Source: Paramoeba atlantica
Taxonomy: Eukaryota > Protista > Discosea
Assembly: GCA_977017575.1 (NCBI GenBank)
Contig: CDRNVI010000201.1
Location: 37,261 to 101,260 of the forward strand
DNA length: 64,000 bases
Direction: 5' to 3'
The translations under genes and the position numbers were made by a program. Position 1 is the first letter of the stretch, and the number at the start of each line of letters is the position of its first letter. Of this stretch, positions 1 to 64,000 are shown one piece after another. Under the pieces are notes generated by a model. The model was not told the origin of the DNA. It saw only the letters and a program-made list of their open reading frames with translations, and did no database searches.

Positions 1-129
1 TAAATCATTCAATTAAAATTATATCATTGTTAAAATTTTATTTTTAAAAAATAAAAAATCAATAATAATTATCCATCAAATAAAAAATAAATTAAAAATA
101 AAAGTATTTGAATCATTTCAAATAAAAGA

Positions 130-3100
130 GGAAAAAAAAAACAAACATCAAAAAGAACTGAAAAAGGATCATTTGAAGGACAAAAAGGGCGAACTCCGGA
201 TAACAACATAAATAAAATCATTCCCATTGACCACATATCATTCTTTTTACAAAAGAGAATTAGAAAAGAAAGACATAAAGAAAAATCAAATATGAGAAAG
301 ATGGAGAGAGAGAGAAAGGAAAGACCATTCCCAAAAAAATGGAGAAAAAAAAGAAAAAAATTCAAAAAAAACCAAAAAAAAACCAAAAAAAAAACAAAAA
401 AAAAACAAAACAAAACAAAACAAAACCTGAGGAGAATCACTCGAAAAAGAAGGAGGATCAATATCACAAAAAAAGAAAGAATCCGAAACTTGACTTCGAT
501 CAATATATTGCCAACAAATTGCGTCCAATAAAACTACATCCCAGACTGGAGAATTTTTTGTTTTTTGTACAACGTTTCCTTGTGAAATGAAAAAGGGAAA
601 TTTGTTAATTTGAGACGAATATAAAAAGAAATCAAAAAAAAGAACAAAAAAAAGAACAAAAAAGAATAAATAAAAGAATAAATAAATAAATAAAAAAAAA
701 AAGAAAAAATAATACAAATCACAACCAAAAAAAAATCAATACCCAAATCCAACTGCCCATGGATCATATTTTTGGAGTGTAGAAAATCCAAAGTTTGACA
801 AATTCGCAGTAAAATAAATCGAACTTCTCTTTCTGATAATCCTCGATTTACAAAAACTGTGAGAGGTTCTCCTGTTATTTCCTGTTTTTATTTTGGTTCA
901 GAGACAAGAGAGAAAGAGAAAGAGAGAGAGAAAGAGAAAGAGAAAGAGAAAGAGAAGAGAAAGAGAAAGAGAAAGGAGAAAAAGAAAAGAGAAAAAAAAA
1001 GAGGAGAAAAAAGATACTTCAGAGACAAAATCAAAAGTAGATTCAGATTCAAAAACATCCAAAATTGGCCACAATCCTTCATGTCTTAACATTTGTTGAT
1101 TTGAAACCTCAAATTGGAAAAGAAAATTTGAATTTTTGGATAAACAAAAAAACTGATTTAAATGATAGAGAAAGGGAACAATTTCAAACAAGGAAATTAA
1201 AAACAAAAATTAAAAAAACCAAAAAAAAAAATCAAAAAAAAAATCAAAAAAAAATCAAAAAAAAATCAAAAAAAAATCAAAAAAAAATCAAAAAAAAATC
1301 AAAAAAAAATCAAAAAAAAATCAAAAAAAAACAAAAAAAAAACCTCCTCCTCAAGCTTGACCCTCCCATGAGAAGAAAAAAGAGTCTTCTTAATTCTCAT
1401 AACAATAAAATCTTTTTTCGATTCTTTGTGCGCCCATTTTGATTCGGTTCCCAGTGTTGTTGTTCTTTGAGTTTTTTCAATTTCGTAATATTCTTTTGTG
1501 AATGTTGTTTTTAATTTTGGCTGATTTTATTTTTGGTTTTTTGGTTTTTTGGTTTTTTGGTTTTTTGGTTTTGGAATTTAGGGAAGGAAAAGAGGGGAAG
1601 TGAGAAAGAAAGAGAAAGGAAGTGAGAAAGTGAGAAAGTGAGAAAAAGAAAAGAAAAGAAAAGAGAAAGAAAAGAAAGAAAGAAAAGAAAGAAAGAAAAA
1701 GAGACAAAACTGTATGTTTAATAACTTGAAAAAGAGTAGAAGAAACAGGCTCAAGACGTTTTAACCAATTATGTTCCAAAGCTTCTCGAATGGACAATCT
1801 CTTTTTTGGTTCAAATTGTAAGAGAGAATTGACAAATCTTTTTGCTTCTGGTGTTACTTTTCTCCAATCTTCGTCCTTAAAAGAAAATGTTTTATTTATT
1901 TTATTTTATTTATTTTATTTTATTTTTTTATTTTAATTTTAAGGAAAAAAAGGGAAAAGGGAAAAGGGAAAAGGAAAAGGAAAAGAAAAAGAATCTTCTT
2001 TCCTTTCTCCCTTATCTTTTCAGATATTTTCTCTCTCCATCCTTTCTTCCTCTCCTTCTTTTCTTTCTTTTCTCCCTCTCTTTTCTTTCTTCTTTCCAAA
2101 CAAACCTTAAAAACAAGATTAGGGCCACTCGTAATCATTTTAATCTTTTGTCCAATCGGCAGATTTTGGAGATGGTAAAAGGGTGTCTTTGTTGTTAATA
2201 AAAAATATGCGATTGCTCCAATCGCCCACATGTCTCCCTGAAAAGAGAGAAAGAAGAGAGAGATCAAAGAAGATGACAGAAGAGAGAAGAGAAGAGAGAG
2301 AGAGAGAGAGAGAGAAAAGAGAGGGGGAAAAAGAGAGAAAAGAAAGAAAAGTGAGAAAAAAAAGAGAAGAAGAGAAAGAAGAGAACAGAGAAGAAAGAGA
2401 GAGAGAGAAAGAGAGAGAGAGAAAGAGAGAAAGAGAAGAGGGAAAAAAAAACTTTCAAATCATAAATTTCATCACTCAATATTTCAGGAGCAGTAAAACT
2501 GCAATCATAATTTGTTATTTTTTCGTTTATAATTAATTGTTCAATTCCATATTCGTCGATCCAGACGGTTGGTGACGCCCAGTCGAGATATATGTTTTCT
2601 TTTTTTTGGGGGATGAGAGGGATGGAGAAGAGGAGAATGAAGAGGGAGAAAGGGAGAAGGGAAAGAGAGAGAGATAATAAAGAAGAAAGAAAGAAGAAAG
2701 AAGAAGAAAGAAAGAAGAAGAAAGAAAGAAGAAGAAGAAAGAAAGAAGAAGAAAGAAAAAGAAACAGAAAAAGAAAACAGAAAAAGAAAACAGAAAAGAT
2801 AAAGAAAAGAAAAAGAAAAATAGTCAAACCTGGAGAAAGATTCGAATGAGAAATGCCAAAAGAATGCAATTTATGAATAGAATAACAAATCGTTCGAATC
2901 AATTCTCGAATTTCATTTTCTCTTTCTAATAATCTTTCTTCTAATCTTACTCCGCTTGTACACTATTGAAAATATTATTAAAAATATTATTATTTTATTG
3001 TTTTCAAATTACTTTCTCTTTCAATTTCATTTCTTTTCTCTTTCTAATAACCTTTCTTCTAATCTTACTCCACTTGTACACTCTTAAAAAAAGACTTATC

Positions 3101-3851
3101 TTATGCAACTTATCACAACTGCAAATTTCTTCATCATTTCCTTTTCTTTTCTTCTTTTTCTCTCATTCCTCAAATCATTTCACTTCCAACAAACAAAATC
3201 AAAATATTGTTTTAAAATTCATAAAATTCTTCAACTCAAAAATAAATTAATCTCAAAAAAAATTCTCAAAAAATGAATTAAATATTTTGAAAAAAAATTG
3301 TCTTCACCTTTTTCAGAATTGAAATTGAATTTTCTGAATCAACAATATCAAGAATTGGAACAAGATGTTTGTCGTGAATCTTTTGCAATTCTTCTAATTT
3401 TCTCTTTCATTTGAAAAAAAAGAAAAAAAAGAAAAAAAAGTTAAAGAAAGAAAAGGAAAAAGGAAAAGAAAGAAAAAAATGAGAAAGAGAAAAGAAAAGA
3501 AACCAAATAATTTTTCTCTCGGAATTGAGTTTTCTTAATTGATTTCAAACAACAAGTTTGATCTTTTCAATTGTTATTAGAAAATGAAAGAAAAAAGAAA
3601 AGAGAAAAGAGAAAGAAAAAGAGAAAAAGAGAATAAAAATATTTTGAAAAACTCTTTTTATTCAAAGAAAAGAAAGAGAGAAGAAAAGAAAAAGAAAAAA
3701 GAGAAAAAACTTGTCGATAATTGGATGAAAAGAGAGTCTTTGTTGGAGTAAAGTTTTCGAAATTTCTGTCATCTTGAATCAGAAAAGAAAAAAGAAAAAG
3801 AAAAAGAAAAAAACGCAAAACCTGAACAGTCAAAATCTCTTTTCTTTCCAT
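130..3851 (-). CDS. Multi-exon protein with two tandem degenerate Ser/Thr kinase domains (double pseudokinase); 3' end probably runs off the window
   Basis: Exons spliced by eye. Domain 1: CCLKSIKK (II), KIHDKHLVPILDIVDSE (IV), HSNLSPENIYL (VIb), WIDEYG (VII), TAPEI (VIII), DMWAIGAIAYFLL (IX), KKRLSIREALEHNWL (XI). Domain 2: LWPILDVFESE, FLHSKNMIHGQLDLGNVV, VLLDAIC, DMWSMGMILFMLLSGVRPF. Putative ATG at 3851. Confidence 0.8.
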
Positions 3852-4400
3852 CTCCAAAAATAGAGAAGACAGAAAAGAGACAGAAGAGAGGCGTGAGGAA
3901 AGAGAGAGAGAGAGAGAGAAGAGAGAAGAGAAGAGAGAAGAGAGGAAAGAAAAAAAGAAATTACAAAAAAAAAACAGAAAAAGAGTTTCAGTGCAAAAAA
4001 CACACAAAAATAAATTCAGTGACCAAACAATACCAAAAAACACACAAAATAAAATATGACGTGTAATAATGACGTGGCACTTTTTTTCCATTCCATTTTC
4101 ACTTTGACTTTTTCACCGTTTTCTCTTGTCTGCTCTTCTCTCTCTTTGTTTGTCTGGGTTTCTTTTGGATTTCTGATGATTTTGGAAATTCCCTTTCTTC
4201 CGGAAGAGACTCTTTTCTGGTTTGAAAAACAAAAATTTAAAGGGGAGAGAAAAAAAAAAGAAATCAAAAGTTTAAACTTTAAAAGTAACAGAAATAACCT
4301 TTTTTAAAATTCGGTTCATCGGCAGATCATTTTTTTTGAAGAATTCTATTTTTTTAAAATGAAGAATAATAATTAATAATTAATAATTAATAATCATTTT

Positions 4401-5542
4401 AAATCACTAATCCGCATTCATAAAAGGAATGAAATTGACATAAAGAAAAAATGTTCAGCAAAAGCATGGCAAAAGATCTCTTCTTTACCGTCATCTCCTT
4501 ATCACATGGAAATTCAATAGTTTCTCTTTTTTTCTTTTTTCTTTTTCTTTTTTCTTTTTTCTAACTTTTTGAATTTATTTTTTAGCCATTCAATTCAATC
4601 CTTCGCTCCTGATCTTGTTGGTATTATTCTCTTTTCCTTTTCTTTTCTTCTCTCCTTTATTCTTTTTTTTGAAATTAATTTTTTTTTCTTTTGAAAAGGA
4701 TGGTTCAGAAAAAGTGTAAAAGAAGATCGAACTGGCGCAGATCATTTTCGAATTGTTAATCCAATTTGGATACTAGCGACAGCAAAAACCGAACATGTTC
4801 TCTTTTTTTCTTTCTTTTTAAAATTATTTTTTTTTTCGATTTTTTTATTCATTTTTTTTTTAAAAAAAAGGAAATAATTCGAAACTTTATCGATCTTTTA
4901 GAAGACCCACCACCTCTTACAAATGATATTAAAGAAGTGTCACGCCACTTATCAAACATAAGACAAAAAAATCTCGAAAGTGGTTTTATTTTTCTTTCTG
5001 CACCAGTTCCTTCTGTTTCAACTCCCTCTTTTCCTCCTCATTCTTCTTCTTCTTCTTCTTCTTTCTCTTCTTCTCCGTCTTCTTCTCATCCTGCTAATAT
5101 TTTAACTTGTTCTGCTGATCCTGTGTATAATCCTCCTTCTCCTCCCACTGTCTCTTTTCACTCTCTCCCTCGAGATAAAGAAGAAGAAAATGTGCCCCCC
5201 TCTTCCCCCCTCGCTTCTCTTCTTCTTCTCGAATCTCCTCCACATTCTCCTCTTTCTCCTCTTTCTCCTCCCTCTTCTTCTTCTTCTTCTCTCTCTCCTT
5301 GTTCTTCGATCTCTCCTCCCTCCTCCTCCTCCTCTTCTTCCTCTCTTGCCTCCCCTTCTTTCACATCGTACCAATTACCTCCACCCTCTTCATTAACACA
5401 TCGCCCTCTCACTCCAACCCAAAAGGAAGAAGAGATGGAGCAATTTACCAAAAAAATACAAGAGGAAGAGAAAGAGAGAGAGGAGATAAGAAGAGAGAAT
5501 GAAGTGATGAGAATGGAGAAGACAGAGAAAGAGATGGAGTGA
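4401..5542 (+). CDS. Hypothetical multi-exon protein with Ser/Pro-rich region and C-terminal coiled coil; start uncertain
   Basis: Open GT-AG-bounded exons (KSLIRIHKRNEIDIKK..., GWFRKSVKEDRTGADHF..., EIIRNFIDLLEDPPPL...MEKTEKEME*). No family recognised. Confidence 0.55.
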
Positions 5543-5899
5543 ACCAAGAGAAGTCATATTTTATCTATTTTTTTGTCTTTCGTCTGGTTGTGAGATTGTT
5601 TTTCTAATTTTGAAGAGAAAAAAGTTGAGAAAGGAAGAAAGAAAAAAGAGTATATTCCAAGGACATAGGATGGCCATTTGGAGTTGTGATCATTTTCTTT
5701 TACTCAAAAAAACCTTTCTCGATCTCCAATAAAACAGCCACTTTTCTTCTCAACAATAATTTCTGAAGTTTGGCAAAGGACTTTTGGAATACAAAATTTA
5801 GGTTTCTTTTTTTAGAGAATTTTGCTAAAAAAAAGGAAAGAAAAGAGAAAGAAAAGAGGAAAGAAAAGAAAGAGAAGAGAAGAGAAACAGAAAGAAAGA

Positions 5900-7977
5900 A
5901 TGGACATGGACATGGGAGGAGAGAAAAGAAAACTGAGTGCCGAGGAAGAGAAGATCGCCAGAGATTTTCCAAGTATTATTTGTCAGATTGAAGATCGTGC
6001 GTTTCGATTACATGAATTTGAAAGGATGTTTGATGGGAGGTTGTTGTGTTCTGATAACCCTCATTCTCGAGAGTTGTTGTCCATTTGGATTTCGAAGTAT
6101 TGTTTTTTCTTTTTCTTTTTCTTTTTTTTTTTGTTGTTTTTTGTTTTTTGTTTTTTGTTTTTTGTTTTTTGTTTTTTGTTTGATGGGAGGTTGTTGTGTT
6201 CTGATAACCCTCATTCTCGAGAGTTGTTGTCCATTTGGATTTCGAAGTATTGTTTTTTCTTTTTTCTTTTTCTTTTTTTTTTTGTTTTTTCTTTTTGTTT
6301 TTTTTTTTTGTTGTTTTTTTGTTTTTTGTTTTTTGTTTTTTGTTTTTTGTTTTTTGTTTTTTGTTTTTTGTTTTTTCTTTTTTCTTTTTTCTTTTTTGTT
6401 TTTTTAGTTTTCGATATGTATTCAAAGAAATAATGGCCATTGAAAAAAAGAATTTAAATCGGTTGAGAAAGAAGTTCGAATAAAGTTGAATAAATTTGAA
6501 TAAAATCGAATAAAATCGAATAAATTTGAATAAAATCAATAAAATCAAATAAATTCGAATAAATTCAAATAAAATCGAATAAAATCGAATTTGAAAGACC
6601 TTTCTTTCAAATGTCATCATCTTGGAAGAGAAGAAGAGAGAAGGAGAAGAGAGAAGGAGAAGAGAGAAGGAGAAGAGAGAAGGAGAAGAAGAAGAAGAAA
6701 AATAATAATTCAATATTCATTTTCACAAACTCGACTTTCTTGGAAATATTTTTCTCTCTTTTCTTCTTTCTCTCCTTTCCTTTTCTTTTTCCTTTTCCTT
6801 TTTTTCATTCTTTTTCTTTTTCTTTTTCTTTCTTTTGTATTACTCTTTTGATAAGGAAACATGCAGAATTCATACTGTTGCCTCTCAAGATGCTGGAGCC
6901 AAAAAACAAAATGATGTTTTCTTTTCTTTTTCTTTCTTTTTCTTTTTCTTTTTTCTTTTTCTTTTTCTCTCTTTTTGTTTCTCTTCTCTCAACAATCTTT
7001 CTTTTCGTTTTTTTAGTTTATTGAAGAGATGGTTGATTGTGGGTTGGTTGAAAAACTGTTAATTCCTTGTATGGATAGTACAATCCCACTCATTGCTTCT
7101 CGTACTCTCGATATTTTACAAGGTATAATTGAAAAAGAAAAAGAAAAAAGAAAAAGAAAAAAGAAAGAAGAAAGAAGAAAAAGAAAAGAAAGAAGAAAGA
7201 AGGAAAAGAAAGAAGGAAAAGAAAAAGAAAGAGAATAGAAAGGAGAGCGAAAATTTTTAAATAAAGAGAAGAAAAGTAAAAGGATAAAAAGAAAGACGAG
7301 AGAGTTGTTTTTGAATCTTTTTTTTTCTTTTTCTCCTTCTCTTTTTTCTCCTCTTCTCTTCTCCTCTTCTTTTCTTCTCCTCTCCTCTCCTCTCCTCTCC
7401 TCTCCTCTCTTTCTTCTCCTCTCTTCTCCTCTCTTTCTTCTCTTCTCTTCTCTTCTCTTCTCCTCTCTTCTCCTCTCCTCTCCTCTCTTTTCTCCTCCTC
7501 TCTCTTCTCCTCTCTTTCTTCTTCTATTCTCTTCTCTTCTCTTCTCTTCTCCTCTCTTCTCTAATCCAAAACACAGCAATCTGTCCATGCAAAGATGTAG
7601 GAGTTCGATTAATTTCTTGTCGTAATCACTGGCTTTTTTCCCTTCTTGATATCTTGGAAAATGGTTTAATTTCTGAGAAGTTTTATGGAAGGTTCTTTCT
7701 TTCTTTCTCTTTTTTCTTTTTCTTTCTTTCTCTCTTTCTCTCTCTCTCTTCCTTTTTCTTTCTTTCTCTTTTTTCTTTCTTCTTTCTTTCTATTCCTTTC
7801 TTCTTGTTCTTTATCTCTTTTCTCTTTCTCTTTCTTTCCTGTTTTTCTCCTCTCACTTTCTCTAATACAAAATGATAAAATAGTAATTTTCTGTGCACAT
7901 TATTCTGTCCTTTTCCTGGGATTGTTCCATCTTTCTTTGATTCTCAATTAATTTTTCAACTTATTCAGGTTTTTTTG

Positions 7978-8008
<31 letters not shown>

Positions 8009-10457
8009 AGAAAAGAAAGAAAGGAAATTAGTAGGGAAAACAGTTTTCTGTAAATTATTTATTGAAATCAACTTTTTTTCTTTTTCTTTTTCAAGATCTG
8101 ATATTTTTTTCTTTCTTTCTTCTTTTCTTCTCTTTTCCTTTTTTTTTAAAAAAAAAAAGATTACAAGCAAAATATTAAAGTGCAATGAGGAAGATTTCGA
8201 ACAAGAAATTAATTCACTTCCTTCGAATCCAAAATTTGTGCGACCAAATGGTGATTTCCTCTTTCCTGATCAACAAGTTTGTTATTTGATTCAAAAAGAA
8301 ATTGAATATGAAATTAAATAAGTTATCTTAAGAAATAAGATTAAAAATTTAAAAAAAAAATGAAAAAAATGTTCGATTGTTGATTAGTTTCCATTCTTCT
8401 TTCATGACACATGAAGAAGAACAAAGAAATAAAGTATTAAATGGGGATTATAATACGAGTAATAATAAATGCTAATAAATGCTAATAAATACTAATAAAT
8501 AATAATAATAAATAATAATAAATAATAATAAATAATAATAAATAATAATAAAAATAAATAATATTAATAAAACAACCCCCCAAAAAAAAATACAGACAGA
8601 AATGTTAAAACCAGAAACCGCAAGCATGAAACTCTACCAAACAAGATTCCTATCACGAGTACACGAAATGGCCCAAATTTCTCTCTTTTATCTCTTTAAT
8701 TCTTTAATACAATCGAGAAGTTGGTTGGGAAATTTGAGAAATTTTGGGGGAGAGAGAGAGGGGAGAGAGAGGGAGAGAGAGAGAAGAGAGAGAGAGAAGG
8801 GTGGGGTTAGGTTGTTGGGGGAGTCTTTTTGGGTTTGTGTGCGAGATCCGGGGGTTAATCGCTCTTATTGTGATGATAAGAGGTTTTTTTTTGTTTTTTT
8901 TTGTTTTTGTTTTTTGTTTTTGTTTTTTGTTTTTGTTTTTTTTTTTTAATCTGAAATGGTTTTATTTTTATTTTTATTTTATTTTATTTTTATTTTCTTT
9001 TATTTTTCTTTTATTTTTCTTTTTTCTTTTATTTTTCTTTTATTTTTCTTTTTCTTTTCTTTATTTATTTCTTCTCATTTTTCTCATTTTCTCTCTCTCT
9101 TTCTCCTTCTTTTTCTCTCTTCACCAGCTTATCTTATGTGTGTCTCTCAATGTATATTCTTTTATCTCCTTCTTTCGAGGTTCTTGGAGAACTTGTAGGT
9201 GTAAAGAGAGAAGAGCCTCTTTCTGAAGAATGTCAACAGAATTTGACTGATTTTGAAGAGAAGATTAATGAATTCATTACAAGTTCTTCTTTTTCTTTTT
9301 CTTTTTCTTTTTCGAAAATCTTTCTCATTTTCTCTCTTTAGCAAAAGATCAAGTTGAAGCTCTCGTAAATTGTTTTTCAGTCCTTATTTTTGAACATCCT
9401 CGAGATTGGAATGGGATTATCGGAACACACCCATTGTATAAAAAGAAAATGATCAGGTTTGAAAAGAAAAGAAATTTAATAGAAAAAGTGAAAGAAAACA
9501 CAACACACAAAGAAAAGAAGAAGTAAAAAAAAGAAATGTATGATTAAATCTCAAAAAAAAAAAATAGCTTCACAAAAGAAGATCTCACTGATTTGGTCAA
9601 TTCTCGCGGTGAAGCTGCTGTTCAGATTTTTTTATTATTTTGATATTATTTTTTTTTTTTATTTTTTTTTCAATTTTTTTTTTCAATTCTTTTTTATATT
9701 CTTATTATTCTTTTTTCTTCTCTCACACATTTTTCCCTTTTCTTTCTTCTCTTCTTTTTTTTTTAGTCTCGAATATCACAAATTCTCTGTTACCTCACCA
9801 TGTCCGAAAGAACAGCAAAAATGGTCATCGAAACAAAACTGCTTGAAGTGATGAAAAAAATTCTTTCTGATCCAGTTTCTTATGAATGTGGAGGGGGGTG
9901 GCAAGGGTGGTCAGCCACTCAAGTTCCAAAAGGAGAGAAGAAAAGGAAAGAAGTTGTTTATTGTAATTTTGAATTTGGTGTTGTGACGAATTGTTTGATC
10001 ATTTATTTGAATTTGGAGAGGCTTGGACTCTTGGAAAAAGCACCTGAAAGGGTATCTTTCTTTTTTTCTTTCTTTTTTTTTGGTTCAATTTTTTGTTTTG
10101 TTTTTTTTTCTGTTTTCAAAGCGAAACTCACCACACTTTCGAAAGGTATTTGAACTTGCTGGTTACAGAGCAAAAGATCTCAAAGAAGAAGGGAACAAGC
10201 ATATTTCAGAAAACCCCCACAGTGCCGCAGATGCATACATTGGAAGTATTTGTTTGACACAACATGATCTCTCAAAAGAAAATCAAGTTCATATTTATTT
10301 GTCAAACCGAGCGGAGGCGCTAATTCGGTTGAAGCACTTTGGCGAGGCTGTCAGGTGTTGTGAGAGTGCTTTAAAATATGACCCAACTTTTGAAAAGACA
10401 CATCGAAGGTTGGAAAGGGCAAAACAAGGGCTTGAAGAACTAAAAAAGGATTGTTGA
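5900..10457 (+). CDS. Multi-exon helical-repeat (ARM-like) protein with C-terminal TPR domain; could be two genes
   Basis: Last exon AKDLKEEGNKH...YLSNRAEALIRLKHFGEAVRCCESALKYDPTFEKTHRRLERAK is a 3-TPR clamp. Upstream exons such as MVDCGLVEKLLIPCMDSTIPLIASRTLDILQ and MVIETKLLEVMKKIL look armadillo-like. Confidence 0.6.
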
Positions 10458-10585
10458 AGGTAATAAAAAAAAATAATATAACACTAAAAACAGAGAAAAA
10501 AATATGGAAAGATAAATTCATCTCATACAATTTTTATGAAATAAAAATGGATCAAGAACAAACATCCCAAAAAGAGTGAGCATCC

Positions 10586-12710
10586 TTATCCTTTTGGACC
10601 ACGCCTAAAATTAACACGAAGAACATAGAGACCTCGCTCAATACTAGACACTGCAACAATTTGTCCCCCTCTATTCTGGCGATGATTAGGATAATAAGGA
10701 TAATTACTCCAACTCCCTTCAAAAGTGGGTCCATCACAATAAGGAGCCACATCGAAATAGGCAAGCTCTCGAATATTGAGAGGATCCGCAACATCCAACA
10801 CTCTCAAACCACCACAATAGTTTGATTGATACGCAATGTTATTCTGAATGTACAAATTATGATCAATTACAGTCTGGGTAGAAAAGAAGGAAGTCGCCCA
10901 AGTGGGGTTCTGAAGGTCTTCCACACTCCAAATCATTGTACGTGTTCGTGCACCAAAGTTGGCACTGGAAGTATTGGATTCATAAGTGGTCCCCTGTTTC
11001 ACATTATTTTAGAAGACGAGATAAAAAAAGGAAATATGAATATTAAATTAATGAAAAAGAGATTCCAAATATTAGATAGTATTCCAAGTCAATTTGAATG
11101 AACAAACCTGCATTTCATCAAGTTCATCATCCATGAGCAAATATCGACCATCTTCAGTCATCCATCCTTGATGAGTGTATTGACTTCCCTTGTATGGGGT
11201 TCGAGAAATAAGAACGATGTCTGTATCAATAAAAAAGAGAGAGCAAAAAAGAGAAGAAAAAGAGAAAAAATTGTAAGTAAGTGAATCAATGAGGAGAGGG
11301 GAAAAAAGAGGGGGAAGAGGGGAAAAATTTCTTTCAAGTATTTTTTTCTCTTTTTTTTTTCTATTTTTTCTCTTCTCTTCTCTCAATAAAAAAATAAAGA
11401 AAAACAAAAAAAAAACCATCTTTGTCAGTCACATCAACAATTGTCAAAGTATCTTCATTGTAGTTGAAACAGATCTCCTGACCATGATAACGGGAATCAG
11501 GATAAGAATCATCATAAACAATACATTGACAATCATGGGTATATCCATCATCAGCATAACATCCAGCGTAAATAGGTTCTTCTTCAGTAACATCCATGAT
11601 GTAAAGGCCACCACTAAAAAAATAAATTCAAAATATTACTCAGAAAATTGCCCATGAATAAAAGAAGAGGAGAGAGAGAGAAAAAAAAGAGTAAAAAGAG
11701 AATAAAAGGAAGAACAACGAACTTGCACTTGCTACTTCCAATGATATAAGCGTAACCAGTCTCTTCATTCAGAGCAATATTGTGAGAATGACCAAAACCA
11801 TCATAATGATAATCAGCAGTCAAAATAGGAACATGATCATGTTTCAATTGAAAGTCTTCTTGTCGAGCCTCTTCCACAAGTCTTTCAAGATTGAGCACTT
11901 GCATTCCGTGGTTTGTATTCTCAGAGACTAAAAAATAATAATCAAAGTTTGAAACAAACAAAAAGGAGCGAATGATCAAAAAAGAAAAGAAAAAAGGAAA
12001 GAAAAAAAAATTCATACTAATGTATGCTCGATTCTCATAGACCTTAATATCTCTCCAAATTTGATTCTTTGTACAAACTGAAGGATCACCAATATCCCCA
12101 CAATCAAAAGTGGGAAGAAAACCCAAGACAATCGGGTTCACAGCATCGGTGATATCCACAACACTTGTTCCATCTGTTTGTTTGTTTTTTGGGTGTGTTG
12201 TTTGTTTTTTGGGTGTGTTGTTTGTTAGTACCAGAATTTATTTATTTACTTTTTGTTTGTATTTCTGAAAAATACAAAATCACAAGAAAAAAAAGAAAAG
12301 AGAAAAAAGAAACCTGAATGCCCAACAATAGCAATCTCTCGACCATTGACAGTAGCCCCCCAAATATCACTGGTCTCCCCAGCACTCCCCAAATCCTTAT
12401 TCGAAACATAAGACATCAAATCCGTTTTTCGACAACGATAAACTCCATCATTTTGGTCATGGGAATGGACACCAACATGACCAAAAAGACAACGCTCAGG
12501 ATTTCCTCTCACTGGTTTCAAGTTCATGGGAGATTTTCCTGATTGTTTCAGATATGCCCATTCAACTTCTTTGAGTGGCATGAGTTTGCTTCTGCCGAGG
12601 GAGTTGAAGTTTTCGAGCTGGCATTTTCCTTCACAGACTTTGGTTGGGTCTCGAACTCGGCAAGAGACTGCTAAGAAAAGAACAGAAAGAACAAAGAACA
12701 AACGCATCAT
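10586..12710 (-). CDS. Secreted choice-of-anchor B domain / LVIVD-repeat beta-propeller protein
   Basis: Signal peptide MMRLFFVLSVLFLAVSC; family motifs SDIWG, QIWRDIKVY, HNIALNEETGYAYIIGS, GYTHDCQC, YTHQGWMTED, DELDE, IDHNLYI, SNYCGGLRVLDV, GSWSNYPYY. Confidence 0.85.
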
Positions 12711-12953
12711 AAAAAAGTTTCTCTTTGTCTGTTCAAAACGGAGAAGACAAAGGAAGAAAGAAGGACCTTGTCCTTTGGATAAGGGCTTTTTTTGAAAAAA
12801 TAGATTTTTTTTTTTGCGGAAAGTCAGACTGAATAAAAAATTCTCAAAAGTTCAAAAGAATTCGGAATTTATTTTTCTCGAATTTTCTCAAAGAAAATTC
12901 CAAAGAATTTTTCTTTAAAACACATAAAATATCATGAAAGTTTTCAAAACAAA

Positions 12954-14083
12954 TCACTCAAACCACCGTGGCAACTCATCAATTTTCATGATACAAAATG
13001 TCTGTCGCTCTCTCAATCCCTGAGCATTCTCATTTGTCACAAAAAAAAAAATGACTGTTCCCACTCCGACCAATCCTTGATCAAGATAATCCTCTCGATC
13101 ACCAACTGAGTGATTTTATGAAAAACAACATAATGAGGAAAGAGGGGTGAATGTTAATGGCTTGTTGATCAAGAGGATTATCTTGATCTTCAGTGAGACA
13201 AGAAACAGGGAAATGTCGATTTCTGAGCTGTTCAGTGACACAGTTAAACTATGTCATTGAACTTTCGGAGGTGAAGGGGGTTGACTGTGACCTTTGAAGC
13301 CATCTCAGCAACTTCACAAGGAAAAGTCACAGAACAAACAACAACTTGAGGTCGGGAAGGAGGATAATTGATCGTTGTTGGTTTTGTTGTTTCTGTTGTG
13401 GTGGTTGTTGGGAAATTCCAACTAAAGGAAAATATATCATCAAGTTGTTCTTTAAAACCACGAGAGAGAAGCTCGTCTGCTTCGTTGAGAACAATGACTT
13501 TGGTGTTTGAAAGATCAAAAACTTTTCTCCGCAAAAAATCAATCACACGTCCAGGAGCCCCAACCATTATATGTGGATTTTCTTTTACACTCTCAATCTG
13601 TTCTCTCATTGGGAAACTACCAACCAGAAGTAAAGAACGAACTCGAAGATAAATGCCAATTGAACAAACCTTGTGATGGACCAAATGAGCAACTCCTCTA
13701 CAGGGACAAAGGATCAGAGCTTGAGGAGAAGGAAGACAAAGAGAAGATGACGAAGAAGAAGAAGACGAAGAAGAAGAATCAAAACTGGTTCGGTGTAAAA
13801 CCCCAATGACAAATGAAGCAGTTTGCCCTGTCTCCCACGGAGCTTGAGAGATCACATGACGCCCATCCATGATTGGAAGAATGATCTTTTGTTCAACCCA
13901 AGACGGTCTTTCGAAACCACAACTGTAGATACCGCGTAAAAGATCATCAGAAACAAAAAGATCCTCGAAGAGGGTGATGTCTGGGTATGTGATCTCAGTA
14001 ATCTTTTTCCCTTTCAATGGCCTGATATTTCTGTCTTTGTTTTTGACGTTTTCTTCATGAACATTTTGAGAGGGAGCTGCCAT
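12954..14083 (-). pseudogene. Degenerate eIF4A-derived DEAD-box copy: open RecA1 ORF (13244-14083) plus frameshifted, deleted RecA2 remnant
   Basis: FEDLFVSDDLLRGIYSCGFERPS and LNEADELLSRGFKEQ match eIF4A. Downstream frames read VTEQLRNRHFPVSCL and REDYL...FVTNENAQGLRERQTFCIMKIDELP, which match the eIF4A C-terminal domain. Confidence 0.85.
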
Positions 14084-14301
14084 GTGGACAAAGAGTTGGA
14101 GAGAAACGATCTTTTTTTTTGAATTCCCAAACCTCTTCTTCCTCAAAAAAATAATTGGTGAAGGGAAAGCTTTTTTTAGCGCCCTTTTTTTTTGAAATCA
14201 ATTCAAAAATTTCGTTTGTTGACCTTTCTGGAACTCACCTCTGGGAGAAATTTGAGTTGTTCAAAAAGAGTTTCATCCCCCCCAAGGCTTTGATCCTATG
14301 C

Positions 14302-16224
14302 ATGAGGTGCCAATTCACTCTTCTTTTCCTCCTTTTCTTCTCCTTCATCTCTTCTTCTTCTTCTTCGAACAACAACGATTTGTGTTTTGAATACATTCTT
14401 CAAAATGAGTGTACACCTGTGTTGGGAGAAGTTTCGATCAACCAAAACGAACAACAAGACTTCTTTGACGAAAATGTTTCTTTGATTGTTTCAAATGTTC
14501 GAATGTTTGGCTCGAATTGTCGAAGACCATTTCTATCTTATTATTGCCAGTTGATGTTTGGTGGTTTTTTTTGTTCTTCTTCATCACCAGAAGAACAATA
14601 TTGTTTGGAAGATCAATTTTGTGTTCAAGTTTCTGATTTTTGTTCTGATGATTTCTCTTTGAATTGTTCTTCTTCTCTTTCTTCACCTTCACCTTCACCA
14701 TCACCATTGTTATTATCTTGTGAAGAGAAAGTAACAAAAGAGATTGAAGAAGTTGTTGAAACACCAATTAAAGTTCAAACTTGTTTGGATAATTCGAAAG
14801 AAGAAATTGAATGTTGTATTGGGCCTTATGTTTTTGATGATAATGATGAATGTGTTGTTCAATGTCCTCAATATATTTATGACAAGAATTTGGAACGTTG
14901 GATTCGACTTGTTGTCTTTACCTTATTCTTTGTTATGGTTCTTCTTTTTTTGATTGCGATCATCCCTTTTTACATGACAGACAATTTAAGGTTTTTCAAT
15001 TTTTTAATCTTTGAGTTTAATCAGAGAAAATAGAAAGAAAAAAGATTGAAGAGAAGAGAAAAGGAACCTTGATAACATTAAAATTGTGATGAGAATAGGT
15101 ACCCAAAGAGCATTTTTTTCATCTTTTTTGCTTTTTATCTTCTCTCTTTTACACCAAATACATGGATGATATTTAGTGGTATTTTTTTTCTCATTATTTT
15201 TTCTTCCTTCCTGTCTTAATTTTTTTGTCAAAGGAGGATTTGATTTCTATATTTGTGGAGATGAAACAAACTTTTGGAAAGCGATTGATCGTTATGGAAA
15301 CTCAACTCAAACCATTCTTCAATTTTCTTTTTGGATTCTCTTTGCGAACTGTGCTGCTTGCTTTTGGGCTCTCTTTTCGTTCAATTTGTTCTGTACTTCA
15401 GTAAGGTTGTTTTCTTTTTTGTTAAAACACAAAATTTTGATCCTTCAAAAACATACAAAGAGATTTTACATGAAAGATTCATATTTTTGTATCTTGCACA
15501 GACCTTTTACTACATACTTTGAGAAGTTCATCATGGAACCGGTCAATCCATTGATCAGTCTTTTCTTGCTTGGGTTTTGTCTTAGCTTTTCAGTTTCGGT
15601 CTTTCTGGGATGTGTTCTCTTTGCTTTTTTGGTGAACAATGATTCAAAACTCTTTACCCCTTCATCGGTGTATGCATTTCCGATTCCTGTTGACAGTACT
15701 TTCAATGTGTTTCAATATACATGCCTTGCCTTTGGTTTACTTGGGATAGCCATTTTTTTTTTGGTTATTTTCTTCTTTCTCAAACGAGGGAGACAAATTT
15801 TTTATTTTCAATGGTAAGGGGACTATTTTTGTTTTCGAGACATCTTTTTTTTTTTGTTCTTTTTTTTCTTCCTTCTTACCCTTGTTTTTATTTTGAAAGG
15901 AGGGCTGTTTTAGCTGGGTGTTTCTGGGTGATAGCATTAGTACTTTATGGATTAGATATCTTTCTTCCTGAGCCTTCAGATTCAATCATTGTTGATTATA
16001 CAAAATGTGTTGCTTCTCACCCACAAATCACCCCAACATCATGTTCACGAGAATATGAATCAGTAGATTTCAATCTTCTTGTTGACTTTCTTTTTGTGTT
16101 TTTGTTTCTGTTGTTGCTTGTGATTTCTTTTTTGACAAATGACCAAATGGTTGGTTGGTGGAAAGATTTGATCTTTCGAAAGTGCTTTTCAAAGTATGAA
16201 CAGTTAGAAGGTGAGAATCTTTAA
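14302..16224 (+). CDS. Frizzled/Smoothened-like CRD-7TM receptor, copy 1
   Basis: Signal peptide, 10-Cys cysteine-rich domain, linker ECC...ECVVQCP, seven hydrophobic segments over 4-5 exons, ECL3 YTKCVASHP...CSRE, C-terminal TNDQMVGWWK. Confidence 0.75.
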
Positions 16225-16683
16225 ATTGGAAAAGACCCCAAATAATTTAATGAAAAACTTTGTTCAAAACAAACAAACAAAAACATAAAAATTGAAAAAA
16301 AATAACTTTTTTTCCAAACCACACGAAAAGGAAAATGGGATTTGGGGGTCAAGTTTTTGGCACAACTTTGAATTTCAATTCACCAGATTTTGATTTTTGG
16401 TGTTTGGCTCTGAAAAGATATTTTGGTTAAAATGAAAATGTTGGGAGAAGAGAAAGAGGAGATGAGGGGAGGGAAAAAACCAAAGAAAAAGAAAAGAAAA
16501 AGAAAAGAGCTTAAGAGAGAAGAGAGACAAGGAAAAAGGAGAAAGAACCTTTGGGCCTCTTTCAAATTCCAATAAATACAAACAAAAAAATGATTTCTTC
16601 TTCTTTCCTATTTCTTTATTTCTTTTAAATACTTCTTTTCTCTCAAGTCAAAAGAGAGAAAAAGGGAGAAAATAAAAGAGAAA

Positions 16684-17902
16684 TTATCTCTTTGCAGGTT
16701 TGATTCCCAATCCAGCGCCTTCATATTCCTTCAAAGAAAAAATGTCAAAAAGAAACAGAAGAGAGAGAGAGAAAACAAGGAGAGAAAGAGAGGTAATAAA
16801 GGAGAAGAGAGAATAGAGAGAAAGAAAACCAAAATTTTCTCAGCTATTTCTAGATGTGGACCAAGGCTATTTCCTTCTTTTGCCAATTCAGCTGCTGTCT
16901 TTTAAATAAAAATGATTATTAAATAAATAAATTGAAATTATTCTTTTTCAAGAAGAAAGAGAAAGAAAAAAAGAAAGAGAAAAAATAGAAAAGAAGAACC
17001 TTTCTTTTGGCCCCTGGTTTCCCTTCGATCCCTGTTTTCAAGGAGGGATCTGCTCCTGTTTTTTTTAAAGAAAAAGAAATCAAAAGAAAAAGATAAAAAA
17101 GAAAGGAAAAATAATAAAAAAAAAGGAAATAAATAAAAGAAAAGATCCTCTCTCTCTCTTCTTAATGAACACTTGTTTCTCATTCTTTTTCTCTTTCTTT
17201 TTTTCTCAACCTGCATCTAACAGAACAATTGTTGTTTCTTCATGACCATTGAAAGCAGCAAGATGAAGAGGAGACCACCCATCCTGAGAGAAAAGAGAGA
17301 AGAGAGAAAAGAGAAAAGAGAAAAGAAAAGAGAGAAGAAAAAGAGAATGATTTTTGTTCAATTTCATTTTTCGAACAAAAATGTGAACCTCCTGTGGAAA
17401 AGATATTAGACAAAAAAATGTTTCTCTTTTTTTTCTTTTCTTCTCTCTTTCTCTTTCTCTTTCTCTTTCTTTTTCTTCTCTTCCCTTCCTTCTTCATTTC
17501 ATTTAAAATAGACACTCACAAAAAAAAAACCTTTTGAATGTTGACATTGGCTCCTTCTGCAAGCAAAAATCGAACCATTGCTACATTTCCATGGATTGCT
17601 GCTCTGTGCAATGGAGACTTTTTTGTTTTGTTTTTTTGTGTTTTATGTTTTGTTTTCAGAATTTGAATTTCATTTTGGTTCATTTTAGTGATATTATTTG
17701 AAAGAAAGTGAAAGTGAAAAACAAACATTCACTCCATTTTGCTACCAAAAAAACAAAAATGAGAGCGAGAACAAAGGCAAAAAGAGAAATCTCTGAAAAA
17801 AAAAAACACCTCAATTGGAGAGCCTTCATCGAGCAGTTTCTTGGCATCCTCAGGAGAGCCATCATAAGCAACGCTGCTCAGCGCGTTCAACTGGGCCATC
17901 AT
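16684..17902 (-). CDS. Small multi-exon ankyrin-repeat protein
   Basis: Exons MMAQLNALSSVAYDGSPEDAKKLLDEG, SPLHRAAIHGNVAMVRFLLAEGANVN, DGWSPLHLAAFNGHEETTIVLLDAG, TAAELAKEG; ends GLGIKPAKR*. Confidence 0.8.
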
Positions 17903-18113
17903 TTCCAAAAGTCTGTTCAAAAACAGAAAAGGGAGAAAAAGACAAATATTTCAGCATTTAAAAGGGGACACCACAAAAGGGACACCATAATTAACGCTGC
18001 TGTTGGGTGAGTTCTGTTGTTGTTTGGTTTTTGGGTTTGTTTTTTTTCTTTCCTGGTTTGACCCCCTTTGGAATCCGCCTGATGTGAATGAGGTGTAAAA
18101 ATTGGTCTTTTGG

Positions 18114-20098
18114 ATGAGGTGCCAATTCACTCTTCTTTTCCTCTTTTTTTTCTCCTTCATCATCTCTTCTTCTTCTTCCAACAACAACGATTTGTGTTTT
18201 GAATACATTCTTCAAAATGAGTGTACGACTGTGTTGGGGGAGGTTTCGATCAACCAAAACGAACAACAAGACTTCTTTGACGAAAATGTTTCTTTGATTG
18301 TTTCAAATGTTCGAATGTTTGGATCGAATTGTCGAAGACCATTTCTATCTTATTATTGCCAGTTGATGTTTGGTGGCTTTTTTTGTTCTTCTTCATCATC
18401 AGAAGAACAATATTGTTTGGAAGATCAATTTTGTGTTCAAGTTTCTGATTCTTGTTCTGATGATTTCCCTTTGAATTGTTCTTCTTCTCTTTCTTCACCT
18501 TCTCTTTCTTCACCTTCACTTTCTTCACCATCACTTTCTTCACCATCACCATTGTTATTATCTTGTGAAGAGAAAGTAACAAAAGAGATTGAAGAAGTTG
18601 TTGAAACACCAATTAAAGTTCAAACTTGTTTGGGGAATTCGAAAGAAGAAATTGAATGTTGTATTGGGCCTTATGTTTTTGATGATAATGATGAATGTGT
18701 TGTTCAATGTCCTCAATATGTCTATGGTGAGAAATTGGAGAAGATTCTCCGAATTGTTTCTGCTGTTTTTATTTTTATTACAATCATTATTTATGTGGTT
18801 TTGCTCACTCCTTTTTACATGACAGACAATTTAAGGTTTTTCTTTTTCTTTATTTTTGAGGGAGAAAAAGAAAAAAGAGAAACAAGAAATTGTTTTCAAG
18901 AGAAAAACGAAAATAGAATTGAGATTCAAAATTAAAAACAAAACAGATATCCAAATAATGTTCTTTTTATCTTATATGCATTTTACGTTCTCATGACTAC
19001 TGTCTTTATGTGGGCGTTTTTCGATGGTAAAAAATATTTTAATATTTTGTTTGATCTCATTTTTTTAATCCTGATTCATGCAGGTGGGCCTAAGAATTTC
19101 ATTTGTGGAGATGAAACAAACTTTTGGAAAGTAATTGAACATTATGGAAACTCAACTCGATCTATTGTTCAATATTCTCTCTGGATTCTCTTCTCAACTT
19201 GTTGTAGTAGCTCTTTTTGTCTCTTCTCATTCAATTTGTTTTGTAATTCAACAAGGTTTTTCCATTTTTCAACAATGAGTGCTCCAAGAAGTGTTTGCGG
19301 TGCTTGTGAAATTACAAATTGGATTTATATTTTTATTTTTTTTTTCACAGACCTTATACTTCACTTTTCGAAAAGTTTATCACCCCACCAGTTGACCCAT
19401 TGATTATTCGCTTGATAGTTGCCTTCTTTTTCTCCTTTTCAGTTTTGATGGTTTTGGGGTTTGTTCTTTTTGCTTATTTATTGCATGATGATTCGCAATT
19501 ACTTCTTCCACTCCCAGTTTTTTGGCTTCCCAATCCCACGAGTAAACGAGTTTTTTTTGTCTTTCAATCTTTCTTTCTCTTCACTTCTGTGATGGGGATT
19601 GTTTCCCTTTTAGTTGCGATCATTTTGTTTCTGAATCGAGGAAGACAGATTATTTATTTTCAATGGTAAGGATCTTTTTATTATTATTTTTTGATTCTTG
19701 GAAATTTCTAATTTTTTGTTATTTTTGACCCACCATCTTTTTTTTTTTTTGATAACAGGAGGTCGATTTTAGTTGGGTGTTTCTGGTTAACCATTTTTGT
19801 GCTCTATTTAACCACAATGATTCTTCCTGTCCCTTCAGGTCAAAAGATTGAAGATTATACAAAATGTGTTGCTTCTCACCCTCAAACAAACCCAACTTTA
19901 TGTTCTCGAGATTATGACCAACCGGGTTTCTTATTTGTTACTTACACATTGATTGGGTCTTTATTTACATTGTTTCTTCTTCATTCCATTTGGACAAATG
20001 ATCTTGTGATTGGTTGGTGGAAAAAACTTTTCTCAAGTCTAAATTCAAATTCAAAGTATGAACAATTAGATGATGGTGATGAGTTATCTTTGAATTAA
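18114..20098 (+). CDS. Frizzled/Smoothened-like CRD-7TM receptor, copy 2
   Basis: Same architecture as copy 1; CRD exon nearly identical at DNA level. Confidence 0.75.
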
Positions 20099-20312
20099 AA
20101 ATCTATAGTCTATGATGATTTTTCTTTAAATGAAAAAGATTTGTTTCTGGTCTGATTTTGAAAAAAATAAAGACAATTCACCAAAAACATGGTGTCCCCT
20201 TGTGGTGTCTTTTGACCTTTTCAAGAAATTCTTGTTTCTTTTTTTCTTTTTTTTCTCTGTTTTGCCGTTCTTTTCTCTCCGTTTTCTCCCCTTTGGAACC
20301 CACCCGATGTGA

Positions 20313-22242
20313 ATGAGGTGCCAATTCACTCTTCTTTTCCTCTTTTTCTTCTCCTTCATCATCTCTTCTTCTTCTTTTGGAAACAACAATTTGTGTTTTG
20401 AATACATTCTTCAAAATGAGTGTACACCTGTGTTGGGGGAGGTTTCGATCGACCAAAACGAACAACAAGACTTCTTTGACGAAAATGTTTCTTTGATTGT
20501 TTCAAATGTTCGAATGTTTGGGTCGAATTGTCGAAGACCATTTCTATCTTATTATTGCCAGTTGATGTTTGGTGGCTTTTTTTGTTCTTCTTCATCATCA
20601 GAAGAACAATATTGTTTGGAAGATCAGTTTTGTATTCAAGTTTCTGATTCTTGTTCTGATGATTTCTCTTTGAATTGTTCTTCTTCTCTTTCTTCACCTT
20701 CACTTTCTTCACCTTCACCATCACCACTGTTATTATCTTGTGAAGAGAAAGTAACAAAAGAGATTGAAGAAGTTGTTGAAACACCAATTAAAGTTCAAAC
20801 TTGTTTGGATAATTCGAAAGAAGAAATTGAATGTTGTATTGGGCCTTATGTTTTTGATGATAATGATGAATGTGTTGTTCAATGTCCTCAATCTATTTAT
20901 GGTGACAATTGGGAGAAGGGACTCAGAATCACAGCCTTTGTCTCGATTTCTTTTACGATTGTTATTTATGTGGTTTTGCTCACCCCTTTTTACATGACAG
21001 ACAATTTAAGGTTTTTCTTTTTCTTTATTTTTGAGGGAGAAAAAGAAAAAAGAGAAACAAGAAATTGTTTGAAAGAGAAAATTGAATTGAGATTCAAAAT
21101 TAAAAACAAAACAGGTATCCAAATAATGTTCTTTTTATTTTATATGGGTTCTTCCTTATCCTCTGTACATTTTTTATGTGGGTGGTATTTGCTGGTAAAC
21201 TTTGAAACTGCCCTTTTCTTTTCATTTTGATCAATATTTTTTTGTTTGGTCTCGTTTTTTAAAATTGGTTAATGCAGGTGGGCCTAAGAATTTCATTTGT
21301 GGAGATGAAACAAACTTTTGGAAAGTAATTGAACATTATGGAAACTCAACTCAATCTGTTATTCAATATTCTCTCTGGATTTTCTTTCTGAGTTGTTGGG
21401 GTAGCTCTTTTTGTCTCTTCTCATTTAATCTGTTTTGTAATTCAACAAGGTTTTTTTGTTTCTTCCCAAAATTAAAATGAAAGAGTTTTTCTGATTTCTA
21501 TTTCATTTCATCACAGACCTTATACTTCATATTTCGAAAAGTTTATCACCCAACCAGTTGATCCATTGATTATTCGCTTGATATTTGCCTTCTTTTTCTC
21601 CTTTTCAGTTTTGATGGTTTTGGGGTTTCTTCTTTTTGCTTATTTATTGCATGATGATTCGCAATTATTTCTTCCACTCCCAGTTTATTGGCTTCCCAAT
21701 CCCATAAGTAAGCGAGTCTTTTTTGTCTTTCAATCTTTCTTGATCATAACTCTTGTGGCTGGGATTGTTTTTCTTTTTCTTGCGATCATTTTGTTTCTGA
21801 AACGAGGAAGACAGATTTTGTATTTTCAATGGTAATGATCCTTTTATTATTTTAATCTTTAATTTTTTGTTATTCTGACCCACCATCTTTTCAATGACAC
21901 AGGAGGTCGATTTTTATTGGGTTTTTCTGGTTTACCTGTTCTGTGATCTATTCATTCACAATAATTCTTCCTGAGCCTTCAGGTCAAAAGATTGAAGATT
22001 ATACAAAATGTGTTGCTTCTCACCCTCAAACAAACCCAACTTTATGTTCTCGAGAGTATGAACAACTGGGTTTCTTATTTGTTAGTTACTTTTTGTTGGG
22101 AAATTTTTTTATGTTGTTGCTTCTTCATTCCATTTGGACAAATGATCTTGTGATTGGTTGGTGGAAAAAACTTTTCTCAAGTCTAAATTCAAATTCAAAG
22201 TATGAACAATTAAATGATGGTGATGGGTATTCTTTGAATTAA
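20313..22242 (+). CDS. Frizzled/Smoothened-like CRD-7TM receptor, copy 3
   Basis: Tandem paralog; 7TM part closest to copies 2 and 4. Confidence 0.75.
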
Positions 22243-22553
22243 AAATCTATAGTCTACCCATCTATCCATCTTCGCTCATCTTTTCCAAACATGTTGGTGA
22301 AAAAAACTTTGGCAAACAAAATAACAGTTATTTCAATTATTTCTGAAAATTTAATTCGAATTAATTCTTAAAATAAATTTATTTTGGGAGGCAAACTGAC
22401 CGAGACAGAAGGAGAAAAGAGTATTTTTTCGAAGAAATTTCCCTCAGTTTTCGAAAGCGGAATTTTCTTTTGTGTTTCTCTTTTCTTTTGTGTTTGGTTG
22501 TTTTGCCGTTCTTTTCCTTGTTTTTTCCCCCTATTGGAACCCACCCGATGTGA

Positions 22554-24494
22554 ATGAGGTGCCAATTCAATTTCCTTTTCCTCTTTTTCTTCTCCTTCAT
22601 CATCTCTTCTTCTTTCGGAAACAACAATTTGTGTTTTGAATACATTCTCAAAAATGAGTGTACGACTGTGTTGGGGGATGTAACAATCAATCAAAACGAA
22701 CAACAAGACTTCTTTGACAAGAATGTTTCTTTGATTGTTTCAAATGTTCGAATGTTTGGATCGAATTGTCGAAGACCATTTCTATCTTATTATTGCCAGT
22801 TGATGTTTGGTGGCTTTTTTTGTTCTTCTTCATCATCAGAAGAACAACATTGTTTGGAAGATCAATTTTGTATTCAAGTTTCTGATTTTTGTTCTGATGA
22901 TTTCCCTTTGAATTGTTCTTCTTCTCTTTCTTCACTTTCACCCTCTTCACCATCACCATCACCATCACCATTGTTATTATCTTGTGAAGAGAAAGTAACA
23001 AAAGAGATTGAAGAAGTTGTTGAAACACCGATTAAAGTTCAAACTTGTTTGGATAATTCGAAAGAAGAGATTGAATGTTGTATTGGGCCTTATGTTTTTG
23101 ATGATAATGATGAATGTGTTGTTCAATGTCCTCAATATGTCTATGGCGAGGTTTTTGAGAAGGTACTCAGAATCATTTCTTCTGTCTTTGTTTTGATTAC
23201 AATCATTATTTATGTGGTTTTGCTCACTCCTTTTTACATGACAGACAATTTAAGGTTTTTCTTTTCTTTATTTTTGAGGGAGAAAAAGAAAAAAGAGAAA
23301 CAAGAAATCGTTTGAAAGAAAATTGAAAGAAAAATAGAATTGAGATTCAAAATTAAAAACAAAACAGATATCCAAATGTTGTTCTTTTTATCTTATATGC
23401 ATTTTTCATTCTCATGACTACTCTCTTTATGTGGGCGTTTTTCGATGGTAAACAATATTTTAATATTTTGTTTGATCTCATTTTTTTAATCCTGATTCAT
23501 GCAGGTGGGCCTAAGAATTTCATTTGTGGAGATGAAACAAACTTTTGGAAAGTAATTGAACATTATGGAAACTCAACTCGATCTATTGTTCAATATTCTC
23601 TCTGGATTCTCTTCTCAACTTGTTGTAGTAGCTTTTTTTGTCTCTTCTCATTCAATTTGTTTTGTAATTCAACAAGGTTCTTTTGTTTTTCAATCATTCC
23701 CAAAATTAAAATTAATTTTAATTTTTTTGATTTCTATTTCATTTTATCACAGACCTTACACTTCATATTTCGAAAAGTTTATCACCCCACCAGTTGATCC
23801 ATTGATTATTCGCTTGCTATTTGCCTTCTTTTTCTCCTTTTCAGTTTTGATGGTTTTGGGGTTTCTTCTTTTTGCTTATTTATTGCATGATGATTCGCAA
23901 TTACTTCTTCCACTCCCAGTTTTTTGGCTTCCCAATCCCAGAAGTAAGCGAGTCTTTTTTGTCTTTCAATCCTTCTTTGCCTTCACTTCTGTGATGGGGA
24001 TTGTGTTCCTTTTAGTTGCGATCATTTTGTTTCTGAAACGAGGAAGACAGATTATTTATTTTCAGTGGTAAGGATCTTTTTTATTATTATTTTTTGATTC
24101 TTTTGGAAATTTCTAATTTTTTGTTATTTTTAACCCACCATCTTTTTTTTTTTTTGATAACAGGAGGTCGATTTTAGTTGGGTGTTTCTGGTTAACCATT
24201 TTTGTGCTCTATTCAATCACAATGGTTCTTCCTGAACCTCAAGGTCAAAAGATTGAAGATTATACAAAATGTGTTGCTTCTCACCCTCAAACAAACCCAA
24301 CTTTATGTTCTCGAGATTATGAACAACTGGGTTATCAGTGTGTCAGTTACTCTTTGTTGGGATTTTTATTTCTGTTGTTGCTTCTTCATTCCATTTGGAC
24401 AAATGATCTCGTGATTGATTGGTGGAAAGAACTTTTCTCAAGTCTAACTTCAAATTCAAAGTATGAACAATTAGATGATTTTTCTTTAAATTAA
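22554..24494 (+). CDS. Frizzled/Smoothened-like CRD-7TM receptor, copy 4
   Basis: Tandem paralog. The C-terminus DDFSLN* appears to be made by a short deletion between two gatgat motifs relative to copy 2. Confidence 0.75.
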
Positions 24495-24716
24495 AAAGAT
24501 TTGTTTCTGGTCTGATTTTGAAAAAAATGAAGACAATGGATCAACTATCTCATCCTGTCGAAATGTTGGTGTCCCTTGTTGGTGTATTTTTGGGAGAACA
24601 AATAAGGAAACTCGTTTTTTTGGTTGTTTCTCTTTTTCTGGATCGTTCTTATTGCCCGTTTCGTCTTTCGTTTGTTTTGTAATTGTTTCCCCCCCTTTGG
24701 AACCCACCCGATGTGA

Positions 24717-26692
24717 ATGAGGTGCCAATTCACTCTTCCATCTTTTTCCATCTTTTTCTTCTCCTTCATCATCTCTTCTTCTTCTTCCAACAACAACGAT
24801 TTGTGTTTTGAATACATTCTTCAAAATGAGTGTACGACTGTGTTGGGAGAAGTTTCGATTAACCAAAACGAACAACAAGACTTCTTTGACGAAAATGTTT
24901 CTTTGATTGTTTCAAATGTTCGAATGTTTGGGTCGAATTGTCGAAGACCATTTCTATCTTATTATTGCCAGTTGATGTTTGGTGGTTTTTTTTGTTCTTC
25001 TTCATCACCAGAAGAACAATATTGTTTGGAAGATCAGTTTTGTATTCAAGTTTCTGATTCTTGTTCTGATGATTTCCCTTTGAATTGTTCTTCTTCTCTT
25101 TCTTCACCATCACCATCACCATCACCACTGTTATTATCTTGTGAAGAGAAAGTAACAAAAGAGATTGAAGAAGTTGTTGAAACACCAATTAAAGTTCAAA
25201 CTTGTTTGGGTAATTCGAAAGAAGAGATTGAATGTTGTATTGGGCCTTATGTTTTTGATGATAATGATGAATGTGTTGTTCAATGTCCTCAATATCTTTA
25301 TAATCAGCAAGTTGAACATTGGATTCGAAACACTTCATCAATTTTAGTTTGTTTCATGATCATTGTTTACATTGTCACCCTGATTCCTTTTTACATGACA
25401 GACAATTTAAAGTTTTTCTTTTTTTTTTTTTTCTATTTTCTCTTTTCTTTTGTCAACAAATATTTGTCGAGTTTGAAAGGAAAGGAGAGTGAAAAAAGAT
25501 CCAGAAAAGAGAGAAAGAAACTTTCTTTGGTTTTTTGATTAACGAAAGAAATGAACAGGTACCCAAATGTTGTTCTTTTTCTCTTTTATGCTTCTTTCAT
25601 TCTCGCTTTTACACCAAATTCTTGGATGTTTTTTGCAGGTAATCTTCTCTTTTTTATTTTTTTTTTCAAGATTATTAACTTTTAATTGATTTTTATTGAA
25701 GGAGGGATTGATGCATTTGTTTGTGGAGATAAAACAAACTTTTGGGAAGCAGTTGACCATTATGGAAATTCAACTCGCTCCATTCTTCAATATTCTTCTC
25801 AGGTCTTCTTTGCAAGTTGCGCTGCTTCATTTTGGGTGCTTTTTTCATTCAATTTGTTTTGTAATTCAACAAGGTTCTTTTTTTTGGATTGCATAATTTT
25901 TTATTTTTCCAAGGATGTTTTCTTTGCAATTCTTGTTGAAAGTTTTTTTTTTTGACTTCCACACACACAGACCATTCACGTCGCTCTTTGAAAAGTTTAT
26001 CATACAACCTGTCCCGCCCTTGATTGTCTTTTTGATGATTGGGAGCTGCCTTTTTCTCTCAACTCTGATTTTTTTTGGGTTTCTTCTCTATGCTTTTTTG
26101 CATAACGATACACGGCTATTTATCCCTGGGTCAATCACTGCATTTCCTATCCCAATCAATGATGTGATTGCAAAACTTTATCAATTTCCAGTTGTTTTCG
26201 TTGGTGGATCTGGAAATGTATTTTTTTTTCTTTCGATTGTCCTATTTCTCAAACGAGGAAGACAGATTTTTTATTTTCAGTGGTAAAAACTCTCTTTTTT
26301 TTTTGATTGGGTTTTTAGATTTGACCAAAGGAATTTCTATCAATAGGAGGTCAATTTTAGTTGGATGCTTCTCAATCTTGGTCTCTGTTATTCTTGGGAT
26401 GTCATTCTTTCTCTCTGGTCCTTCACATGCAAGTATTATTGATTATACAAATTGTGTTGCTTCTCACCCACAAACTATTCCAACCTTGTGTTCCCAAAAT
26501 TATGAACCACCAAGTTTCTTTCTTGTTGTGGATTTGTTAATCCTCGGTGTGTGGTTATTGCTTCTTGTGATTTCTTTTTTAACCAATAATCAAGTGGTTG
26601 ATTGGTGGAAAGAACTTTTCTGCTCAAGTCTTTCTTCAAAATATGAACAATTAGATGATGATCCTGATGTGGGAAATACTAATTCCCTTTAA
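24717..26692 (+). CDS. Frizzled/Smoothened-like CRD-7TM receptor, copy 5
   Basis: CRD like copies 1-4; 7TM part divergent and more similar to copy 1. Confidence 0.75.
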
Positions 26693-26739
26693 CCTTTTCA
26701 GCTCTTCAAATTTTATTTAAACAAAAGACATAAACTGTC

Positions 26740-28005
26740 ATACATAAAATTGTTAATCCAAGAGTTATCAAGACCGATTTTTCATTCAAATCTTCACCAA
26801 AGGTCTAATGATATTTTGCATGAGCAAAAGGAATTAAAAAAAAAGATTTTTTTTTTCCCCAAGAGAAAGTTAAAAAAAAAACAAGACCTCAGAATGATAT
26901 TTTGACCATTTTGGAAACTCGCTCGTTGGATACATTTGCCAGCCCATGACAATCCACCAGAAACCAGTCATGCACATGAAAAAGGCAGACGTGAATGGTA
27001 AGATTGTGTCATACACAGCAGTGTGTCTGAAGATTGGGAAAGTGAATGATTAAAGTAAAAGAGAGAAAGAGAGAGAGAGAGGATACAAATAGAGAGGATT
27101 TAAGAGTGATTTTTTTGAAGATGATTCCTGTTTCGGGGTTTTCTGTGTTTATTAAAAATGAGTGAAAAGTATTTCATTGAATTTTGAGAAAAGATGATTG
27201 ACACAAACCAATTTAATATAATGAAAGACGGTAAAAAGATATTCAATGGCAGAAAAAAAGGAAAAAGTATAAAAAAGACGAGCTAAAATGATGTGTGCCA
27301 TTGCGTGAGTGAATGTGTCTACCAGAAAAAGGTCAGAAAGAACTTGTGGAAGAAAAAATGTCCAGAGTGTCAAATTGGCCAAAAAAAAACAAAGAAACCT
27401 TGATGGTGCAGAGTTACAGCTAATCCAAGAGAAAACATACCAAATGGTATTGCAAGACCCCAGAAAGAACCCTCCAGTTTTCTGAAATATGGAAAAGAGG
27501 ATTGAAAAAAGGAAAGAAAAAACAAGAAAAGTTCACAAAAAACCTGAAGAGATGAAGGATATAAATAAGAGAGGAAAGAAACAGGACTCCACTTAAGCGA
27601 TAGTGTTCGAGGTGGCTTTCCCCCCATCTTCTGTGCCCTTGACAAGAGAAATGAAGACAAAAACTTCAGTTTTTTGAAAAAAAGGATGCATTTTCTCAAA
27701 CAAACCTTCATAAATCATTTCACCAAAGGCCAAAATCATGGCCCCTAAAAACAAAAGAGATTTTGAGATGATCTGATTTGCCCCTCTCTTCTTTTTTCTC
27801 TTCTTCTTCCCATTACTTTCTTTGTTTCATCTGAAAAGAAAAAAAAAAGAGAACCGCAACAGAAGACCAAACCAGACATGAGAAAAAAGACAGAAGAACT
27901 TCGAACCCAAAGAGTGGATTTGGCTCCACTTGCTTTTGTGCACAAGAATAACCCAAAGAGAAGAAAGATGAGTCCAGGACCAACATGACCAAGTCTATTT
28001 CCCAT
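26740..28005 (-). CDS. TMEM45/DUF716-like multi-pass membrane protein (3' end approximate)
   Basis: N-terminal MGNRLGHVGPGLIFLLFG matches the family GHxxPGxxF motif; later LHHQ, HAMAH, and GFWWIVMGWQMYP...W..YH. Confidence 0.65.
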
Positions 28006-28213
28006 TTTGCATTTTTTTTTTTGACTTTCCCGAAAAAACGAAAACAAAAAACAAAGAAAAAAGCTACCTTAAACAGCCCGATTTTTTGATTTTTTGATTT
28101 TTCAACAAATAGCCATTTGTTCTGTAAAAAAGTTATTTTAAAATTACAAAAATACATCATCTCTCTTTGGGAGCAGGAAGTTTTTGTTTTATTTTCCCGC
28201 AAAACACAAAAAG

Positions 28214-28513
28214 ATGTCCACTGCCAAAGCGTCCGCCGCCATGTTCGAAAAAAAAGCTCAAGAAGCTTCAGAAGCAAAAACAAACTCCAAACATAAAAAG
28301 GTTTTTTTTCTTTCAGTTTTCGAAAACCTTATTTTTATTTTTCAGTTTTCAAAAAAACAATAATTCTGACTTCTTTTTCTAAAGGAGGTCGTCTGGACTC
28401 CAATGGATAAGGATGGAAGTGGCGCTCATTCGCAATCTGGATTCAAAAACCAAACCAAGAAAAAGGTTGCTGGTGGTCCACCACCAAAACGAAACCTTGC
28501 TGATTTGCCCTGA
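28214..28513 (+). CDS. Two-exon 71-aa hydrophilic microprotein
   Basis: Exons 28214-28300 and 28385-28513 joined by a phase-0 GT-AG intron give MSTAKASAAMFEKK...EVVWTP...GGPPPKRNLADLP*. Confidence 0.7.
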
Positions 28514-28762
28514 AACAAACTTTGTTGTTGTGAATGAACCTTTTTTTTTTTTTTTTGAGAATCTTTTTTGATCCCCACTTCAAAGTTGGGAGTTCATTTT
28601 GGATTCAGTAAACCAAAACCCCTTCCATTAAAAAAAAGAATGAAACAAAAAATGAAAAACCTAATTGAAAATACCTTTATTCCCCAAAATAATTCTTTCT
28701 TTGTTTTCTTCGCAAAAAACCTCTTCTCTTTTCTCTCTTTTGTGTCACAAAAAAATTAGAAG

Positions 28763-29095
28763 ATGGAGACTGAAGAATCCAAACAAAGAAACAAAGGAAC
28801 TTTTTGAAGGTGTTGAGAATGGAGAAGAAGTTGTCAAGTTCTTCTTCTTGGAAACAAAAACAAACAATTCGAATAACTTGATATCAACTTCCAACACCTG
28901 GTTTTTTTTTTCATTTTTTCTTTCTTTCTCTCATTCTCTTTCTCTCTTTTGTTCTTTGTGTGTATTTTAAAACTTCTTTTTGTTCAGCTTGGAAACCAGA
29001 CTGCTCTTCACATAGCTGCGATCAAAGGTAAAATTCTGAAGAAGTTGTGAAGATCCTCATGGAACATGGAATCCAATGTTGATCTTTATTGGTGT
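28763..29095 (+). pseudogene. Ankyrin-repeat gene fragment with frameshifts
   Basis: METEESKQRNK then frameshift to ELFEGVENGEEVVK; LGNQTALHIAAIKG; EEVVKILMEHG then NVDL in shifted frames. Confidence 0.6.
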
Positions 29096-30276
29096 CCAAG
29101 TGTTTTGAAAGAATGTTTGTCTGTTTGGGATTTGAACCTGAGGGGTTGTTTGTTTTGGATGTCTTGAAGAAAGACGTGTTTTCTTTTTTAGTTTTCCTTT
29201 TTTTTAAAGAGTCTTGTAAACCATCTCGAGTCTTCCTGATTTTGATTGATCTGTTTGAGGCTTGAAAGGAGTACAACTCAACTACCTTCAAACCAAAGTT
29301 TTGTCAGATTTATTTGATTTTCATTTTTATTTCATTGTTTTTTTCTCATTTTATTTGTTGAGGCCATCCATACAGGTTCATTTCGAGTTTCCAGAGCCAG
29401 TGAGGTTTGTCCTTATTTTGAAACCAGGTGCTTGTTGGATGTACACATTAGGTCCAGTTGGGTTCATCTTGGCGCGACAATATGCAGTTGGGATGTTTGC
29501 TTTGATTTTCTGGAGGTGATGAGTATAAAACTTCTTCTGTGGCTTGTAGTTTTTGTCTGCTGTTAGTTCAGAAGGTGGTTAGGTGAGAGCAGTGATGAGA
29601 CCATGGATAGAGAGGTTTTGTGTTTCCCATTCTCGCTCAATAAGATTCCTGGAGGCGTCAAGTGCATTCCGAAGGGCATTCTTGTGAAGAGAGTCAACTT
29701 CAAAAAAGATGACCTAAGGGAACGGTGAAACTGGGGTTGCTAGTGCAATTCGTCGTGACGGAGGGGTCAATTTTTTTCTCTTATTTCTTGAATTCCTTCC
29801 ACAACAACAGGGTGTTATTTCAGGAGGCATTGACGGAGGTGTTGTCTCCTCTTCTGAGTGGGGAGGCTGTTCGAGTTAAGGCGGCGCGAGGGATTTTTGG
29901 TGGGTCTTTACCAGAGTGGTGGACTCCTGAAGATCAGGGGAGTGCATCAAAGATGGAAGCCTCAAGATATAAGTCTTCTACGTTTGGTGAGTAAAACTCT
30001 GTGTTTGTGTTTCTTCTTTGAGGTGTTGAGAGAGAGGTTGAACGGTTGAGAGGAGTTTGGTTGAACTTTGGTTGTACTTCTAACTCGAACCATCTTTTCT
30101 TTTCTTTTTTCTACAATAAAAAAACAAAATCATTTTATTTAAAAACTTAAACAGTTTTGAGGAAATGTGATGTTGATTTAAAGTAATTTATTCCAACTAA
30201 ATGATTTTGATTAATCAGCAAAAATGTAATGTGAAAAAAAGAACACCCAAAAATAATAATTTTGAAAAAACTCATT

Positions 30277-33200
30277 TTAATCAAACTCCAAGATAACTTG
30301 ACAAAGATAATAAGCTCCAACGTGATACAAACTGTCCTCAGTATCTCCTTCCAAGAGAATAGTATGTTCTCCTTCATCAAAATCAACCGAGATAGGAGTA
30401 GGGGGATTCGAAACCACAGGTCCTACCCCATCGCATCCGTGACCACCCCCAGGACTACGCGCAAAGGAAATCTGATCATCATCAAAATAAACAGTCAAGG
30501 TATCAAAGGTAGTATCTTGTCTCTCCCCATATCCCTCATAATTAATAATGAATTTCCCAGAGCTCTCAGCAACGAAGGAGCCCGTTGCAGAGGCTACTTG
30601 TGTGTTTGAATTTGATCCCCCACAGTTGGTGCTATCTTCAATTGACCAGAGGAGTGTGTCAGTAAACAGTGACCAAGCGGGTCCAACCACACTGGAGATT
30701 GTATCAGAATCATAGGAACGAGGCGCGCCACCATTCCCACCAGCATTATACCCTGAGTCAGAAAAGTCCCAGAACAGGTCAGAGGAAGGAGGAGGGGAAG
30801 GAGCCAAGGCAGCAGATTCACAACGACCAAAGTATGGACCAGCAAGCTTTGGGTACATAAAAACTGCAACATCAGAATAATCTTCGAGTTTGGTTCCTTG
30901 AATCGATGTTTTGGAGCTCCGGGTCCCAGCTTTGTTCTTGGGAAACAGATTTGGAGAAGAAGAGTCTGAAAGGATCCCCCATTTTGATTCTGAATAATAA
31001 TAGTGGTCTGTCGAACCCTCATAGGGATCTTCTTCAGCAATATACTTATGTTCACTTTTTTCGTCCAATGAAATCGCAGTGGGGATGGCATAGATGAGCC
31101 ACGTTTTGTCATAAACAGAAATTTCAAGATCCAAGATTGTATCTAAATCTCCATCACCAACAAAGAGTTTGGTGTCTAAGGTCACCTTGGCAGACAACTC
31201 ATCCACAAGAAAACCAAACACATAGGGGGGCGCAGATTCCTTAAACAATTGTTTACACGGACTTTCATCAGTTGTGGCGATCGCTGAGACCTCTCCTTGC
31301 AATGGAAGTTTGGTGTCAATACTAACACCAAGACTCACAAGCTTACTGATTACCAAACCCAATCTTGTCTCAATATCGAAAGAGAAACCCAAAGAAAGCT
31401 TTGCAGTGGCTTCAGCCTTTGGTTGAAAAGTGAACTTACTCTTTGGTGCTCCATAAGTGGAAGTGAATTTATCGTCTGCCATAGGATCATACACCATTGT
31501 GGACTTTTGGTTGACAACACCATCAAAAACTCCTTCTATAACAGCCTCAGTTTCCAAACTAAACTCAGCGGAATATTTTGCAGTTGAAACAGCTTTCAGT
31601 TCAAGATACACAGGAAGAAATCCAATAAAGAAGATTCCAATTTTCACTTTCTTCTTAAAGATATCTTTTTCCCCAGAATCAGAACCCGCAATTTCAGCAG
31701 TTGCCTTGTAGACCACCTCAATATGGTAGTTCGCTTCAGCAGACAAAGATGATTCAATTTTTGTATCACTCCAAGAATCTCGGAAGGTGATGGCTGCTGT
31801 TCCTTTCAACTGGCCTTGAAGGAGGGGGGCTCCTGAGAAAGATGCAGAAAAGGGGCCATCCTGAATAAGAGCGTCGCAATCATAACGGAACCCACTTGCA
31901 TACTGAAATGACTTAACTCCATCAAAGAGGCCTCGTCTTTTGTCTGGAGATGAATCAGAGCAAGACACACTGGCTGAAAGGTCTCTCCTCTTCTCATCAT
32001 CATTTGTAACACATTCACTCTGATAGACCCCAAAATTTGTAGTGTCATCATATTCCATTTTCGACAGACAACCATTTTCATCTTCAGTGGGTTCATTTCC
32101 ATAATATAACGACCCACCAAGGGAGTCAACAGAGGCTCGGATCAGAGAAGAGCCAGAAACAAACTCATTGAGCTCGACCGATTCGCACTTATAAACAGAG
32201 GCTTCGACTTCTTCAATCGCTTTCATATACGGTTCATCGCTCTCAATTGCATCGGCAAAAGGGAGAGTGAAGATGACAGTGTCGCCAGAATCGAGACTTG
32301 GGACCTCAACATCTGAAATGGTGAGAATGTAAAAACCATCCTCTTCCTCCATACTGTCTAAATTCCCATCAAACAAATTCACAACAACGTAATTTGATTG
32401 CAAAGCAATGGTTCCAGCATCTGCAAGGAGGGACCCCTCGAGAATAACTTCTTTCGCGGGACTATCTCTTTTTGCTGTGGGTGGGACATAAGACACAAGA
32501 AACTCATAATCATTCTCAGAACTCAATTCAGAGATGGACACACTGATGAGTTGATTAAAAGATCCCTCGAATGGAATCGTTTGGACTGGACTCTCAGAAC
32601 CACCCACAATATAAACTAACACTGTATACGTGGTCTCTTCGATAATCCCACGATACATTTCTGGGGGAAGAAAAGAAACGATTGCGGAGGTAGAGGATAC
32701 TGCTATAACACTCACAATATCAACAAATTCCGAGATAGGAGCGTCATAATCAATCGGATCATCAGAAGGATATTCACTCTCTTCCTCAGTAGAGCCCCAA
32801 TACAGCACCTGCTTGGAGAGTTTGGGCTCCAATTGTTCGTCTTCACTATTAAAGGGAAGAGCATAAAACGTGAAAGATTCACCGCTTGTTGGAAACCAAA
32901 CCGCAACGTTGGAGAAAATTAAATCACCTTCCTCTTTATCCCCATGGATATCTTCACCATCATCATAGAGTTTGGTGATGAGGTTTGTTGCGGCTTCATC
33001 AAAGTAAACATTGTAATAAGCAGCTTCTGGAATGTCTTCCGAATAAATACGGAGGACTAAACTGTAAAGAGCACCCAGAAGGAGATCCTCCGGCTCAATA
33101 TCAAAAGACAATGTAGAGTGGTCACAACCATCCCCTCCATGCCCGTCGTCGCAACTGCATCCATCTTCTGAGCAGGATCCAAATCCAGAACAGCATACAT

Positions 33201-33864
33201 CGCATGAATCCGACGAGATCTCACAAGAAATGTCTCCAGATTGAAGAACTGCATCGTAGATATTCTCTGAGATAGTTACCTCTCCCCCTTCTACTTCTAT
33301 CTCGATGTCGAGATCAGAAAGACCAATGTCTCGGGGCAGATAAATTGTGATTTCCACAACATCATCATCTGCGGTGACCGCTCCGCTAAAAACCAAGAGA
33401 GAAGCAAGAACAGCAACTTGTGGAAAGCGATTGGTTGTTCCCGCTGCTGGACCACCCCTCCCCCCTGCCACGAGGAAATAAAAGGGACTCAAAAACAGCA
33501 CATTTCTCCAAAGGGGTCGGAGAATCGAGCCACTCGATTTGTCATCATCATCACTATCACCATCATCACTATCATCACCATCGCCGGGAGGACGGATAAC
33601 CGCAACAAGTTTATCGCCATCTTCATTGAGGGAAAAACTAATGGAAAGATCATCAAGACCCGAACCTTCAACTAGCATAGAAGGGAACGCCAGAGGGTCA
33701 ACATCAACAACCTTCACGATTGTCTTCACCCCGGATGTTGTCACAACGAGAGAAACTGCGCTTGCCTTATCGGCATAATAATCTTCGAGGACAGTTAGTT
33801 GACTATCCGACCAACACGAGCCAACAAAGAAAAGAAGAATGAGCAAGGGAGAATGAATTGTCAT
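30277..33864 (-). CDS. Uninterrupted 1195-aa acidic secreted mosaic protein (EGF-like, DDG-x-GD anchor-X-like motif, FN3-like, beta-rich domains)
   Basis: Single ORF from ATG 33864 (MTIHSPLLILLFFVGSCWS signal peptide); CCSGFGSCSEDGCSCDDGHGGDGC; LYDDGEDIHGDKEEGDLIFSN; VSSTSAIVSF...YTVLVY...ELSSENDYEFLV. Confidence 0.8.
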   Translation of the reverse strand: MTIHSPLLILLFFVGSCWSDSQLTVLEDYYADKASAVSLVVTTSGVKTIVKVVDVDPLAFPSMLVEGSGLDDLSISFSLNEDGDKLVAVIRPPGDGDDSDDGDSDDDDKSSGSILRPLWRNVLFLSPFYFLVAGGRGGPAAGTTNRFPQVAVLASLLVFSGAVTADDDVVEITIYLPRDIGLSDLDIEIEVEGGEVTISENIYDAVLQSGDISCEISSDSCDVCCSGFGSCSEDGCSCDDGHGGDGCDHSTLSFDIEPEDLLLGALYSLVLRIYSEDIPEAAYYNVYFDEAATNLITKLYDDGEDIHGDKEEGDLIFSNVAVWFPTSGESFTFYALPFNSEDEQLEPKLSKQVLYWGSTEEESEYPSDDPIDYDAPISEFVDIVSVIAVSSTSAIVSFLPPEMYRGIIEETTYTVLVYIVGGSESPVQTIPFEGSFNQLISVSISELSSENDYEFLVSYVPPTAKRDSPAKEVILEGSLLADAGTIALQSNYVVVNLFDGNLDSMEEEDGFYILTISDVEVPSLDSGDTVIFTLPFADAIESDEPYMKAIEEVEASVYKCESVELNEFVSGSSLIRASVDSLGGSLYYGNEPTEDENGCLSKMEYDDTTNFGVYQSECVTNDDEKRRDLSASVSCSDSSPDKRRGLFDGVKSFQYASGFRYDCDALIQDGPFSASFSGAPLLQGQLKGTAAITFRDSWSDTKIESSLSAEANYHIEVVYKATAEIAGSDSGEKDIFKKKVKIGIFFIGFLPVYLELKAVSTAKYSAEFSLETEAVIEGVFDGVVNQKSTMVYDPMADDKFTSTYGAPKSKFTFQPKAEATAKLSLGFSFDIETRLGLVISKLVSLGVSIDTKLPLQGEVSAIATTDESPCKQLFKESAPPYVFGFLVDELSAKVTLDTKLFVGDGDLDTILDLEISVYDKTWLIYAIPTAISLDEKSEHKYIAEEDPYEGSTDHYYYSESKWGILSDSSSPNLFPKNKAGTRSSKTSIQGTKLEDYSDVAVFMYPKLAGPYFGRCESAALAPSPPPSSDLFWDFSDSGYNAGGNGGAPRSYDSDTISSVVGPAWSLFTDTLLWSIEDSTNCGGSNSNTQVASATGSFVAESSGKFIINYEGYGERQDTTFDTLTVYFDDDQISFARSPGGGHGCDGVGPVVSNPPTPISVDFDEGEHTILLEGDTEDSLYHVGAYYLCQVILEFD

Positions 33865-34605
33865 TTCGAGGAACAAAAAACTAAAACTGAAAAAAGTGCA
33901 AAGTTCACAAAAAGTTTTACAACCGAAAGATCCCCTGTGGAGTCACACATTTCAAGTGCAATGACGTGTCGACATTTAATTGGAAGAAATTTCAAAGATG
34001 CACATACTACTTTCCAAATTAGGAGAGGCACGAGTTACACCTCCGACTGATCCGGAGACTTCTCTGAGAAGATTTTGAGGATCAAAATCCGTCAATTCAC
34101 AAGGGAGCAGCGGTTTATCAAACTCCACCACTGATTTTCTTTTAAATCCTTTTTCCAAAAAGCCCTCCCAAAAAATAGGTTTGGTTGTGGCGACAACCTG
34201 GGTGACTCAACCGCGACGACCTCTTCTGAGAGTGAGTTTCAATAATCTTGAACTGACTTTTTCAACTCCCCTTTTTGAACCCTTGGCGAAGGAAAATAAA
34301 CTTTTTTAAAAAAAGCTGGAAAATAGCGACAGAGAAAGGTGGGAAGTTGCAGTTGGTAAGAGGCGGAAACGAATGGCGAAGAGGATAAAGAGAAAGAGAA
34401 AGAGAAGAGAGCGCGAAGAACAAACGAAAAAAAAACCAAAGATTTTTCCTCATCCATACGTCACCTCAAAAAATACACTAAAAAGTCCATACCCGAATTT
34501 TCTTTATTCTTTTTCAATTTGTTTCTGTTTTCGTTTTCAAAAGTTTTTCCTTTTCTCTCTTTTGTGAGAATTTCTTGAAAAGTTCTTTCTCTTTTTTGTT
34601 GTTTG

Positions 34606-35645
34606 ATGAATTTGAATGAGAGAAATATGATGGAGGAGGAGGTGGTGGGGGAAAGAGAGAGGACTGAGAGAAGAGAGGAAGAGGGGAAGAGGAAGAGAAA
34701 AGAAGAAGAAGAGAAAGGGAGAGAAAAACAAAGAAATGGGGTGATTAAAAGACCGAAACTGGAAAATGAAGAACTTGAAGTGGTGAAATTGAGAATAGAA
34801 GAAGAAGAGAAGAAGAGAAAAGAAGAAGAAGAAGAGAAAAAGAGAAAAGAAGAAGAAGAGAAAATGAGAAAAGAGTTGAAAGAACAATCATTCAAGGTTT
34901 GTGAATTTTCTTCTTCTTTCTTTCTCTTTTTTTCCTAATGTTTTGGGGGGGAGGGGAGAGAGAGAGAAGGAAAGAGAGAAGGAGAGAAGGGGAGAGGGGG
35001 AGAGGGGGAGAGAGTCTCACCACACACACAATTTGAACTCTTTTTTCTCAAAAACAAACAAAAAAATCACTCTCTTTTTATCACAACTTTAAAATAATAT
35101 CTTTTTTTTATTTTTTTTTTTGAATATTTATCTTTTCCTCATTTTTCTATTTTTTTTTAATGTAAAGGATGGAGTAACTCCTCTTTTTGTTGCTGCTCAA
35201 CAAGGAGATGAACAAATTGTTCAAATTTTATTGGAAAAAGGAAAACCAAATGTTGATCTTCCAGATAAGGTTCTTTTGTTGATTGTTTCTTTTTCTTTTT
35301 CTTTTTCAGTTTCTCATTTTTCTCTTTTTTTTTAATGTAAAGTATGGAGCAACTCCTCTTTTTATGGCTGCTCAAAATGGACATGAACAAATTGTTCAAA
35401 TTTTATTGGAAAAAGGAGAACCAAATGTTGATCTTCCAGATCAGGTTCTTTTGTTGTTTGTTTCTTTCTTTTTCTTTTTCTTTTTCTTTTTTTTTTCTTT
35501 TCTTTTCAGTTTCTCATTTTTCTATTTTTTTGATTTAAAGGATGGAACAACTCCTCTTTTTATGGCTGCTCTAAATGGATATGAACAAATTGTTCAAATA
35601 TTATTGGAAAAAGGAAAACCAAATGTTGATCTTCCCAGGGACAAA
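34606..35645 (+). CDS. Ankyrin exon-array gene A: charged first exon plus 3 single-repeat exons, no cap exons (truncated or upstream cassette)
   Basis: First exon MNLNERNMMEEE...; repeat exons at 35168, 35343 and 35541. Confidence 0.6.
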
Positions 35646-36259
35646 GTTTGTTCTTTTTTTGGTATTTTTTGGTATTTTTTGGTATTTTTTTGGAGGTTGT
35701 GGTATTTTTTGGTATTTTCCTGTTATTTTTTGGAATTGTTTTGGATTGTTTGGTATTTTTTCAGATTCACAAAAGTTTTCAAATTGGACGGAGATAACTG
35801 GAGATAAGGCTTGGTTTTTGAAAATAACAGGTGTATACCGGTGTAAATACTGGTAAATACTGGTAAATACCTGGCATTTTTTTGTTCATGGCCCTTTTTC
35901 AGTTTTCCTGTTTGGTTTTGAAGTGATAACAGGTGATTGGTGGTTGGTTTGTTTTTTTCGTTCTCTCAGTTTTTTTTTAAAGAAAAAGCAAAAGTGAGGT
36001 TTCAAGTTGAGTATTCATTTGTTTTTGTAGGGATAAAGGATATGGGTGGGAAAAAAAGAGTCCAAAAAATCAAGAGGCAAAGAAACAGTAAAATTGGAAG
36101 AATCGAAAAGGTTTTGCTCCCAAAAGTCCAGAGGAACTAAAATTAAATAAAAAAGAACAAAAAGACCCCCCCAACCAACCAAAACCCTTCTTTTTCTTTT
36201 TTTTGTTTTTTTGTTTTGGGTCTTGTTTTTTGTTTTGTTTTGTTTTTTGTTTTTTCTTG

Positions 36260-39200
36260 ATGAATTTGAATGAGAGAAATATGATGGAAGAGGAGGTGGT
36301 GGTTGGGGAAAGAGAAAGGACTGAGAGAAGAGAAGAAGAGAGATTGAGAAACGAAGAAAAAGAAGAAGAAAAAGAAGAAGAAAAAGAAAAAGAAGAAGAA
36401 AAAGAAAAAGAAAAAAAAGAAGAAGAAAAAGAAAAAGAAAAAGAAAAAGAAGAAGAAAATGAAAAAGAAGAAGAAGAAAAAGAAGAAGAAGAAGAAGAAG
36501 AGAAAGTGAGAAAAGAGTTGAAAGAAAACTCATTCGAGGTTTCTGAATTTTCAATCTTTCTTTTCTTTCTTTCTTTTTTCTTTTTCTTTCTTCTCTCTCT
36601 TTTCTTTCTTTTTTTGTTTCTTTTCTTTCCTTTTTCTTCTTTTTTACTCTTCTTCTTTTTCTCTCTTTCTCTCCTTTCTTTTCTCCCTTTTCTTTGTTTT
36701 TTCGCTCTATTTCTATGTTCTGAGACAATTCTCTATTTTAATAATTCAATTCAATATTTTTCTTCCAATTTTTTTTTATTTTGATTTCAAAAAAAGGAAT
36801 TATTCGAAATTGCTTTGATGGAACAAGATTGGATTCGACTTGAGACACTCTTTGAGATGACAAAAAAACTTGATTATCCCAATGTTCTCTTTTCTTTTTT
36901 TTTTCTCTTTTTTTCTTTTTCTTTTCTTTTCTTTTCCTTTTGAGTGATATTTTTAAATTTTTTTTTGGGAGCAATTTTAACTCTTTTTTCTCAAAAAAAA
37001 AACAAAACAAAAAAACAAAAATAGTTTGGAATAAGAGATCTCCATATTGCTTCTTTGAAAGGAGATGAAAAGAAAGTTGAATTATTATTGAAAGAAGGAG
37101 CAAATATCAATGCTTTTGAACAGGTTTTTTTTTTATTTTTATTTTTATTTTTAAATTTTTTGCTTTTCTTTCAAATCCAAAAATTGATCTCTTTTAATTT
37201 TATTATTTCTTTAGATTTATGGAAGAACTCCTCTTTTTATTGCTGCTCAAAATGGAGATGAACAAATTGTTCAAATTTTATTGGAAAAAGGAAACCCAAA
37301 TGTTGATCTTCCAGATCAGGTTCTTTTGTTGATTCTTTCTTTTTCTTTTTCTTTTCAGTTTCTCATTTTTCTATTTTTTTTGAATGTAAAGGATGGAAGA
37401 ACTCCTCTTTTTATTGCTGCTCAAAATGGGAATGAACAAGTTGTTCAAATTTTATTGGAAAAAGGAAAACCAAATGTTGATCTTCCAAATGTGGTTCTTC
37501 TTTTTCTTTTTCTTTTTTTTTTTTTTTCAGTTTCTCATTTTTCTTTTGTTTTTTAATGTAAAGAATGGAACAACTCCTCTTTTTATTGCTGCTCAAAATG
37601 GACATGAACAAATTGTTCAACTTTTATTGGAAAAAGGAAAACCAAATGTTGATCTTGCAAATAAGGTTCTTTTGTTGTTTGTTTTCTTTTTCTTTTTCTT
37701 TTTTTTTCAGTTTCTCACTTTTTCTATATTTTTTTTAATGTAAAGACTGGAATAACTCCTCTTTATATTGCTGCTCAAAAAGGAGATGAACAAATTGTTC
37801 AAATTTTATTGGAAAAAGGAAAACCAAATGTTGATCTTCCAGATCAAGTTCTTTTGTTATTTGTTTCTTTTTCTTTTCAGTTTCTCATTTTTCTATTTTT
37901 TTAATATAAAGGATGGAGTAACTCCTCTTTATGTTGCTGCTCAAAAAGGAGATGAACAAATTGTTCAAATTTTATTGGAAAAAGGAAACCCAAATGTTGA
38001 TCTTCCAACTTTGGTTCTTTTGTTGATTCTTTCTTTTTCTTCTTTTTCTTCTTTTTTCATTTTTCTATTTTTTTTTAATGTGAAGGATGGAAGAACTCCT
38101 CTTTATATTGCTGTTCAAAATGGACACGAACAAATTGTTCAAATTTTATTGGAAAAAGGAAAACCAAATGTTGATCTTCCAGATAAGGTTCTTTTGTTGA
38201 TTGTTTCTTTTTCTTTTTTTTATCAGTTTCTCATTTTTCTCTTTTTTTTTAAAATGTAAAGTATGGAACAACTCCTCTTTTTATTGCTGCTGAAAATGGA
38301 CATGAACAAATTGTTCAAATTTTATTGGAAAAAGGAAAACCAAATGTTGATCTTCCAGATCAGGTTCTTTTGTTGATTCTTTTTCTTTTTCTTTTTCTTT
38401 TATCAGTTTCTCATTTTTCTATTTTTTTAATGTAAAGGATGGAGCAACTCCTCTTTTTATGGCTGCTCAAAATGGACATGAACAAATTGTTCAAATATTA
38501 TTGGAAAAAGGAGAACCAAATGTTGATCTTCCAGATGAGGTTCTTTTGTTTCTTTTTCTTTTTTTTTCTTTTTCAGTTTCTCATTTTTCTATTTTTTTTT
38601 AATGTAAAGTATGGAGAAACTCCTCTTTTTGTTGCTGCTCAACAAGGACATGAACAAATTGTTCAAATTTTATTGGAAAAAGAAGAACCAAATGTTGATC
38701 TTGCAAATCTGGTTCTTTTGTTGATTGTTTTCTTTTTCTTTTTCTTTTCAGTTTCTCATTTTTCGATTTTTTTTTAAAATGTAAAGGATGAAAGAACTCC
38801 TCTTTTTATGGCTGCTGAAAATGGACATGAACAAATTGTTCAAATTTTATTGGAAAAAGGAAAACCAAATGTTGATCTTCCAGATCAGGTTCTTTTGTTG
38901 ATTCTTTTTCTTTTTCTTTTTCTTTTATCAGTTTCTCATTTTTCTATTTTTTTTTAAAATGTAAAGTATGGAACAACTCCTCTTTGGATTGCTGCTCAAA
39001 ATGGACATGAACAAATTGTTCAAATTTTATTGGAAAAAGAAGAACCAAATGTTGATCTTCCAAATGAGGTTCTTTTGTTTCTTTTTCTTTTTTTTTCTTT
39101 TTCAGTTTCTCATTTTTCTATTTTTTTTTAATGTAAAGTATGGAAGAACTCCTCTTTTTATTGCTGCTGAAGAAGGACAAGAACAAATTGTTCAAATTTT

Positions 39201-41057
39201 ATTGGAAAAAGGAAACCCAAATGTTGATCTTCCAGATAAGGTTATTTTGTTGATTGTTTCTTTTTCTTTTCTTTTTCTTTTTTTTTCTTTTCTTTTCAGT
39301 TTCTCATTTTTCTATTTTTTTTATTTAAAGTATGGAGTAACTCCTCTTTATATTGCTGCTTGTGAAGGACATGAACAAATTGTTCAAATTTTATTGGAAA
39401 AAGGAGAACCAAATGTTGATCTTCCAGATCAGGTTCTTTTGTTGTTTGTTTTCTTTTTCTATTCTTTTTCTTTTCAGTTTCTCATTTTTCTATTTTTTTT
39501 TATGGAAAGGGTGGAAGAACTCCTCTTTTGATGGTTGCTAACAATGGATATGAACAAATTGTTCAAATATTATTGGAAAAAGGAAAAGCAAATGTTGATC
39601 TTCCAAATAAGGTTATTGTGTTATTCATCATCATTTTGAATTTGTTGATTTTGTTTTTCCAATCCCTCCAATGGAAGTGGAGGGGGAGTGGGTGGATATT
39701 GAGTGATATTTGTTTTGTGTTTTCTTTTTGAAGAATTCTTTTCTTTTTTTCAATCTTTTTTCTCAAGGATGGGTGGACCCCTCTTCATGTCGCTGCTTCT
39801 AATGGTTTTGAAGAAATTGTAAAGATTTTGATTGAACATTGTGCCAATGTTAATCTTCAAAACAAAGTTTTTTCATTTTTCTTCATTTTGATTTGTGTAT
39901 TTTTGTTTGTGTGGTGGGGTTCTTAATTTTTTTTTCCTCTCCTCTCTTCTTTTTCTTTTTTTTTTTTTTGCTTTTTTATTTTTCTATTTTTTTTTAATGT
40001 AAAGGATGGAGTAACTCCTCTTTCTATTGCTGCTTGTAATGGACATGAACAAGTTGTTGAAATTTTATTGGAAAAAGGAAAAGCAAATGTTGATCTTCCA
40101 AATAAGGTTATTGTGTTATTTGTTATCATTTTGAATTTGTTGATTTTGTTTTTCCAATCCCTCCAGTGGAAGTGGAGGAGAGGGTGGGTGGATATTGAGT
40201 GATATTTGTTTTGTGTTTTATTTTTTAAAAATTCTTTCTTTTTTTTTGAATCTTTTTTCTCAAGGATGGGTGGACCCCTCTTCATAGAGCTGCTGAGAAT
40301 GGTTTTGAACAAATTGTAAAGATTTTGATTGAACATCGTGCCAATGTTAATCTTCAAAACAAAGTTTTTTCATTTTTTTTTTTTTTCTCCTTTTTTGTTT
40401 CATTTTTGTTTTGTTTTTTCTTCATTTTTGTTTTGTGTTTTTTTGTTATTTGGGTTTTGGGGAATATCTCTTTTGATGTGAGTTGATCAAGGTGTTCTGT
40501 GATCTGTGTTTTTAATCTTCCTTTTTTTTTCTTTTTTGATGTGTTGTTTTTTAATATCATCTTTTTTGTCAAGGGCGGGAGGACCCCTCTTCATGTTGCT
40601 GCTGCGAAAGGTTTTGAACAAATTGTAAAGATTTTTATTGAACATCATGCCAATGTTAATCTTCAAAACAAAGTTTTTTCATTTTTCTGCATTTTGGTTT
40701 GTGTATATTTGTTTGTGGAATATATGTTTGTGGCGGGGTTCTTTTTTTTTTTTTGAACTTCTTTTTCTTTTTTTTTTGGTTAGGATGGGGAGACAGTCTT
40801 TGATGTTGCAAAGAACCACAAAATTGTTGATCTGATCATTCAATTGAAGGTTTGGTTTTTTTTCTCTCTTCTTTTTTTTTGTGAATTTTCTTTTCTCCTT
40901 TTTTTTCTTTTTTTTTTCTTTTTTTTTCTTTTTTTTTGATTGATTTTTTTGTTGAATATTTTATTTGAGTGTGGGAAAAAAGAATATGATCTCATTTTTG
41001 TTTTCTTGGTTGTAGGGACAAACTATAAAACCAGCTCGTGCAAAAAAAGAAAATTAA
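36260..41057 (+). CDS. Ankyrin exon-array gene B: charged first exon, 2 N-cap exons, 15 type-I and 3 type-II repeat exons, C-cap and GQTIKPARAKKEN tail
   Basis: 102-nt phase-0 exons xGxTPLxxAAxxGxEQIVQILLEKGxPNVDLPxx separated by homologous ~70-100-nt GT-AG introns; terminal exon 41016-41057. Confidence 0.9.
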
Positions 41058-41450
41058 ATTTCGAAAGTTCGAAAATAGAATTCCCCAAAAATTGACCTCT
41101 CTATCGGAAATTGCTCCATTCATTTGTGCTATCATCACTCTACTAAGACTTTGGAACCAAACCATAAAGAAGGTGACCAGTTCCAAAACAAGATTGTTGG
41201 GATTGTTCTTGCTGTTAATTGAAAATAATTTTGTTGTGTGGAATCAGCAGATAATAAAATTGTAAATGTAAAAGAAAAAAAAATAAAATAAATAACCTTT
41301 GTGGTGGACACACAAAAGGCTCCTGCAAGATCTGTTTCACCCTAAAATGTAAAAATAAATAATTAAATTTCATAAAAAGAAAAGAGGAAGAAAAGAGGAG
41401 AAAAGAAAACGATGATAAGATCAAAAAAAGCAGAAAAAAATTCAAAGCAG

Positions 41451-42350
41451 TCATGATATTGAATAAATAAATAACGCCTTCATAACCTTCATTCTCCAAC
41501 TGGAGCTATCGAGAAATTCAAGTGCACTATTCTTTTGGTTTTCACAGCAACCTCCTTCTCCTTCTTGATCTTTTCTCTTCTTTTTCTCTTCCTCTGCTGC
41601 TGCTGCTTGTCTCTTCTCCAAATCCTCTGTCTCCACACTCAACTCAACATCAAAGTTGTTCAGAAATGAAATTGCATCTTGGATGTTCTGAAGGCCTTTC
41701 GAGAAACAATTCATTTTATGTTCTAACCCCCGCTTTCTCTGAACTATTTTAGCCCGTCGATTGTCTTTTGAGATTCGACTCAATTATGTTCGAAAAGAAG
41801 CAATCGCCTTGGAATATTTTCTCTCTTGTGTCTGAAGAAAACCAATTCGTCCCTGCAATGCTTTTACAACTCCTTGATGCTGAACCCTTTCTTGGATTTG
41901 GTTTTGCCAAGCCTCCTCACGCTCTTGGAGTAACTTTTTCAACTCATCAATTTGTTGTTGTTGGAGTTCGATCACCCTTTGAAGTTGCTGTTCAGTTGTT
42001 GTGGAGGGGTGAAGAGAAGTGGGGGTGGTGGGAAATTGGTCGAAAGAGCTGGACATCAAGACTCTATGATGAAATTGTTGAAAGCAGGGTTTCAGAGGAC
42101 TGCTTGGGGTGATGGGTGATGGGGGTTTGTTGAAATGACGAGGTCCATGAAAATTAGATTCATGGAAGGAAGGGTTTGGAGTGGAAACCATTGAGGTTGG
42201 TGGTGGTGGAGGAAGGGGGAGTGGTGATGAGAGGTGGGTTCCAACAAGTGGTGGTTGTGATGATACCATCATTGAAGAGCCAAAACAACAATCTCTCGAT
42301 ATTTTTCGTTTTTTCGCTCTTGAACCTTCCAAAGTAAAATCATATTCCAT
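41451..42350 (-). CDS. Pro/Gln-rich coiled-coil, NLS-bearing ORF split by one in-frame TAA (41784-41786); may have further exons to ~41090
   Basis: Track ORFs 41784..42407 and 41451..41783 are in the same frame (…SFRT*LSRISK…); basic clusters AKKRK and KKKRK. Confidence 0.5.
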
Positions 42351-42875
42351 CGTTTGGTTTGGGGTTGTGGGGGGGGAGGGCGTACCAAGACAAAAAGAAA
42401 AACACACACAATAGAGAAAGGGAGAGGGGGGGTGAAAAATTTTGGAGAGATAAGAGAGATGGATAAGAGAAAGGAGAAAAAGAAGAGAAGTTGTCCTTTT
42501 TAGGGTCCTCTTTTATTTTTTTTTAATCGGAAATCCGCTCCTCTGAAAGAGAAGAACAAAAGAAGAACACAATCAAAAAGAAGAAAAGAAAAACAGAATG
42601 AAGAGTGAAAAGAGAGAGAGAGAAAAGTTAAAAGAGGCCAAGGTTTGTTTTTAGATTTTCAATATGGCGGCAGACAGCGGCCTGACCAGCGAAAGAAGAT
42701 TTGAAAAGAAAACCCGAAGCTGCAGAAGAGAAAGAAGGATTTTGGGAAATGGGAGAACGGAAAATTTCCCTTTCTTTTTTTCCTCGAAATTTGGGTTTCT
42801 CAATTTTTTGTGCGGGTTTTTCTTCTTTTTTTTCCTTTGTCTCTCTCTTTCTTGTTTCTCTTTCAATAATTTTAT

Positions 42876-43847
42876 ATGGCGTCATCTTCCTCCTCCTCTT
42901 CCTCTTGTTCTCCATCCTCTTGTTCTCCTCCTTCATCCCCTTGTTCTTCATTGTCATCCTCAACACCAAACCACAACACAAAAGAAGGTGCTTTAGAACC
43001 TCCACCAAAAAAACGACGATTGACACAAAAGAACCAGATTCACAAGTTGTATGTTGAAGTTGAATCACTTGAGATCGTAAAATCTTCGACCCATTTTGGT
43101 CCAAGCTCTGAAAAAGATTATCACACAATCAGAAGAAACACACTTCTCCTTGTGAGGTTAGACAGAAAGGATATTGTCGCAAAAGGGCTGCTCTTGAAGA
43201 ATGTTCTCCCAAAAGACAAAGTGGAGGCTCTCGCAAATCTCTTGTGGAAAAACAAAAATACCAAAGGTTGGTGGGAATCGAAGCTTGATACGAGACGAAG
43301 CCCTTCATCAAATATCCGTAAGAACTATGTTCGAACTGGTTTTTGGCATCAAGTTGGACATGCAACCCCTAAGTATGGACCATTTGAAGCTGGAACAGCA
43401 GGAAAAGATCCTGAGATTCGGGATTGTTTGAATTCCTTCCTTCTGCCATTGGCAGAAATTACCTCACAAAAACTCGCAAAATTTGATCCCTTCATCACAG
43501 AGTTGGTGGCTGGTTTACCCAATTTTCCATTTGGTTCCTTTCACCTTTTTATGTGCACTCGAGGATCTTCTGCATTTCATCGTGATCCGAATGATTATGT
43601 GGCATTTTTATTCCCCATTTTTGTTGAACAGGGAAAGAAAGGGGCGTTAGAAATTGGAAGAGTGTCAAGGGGGTTTTATTGGCAAGTGGGTGACGGAATA
43701 CTATTAAATTCACGTGACTTGGAACATGGGACTCGTAATTATGAAGGAAATGAAGATAATCGAATGATTGGGATATTTTTGATTCAACACCCTTATTTGA
43801 ATGTACATGGGATTGATTTGAAGAAAGAACAATCAAAAAAGAAATAA
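42876..43847 (+). CDS. TET/JBP-family 2-oxoglutarate/Fe(II) dioxygenase (putative DNA-base oxidase), intronless
   Basis: HRDPND (HxD), GDGILLNSRDLEHGT (distal His), NRMIGIFLIQH (2OG-binding Arg, resembling TET RxSLVFYQH); upstream DPF...LPNFPFGSF; NLS PPPKKRR. Confidence 0.75.
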   Translation: MASSSSSSSSCSPSSCSPPSSPCSSLSSSTPNHNTKEGALEPPPKKRRLTQKNQIHKLYVEVESLEIVKSSTHFGPSSEKDYHTIRRNTLLLVRLDRKDIVAKGLLLKNVLPKDKVEALANLLWKNKNTKGWWESKLDTRRSPSSNIRKNYVRTGFWHQVGHATPKYGPFEAGTAGKDPEIRDCLNSFLLPLAEITSQKLAKFDPFITELVAGLPNFPFGSFHLFMCTRGSSAFHRDPNDYVAFLFPIFVEQGKKGALEIGRVSRGFYWQVGDGILLNSRDLEHGTRNYEGNEDNRMIGIFLIQHPYLNVHGIDLKKEQSKKK

Positions 43848-44184
43848 AAAAAAAGGAATTTATCATCATCTTCCCTTTTTTGTAATTAATTGTTTTGTTT
43901 TTGTTTTTGTGTTATTTTATCTTGATAATCCCTTTTTTTTTCCCCTCATCATTTTTCATCATTTTTATTTAATAATGCTTTTGTTAAAAAAGAAATAATA
44001 TTTGAGAATTGGAGGGAAAAAATGATCTTTTAATAAAATTAGGGATTTTTATTCTCTAATAATCAAAAACAATAATTCCTCCACCCCCCAATATCTCCAC
44101 CAGCCTCACCTTTCTCTTTCTCTTTCTCGCATGTGGTATCCAATTCCCCCCATCTCTCACATATCCCCATTTCTCCCCCCTCCT

Positions 44185-44964
44185 TTAATAACGAACAGCA
44201 TTAAATGAGTTAGTTCCTACAACTCGTGCAGAAAATTTCACCATTCCGAACCCTTTTTCAAAAGAGACCACAAGTGGGCATTTGAAAGGAACTTTAACGA
44301 GACAGCAGATTTGCGAGAATCGGACAGATTCGAGAACAATTTTGTTTTTCCCATCGTCTTCACTGTTAAAAGGGAAGTCTTTTCTCCGCCACTTATCAGT
44401 CCCAAATTTTCGATCCAATGTTTCCAAATCTTCCTCATTTGAAATCACTATCTTCTTCCGAGCATCAGTTTCTTTCATTTCTCCCACTCCTTCAAAAAAC
44501 CAATCAAACAAAGGAAGTGGTAATGGAAAAGCTCCTTTGATATCACTTCGATGGTGTTTCCACGACCATTTGAGGCGTTCCTCAAACTTTGGAAGAATTA
44601 AGTAATTGACAAACCAAGAAGGGGGAGCAGATGGCAGCTGCTGGGTGGTTGTTGGGGGTGGAGGAGGAGACAGTGAATGGTCATCTGTTCCAGCCTCCCC
44701 CTTTCGTTCGACTCCTTTGTCTTCTTCACACAAGTCTCCTCCTTGTCGATTCAACATCACGGAGTGGTCAGCGGTGGTGGTGGAGAACACCAAAGCAACA
44801 ATATCAGTGCTGCTCCTTGACAAATGTTCTTCTTCCTCGCTGTTGGTGGTGGTGCTGCATTGTGAGGACGCACGTTTTTTTTTTCTTGAAAAATCAAGAA
44901 CCCAAACATCATCTTCAAACACCTTTTTGACTCTTTTCCTTTTCCCTGGCCCAAACTCTTCCAT
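44185..44964 (-). CDS. Intronless 259-aa hypothetical nuclear protein
   Basis: Normal-composition ORF with ATG; two NLS-like clusters (GKRKRVKK, RKKKR). No family recognised. Confidence 0.55.
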   Translation of the reverse strand: MEEFGPGKRKRVKKVFEDDVWVLDFSRKKKRASSQCSTTTNSEEEEHLSRSSTDIVALVFSTTTADHSVMLNRQGGDLCEEDKGVERKGEAGTDDHSLSPPPPPTTTQQLPSAPPSWFVNYLILPKFEERLKWSWKHHRSDIKGAFPLPLPLFDWFFEGVGEMKETDARKKIVISNEEDLETLDRKFGTDKWRRKDFPFNSEDDGKNKIVLESVRFSQICCLVKVPFKCPLVVSFEKGFGMVKFSARVVGTNSFNAVRY

Positions 44965-45138
44965 TCCAATCGAAAACAGAAAACGTGAAATGCACCAACA
45001 TCACTGCCGCAAGGAAAGTTGAAAAAAGGGACAACAGGGACACCCTGCCACGTCAGCCCCATACAAAAAATTTGTAATGAGGGATTTGAACCCACATTCT
45101 TGTTTTTTGTTGTTTTTTGTTGTTTTATTTTTTGTTTG

Positions 45139-47983
45139 ATGAATTTAAATGAGAGAAATATGATGGAGGAGGAGGTGGGGGAAAGAGGGAGTCCTGAGAG
45201 AAGAGAGGAGGAGGGGAAGAGAAAAGAAGAAGAGGATGAGAAAATGAGAAAAGAGTTGAAAAAATCATTCGAGGTTTGTGAATGCTCTTCTTCTTTTTCT
45301 TTCTCTCTTTTTTTTTCCTTTTTCAATTTTTGGGGGAGAGAGGAGAAGGGGAGAGAGCAGGAGCTGAGAGAGGGGGAGAGAGTTTCATTTGAAGGATTTA
45401 GAGTTTTGAGAAGAGGAAGAGGGGTTTTTCGGGGAAGGTTCAGAGGGAAGAAGAAGAAAGGGAGAGAGAGAGAGGCGTTATTGATGGAGATGAACCAGGG
45501 TGAGTGGGCAGCAAGTGTGGAGTTGATGATGATTGTGATATGTTTTTCTGTCTTTGGGGAAAAGGTCAAGGATGGTTGTGAGGGGGGGGAGGGAGGGAGG
45601 GAGGGAGGGAGGTGGGGAGGTGGGGATTGAAGTGTTTTTTTTTGGGGGGGGTGAGGGGGGATTGAGGGGTCAAAGAGGAAGAGGGAAAGAGAAAATAATT
45701 TGCCCTTTTCCTGACCCTTTCTTTTTTTTTGGAAAAGCCCCTCCCCCCCCTTGTGGTATTTTTCTATTTTTTGAATGTTTATCTTTTTAAACAAAAGGGT
45801 GGAGCAACTCCTCTTTATATTGCTGTTCAACAAGGAGATGAACAAATTATTCAATCTTTATTGGAAAAAGGAAAAACCAATGTTGATCTTGCAACTTTGG
45901 TTCTTTTGTTGATTCTTTCTTTTTCTTCTTTTTCTTCTTTTTTCAGTTTCTCATTTTTCTATTTTTTTGAATGTAAAGGATGGAAGAACTCCTCTTTTTA
46001 TTGCTGCTGAAAATGGAGATGAACAAATTGTTCAAATTTTATTGGAAAAAGGAAAACCAAATGTTGATCTTGCAAATAAGGTTCTTTTGTTGATGTTTCT
46101 TTTTCTTTTCTTTTTTTATCAGTTTCTCATTTTTTGATTTTTTTTTTATGTAAAGAATGGAAGAACTCCTCTTTTTATTGCTGCTTTTGAAGGACATGAA
46201 CAAATTGTTGAAATTTTATTAGAAAAAGGAAAACCAAATGTTGATCTTTCAGATAAGGTTCTTTTGTTTGTTTCTTTTTCTTTTTTTTTCTTTTTCATTT
46301 TCTCATTTTTCTATTTTTTTTTAATGTCAAGGATGAAAGAACTCCTCTTTTTGTTGCTGCTGCACATGGAGATGAACAAATTGTTGAAATTTTATTGGAA
46401 AAAGGAAAACCAAATGTTAATCTTCCAGATGAGGTTATTTTGTTGATTGTTTCTTTTTCTTTTTCTTTTTCTTTTTCTCATTTTTCTATTTTTTTTAATG
46501 TAAAGTATGGAAGAACTCCTCTTTATGTTGCTGCTCAAAATAGACGGAAACAAATTGTTCAAATTTTATTGGAAAAAGGAAAAGCAAATGTTAATCTTCC
46601 AGATCTGGTTCTTTTGTTGATTGTTTTCTTTTTCTTTTTCTTTTCACTTTCTCATTTTTCGATTTTTAATGTAAAGGATGGAAGAACTCCTCTTTTTATG
46701 GCTGCTCAAAAAGGAGATGAACAAATTGTTCAAATTTTATTGGAAAAAGGAAACCCAAATGTTGATCTTCCAGATGAGGTTATTTTGTTTGTTTCTTTTT
46801 CTTTTTTTTTCTTTTTCATTTTCTCATTTTTCGATTTTTTTTTAATGTAAAGGATGGAAGAACTCCTCTTTTTGTTGTTGCTCAAAATGGATGGAAACAA
46901 ATTGTTGAAATTTTATTAGAAAAAGGAAAACCAAATGTTAATCTTCCAGATCAGGTTATTTTGTTGATTGTTTCTTTCTTTTTCTTTTTCTTTTTCTTTT
47001 TTTTTCTTTTCTTTTCAGTTTCTCATTTTTCTATTTTTTTGATTTAAAGTATGGAGCAACTCCTCTTTTTATGGCTGCTCTAAATGGACATGAACAAATT
47101 GTTGAAATTTTATTGGAGAAAGGAGAACCAAATGTTGATCTTGCAGATCAGGTTCTTTTGTTGATTGTTTTCTTTTTCTTTTCTTTTTTTTTTTTTCACT
47201 TTCTCATTTTTCTATTTTTTTTTAATGTAAAGTATGGAAAAACTCCTCTTTTTATGGCTGCTGACAATGGATATGAACAAATTGTTCAACTTTTATTGGA
47301 AAAAGGAAAGGGAAATGTTGACCTTGGAGATGAGGTTATTGTGTTATTCATTATCATTTTGAATTTGTTGATTTTGTTTTTCCAATCCCTCCACTGGAGT
47401 GGAGTAGAGGGTGGGTGGATATTGAGTGATATTTGTTTTGTGTTTTATTTTTTTAAAAATTCTTTTTTTTTAATATCATCTTTTTTCTCAAGGATGGGTG
47501 GACCCCTCTTCATGTTGCTGCTTCTGATGGTTTTGAAGAAATTGTAAAGATTTTGATTGAACATTGTGCCAATGTTAATCTTCAAAACCAAGTTTTTTCA
47601 TTTTTCTTCATTTTGATTTGTGTATTTTTGTTTGTGGAATAAATATTTGTGGTGGGGTTCTTAATTTTTTTCTTTCTGAACTTCTTTTTCTTTTTTTTTG
47701 GTTAGGATGGGGAGACAGTCTTTGATGTTGCAAAGAACCACAAAATTGTTGATCTCATCATCCAATTGAAGGTTTGCTTTTTTTCTCTCTTCTTTTTTTA
47801 ATCCATTTTCCTCTTTTTTTTCTTTCTTTCCCCCTTTTTTTTCCTTTTTTTTCTTTTTTGATTGATTTGTTTGTTGAATAAATATTTTATTTGAGTGGTG
47901 GGAAAAAAGAATGTGATCTCATTTTTGTTTTCTGGTTGTAGGGACAAACTATAAAACCAGCTCATGCAAAAAAAGAAAATTAA
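45139..47983 (+). CDS. Ankyrin exon-array gene C: charged first exon, 9 type-I and 1 type-II repeat exons, C-cap and GQTIKPAHAKKEN tail
   Basis: Repeat exons from 45798 to 47493 with the same intron sequence as gene B; same C-cap exon DGETVFDVAKNHKIVDLIIQLK. Confidence 0.88.
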
Positions 47984-48670
47984 ATTTTGTGAAAGTTTGA
48001 AAATAAAAGAAGAATAAAGTTATGTTTCCTCTCACAAAACCTCCATTTTTATGAAACCTGACAATTTCTCATCAAAACCTGTACCTCTAAAAATTTTTTA
48101 CAAAAGATAATGTCTTTTCTTGTGAGAAGTACAAATGTACAAATAAGTTCCACCAAAACAAAAAAATGAGATTGCAAAAAAACTAAAAGAATTTTCATCA
48201 ATTGATTTTTCAAAATTTATTTAAAAACTGACTATTTCCTAAGTACAGCCTCAACCAGCAATTCAAAAAACAGTCAAATCTTTCTATTTTTTCTCATTAA
48301 ATAAAGTAAATTATTGTAGAATCACCCATGCATATCACTATTTTGGTTCTCTAGAATTGGAAATGGTAATTGGAATTGTGATAATACCAAAAACCATCAT
48401 ATTAATCAAAATTGATAAAATAAATTTTGTACAATTTGGTTGAAGATAATAGTGTTAAAACATTCAAATTCTCAACAAAGAAGAAAGACCAAAATACAAC
48501 TTTCAGAAGTTTAAAGGGAATTCAAAGAAGAAGAAAAGAAAACAAAGGATTTCTAAAGAGAACAACCCAATTGTTTCAATGCAAAACAAAGGCAAAATTT
48601 ATTTAACACCTTAAAAATAGTAAAATGGATCAAAATTAAAATAGATCAAAAACATAAAAGATGTACAATT

Positions 48671-49000
48671 TGTTGGAGGTGAAACAGGGAAAATGATAAA
48701 ACTGATGTAAGGCACAAGGGTTTAGAGAGGAAAATGAGAATAAACTTTATTTGTGACAAACAAGGTTGCGCGAACAAGTGACAATGGAATAGGTGGTTGC
48801 ATTGCAATGTTTCAGGAGGATGCAACAATGTCCAGACAACTTTGATGAAACCAGATTTATCTTAATAAGGTTAGAAGTTGCATCCAACACTCCCCTCCAT
48901 CCAATGAATACTTCAATGCAATCCGGAAAAACAAACATTCGTGTGTCTCTCATGCAGGATTCTCTCGAGAGGCTTGGTCATCACGTCCGCATGTTGTACA
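48671..49000 (-). mobile_element. Copia copy B, 3' end: RNase H tail, PPT and 3' LTR (48671-48889)
   Basis: 219-bp LTR with tgttgga/tccaaca termini; HADVMTKPL tail; joins copy B at 54710 when copia A and one GTACA are removed. Confidence 0.85.
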
Positions 49001-52000
49001 TGTTGGAGGTGAAACAGGGAAAATGATAAAACCGATGTAAGGCACGAGGGTTTAGAGAGGAAAATGAGAATAAACTTTATTTGTGACAAACAAGGTTGCG
49101 CGAACAAGCGACAATGGAATAGGTGGTTGCATTGCAATGTTTCAGGAGGATGCGACAATGTCTGGACAACTTCGATGAAACCAGATTTATCTTAATAAGG
49201 TTAGAAGTTGCATCCAACACTCCCCTCCATCCAATGAATACTTCAATGCAATCCGGAAAAACAAACATTCGTGTGTCTCTCATGCAGGATTCTCTCGAGA
49301 GGCTTGGTCATCACGTCCGCATGTTGTACAGAGGAACGGCGATAAACAAGAGAAATGGTCTTATTTTCAATCAACTCTCGAATAAAATGCAGTTTAATAT
49401 CAATGTGCTTGGTTCTCGACTTGATCATCGGGTTGTTTGCAATGTCAATAGCTTGTTGATTGTCCTCATAAATTAAAATAGGGGTTTTAACCGTCAAACC
49501 CAGAGTCTCCAACAATTGTTTCAGATACATAATCTCTTTTGTGACCTCAGCTAATGCATAATATTCAGCATCAGTTGATGAGAGTTTCACAGAAGGGGTT
49601 GTCTTGGAACACCAGGAAATCAGATTGGAGCATAAGAAAACCAAATAGCCGTAGGTGGAGCGACGGTCGTATTGATCAGCAAAGGCAGCATCACAAAACG
49701 CACTCAAATCGACAGTCATCAATTTGGGGTCGAAACTAGCAGGGCGGACGAATTTGATTTCCTCATTAGGGCGTCCATTCAGATAAGAAATAAGGCGACA
49801 AATAGCGTTCTCAAGTTCTTTGGAGGGACGGGTTTGGAACTTGCAGATCTGGCCAACAGCATATGAGATATCTGGTCGGGTGTTGGAGGCATACAAGAAC
49901 TTCCCATTGATCGTGGGGATGGGGATGTTGGTGGGATAGCTATCAGGGCACAATCTTACTTTTGGGTCAGCAGGGGTCTTGTAGTGGATTCGAACCAGGT
50001 GATTGTATTCTTGACAGATCGACTTCACATAATCAGATTGGTCCAAAGAAACTTGAAAGAGCTCATCTTGCTTGATCTGCATTCCAATCAACCAATCAAC
50101 TGTGTCAAAGTATTTTAGATCATATTTTCCACACATGTATTCCACGAAGCACTCGTGCAATTTTGTGCAGGTGGAAAACCAGGTCAAGTCATCCACGATA
50201 GTGACCAAAAACATAATTCCATTTGATTCAGCAATCATGAACAGACAAGGATCAACATCGTTCCGAATGAAGCCAAAAGCCAACAGGGACTCAACCAAAT
50301 GATTGTACCAGTTTCGACCAGCAGGGGGATATCCATAAATTCCCTTCAACATCAGCCACACAAAATCATTTCCTTTCTCAACAAAACCAGGGGGTTGACT
50401 TATATAAACGGGTTTCGCATCAGGATCAACATCAGCACAAACATATGCTGAGGGTACATCACCACCATGGAGCTTACATCCAAATAGGGCAGCCAAACAC
50501 AGAATGGTTCTCAGAGTGGAGGAACGGGCAACAGGGGAATACACCTCATTGATGGAGTCCGGAATAAATGAAGAGCCATTGACACAGTATCATGACTTAA
50601 AGGAAGTAACCTTTCCATGTTGTGTTTTGATGCGATATCTCCACAAACCAGGTAAAATTACCGCATTCGAATAATCGATTTGGTTCTTGTGGACAAGGAC
50701 AAAAGCTTTCCTTTTCATGAGGGCATCGCACTCTCTCTTCATTGATTCAAGCCATTCGCGCTTCTCTCGGGAGGCAATAGCACCTTTGAAAGTTTTCGGG
50801 GTCAATGCAGTTGAGATGTCTTCCTCAGCCATGAGAGCAGCCGTCATTGAGATTTCAAAATCATCCCATTGTTTCTTCTTCCTTTCTCGAGCAGATCTTC
50901 TGGGTTCAGAGGGAGTTTGGGTCAGATTGGGTACAGGTGGGGTAATATCTCAGTCATGTGCACCAGATTCATAAAAACCATCTGAATATTCAAAGTTTTC
51001 AGGGCCATGGATCAATTCCTCCCCTCCATCTTGGGATTCCTCCTCACAAGGTGTCTCTTCCTCAAGTTCCTCAAATGAGATAGGTTCAGAAGATGGTTGT
51101 GGTCTGAAAAGGTCAATAGAAGGAGCAGAAGATCCACCAATATACTTTTGGTAGAGAGATTGGACACCAAAGGCAGTCTCGTCAAAAACCACATTAGCAG
51201 ACTCGAAAAATTTCTTCGCAATTGGGTCCCACATGTGGTAAGCAGCCATATTGGGGGCAGGTCGCACATAAATTCCGAATCAAACTTTGGGCTTCAATTT
51301 CTTCTGTTGTTCCTCAGGTAGCAAAGAGAAAGCATGGCAGCCAAAGGCTCTGAAGTACATCCAGTCAGGTCAGGTTTTGAAGAGAGCTTCCATTGGTGAG
51401 ATCTTTGCATCGCCATGGACAGTAGATTGGTAACACAAATCAAAGAATTCAGCTGCTTCAGGCCAGAAGAAGTCAGGACAGTGACCAGAATGGAGGTTGG
51501 ATCTGATTCCCTCTTGAGAGGTACGGTTGTATCTCTCAGCAATTGCGTTTTGTTCGTGCTCAGAACGTGCAGACCATTGAAGATGGATCCCTTTCTCTTT
51601 ACAAAATTTCGAAAGTTTTCCGTGCTTGCCAATGAACTCTCCAGCACCATCACATTGGATAATCTTCACACGAGTGTCGCATTGTTGTTCCAATTTCGCG
51701 ACAGCAACAATAATATCATCAGCAGCATCATTCTTCAGCTTCAAAGACGAACAGAGAGGATGACGAGATTTGTGTTCAATGATTGTCAACTGGTACTTGA
51801 AGCCACCAATTCCCACAACATTCAAATACAAAATGTCGACATGAATAAATTCTCCGTAATTGAAATCACACCGTGGTTCGATCTTGATATGTGGAGAGCG
51901 AGAAAGCTTCCCAGAAACACATCCCAATACACAATCAGTTTTGTCATTGTGGAGCACTCGAGGTAAATTGCGGCCAACTTGAAGCTCAACAGTCCGTTTA

Positions 52001-53906
52001 ATTGAACTAATGTGTCCAGCCCATAGGTGCCAAATCAAGAAAGATTCGCGGTGTTGGGGATGGAGCTCACGGTTGCGACGCTTCTTCTTTCCAAGCAGAG
52101 CAGTGCTAGGTGATGGGAGTTGGTAAGAGAGGTAGTAGAGGCCATTATTTCGTGTTCCAGTTGCAATGACTTCAATCCCAGCCAAATCAGATATATTTCC
52201 TTTACAAATTAGGACTTGATCCGAATCAAAAAGCATGAACGCATCCAAATCATCACATGTTGAAGAAACAGAGAGAAGATCATGGGAGAGGTTTGGAACA
52301 AACAAAACTTGACTTAAACTTAAGTCTCTTCCATCTGTGAGGATTGAACCAGTTCCGCGTTTCTCAACAGGTAAAGCAGAGCCGTTTGCTTGGGTTATTG
52401 ATCCACCAGGGCCAGCAGCGTTATGTTGGATCATGTTAGGGTTGTTTGTGAGGGTAGGAAAAGCACCAGAATCAACAATCATGTGGCGGGAACCATCAGC
52501 AGCGTGAAGAGCAACAGAGTCATCGGTGACATCCAAAAAACAAAATCCATCCGTAGGTTCATCATAATGCTCATCAGTTTGTTGCTCATCGAGAAGAAGA
52601 TCTTGGACAAACTCGAGGAACTCCTCAGTGGAAGGTTTGGTATAGAAGGCCATTTTGCAGATGCCAGTCATTGCAAATTGTGCGAGAAATGCTTCACCAA
52701 CAGAGGTCTGGGGCTTTCCTTGCTTCTTTCTTCAACATTCATCCTTCCAGTGACCAGTCACCCCACACCAATGGCAATGACCTTGACGAACAGTTGAACC
52801 ATCAGGACGTCGATCACCAGGTTTGAATTTCTTTCCAGTTCTCCGACGTTTCTCCTCCTTCGCTTCAGCCAACAAACCAACGCGTGGCGGGAATCCAAAA
52901 CCGGATTCTTTGCCATATTTAGATAGGACTTTTTCTTTGAAGTGTGCCAAACTATCGACCAAATCCTCGAAAGATAAATCTTTCTGATATTTGAGTGTCT
53001 CCATGGGTTGGAACTCAGAACCAAGGCCTCGAAGAAGAAGAGCCATCATATGGTGTTCCGAAACAGGTTCATCATTCTCAGCAGATTCTATGGCGAGGGC
53101 CATACCTCGGGATACATAATCATTGACAGTTTTGTTCTCCTTCTTTTTCAAAGTCATCAACTCGTTTGTGAGGTCCAGCAAAGATGCCATTGTTTTCTTG
53201 TCGTACTCATCTTCCAACTTGAGCCAAACACGGTGGGGCTTATGCTTGTAAAAGGGTGCAGCAATTTTAAGTTTTGCGTTCCACTGCAGACAGACGAACA
53301 GGAAGCAATAGACCTTCTTTGCATTAAAACGCATTGCCAATCGCATGCGGTGGACTTGAGGAACTGGGATGAGTAGATACTCCGCTAAACCATACGAATC
53401 CAAATGATTTGTGATGTCATCCTTCCATTTCCGATACTTCTTCTTGGTTCCATCGAAGGGGTATTGCACCTTCATCAGGTCTTTGTGGACTTTTCGAGGG
53501 TACAACTCAATCTCATCTTCATCTGATGAAAATTCATCAGAGGAATTGCCATAATCGTCAGAGCCAAAAGAATCATCGGAATCAGGTGGGTCAGGATCAG
53601 AGTGATCAGGGGGATCTCTCTGAGGCTTCGATGTCAGTGGTGTTGCAGTCTGGTGAGCAGAAGTAGAAGAACAAGAGGCATTTGAAGAACGAGGTTGGAA
53701 GAGTGGTGTGTCGTCCAATTGGATACTATCCATCCAGTTCTCATTGTCCTTTTCCTTCTCGGTGGGCAGCTGTGACTCGGGCGTCGCATACGAGTTCCTT
53801 TCTGGAACATCAGCAGGTTGATCAGACCCAATCAATGGTGCAAGGACTCCATTCTGACACTTCGATCATCGTTCAGCACGCTCCCCCCTCATGCGTGTCG
53901 CATCGC

Positions 53907-54335
53907 TTTTTTTTTTTTTTTTCTTTTTGAGGCAGACTTTATTCAATTAGTAGTTCTTAATCTAAGCTATTTGAATTACATTAAATTATGTTTGTTTTTA
54001 ACCTCTAACGAGAGGTGAAGTTTTAAACTTCAGCTTAGTTCAGTCGGTCTTTATGCTGAACTTTAGAACTTCTGCAAGTTCAGGCTGGAGGATGCACATC
54101 AGAAGGGAGAATAATCCAAAGCTCCTTCCAAGGGAATTTATCCTCAACTTTTTAGCAGACAGGGCTGAGATGTAACCTGTTCTGATTTTCACACTTCTTC
54201 AAGAGCTCCTCACTCCAATCAAATCACTCTACAGCACCAGAAAAATTTTCTATAATATCGAAAAACTGGGATTTGAACTCGCCCCCCCGGGGTTGGACAT
54301 AGTCGAATTTACGACTAAACTACGGGTGCCAACCC
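53907..54335 (-). mobile_element. SINE-like retroposon copy 1, in the copia A leader
   Basis: tRNA-like head, A-tail, 17-bp TSD catgcgtgtcgcatcgc (53890-53906 / 54335-54351). Confidence 0.9.
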
Positions 54336-54430
54336 ATGCGTGTCGCATCGCACTTCTTGGCAGAGCGAGAAATTGTGTTCATTTCTTCTCGCCTGATTGA
54401 TCGACGATGCTTCTCAGTCTTGAGTGATTT

Positions 54431-54490
54431 CCCGGCCGTTAAATCCATACGTAAGTTCAGTCGTGGATAGAGCTACAGAGACTCTTAATC
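54431..54490 (-). promoter_or_regulatory. Copia primer-binding site complementary to the 5' half of tRNA-Lys(CUU)
   Basis: Plus strand abutting the LTR reads CCCGGC..GTTCAGTCG..TAGAGC..GAGACTCTTAATC, colinear with the conserved eukaryotic tRNA-Lys(CUU) 5' half. Confidence 0.75.
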
Positions 54491-54709
54491 TGTTGGAGGT
54501 GAAACAGGGAAAATGATAAAACTGATGTAAGGCACGAGGGTTTAGAGAGGAAAATGAGAATAAACTTTATTTGTGACAAACAAGGTTGCACGAACAAGCG
54601 ACAATGGAATAGGTGGTTGCATTGCAATGTTTCAGGAGGATGCGACAATGTCCAGACAACTTCGATGAAACCAGATTTATCTTAATAAGGTTAGAAGTTG
54701 CATCCAACA

Positions 54710-55842
54710 GTACAGAGAAATGGTGATAAACAAGAGAAATGGTCTTATTTTCAATCAACTCTCGAATAAAATGCAGTTTAATATCAATGTGCTTGGTTCT
54801 CAACTTGATCATCAGGTTGTTTGCAATGTCAATAGCTTGTTGATTGTCCTCATAAATTAAAATAGGGGTTTTAACCGTCAAACCCAGAGTCTCCAACAAT
54901 TGTTTCAGATACATAATCTCTTTTGTGACCTCAGCTAATGCATAATATTCAGCATCAGTTGATGAGAGTTTCACAGAAGGGGTTGTCTTGGAACACCAGG
55001 AAATCAGATTGGAGCATAAGAAAACTAAATAGCCATAGGTGGAGTGATGGTCATATTGATCAGCAAAAGCAACATCACAAAACACACTCAAATCAACAGT
55101 CATCAATTTGGGGTCAAAACCAGCAGGGCAGACAAATTTGATTTCCTCATTAGGGCATCCATTCAGATAAGAAATAAGGCGACAAATAGCGTTCTCAAGT
55201 TCTTTGGAGGGGTGGGTTTGGAACTTGCAGATCTGGCCAACAGCATATGAGATATCTGGTCGGGTGTTGGAGGCATACAAGAACTTCCCATTGATCATGG
55301 GGATGGGGATGTTGGTGGGATAGCTATCAGGGCACAATCTTATTTTTGGGTCAGCAGGGGTCTTGTAGTGGATTCGAACCAGGTGATTGTATTCTTGACA
55401 GATCAACTTCACATAATCAGATTGGTCCAAAGAAACTTGAAAGAGCTCATCTTGCTTGATCTGCATTCCAATCAACCAATCAACTGTGTCAAAGTATTTT
55501 AGATCATATTTTCCACACATGTATTCCACAAAGCGCTCGTGCAATTTTGTGCAGGTGGAAAACCAGGTCAAGTCATCCATGATAGCAACCAAAAACATAA
55601 TTCCATTTGATTCAGCAATCATGAACAGACAAGGATCAACATCGTTCCGAATGAAGCCAAAAGCCAACAGGGACTCAACCAAATGATTGTACCAGTTTCG
55701 ACCAGCAGAGGGGTATCCATAAATTCCCTTCAACATCAGCCACACAAAATCATTTCCTTTCTCAACAAAACCAGGGGGTTGACTTATATAAACAGATTTC
55801 ACATCAGAATCAACATCAGCACAAACATATGCTGAGGGTACA
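54710..55842 (-). mobile_element. Copia copy B, RT-RNase H segment (older, more decayed)
   Basis: Near-copy of 49330-50460 with many CG-to-TG/CA changes. Confidence 0.92.
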
Positions 55843-57446
55843 TGTCAGGTTGTGAAAGTGTTTCGACTCTCAAAGATGCTTCTCGATTTGGTGTTGTTTT
55901 GTTGTTTCCTCTGCGTTTTCCTGATTAGAGAGTGTTTTGTTTTGCCCAAATTTGTGTTTCATCACGAATTTGGTTTGTATTGCTTTTGTTGTGCTTTGAG
56001 CAGAAGTTGTAGATATCATAGTAAATTTAGAAGATTTAAACTGATCTGTTTCCTTATTCTGTTTGTATTAGTAGTAGAGATGCACCACTTTGTACTTTTT
56101 TTTGGAAGTTCGCTCTGCTTCTGTGTTTTGGTTCTTTTTCCATTTATTTTCGGTTGTACATTAGCCGTGAGTGATGATATTTCTACATCACCCTATCTTC
56201 AAGAGGGAACGTTTTGGTTAGGTCTTCTTGCGAGGATGTGGGAAGAGGTGAGGGAGAGAGACTTTAATTATATTCTTCCTTAGGTAATGTTCTTCCTATT
56301 ATTCTCCTTGAATGTGTGCTATGGTATTTTTCGTTTTCGGAAGAGAATGGAAGATAGTCGTTGTCGAATGAATTTTCTACCTAATGTGAGCATTGGGAGA
56401 CCTCGTTCAGAAAATAGTGGTATAGGTAGGCCATGGCAGATGAGCAGTTTGACAGCTCTATATGATAGAGATGCGGTCATACGACCAGTTTCTGCTTGGA
56501 ACATGAGCAGGGAGAGGAGTCATCTTCAGGCTGACGAGCAAGAAGTATCTAATTCCCAGGATGCAGCGTTGAGAAGAACTCTGTCTCAGATGACACAGGA
56601 GATGGAGGATCATAGTCGAACTCTTAAGACCATGAAGGGTCTTCCGAAGTTAAACATACTGTGTGATGATGTTGAAAAACTTTTGTTTTTTCAAAGTGAT
56701 TTCTACTGGAAAATGAGAAATAATGTCGAAGACAGGAGTCTTTGGCATCATTACTTGTTTGAAGTAATTTCTGGAGATTCAAAGTTAAGTCTTCAAAGAA
56801 TGGATTACTCTACTATGGGTGTTTCGAATATTATTACTTTTTTGTTTCAAGATAATCTCGGTGTCGAGTGGCAAGAAAAAATTTGTATAGCTGCAAGGGA
56901 TGTGAAACAGAAGCCTTCTGAGAGAATCAAGCTATTTATGAATTGGCTTGAGACATATTTAGAGGTATTGGATATAGAACTTGATTCGGCTGATGTGAAG
57001 AGTATTCTGTATCATGCTCTGCTTCCAAAATATTGTAATGTTTTTGAAAGTAAGTTTGAGAACTTTAATCTTAACGAAACACCTTAGTGTTCTCTAGAAG
57101 AATATGGCTTTCAAGCAGAATTGTTTCACAGTTTTGCAAACACGAGTTCTGGATCTGGGGGCTTGAGGAAGTGTTATTATTGTGGGAAACATGGTCATAT
57201 TCGAAGCAATTGTCCATCTCAGAGATTGAAGAGTCCATCTGAGAAAACTTCATCTGAGAGAGTTCCATCGGAGAAGAGAGTATCTTATGAGAAACAAACA
57301 TTATTACAGGAAGGGAAATGTTTTAACTGTTGGAAAACTGGACATATGATGAGAGATTGTCCTGAAAAGAAGTCAATGATTGATTTGGGGGGTGGAAACT
57401 CTCTGGTAGATTTGTCAAATTATTTGGAAGAAAAATCTGATTATGA

Positions 57447-57870
57447 TTTTTTTTTTTCTTTTTGAGGCAGACTTTATTCAATTAGTAGTTCTTAATCTAA
57501 GCCATTTGAATTACATTAAATTATGTTTGTTTTTAACCTCTAACGAGAGGTGAAGTTTTAAACTTCAGCTTAGTTCAGTTGGTCTTTATGCTGAACTTTA
57601 GAACTTCTGCAAGTTCAGGCTGGAGGATACACATCAGAAGGGAGAATAATCTAAAGCTTCTTCCAAGGGAATTTATTCTCAACTTTTTAGCAGACAGGGC
57701 TGAGATGTAACCTGTTCCGATTTTCACACTTCTTCAAGAGCTCCTCACTCCAATCAAATCACTCTACAGCACCAGAAAAATTTTCCATAATATCAAAAAA
57801 CTGGGATTTGAACTCGCCCCCCCAGGGTTGGACATAGTTGAATTTACGACTAAACTACAGGCACCAACCC
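57447..57870 (-). mobile_element. SINE-like retroposon copy 2, in gypsy between gag and protease
   Basis: Same ~420-bp sequence; TSD atctgaYtatga(ttt) at 57435-57446 / 57871-57882. Confidence 0.9.
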
Positions 57871-60854
57871 ATCTGACTATGATTTGTTCTTGAGTGAGGC
57901 TGAACTTGCTTCTGAGAAATTTGATGGCAGTATTCCTATTTGTCCTCCGCCTGATGATACAAAAGTTTATATTCCTGTGACCTGAGGTCAAGAAAAATCT
58001 CTGGATGTTTGGATGATTTTTGACCCAGCAATGACAATTTCATGTTGTGACTATAATTTATGGGAAGGTTTGGAGGGTGAAGTTGGGATAGGTAAAACTA
58101 GTATGATGGAGATTGGGGGTAAATCATTTAATTTAACAAAATTTAAATGGGTTTACGGATATACTCTTACCTATCAAGCGAGAATTAAAATCTGGAGGAA
58201 TGTTATGTTGGGTGGAAATCGAATTGTACTCAATCGAAATGATGCTAAGGAATTAGGAGTCTCAGTTGAAGGTGTTCATTCAGTTTTTCCCTCTCAAAAA
58301 ATAAGTTCCTCTAGAGATGATTGTGTTTGGTGTGAAGAGAAGAAAGTTTCTGTAGATGAGACCCAGTGGGAGAAAGAGAAGGTTGATATACTTCTTCAGA
58401 GTGTTGAAAGTGCTTTGAATGCGAACACTAAGCTCCCAACAAGCAGTTTTTGTAATTTGATTAATTCAGAATTTCAAGTTGTTCTTAGAGATTCTGATTC
58501 TGTGTATACTTGACAGTATCTGATTCCCTGAGATATTCAGCCTGCAGTTCACCAGAGAATCAAGGAATGGGTGGACAATGGTTGGGTTAAGAAGTGGGAT
58601 AAGAATTCAAAAAATGTTTGGAATTCTCCGCTCCTGGCAGTGCCAAAACGATCTGGTGGTGTGAATGAGGCTGATGATATAAGATTGTGTATCGATTTGT
58701 GAAAAGTTAATTCAAAGTCAAAGGAACCAATTTATACTTTGCCAACACCTGTCGAAATGTTTAGAACGGTTGGTGGTGCGAAATTTTTCACTGAGATTGA
58801 TTTGTCTAGTGCTTACCACCATATTAAAGTAGAGGAAGATAGTCAACCTCTGCTTGGTTTTGTCAATCCTGAAGGAATTCAGTATGTTTGGATGAGATTA
58901 TCTTTTGGTCCCAAAGGTGTGGTTACCCATTTTCAGGCTCAGGGTGAGAGAATGATTTTAGGAATCAAAGATGTGATTTCTTATTTGAATAATTTTTTAG
59001 TTGCCTCTCGAATGTTCAAATCTCACTGCAAAAGTGTAAGAAGGGTAATTAAAGCATTGACAGAGGCGGGTTTTCAGATCAATTGTAAGAAATGTAAGTT
59101 TTTAATGAAAAAATTGAAATTTATGGGTCATTTAATTGATGGTAATTCTTGCTCAATTGATAGTCACAAGATGAAAGTGGCTGCCAAGATTGCTCGTCCA
59201 GTTACTGGGAAACAAGTGAAATGAATGTTGGGTTTTTTTAATTTTTTGAAGGACTTTATTTCAAATTTTGCTTCGATAGCAGCCCTGTTGGAGAAGTTAA
59301 GAAAATTGAGAAAAATTACTTCTGCTTGGAGGAAGCTGAAGAGAAAGCTTTCCAGGATTTGAAATATGCGGTAGAACATGTGCTTGTTCTGTCTCAACCT
59401 GATTGGGAGTTGGAATTTCGGGTGGCTTGTGATGCTTCACAAGATGCTGTTAGTGCGGTTTTGTACCAAGTGACTAAGGATGGTTCAAAGAAATATGTTA
59501 TGCTGTGCTCGAAGACTCTTCAAGCGGGTCAGCAGAACTATCTTGCTCTTAAGAGGAAACTATTGGCAATTGTTTTCTTGCTTAAAAAATTTTGGTATTA
59601 TCTTTTGGGAAGAAAATTTGTTGTGGAAACTGATCATAAAGCTTTAACATATTTGAATTTGTCAACTTCATTTATGATTCTTGACTGGCTTGATTTTCTT
59701 CTTTAGTATGATTTTACCATTGTCTTTATTAAAGGGATGGAAAATGTTTTACCTGATTTTCTTTCCTGTTGTTGTGTTAAAGAAGAAGTTCCTGTGGAGT
59801 ATGAGTTACCTCTGGTTGGGTTGGATGTTAAAAATGTTGATTGTGATTCTGAACCAGGAGTGTATACAAAAGAGAGACTTGAGGAATTTCTAAATTCTGT
59901 GATCGATAAATGTGAACCCATTGATAAAGACAAATTGTCTTTAGTTCAAGACAAACATAATGAGAGTCATATGGAAGTGTCTGGAACATTCAACAATTTG
60001 TTTCACTCAGGGTATTATTGGTCAAATATGCGAAAAATGGTGGAAGAAGTTTGTGCTGGCTGCATGGAGTGTCTTCACTATAATGTTGGGAAAGATTGGT
60101 TTTTATCCATTGACTCCAGTTTCTGTCGCTCTCCCGATGGACTTGATAGCAATTGATTTTGTTTGTGGTCTTCCTGAGATATCAGATGGTTTTACTGTGG
60201 GTCTTATTATCATTGATTGTGCGACTTGTTTTGTATTTTTGCATCCATTGAAATCAAAATCTTCAAAAGCTGTTGCTGAAGCTTTATTGGAAGTGTTCTG
60301 TAATTTTAGGTTTCTCCAGGAAATTCAAAGTGACCAAGATCCATCATTTATGAGCAAATCAATGGATAAGTTTAGAGAACTTGCTGAAGCTTGTTCTAGG
60401 AAAATTCTGAAATATTTCCCAACTTAGAATGGTATGGTTGAAAGGTATGTCAAGAAAGTAAATAATGTGTTAAAAAAGATGATGCATGGTGAGGGTACTT
60501 ACTGGGTAAAATTTTTACCTGTGATTCAACTCTCACTGAATGATCGATATATTTCTCGTCATAAGTCAATGCCGTTTGCTTGTATGTTCGGTCAAAAAGT
60601 GAATCAAGCAAGGAATTATGAGAAGATTGAACTGGAAGTCATGACTCCAGAACAATTACTTGAAAGGAATCGAAATTTGGTTCATGTGGTTTATCCAGCC
60701 CTTGCAAGACTTTTTGCTGCTTTGAGAAAGTTGGATTGTAAGTCAAAGAATTCGGAGAGAAAGGAAAAGAAAATTCTCAAAGACAAACCTTTGAAAGTTG
60801 GAACAACTGTGATGAAAAAAGTAGATGTGAAAGAGACGAAATGGCAACAGGAAT

Positions 60855-61276
60855 GGGTTGGCGCCCGTAGTTTAGTCGTAAATTCGACTATGTCCAACCT
60901 CGGGGGGGCGAGTTCAAATCCCAGTTTTTCGATATTATAGAAAATTTTTCTGGTGCTGTAGAGTGATTTGATTGGAGTGAGGAGCTCTTGAAGAAGTGTG
61001 AAAATCGGAACAGGTTACATCTCAGCCCTGTCTGCTAAAAAGTTGAGGGTAAATTCCCTTGGAAGGAGCTTTGGATTATTCTCCCTTCTGATGTGCATCC
61101 TCCAGCCTGAACTTGCAGAAGTTCTAAAGTTCAGCATAAAGACCGACTGAACTAAGCTGAAGTTTAAAACTTCACCTCTCATTAGAGGTTAAAAACAAAC
61201 ATAATTTAATGTAATTCAAATGGCTTAGATTAAGAACTACTAATTGAATAAAGTCTGCCTCAAAAAAGAAAAAAAA
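60855..61276 (+). mobile_element. SINE-like retroposon copy 3, in gypsy integrase
   Basis: TSD atggcaacaggaat(ggg) at 60841-60857 / 61277-61293; removing the insert restores KWQQEWEGPFKI. Confidence 0.92.
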
Positions 61277-61829
61277 ATGGCAACAGGAATGGGAAGGGCC
61301 TTTTAAAATTAAGAGTTATGATTCAAAGACTAAGGGTTATGATTTGGTTTATTTGATGGGAGCCCCCTATGCTAACAAGGTTCCAATTTCTCAATTGAAA
61401 GTGGTAAAAGCTGAAGTTAAAGTTGATAAACTTTATGAAGTTGAGAAAATTTTGGAAGATCATGGTTCTGTTGGAAAGAAAGAATATCAAGTTAAGTGGA
61501 AAGGGTTTGATGAGAAGTTGTGGATTCCTGCAACTGATTTTTTTGCTGATGATTTGATTCAAAAATATCATCTAGAGGCTTTGAAGAGTAAGAAATATAA
61601 CTTTCGTTAAAAGAAGTGATTATTTCTGTTCTGTAATGTTGTTGTAAGTGGTTGTTAGAAGTTTTATTTTTGTTTTTGTTGTGATTTTTTGTTTTGTCGT
61701 ATAATTTTCGGTGGAAATGTACACTTGGGGGGGGTGTCAGGTTGTGAGAGTGTTTCGACTCTCAAAGATGCTTCTCGATTTGGTGTTGTTTTGTTGTTTC
61801 CTCTGTGTTTTCCCAATTAGGGAGCGTTA

Positions 61830-61930
61830 GGGTTGGCACCCTTTTTTTTTTTTTTTTTTTTTTGAGGCAGATTTTATTCAATTAGTAGTTCTTAATCTAA
61901 GCCATTTGAATTACATTAAATTATGTTTGT
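61830..61930. mobile_element. Rearranged SINE remnant in the gypsy 3' LTR (11-nt head on +, then T-tract and ~70 nt of tail on -)
   Basis: ggttggcaccc + T-run + gaggcaga...ttatgtttgt, rejoining LTR sequence through a tgtttgt microhomology. Confidence 0.7.
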
Positions 61931-61960
61931 ATTAGTAATAGAGATGCACCACTCCGTACT

Positions 61961-63630
61961 GTACATCACTACCATGGAGCTTACATCCAAATAGGGCAGC
62001 CAAACACAGAATGGTTCTCAAAGTGGAGGAATGAGCAACAGGGGAATACACCTCATTGATGGAGTCCAGAATAAATGAAGAGCCATTGACACAGTATCAT
62101 GACTTGAAGGAAGTAACCTTTCCATGTTGTGTTTTGATGTGATATCTCTACAAACCAAGTAAAATTACCACATTTGAATAATCAATTTAGTTCTTGTGGA
62201 CAAAGACAAAAGCTTTCCTTTTCATGAGGGCATTGCACTCTCTCTTCATTGATTCAAGCCATTCGTGCTTCTCTCAGAAGGCAATAGCATCTTTGAAAGT
62301 TTTCAGGGTCAATGCAGTTGAGATGTCTTCCTCAGCCATGAGAGCAACCATCATTGAGATTTCAAAATCATTCCATTGTTTCTTCTTCCTTTTTTGAGCA
62401 GATCTTCTGGGTTCAGAGGGAGTTTGGGTCAAACTGGGTACAGGTGGGATAATATCTCAGTCATGTGCACCAGATTCATAGAAACCATCTGAATATTCAA
62501 AGTTTTCAGGGCCATGGATCAATTCCTCCCCTCCATCTTGGGATTCCTCCTCACAAGATGTCTCTTCCTCAAGTTCCTCAAATGAAATAGGTTCAGAAGA
62601 TGGTTGTGGTCTGAAAAGGTCAATAGGAGGAGCAGAAGATCCACCAATATACTTCTGGTAAAAAGATTGAACACCAAAGGCAGTCTCGTCAAAAACCACA
62701 TTAGCAGACTTGAAAAATTTCTTCACAATTGGATCCCACATGTGGTAAGCAGTCATATTGGGGACAGGTCACACATAAATTCTGAATCAAACTTTGGGCT
62801 TCAATTTCTTCTGTTGTTCCTTGGGTAGCAAAGAGAAAGCATGGCAGCCAAAGGCTCTGAAGTACATCCAGTCAGGTCAGGTTTTGAAGAGAGCTTCCAT
62901 TGGTGAGATCTTTGCCATTGCCATGAACAGTAGATTGGTAACACAAATCAAAGAATTCAGCTGCTTCAGGCCAGAAGAAGTCAGGACAGCGACCAGAATG
63001 GAGGTTGGATCTGATTCCCTCTTGAGAGGTATGGTTGTATCTCTCAGCAATTGTGTTTTGTTCATGTTCAGAATGTGCAAACCATTGAAGATGGATCCCT
63101 TTCTCTTTACAAAATTTCGAAAGTTTTCCATGCTTACCAATGAACTCTCCAGCACTATCACATTAGATAATCTTCACACGAGTGTCACATTGTTGTTCCA
63201 ATTTTGCGACAGCAACAATAATATCATCAGCAACATCATTCTTCAGCTTCAAAGATGAACAGAGAGGATGATGAGATTTGTGTTCAATGATTGTCAACTG
63301 GTACTTGAAGCCACCAATTCCCACAACATTCAAATACAAAATGTTGACATGAATAAATTCTCTGTAATTGAAATCATGCCATGGTTTGATTTTGATATGT
63401 GGAGAGTGAGAAAGCTTCTCAGAAACACATTCCAATATACAATCAGTTTTGTTATTGTGGAGCACTCGAGGTAAATTGCAGCCAATTTGAAGCTCACCAG
63501 TCTGTTTAATTGAACTAATGTGTCCAGCCCATAGGTGCCAAATCAAGAAAGATTCACAGTGTTGGGGATGGAGCTCACGGTTGCGACGCTTCTTCTTTCC
63601 AAGCAGAGCAGTGCTAGGTGATGGGAGTTG
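61961..63630 (-). mobile_element. Copia copy B, integrase to RT start, truncated by the telomere
   Basis: Near-copy of 50454-52120; ends abruptly at the telomeric array. Confidence 0.92.
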
Positions 63631-64000
63631 GTTAGGGTTTAGGGTTTAGGGTTTAGGGTTTAGGGTTTAGGGTTTAGGGTTTAGGGTTTAGGGTTTAGGG
63701 TTTAGGGTTTAGGGTTTAGGGTTTAGGGTTTAGGGTTTAGGGTTTAGGGTTTAGGGTTTAGGGTTTAGGGTTTAGGGTTTAGGGTTTAGGGTTTAGGGTT
63801 TAGGGTTTAGGGTTTAGGGTTTAGGGTTTAGGGTTTAGGGTTTAGGGTTTAGGGTTTAGGGTTTAGGGTTTAGGGTTTAGGGTTTAGGGTTTAGGGTTTA
63901 GGGTTTAGGGTTTAGGGTTTAGGGTTTAGGGTTTAGGGTTTAGGGTTTAGGGTTTAGGGTTTAGGGTTTAGGGTTTAGGGTTTAGGGTTTAGGGTTTAGG
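63631..64000 (+). repeat. Telomeric array (TTTAGGG)n, about 52 units
   Basis: Perfect 7-mer repeat to the window end, G-rich strand running 5'-to-3' outward; first unit GTTAGGG. Confidence 0.98.

What the first reader, a model, noticed from the sequence alone, without database searches (positions are those of the whole stretch)
35168..47983. Natural 'DARPin library': one ankyrin repeat per phase-0 exon, with variation at the paratope positions
Seen: 27 type-I exons (3 in A, 15 in B, 9 in C) of 102 nt (two are 105 nt), each encoding one repeat, separated by homologous introns (gttcttttgttg...cagtttctcat...aatgtaaag). Helix 2 (EQIVQILLEKG) is almost invariant even at silent sites. The changes cluster at xGxTPLxxAAxxGx and at the last two residues, e.g. 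DGV/YGA/NGT/TGI/YGE/DER/YGK and QQ/QN/LN/QK/EN/EE/CE/FE/AH/DN. I found no two exons identical across these sites. Established: these are positions 2, 3, 5, 13 and 14, the ones randomised in designed ankyrin (DARPin) libraries, and the intron falls between positions 2 and 3 in the beta-turn. Inference: exon skipping, unequal crossover or conversion gives in-frame new binding surfaces, as proposed for exon-shuffled LRR/TPR immune genes in brown algae. This is a candidate diversified intracellular recognition (immune-like) system in a protist.
Basis: partly seen in the sequence, partly recalled or inferred. Interest (0 to 1): 0.88.

Follow-up and report, generated by a model that had tools for sequence, protein, structure and literature searches.

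The report
Fast-evolving modular ankyrin gene cluster
Three neighbouring genes of a large family encode ankyrin-repeat proteins built from near-identical 34-residue cassettes, one per small exon. Their target-contacting residues change several times faster than silent DNA, which marks a rapidly diversifying set of intracellular binding proteins whose targets and splicing are still untested.

Summary
There are 27 homologous exons (3 in gene A, 15 in B, 9 in C), each 102 nt (two are 105 nt) and each bounded by AG and GT. Each encodes one Pfam ankyrin repeat, and homologous 64-96-nt introns separate them.

B (23 exons, 800 aa) and C (13 exons, 419 aa) are intact, all-phase-0 genes with dedicated cap exons. 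A is a truncated copy.

Nucleotide identity between cassettes (88%) exceeds amino-acid identity (74%). In disjoint exon pairs dN/dS is 2.2 in the window (p 2e-4). It is 2.4 across 71 exons of eight family genes (p 2e-12).

Twelve codons exceed the silent rate. They include all six positions randomised in DARPin libraries. Their silent third positions are unchanged, which argues for selection and against a mutation hot spot.

Cassette number, block duplications and mosaic variation point to unequal crossover and conversion.

The family lies on at least about 60 contigs of one assembly. This scan had already noted it on other DNA of the same genome.

No signalling domain is present and no RNA data could be obtained, so exon skipping and an immune role remain untested.

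The closest known cases are the highly internally conserved ANK repeats of fungal NLRs and the exon-shuffled LRR/TPR genes of brown algae. I class this as a new variant of a known kind.

The parts
34606..35645 (+). Gene A, a truncated paralog. It has an E/K-rich exon 1 (34606-34896) and three type-I cassettes (35168-35269, 35343-35444, 35541-35645). It has no type-II, C-cap or tail exon and runs into a TTTTTTGGTA microsatellite.
   Evidence: Exon 1 is homologous to exon 1 of B and C.
36260..41057 (+). Gene B: 23 exons, all AG/GT, every exon length a multiple of 3, an intact 800-aa ORF.
   Evidence: Gene model and translation. All 22 introns begin GTT.
36797..37123 (+). N-cap exons of gene B: an 87-nt helical cap exon (36797-36883) and a 99-nt type-0 ankyrin exon (37025-37123). 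Both are absent from A and C.
   Evidence: Homologous exons occur in family members L004 and L005.
37215..39611 (+). Gene B main array: 14 type-I cassettes (a 102-nt exon, the first 105 nt, plus a 64-90-nt homologous intron).
38262..39068 (+). Recent block duplication inside B: units 10-11 (38262-38539) against units 13-14 (38787-39068). Introns differ at 4 of 218 sites and exons at 14 of 214, almost all non-synonymous.
   Evidence: Fisher p 0.016.
39510..40363 (+). Duplicated two-exon block, type I + type II: 39510-39611 with 39768-39866, and 40005-40106 with 40265-40363.
   Evidence: Units 17 and 18 share the gttattgtgttat donor and the same long intron.
40574..41057 (+). Gene B 3' end: a third type-II exon (40574-40672), the C-cap exon (40784-40849) and the tail exon with stop codon (41016-41057).
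   Evidence: The cap and tail exons are conserved in five other family genes.
45139..47983 (+). Gene C: 13 exons, all phase 0, an intact 419-aa ORF. It comprises exon 1 (45139-45273), nine type-I cassettes (45798-47334), a type-II exon (47493-47591), the C-cap (47706-47771) and the tail (47942-47983).

Best explanation
This is a tandem cluster of two intact genes and one truncated gene. It belongs to a large, young multigene family of intracellular all-ankyrin proteins. Each protein has an E/K-rich N-terminus, optional N-cap exons, 3-15 near-identical 'type I' repeats, 1-3 'type II' repeats, a C-cap and a short basic tail. Each repeat is a cassette made of one phase-0 exon and one homologous short intron. 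Shown: cassettes are gained, lost and duplicated in blocks. Their variable residues are reassorted. Amino-acid changes at the target-binding face (beta-turn tip and inner helix) accumulate 2.7-7.6 times faster than silent changes, while the framework is under purifying selection. Inferred: unequal homologous recombination and short conversion between the roughly 175-bp units generate length and mosaic variants that always stay in frame. Positive selection then fixes new binding-face residues. The result is a germline-encoded repertoire of binders with different paratopes and lengths. Conjecture: the ligands are fast-evolving proteins of intracellular microbes, viruses, a symbiont or selfish elements. 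The proteins carry no enzymatic or signalling domain, so they would act as adaptors or blockers.
For: Anatomy. Ankyrin identity and position mapping. Selection: nucleotide identity of 88% exceeds amino-acid identity of 74%, with the framework at 92% and the 12 variable positions at 40%. In 13 disjoint pairs in the window, dN is 0.140, dS is 0.063 and dN/dS is 2.2 (p 2.4e-4). In 35 disjoint pairs from 71 exons of 8 genes, dN is 0.159, dS is 0.067 and dN/dS is 2.4 (p 2.4e-12). Twelve codons lie above the silent rate after Bonferroni correction, and they include all six DARPin positions. Within-gene pN/pS is 1.8-4.7 in all eight genes. Third positions of hypervariable codons 1 and 3 never vary. 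First and second positions of the variable codons change 3.8-7 times faster than intron sites of the same base class. With an intron reference that was not used to choose the pairs, intron divergence is 0.09-0.10, dS is 0.068 and dN is 0.15-0.16. Recombination: 250 of 595 site pairs fail the four-gamete test, which requires at least 12 recombination or recurrent-mutation events within 102 nt. Upstream and downstream introns of a cassette have different nearest relatives. Family: 151 ORF hits come from about 60 contigs of one assembly. Five more genes share the same architecture. Splice sites are real: a paralog carries a precise intron loss exactly at the predicted junction (L006 4386-4589).
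Against: There is no transcript evidence. One probable RNA run holds 11% of the sampled words, which could come from DNA. No effector or signalling domain was found and no ligand is known. Pairs chosen by intron similarity are not proven sister cassettes, and recombination weakens tree-like assumptions. A conservative count of minimal mutation events gives omega 1.43, which is not significant (p 0.12). A second assembly of the locus shows no coding difference, so ongoing polymorphism is not shown. Gene conversion combined with purifying selection on old differences can imitate dN > dS.
Confidence: 0.65

Rival explanations
1. Concerted evolution without an arms race. The repeats are old and each has a fixed, functionally required set of surface residues. 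Frequent gene conversion homogenises introns, silent sites and the framework. Purifying selection rejects conversions that overwrite the specific residues. Under this reading dN > dS is an artefact of reset neutral sites.
For: Introns and silent sites are strikingly uniform even between dispersed loci. The mosaic structure shows that sequence exchange does occur. Work on highly internally conserved (HIC) repeats treats concerted evolution as part of the phenomenon (PMC13449251).
Against: Hypervariable codons (1, 3, 7, 8, 11, 12, 14) interleave at 3-9-nt spacing with invariant silent sites in codons 2, 4-6, 9, 10 and 13. Conversion tracts would have to be only a few bases long to reset the silent sites and spare the variable codons. 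The recently duplicated block of units 10-11 and 13-14 has introns 1.8% diverged but exons 6.5% diverged, nearly all of it non-synonymous. Those differences therefore arose after the duplication.
Confidence: 0.2
2. Combinatorial use of cassettes within one organism. Regulated exon skipping, or somatic recombination between the homologous introns, would make many isoforms with different binding surfaces from each gene.
For: All exons are symmetric phase 0 and nearly all the same length, and splice signals are almost identical between cassettes, so any skip stays in frame. Brown-algal genes with one repeat per exon do show alternative splicing, according to the titles of Teng et al. 2023 and 2024 (PMC11378527; reference list seen).
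Against: No RNA data could be examined. No spliced or exon-skipped products appear in the protein collections. The introns are 64-96 nt, a range usually handled by intron definition, where intron retention is more common than skipping (inference from general knowledge). The second assembly shows the same exon order.
Confidence: 0.08
3. Neutral tandem expansion or decaying pseudogenes. The array would be a recently amplified satellite-like unit with relaxed constraint and no function.
For: Gene A is truncated. The region is rich in transposons and insertion polymorphism. The event-count test alone is not significant.
Against: B and C keep intact ORFs of 800 and 419 codons through 23 and 13 exons, with every splice site preserved. 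Nine codons never change and the framework dN/dS is below 1, while the binding-face dN/dS is well above 1. Neutral decay would spread changes evenly and would hit third positions too.
Confidence: 0.05
4. Targeted mutagenesis. A hypermutation mechanism aimed at the variable codons, in the manner of diversity-generating retroelements or AID, would create the pattern instead of selection on random mutations.
For: The variable sites are extremely localised.
Against: Third positions inside the most variable codons are invariant (pi 0.000 at codons 1 and 3) while positions 1 and 2 reach pi 0.46-0.70. A mutational hot spot would not respect the genetic code. No reverse-transcriptase template pair lies beside the arrays; the RT ORFs belong to a copia element 1.3 kb downstream of gene C.
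Confidence: 0.02

Closest known systems
Highly internally conserved (HIC) ANK, TPR and WD repeats of fungal NOD-like receptors (Dyrka et al. 2014, PMC4986451; PMC13449251)
   Same: Both have near-identical tandem repeats with a handful of hypervariable positions under positive diversifying selection. In both, those positions map to the concave binding face of the ANK solenoid. Repeat number varies, and repeats appear to be shuffled or evolve in concert.
   Different: No NACHT or NB-ARC NTPase and no death or effector domain is present here. Each repeat is a separate phase-0 exon with its own conserved intron, whereas the fungal repeats are contiguous coding DNA. Protein identity between repeats (mean 74%, framework 92%) is below the 85% HIC cut-off used in that paper. 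The host is an intron-rich protist, not a fungus. Strain polymorphism was not shown here.
Exon-shuffled LRR-ROCO and NB-ARC-TPR candidate receptors of Ectocarpus and other brown algae (Zambounis et al. 2012, PMC3341825; Teng et al. 2024, PMC11378527)
   Same: One repeat is encoded per exon, and consecutive phase-0 exons have identical length. The families are large and variable, and solvent-exposed residues are under positive selection. Both have been proposed as repertoires for recognising variable ligands.
   Different: The repeat type is ankyrin, not LRR or TPR. There is no GTPase or NB-ARC signalling module. The selection signal here is stronger and more site-specific than that reported for the algal TPR exons. 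Alternative splicing was not tested here.
Designed ankyrin repeat proteins (DARPin libraries; PDB entries such as 6mol and 5leb hit)
   Same: Both have an N-cap, identical consensus internal repeats, and a C-cap. Diversity is confined to positions 2, 3, 5, 13, 14 and 33.
   Different: This is a natural, germline-encoded family. The repeat is 34 residues with one extra residue in the loop after helix 2. Additional variable positions occur at 1, 9, 10, 16, 22 and 28. The TPLH histidine is replaced by F or Y.
Animal ankyrin genes (ANK1-3), in which many of the 24 membrane-binding repeats are encoded by single 99-nt exons (recalled from memory, not checked here; AnkR/AnkB structures were the top PDB hits)
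   Same: They share the correspondence of one ankyrin repeat to one exon.
   Different: The animal repeats are old, diverged and under purifying selection. Their introns are not homologous, and they do not form a multigene repertoire.

Membership tests
Ankyrin repeat (Pfam PF00023, clan CL0465) | Sequence match to the Ank profile above the curated gathering score | tested here: met
   The type-I exon scores 35.3 bits and the type-II exon 47.9 bits, against a cut-off of 21.1. There are 392 PDB ankyrin or DARPin chains matched at E <= 0.01.
HIC repeat domains of NLR/STAND receptors | High internal conservation of tandem repeats (85% identity or more over at least 100 aa in Dyrka 2014) | tested here: inconclusive
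   Mean pairwise identity is 74% for amino acids and 88% for nucleotides. The 22 framework positions are 92% identical. This is close to the published protein cut-off but below it.
HIC repeat domains of NLR/STAND receptors | A few hypervariable positions under positive diversifying selection on the binding surface | tested here: met
   Twelve codons have dN/dS of 2.7-7.6 after Bonferroni correction, including all six DARPin binding positions.
HIC repeat domains of NLR/STAND receptors | Repeat-number polymorphism between strains | tested here: inconclusive
   Only one other assembly of the locus was found, and gene B is identical in it. Paralogs differ widely, with 3, 15 and 9 cassettes here and 7-13 at other loci.
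HIC repeat domains of NLR/STAND receptors | Fusion to a NACHT or NB-ARC NTPase and an N-terminal effector domain | tested here: not met
   The complete gene models of B and C contain only an E/K-rich exon, ankyrin exons, caps and a tail. Pfam finds nothing in exons 1 and 2.
Brown-algal exon-shuffled repeat receptors (Zambounis 2012) | One repeat per exon, with successive phase-0 exons of identical length | tested here: met
   All 36 exons of B and C have lengths that are multiples of 3. Of the 27 type-I exons, 25 are exactly 102 nt.
Brown-algal exon-shuffled repeat receptors (Zambounis 2012) | Linked signal-transduction module (ROC-COR GTPase, kinase or NB-ARC) | tested here: not met
   None is present in B or C. 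None was seen in the five other gene models examined.
Brown-algal exon-shuffled repeat receptors (Zambounis 2012) | Isoform diversity by alternative splicing of repeat exons (Teng 2023/2024) | not testable with these tools
No spliced products are in the protein collections.
Somatically assembled repeat receptors (lamprey VLR type) | An incomplete germline gene completed by copying flanking cassettes in somatic cells | not tested
   B and C are complete germline genes. No single-cell or clonal DNA data were available.

The most novel reading that the evidence does not exclude
The homologous introns and symmetric exons are used within the life of a cell or clone. Regulated exon skipping, or mitotic recombination between cassettes, would produce per-cell or per-clone repertoires of intracellular ankyrin binders. 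That would be a protist counterpart of anticipatory receptor diversification, built on ankyrin repeats instead of LRR or Ig domains.
Probability: 0.07. Interest if true: 0.95.

Novelty: new variant of a known kind. Interest (0 to 1): 0.62.

Why it matters
Highly conserved repeat arrays with a hypervariable binding face are so far tied mainly to NLR-type immune receptors of fungi, and exon-per-repeat shuffling to brown algae. This family combines both designs in an intron-rich protist, uses ankyrin repeats, and lacks any NOD module. Rapid binder diversification may therefore be a more general eukaryotic strategy than the NLR framework suggests.

The family is also a natural counterpart of DARPin libraries. 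It shows which extra positions (1, 9, 10, 16, 22, 28) evolution diversifies on this scaffold.

If the host is an amoeba that carries a eukaryotic endosymbiont, these proteins are candidates for managing intracellular partners or parasites. That host identity comes only from another note of this scan and was not tested here.

Tried and rejected
Nothing was laid.

2. An exact scan of metagenome contigs for the helix-2 DNA motif gave no match. A degenerate peptide scan of the same collection found only generic ankyrin loci at 41-67% identity.

3. A profile search of 1.84 billion representatives with the 27-exon alignment was dominated by giant generic ankyrin proteins. Only P0095 was a family member.

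4. Two word-index protein searches looked for spliced products. All family hits were genomic ORFs reading through in-frame introns. The hits from short contigs (P0274, P0275, P0278) and P0282 were unrelated ankyrin proteins.

5. A minimal-event (spanning-tree) count of substitutions gave omega 1.43, p 0.12. This count saturates at the variable sites, so I did not use it as the main test, but I report it.

6. Ungapped comparison of intron flanks was misleading because of poly-T indels. I replaced it with pairwise alignment.

7. Structure prediction of a whole protein was not run.

8. Literature searches for Paramoeba with ankyrin found no description of this family.
Full report
**Observation**

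A scan for the helix-2 DNA motif, allowing 8 mismatches, finds 27 copies, all on the + strand. Three lie at 35.2-35.6 kb (gene A), 15 at 37.2-40.1 kb (gene B) and 9 at 45.8-47.3 kb (gene C).

- Each copy lies in a 102-nt open exon that is preceded by AG and followed by GT.
- Two exons are 105 nt: 35541-35645 and 37215-37319.
- The 23 short introns between them are 64-96 nt and are homologous to each other. They share a GTTCTTTTGTTG-type 5' end, a TTCTCAT branch-like motif 24-28 nt from the 3' end, a T-tract, and AATGTAAAG at the 3' end.
- Tandem Repeats Finder reports the roughly 175-nt period.
- The exon product is an ankyrin repeat: Pfam PF00023 scores 35.3 bits against a cut-off of 21.1.
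- The PDB search returns AnkR/AnkB and many DARPins.

**Gene models**

Joining the exons gives two intact genes.

- Gene B (36260-41057) has 23 exons. Every exon length is a multiple of 3 and every boundary is AG/GT. It encodes 800 codons.
- B is built from an E/K-rich exon 1, an 87-nt helical cap exon, a 99-nt type-0 ankyrin exon and 14 type-I cassettes. These are followed by a type-II exon (99 nt, DGWTPLH...IEH.ANVNLQNK), one more type-I exon, two more type-II exons, a 66-nt C-cap exon and a 42-nt tail.
- Gene C (45139-47983) has 13 exons and 419 codons. It lacks the two N-cap exons.
- Gene A (34606-35645) has exon 1 and three cassettes only, then runs into a microsatellite. It is a truncated copy.
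- The genes have no signal peptide, no membrane segment and no non-ankyrin Pfam domain.
- All 34 introns of B and C start with GTT.

**Where the variation lies**

- Eleven columns are invariant and eight more are at least 90% conserved.
- Column entropy peaks at exon positions 3, 34, 11, 14, 1 and 12. Five of these six are DARPin-randomised positions. Those positions are 2, 3, 5, 13, 14 and 33, which I take from general knowledge of Binz et al. 2003; the DARPin repeats differ at these places. The hypergeometric p is 1.3e-4.
- All 27 exons are distinct at the six positions.
- Nucleotide identity between cassettes (mean 87.6%) exceeds amino-acid identity (73.5%). The 22 framework positions are 91.6% identical and the 12 variable positions 40.5%.

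**Is the variation faster than neutral?**

Averaged over all pairs in the window, pN is 0.144 and pS 0.055. At the 11 most variable codons pN is 0.335 against pS 0.108. At the other 23 codons pN and pS are both about 0.04.

Cassettes share ancestry, so I also used disjoint pairs chosen by the similarity of their flanking introns.

- 13 pairs in the window give dN 0.140, dS 0.063 and omega 2.2 (Fisher p 2.4e-4).
- Adding five further family genes from other contigs gives 71 exons and 35 pairs, with dN 0.159, dS 0.067 and omega 2.4 (p 2.4e-12).
- Exon positions 1, 3, 7, 8, 11, 12, 14, 20, 26, 32, 33 and 34 each exceed the silent rate after Bonferroni correction, with dN/dS 2.7-7.6. The structural positions lie between 0 and 1.
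- All six DARPin positions are among the twelve (p 7e-4).
- Within-gene pN/pS is 1.8-4.7 in each of the eight genes.

**Three controls**

- Choosing pairs by intron similarity biases intron divergence downward. When pairs are chosen on one flank and scored on the other, intron divergence is 0.09-0.10, dS is 0.068 and dN is 0.15-0.16. The whole exon is then 1.5-1.8 times the intron rate, and the twelve codons (dN 0.18-0.50) lie well above it.
- The genome is AT-rich, so G/C sites may mutate faster. Within base classes, first and second positions of variable codons change 3.8 times (G/C-involving) and 7 times (A/T only) as often as intron sites of the same class. Framework positions change less often than introns.
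- A mutational hot spot is unlikely. The third positions of the most variable codons never vary (pi 0.000 at codons 1 and 3), while positions 1 and 2 reach pi 0.46-0.70.

A conservative count of minimal mutation events gives omega 1.43, which is not significant (p 0.12). That count saturates at exactly the sites of interest.

**Recombination and turnover**

- Cassette number differs between the paralogs (3, 15 and 9) and is 7-13 in other family genes.
- Inside B, units 10-11 and 13-14 are a recent block duplication. Their introns differ at 4 of 218 sites and their exons at 14 of 214, nearly all non-synonymous (p 0.016).
- Units 17 and 18, each with its type-II partner, form another duplicated block.
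- 250 of 595 informative site pairs fail the four-gamete test, including 22 of 69 pairs no more than 6 nt apart. This requires at least 12 recombination or recurrent-mutation events within 102 nt.
- A cassette's nearest relative by its upstream intron is no closer than average by its downstream intron, so the units are mosaics.

These facts fit unequal crossover and short conversion between cassettes, with the introns as safe in-frame breakpoints. That mechanism is inferred, not observed.

**The family**

- A word-index search with a stretch that reads through two in-frame introns found 151 ORFs at E <= 1e-10. All come from one ENA assembly, and the 120 listed lie on about 60 different contigs.
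- Four further contigs that I fetched carry five more genes with the same plan: type-I arrays, one type-II exon, a C-cap and a tail. Two of them also have the N-cap exons, and all have the same intron motifs.
- Contig L002 of that assembly is a second copy of this very locus at 99.8% identity. Gene B's exons are identical, two SNPs lie in introns, and a 3.2-kb A-tailed insertion sits just after B's stop codon. This gives no evidence for or against strain variation.
- Earlier notes of this scan list the same kind of array on at least eight other pieces of this genome. One follow-up (s1-369817) reached a similar rate estimate of about five times neutral. My tests are independent of it and agree.

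**Are the introns really spliced?**

I could not lay reads. 

- One probable RNA run of the same organism holds 11% of the sampled words, which is weak evidence.
- No spliced product is in the protein collections.
- Indirect support comes from a paralog (L006 4386-4589). Two cassettes there are fused with no intron, exactly at the predicted AAG|GAT junction. This is what a precise intron loss through a spliced transcript would leave.
- The intact 800- and 419-codon reading frames across 34 introns point the same way.

**Interpretation**

The best-supported reading is a germline repertoire of intracellular ankyrin binders that diversifies by cassette turnover plus positive selection on the binding face (confidence 0.65).

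- The main rival is concerted evolution that resets neutral sites while purifying selection keeps old, repeat-specific residues (0.2). Two things argue against it. Variable codons interleave with untouched silent sites at 3-9-nt spacing, and non-synonymous differences have arisen since the recent block duplication.
- Exon skipping or somatic shuffling is untested and, with 64-96-nt introns, less likely (0.08).
- Neutral decay (0.05) and targeted hypermutation (0.02) fit poorly.
- An immune or symbiont-management role is conjecture, because there is no signalling domain and no known ligand.

**Comparison with known systems**

[quoted passage not shown] There, a few positions on the concave face are under diversifying selection and repeat number is polymorphic (PMC4986451; PMC13449251).
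- It also matches the brown-algal LRR and TPR genes with one repeat per phase-0 exon (PMC3341825).
- It fails the membership test for both on the NTPase or signalling module. It falls slightly short of the 85% protein-identity criterion for HIC.
- I found no description of this family in papers on Paramoeba or its symbiont.
- The host identity is itself only a lead from another note of the scan, which calls part of the assembly Perkinsela-like. I did not test it.

I therefore class the finding as a new variant of a known kind.

Noticed in passing
window 36539-47941 (all introns of genes B and C): All 34 introns begin GTT (GTTCTT, GTTATT, GTTTTT, GTTTGT and similar), never GTA or GTG. All end AAG or TAG. 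This includes the non-homologous introns around the cap exons, so it may be the organism's general 5' splice-site consensus.
   Followed up: partly
L006 4386-4589: In a paralog, two type-I cassettes are fused into one 204-nt exon with no intron, exactly at the predicted splice junction. This is a precise intron loss and indirectly confirms the splice sites.
   Followed up: yes
L002 5777-8986, inserted at window 41072-41076: A second assembly of this locus (99.8% identical) carries a 3.2-kb AT-rich insertion with an A-rich tail. The flanks overlap by 5 bp, 15-19 nt after gene B's stop codon. It is probably a retroposon insertion polymorphism.
   Followed up: partly
window 42876-43847 (+) and 44185-44964 (-): Two intron-free ORFs of 323 and 259 aa lie in a GC-richer block between genes B and C. 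Neither has a Pfam match at E <= 0.01. Another reader labelled the block TET/JBP-like.
   Followed up: partly
window 30277-33876 (-): A single 1199-aa ORF, acidic and Cys-rich in parts, lies directly upstream of gene A and has no Pfam match.
   Followed up: no
window 49243-52671 (-): A copia-type retrotransposon (ORFs with the look of integrase and reverse transcriptase) lies 1.3 kb downstream of gene C.
   Followed up: no
window 34606-34896, 36260-36538, 45139-45273: Exon 1 of the three paralogs varies from 135 to 291 nt through expansion of GAA/AAG-type purine repeats that encode E/K-rich tracts. Gene A's copy contains KRKRK- and KKRK-like basic motifs.
   Followed up: no
protein P0108: An unrelated 1402-aa protein in the representative library joins a P-loop NTPase region to nine near-identical ankyrin repeats ending in NPNVDL, with variation at the same surface positions. 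It is an NLR-like example of the same design elsewhere.
   Followed up: no

Follow-up and report, generated by a model that had tools for sequence, protein, structure and literature searches.

To our knowledge, TET/JBP enzymes provide the only route for the oxidative removal of methyl marks from DNA, and the superfamily includes the kinetoplastid thymine hydroxylases JBP1 and JBP2, which hydroxylate the 5-methyl group of a pyrimidine in DNA. Among the members with solved structures, NgTet1 of Naegleria gruberi (PDB 4LT5, 5CG8 and 5CG9) is a single-domain protein of about 320 amino acids without a Cys-rich or CXXC module, and human TET2 (4NM6) carries a Cys-rich domain and a large low-complexity insert. 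The residue that hydrogen-bonds to N4 of 5mC (Asp234 in NgTet1, Asp350 in CMD1 and Asn1387 in TET2; PMC11040006, PMC7854593) clashes with the N6-methyl group of 6mA, and CcTet of Coprinopsis cinerea (7VPN, 7W5P and 8JKK) has Gly at this position, the basis of its 6mA activity (PMC11040006). Base N3 is contacted by H297 of NgTet1 and H1904 of TET2 (PMC11040006, PMC7854593); given that CcTet has Arg there (PMC11040006), this His is not universal among active TETs. In fungi, TET/JBP genes are carried by transposons of the KDZ, hAT, Harbinger, IS3EU, EnSpm, ESTA, Plavaka and Helitron types, as surveyed by Kojima 2025 (PMC12730594), which names three fungal lineages in its abstract and mentions neither protists nor Amoebozoa in its text.

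Here we describe a gene from a 64,000-nucleotide stretch of Paramoeba atlantica DNA (the window), which comes from an AT-rich, intron-dense genome of 45.7 Mb. An intronless open reading frame (ORF) of 323 amino acids (Table 1), in which the first-pass annotation had recognized HRD, LEHGT and NRMIG motifs, is indeed uninterrupted and keeps all three. We consider it likely that this ORF encodes an intact and probably nuclear dioxygenase of the TET branch that persists as a solo host copy and acts on 5mC.

Table 1. Coordinates of the dioxygenase gene, its key residues and its surroundings (positions within the window)
Feature	Position	Strand	Remarks
Ankyrin gene B	36226..41080	+	one repeat per ~175-bp exon–intron unit
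Unique spacer (4 kb) separating the tandem ankyrin paralogs B and C	41081..45100	.	single-copy; without terminal repeats
207-aa ORF with open extension	41451..42407	-	in-frame TAA at 41784-41786, then 110 further open codons
207-aa ORF	41784-42407	-	uninterrupted, with KKRK; coiled-coil-like
Divergent TET/JBP-family Fe(II)/2-oxoglutarate dioxygenase	42876..43847	+	intronless 323-aa ORF, coordinates including stop; from profile homology and predicted structure
KKRR basic cluster, residues 45-48	43008..43019	+	putative NLS, read from translation
H235-R-D237-P-N-D240	43578..43595	+	HxD iron ligands and Asp aligned to NgTet1 Asp234 (NgTet1 HKDNLD)
H284, distal iron ligand (LEHGT)	43725..43727	+	aligned to NgTet1 distal His
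R296 (2-oxoglutarate-binding Arg) to Q304	43761..43787	+	NRMIGIFLIQH; aligned to NgTet1 RIGLVYFAHK
259-aa ORF	44185..44964	-	uninterrupted; basic clusters, KRKRVKK
Ankyrin gene C	45105..48008	+	paralog of ankyrin gene B

The gene belongs to a sizeable, divergent and so far unannotated TET/JBP branch that is invisible to Pfam and ordinary sequence search and for whose recognition profile chaining and structure prediction were needed. The 323-aa ORF drew no useful match from Pfam, NCBIfam or the PDB (searched with the single sequence), a word-index protein search returned none, and the Pfam Tet_JBP model (PF12851; gathering threshold 34.9 bits) matched neither the window protein nor eight of its own-genome paralogs at E ≤ 10, with close outside relatives reaching only 17–19 bits. 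The search against Tet_JBP that the first-pass annotation had proposed thus failed for the protein directly but succeeded through chaining. A profile built from own-genome paralogs only (A2) matched 144 among 1.84 billion proteins (54 at E ≤ 1e-30), and six of these matches (P0088, P0108, P0110, P0114, P0124 and P0135) score 35.1–47.2 bits on PF12851, above its cut-off; A2 finds P0088 at E 1.6e-13. In a profile–profile comparison (hhalign), A2 and these six proteins aligned over 180 columns with 99.5% probability (E 1.1e-22), and the HxD motif and distal His were in register. Searched against the PDB, a 63-sequence profile retrieved the NgTet1 structures 5cg8 and 4lt5 at E 2.6e-10, with the next families at E ≥ 0.003, P4H at E 0.22 and no sequence match to AlkB. 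As the window protein itself lacks a Pfam Tet_JBP match, it is placed in the family by its profile matches and its predicted structure taken together.

An AlphaFold model computed from 75 sequences (pLDDT 93.5, pTM 0.91) has a double-stranded beta-helix that is closer to those of TETs than to those of other 2-oxoglutarate (2OG) oxygenases. Foldseek ranks 1–26 are all TET enzymes (CcTet 1e-10, TET2 1e-9, CMD1 3.5e-8 and NgTET1 2e-7), and a second structure aligner, independent of Foldseek, gave Z scores of 19.3 for NgTET1 (210 residues, 2.8 Å), 18.5 for CcTet and 17.6 for TET2, compared with 14.4 for a generic 2OG oxygenase, 13.3 for ALKBH3 and about 12 for prolyl hydroxylases. A first AlphaFold model (eight sequences, pLDDT 57.8), which gave generic 2OG matches only, was discarded as too poor and has been superseded. 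The Tet_JBP assignment of the first-pass annotation is therefore supported by profile homology, profile–profile comparison and predicted structure, and the best match to AlkB or prolyl hydroxylases that it had named as contrary evidence did not appear.

The catalytic core is common to the window protein, CcTet and TET2, and the Cys-rich domain and low-complexity insert of TET2 are absent. The closest counterpart is NgTet1, which is the best structural match by Z score and the best sequence match among solved structures, is of similar length and is likewise a single domain that lacks Cys-rich and CXXC modules; the two proteins align in register at HxDxxD, at the distal His and at the Arg about 10 residues beyond it, with an overall identity of only about 15%. 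Unlike NgTet1, the window protein fails Pfam Tet_JBP, has Gln304 in place of the N3-contacting His297 and begins with a long Ser-rich, low-complexity tail that is followed by KKRR. Basic N-terminal clusters occur in all paralogs, and on the basis of this cluster the protein is probably nuclear. Across the family alignment, the His and Asp of HxD are invariant (75/75 each), H284 and R296 are kept in 70/71 and 69/72 sequences, and the position of D240, three residues after the HxD Asp, is Asp in 73/75 and Asn in 2/75. Position 304 is more variable (His in 48, Gln in 12 and Lys in 4); we considered Gln304 as the mark of a defective copy and rejected this, as only His is more frequent at this position than Gln (12/75).

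The gene lies in a spacer between two tandem ankyrin paralogs that match each other at their 3′ ends (40544-41080 versus 47463-48008, 88%) and at their 5′ ends (36226-36302 versus 45105-45181, 82%; family D10), from which it follows that ankyrin homology ends at 41080 and is found again from about 45100, close to the break at ~41075 to ~45090 reported by the first-pass annotation. Its further observations that the block holds two other uninterrupted ORFs with NLS-like clusters and has no transposase or terminal repeats also stand: both ORFs are present on the minus strand, no transposase-like ORF was found in the spacer, and no terminal inverted repeats (TIRs) or target-site duplications (TSDs) were found at it, the terminal matches being low-complexity only. 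The 207-aa ORF is unique in the genome and matches no known family. The 259-aa ORF, which also matches no known family and has a weak B3-like Atlas match as its sole lead, has one genomic paralog (contig C169; 49% over residues 115–259), and C169 carries no TET copy; neither ORF accompanies any other TET paralog in the genome. In composition the block resembles other genic DNA in the window. The first-pass annotation had described it as retaining CpGs; its observed/expected CpG ratio (0.51) is high only relative to the ankyrin genes (0.14 and 0.09) and ordinary relative to the window as a whole (0.46), other genic stretches (0.55–0.61) and the nearby nest of transposable elements (TEs; 0.47–0.58).

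Elsewhere in the genome the family has a different setting. There are at least 16 TET/JBP-type genes (that is, 12 of the divergent family, comprising the window copy and 11 sisters, and 4 canonical loci), many of them transposon cargo, and most sister copies are cargo of cut-and-paste DNA transposons, as in the fungal TET transposons, whereas the window copy lies outside any element. Three copies (group c) reside in a 4,823-bp element, deleted to 3,351 bp in one case, of which three examples have paired ends, with 34-bp TIRs (33/34) and TSDs TAGAAAA and ACTTTAA; its transposase-like gene is labelled Mutator-like from motifs only (CxxH and NNxxExxNxxLK), and four exon-like pieces of it, searched exon by exon, had no Pfam match. 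At least two copies (group d) lie in a CACTA-like element of 9,383 bp with inverted CACTTTGGG / CACT termini, and three further copies have the same start as this 9.4-kb element. Two group e copies abut a gene that combines Ulp1, RNase_T (exonuclease) and weak TNP-like parts. The 3′ sides of the plus-strand f copies, the C149 d copy and the C145 e copy were read over 1.5 kb. Models for KDZ (PF18758) and Transposase_21 (PF02992) found no match in the genome, with controls equally silent. The near-identical copies of groups c, d and e were also considered as mere haplotigs, which was rejected given that their flanks lose similarity abruptly at defined boundaries; two pairs that are collinear over 12 kb, C137/C152 and C164/C143, may be haplotigs or segmental duplicates. 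Two copies are solo, the window copy and that on C156.

Could the window gene be something other than a resident TET gene? An AlkB-, prolyl-hydroxylase- or TauD-type 2OG oxygenase outside the TET/JBP family would account for the generic matches of the discarded model, the weak match of an eight-sequence profile to gamma-butyrobetaine dioxygenase (E 0.09) and the short WelO5 matches in a few relatives. With the deep alignment, however, TETs lead both structure searches by 3–5 Z units, profile searches lead to Tet_JBP and AlkB has no sequence match at all, and this identity is scarcely credible. The first-pass annotation had instead taken the 4-kb block and its three ORFs for an acquired or mobile chromatin-modifying cassette, a reading that we consider very unlikely. 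None of the three ORFs has an intron although their surroundings are intron-dense, most sister TET copies ride transposons, and the spacer has no homology to the flanks of the other ankyrin paralog, as a cassette would predict; yet the DNA of the block occurs only once in the 45.7-Mb assembly, so that the proposed genome-wide search for further copies with the same neighbours and shared ends yielded none, and the missing TIRs, TSDs and transposase, the absence from the window of the termini of the genome's known TET-carrying elements, the genic composition and the neighbouring ORFs, which do not travel with TET copies, all argue against it. The association of TET genes with transposons to which the annotation had appealed thus applies to most sister copies and not to this one. 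In a quick-search family tree the window copy groups with the metagenomic proteins P0010 and P0019 (SH-aLRT 97) and is separate from the genome's other copies, and related loci sought in viral and metagenome contigs were not found. We take the window copy to be a host gene from an old lineage, fixed and present once, and not a mobile cassette. Given that most sisters are transposon cargo, the most plausible reading of the solo copies is either that the host has retained them or that they are long-immobilized cargo of a decayed element. It is highly improbable that the gene is such a relic with no present function, open by chance, even though the family is mostly transposon-borne and at least one sister lineage has decayed (on C137 and C152, the d copies contain a TGA, and their HGT motif reads HRT): the reading frame is unbroken across 323 codons, the protein retains all residues that are invariant in the family although it is only about 30% identical to its sisters, and the outside relatives P0010 and P0019 have the same motifs, a pattern that points to long purifying selection.

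The choice of substrate is less one-sided. The predicted enzyme, which keeps the TET-type beta-helix together with H235/D237/H284, R296 and D240, would flip a modified pyrimidine from the DNA duplex and hydroxylate its 5-methyl group, most likely converting 5mC to 5hmC and perhaps oxidizing it further. No C5 DNA methyltransferase was detected with PF00145 or TIGR00675 in an exon-wise search, which in an intron-dense genome cannot prove absence, and the proposed 5mC substrate is thereby left without a detected writer. The suggestion that the enzyme counteracts CpG methylation in the TE nest loses its footing on the same result and on the raw CpG ratio of the nest, which equals the window average. 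The missing writer, together with the MT-A70 adenine methyltransferase homolog that the genome encodes, the replacement of the N3-contacting His by Gln and the activity on 6mA of CcTet (PMC11040006), a top structural match in Foldseek, would suit a TET/JBP-fold enzyme that acts on thymine in DNA (JBP-like, yielding 5hmU), on 6mA or on methylated RNA. However, Asp240 aligns to the residue that contacts 5mC at N4 and leaves no room for the N6-methyl group of 6mA (PMC11040006), and its carboxylate would pair poorly with the O4 carbonyl of thymine, so that, relative to JBP1 and JBP2, cytosine would be favoured over thymine; we regard these other substrates as unlikely. Also quite unlikely, in our estimation, is a broader scenario in which the TET branch acts on a substrate not made by a DNA methyltransferase (DNMT), such as thymine, an unusual base or RNA, or in which an unrecognized enzyme writes 5mC, with the window copy as the host-resident member.

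In summary, we favour a host-resident TET dioxygenase directed at 5mC, in a genome where no C5 methyltransferase was detected, so that the substrate question can be put directly to the test. The carriage of TET genes on transposons, which the 2025 survey has in three fungal lineages only (PMC12730594), is found here in Paramoeba, and the genome provides a natural contrast between copies that are solo and fixed (those in the window and on C156) and copies that ride on at least two to three different cut-and-paste transposons. If a C5 writer is truly absent, a whole unannotated TET branch, with 144 metagenome representatives, would act beyond DNMT-made 5mC.

The 323-aa protein encoded between ankyrin genes B and C has no match to Pfam Tet_JBP or 2OG at E ≤ 10, and neither phmmer against the PDB nor a word-index search of 5.8 billion proteins returned anything. 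Its family is found in its own genome, as 12 full-length paralogs and one fragment that are 29–38% identical to the window copy, with fully open frames of about 300–370 codons except in two copies of one lineage (group d) that have one TGA each. A profile of the core region (A2), built from these own-genome paralogs only, collected 144 proteins at E ≤ 1e-3 in an exhaustive HMMER search (54 of the 144 at E ≤ 1e-30), and all of those that were looked up are metagenomic and unnamed. Six of the matches (library-wide E of 1.6e-13 to 1.9e-4) exceed the curated Pfam threshold for Tet_JBP (35.1–47.2 bits versus 34.9), closer ones reaching only 17–19 bits, and hhalign aligned A2 with the six over 180 columns (probability 99.5%, E = 1.1e-22). 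A 63-sequence family profile found NgTet1 (5cg8 and 4lt5, E = 2.6e-10) with the HxD, distal His and Arg in register; beyond NgTet1, this search gave nothing better than E = 0.003, and AlkB was absent. In the ESM Atlas, 24 of 30 look-alikes lie within a Tet_JBP set, which we treat as a lead only.

The predicted structure points the same way. A first model from 8 sequences (pLDDT 57.8) had merely generic 2OG structure matches; a 75-sequence model of residues 55–323 reached pLDDT 93.5 and pTM 0.91, and Foldseek against the PDB placed CcTet, TET2, CMD1 and NgTET1 at ranks 1–26 (E = 1e-10 to 9e-7), followed by ALKBH3 (E = 3.6e-6). An all-against-representatives alignment, independent of Foldseek, ranked NgTET1 (Z = 19.3, 210 residues, rmsd 2.8), CcTet (18.5) and TET2 (17.6) above a generic oxygenase (14.4), CMD1 (13.7), ALKBH3 (13.3) and prolyl hydroxylases (about 12). 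The best match is thus neither AlkB nor a prolyl hydroxylase, the outcome that the first-pass annotation had named as contradicting its reading. Given the profile search, hhalign and predicted structure, the first-pass annotation was right to call the protein TET/JBP, and it belongs to a divergent, unannotated branch; every motif cited for the ORF was also found.

Ankyrin genes B and C, two paralogs in tandem, consist of ~175-bp units in which each exon carries one ankyrin repeat and is accompanied by a short intron. Their 3' ends (40544–41080 and 47463–48008) are 88% identical and their 5' ends align (36226–36302 with 45105–45181), and as homology ends on either side, the block at 41081–45100 is confirmed as a spacer between them. 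It holds three uninterrupted ORFs and has no match in the remainder of the window, nor any beyond short low-complexity ones in the rest of the 45.7-Mb assembly. In this AT-rich window (35% GC), the block has a CpG observed/expected ratio of 0.51, as against 0.46 for the whole window and 0.47–0.58 for the transposon-rich nest nearby, so that the block can be said to retain CpGs relative to the ankyrin genes only. The lowest CpG in the window is that of ankyrin B and C (0.14 and 0.09, with GpC at 0.62 and 0.56), a depletion far stronger than in the nest. The 207-aa ORF ends at a single in-frame TAA (41784–41786) followed by 110 further open codons in the same frame (41451–42407); possible explanations are read-through, chance or a nonsense mutation that arose recently.

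Coordinates of the features discussed (bare positions are in the window; C-numbers are contigs, L-numbers loci)
Feature	Position	Strand	Remark
207-aa ORF	41784–42407	-	spacer
323-aa ORF (window copy)	42876–43847	+	spacer
259-aa ORF	44185–44964	-	spacer
Paralog of 259-aa ORF	C169:26800–27243
Group-c element	C143:392601–397423		4,823 bp, paired TIRs
Group-c element	C149:570767–575589		4,823 bp, paired TIRs
Group-c element, deleted	C149:405755–409105		3,351 bp, paired TIRs
Group-d element (L030/L020)	C137, about 136987–146369		carries group-d TET copy
Group-d TET copy (L020)	C137:144937–145860		one in-frame TGA
Group-d TET copy (L021)	C152:21098–22021		one in-frame TGA
Further group-d-type 5' termini	C149:582669; C164:41017; C143:39844
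Canonical Tet_JBP, two near-identical pairs	C3:218187–218660; C30:803409–803882; C39:574702–575160; C40:275206–275664
MT-A70 homolog	C24:82434–82952; C11:188940–189458

The proposal that this block is a mobile cassette is not borne out at the window locus. The block is single-copy in the assembly, its ends lack terminal inverted or direct repeats other than A/G-rich low complexity, and it contains no transposase-like ORF, in agreement with what had been read from the sequence earlier. Nor do the three ORFs form a recurring unit, given that the 207-aa ORF has no second copy in the genome and that the one paralog of the 259-aa ORF (49% identical, C-terminal half) lies on a contig without a TET copy; the ESM Atlas look-alikes of the 259-aa ORF are weak, namely plant B3-domain proteins (score 0.82, below trust level). 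In a quick maximum-likelihood tree (75 rows, short fragments among the 144 matches excluded), the window copy clusters with the metagenomic proteins P0010 and P0019 (SH-aLRT 97), the latter having identical HRDPND and LEHGT motifs, and the six own-genome lineages are interspersed among outside sequences. The window copy thus belongs to an old lineage that has retained its catalytic residues, and, like the group-b copy on C156, it is a solo, single-copy gene.

The link to transposons does hold for most of the sister copies, which are transposon cargo, and TET-carrying DNA transposons have been reported in three fungal lineages (Kojima 2025, PMC12730594). Group c (three copies at least 99% identical to one another; loci L026, L017, L027, L018, L028, L016 and L029) is a cut-and-paste DNA transposon bearing the TET-like gene, with 34-bp TIRs (33/34) beginning CGGTACAGGCAGCAAAG, insertion-specific 7-bp target-site duplications (TAGAAAA on C143, ACTTTAA on C149) and exactly three elements with paired ends in a genome-wide TIR search. 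On the strand opposite the TET gene is an intron-split gene with Mutator-like transposase motifs (CxxH and NNxxExxNxxLK), whose four pieces, each searched as a separate exon, had no Pfam match. Group d (three copies) has inverted CACTTTGGG termini 9,383 bp apart around the copy on C137, which has a near-identical twin on C152, and a matching 5' terminus, read on the 5' side, on C149. The two group-f copies have this 5' terminus in common (about 95% over 315 bp) despite TET proteins of a separate lineage, which suggests cargo exchange or old divergence inside one CACTA-like element family. The two group-e copies have sharp repeat boundaries and lie directly beside a convergent gene of several exons that matches Peptidase_C48/Ulp1 (80.5 bits) and RNase_T (31.4 bits), together with a TNP-like RNase H domain that stays below threshold (20.8 versus 24.6). 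In L020 and L021, HRT replaces the family HGT after the distal His; with the in-frame TGA of each, some transposon-borne copies are therefore decaying.

Over the 75-member family alignment, the iron ligands H235 and D237 (HxD) are present in 75/75 sequences and the distal ligand H284 in 70/71, and R296, which binds 2-oxoglutarate, in 69/72. D240 (73/75, Asn in the other two) aligns with NgTet1 Asp234 which, like TET2 Asn1387 and CMD1 Asp350, hydrogen-bonds N4 of 5mC and clashes with 6mA, whereas CcTet, bifunctional on 5mC and 6mA, has Gly there (PMC11040006, PMC7854593). Asp240 at this position favours a cytosine-type substrate for the window copy. NgTet1 His297, which contacts N3, is replaced by Gln304; we do not take this as a defect because Gln is the second commonest residue at the position (His 48, Gln 12 of 75), and it also occurs in P0010, the nearest relative.

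Strong canonical matches to Tet_JBP (125–139 bits) occur at four more loci, inside open frames of 893–1048 aa; these make up a second, conventional TET/JBP lineage, and the genome encodes at least 16 TET/JBP-type genes in total, as well as an MT-A70 homolog. A role for the enzyme in opposing CpG methylation in the nest, as suggested in the first-pass annotation, finds no support, the raw CpG ratio of the nest being that of the window average. An exon-wise search of this intron-dense genome for a C5 DNA methyltransferase (PF00145 and TIGR00675) gave no match, the same searches being positive in 9 of 14 control genomes, and as a 5mC writer was not found in it, the chief alternative substrate would be thymine or some other base. 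Asp240 makes 5mC the likeliest predicted substrate, to which we give about an even chance. Basic clusters near the N terminus of all paralogs are consistent with a nuclear role for the family, and we propose that the window protein is a nuclear 5-methylpyrimidine oxidase predicted to act on flipped-out DNA bases.
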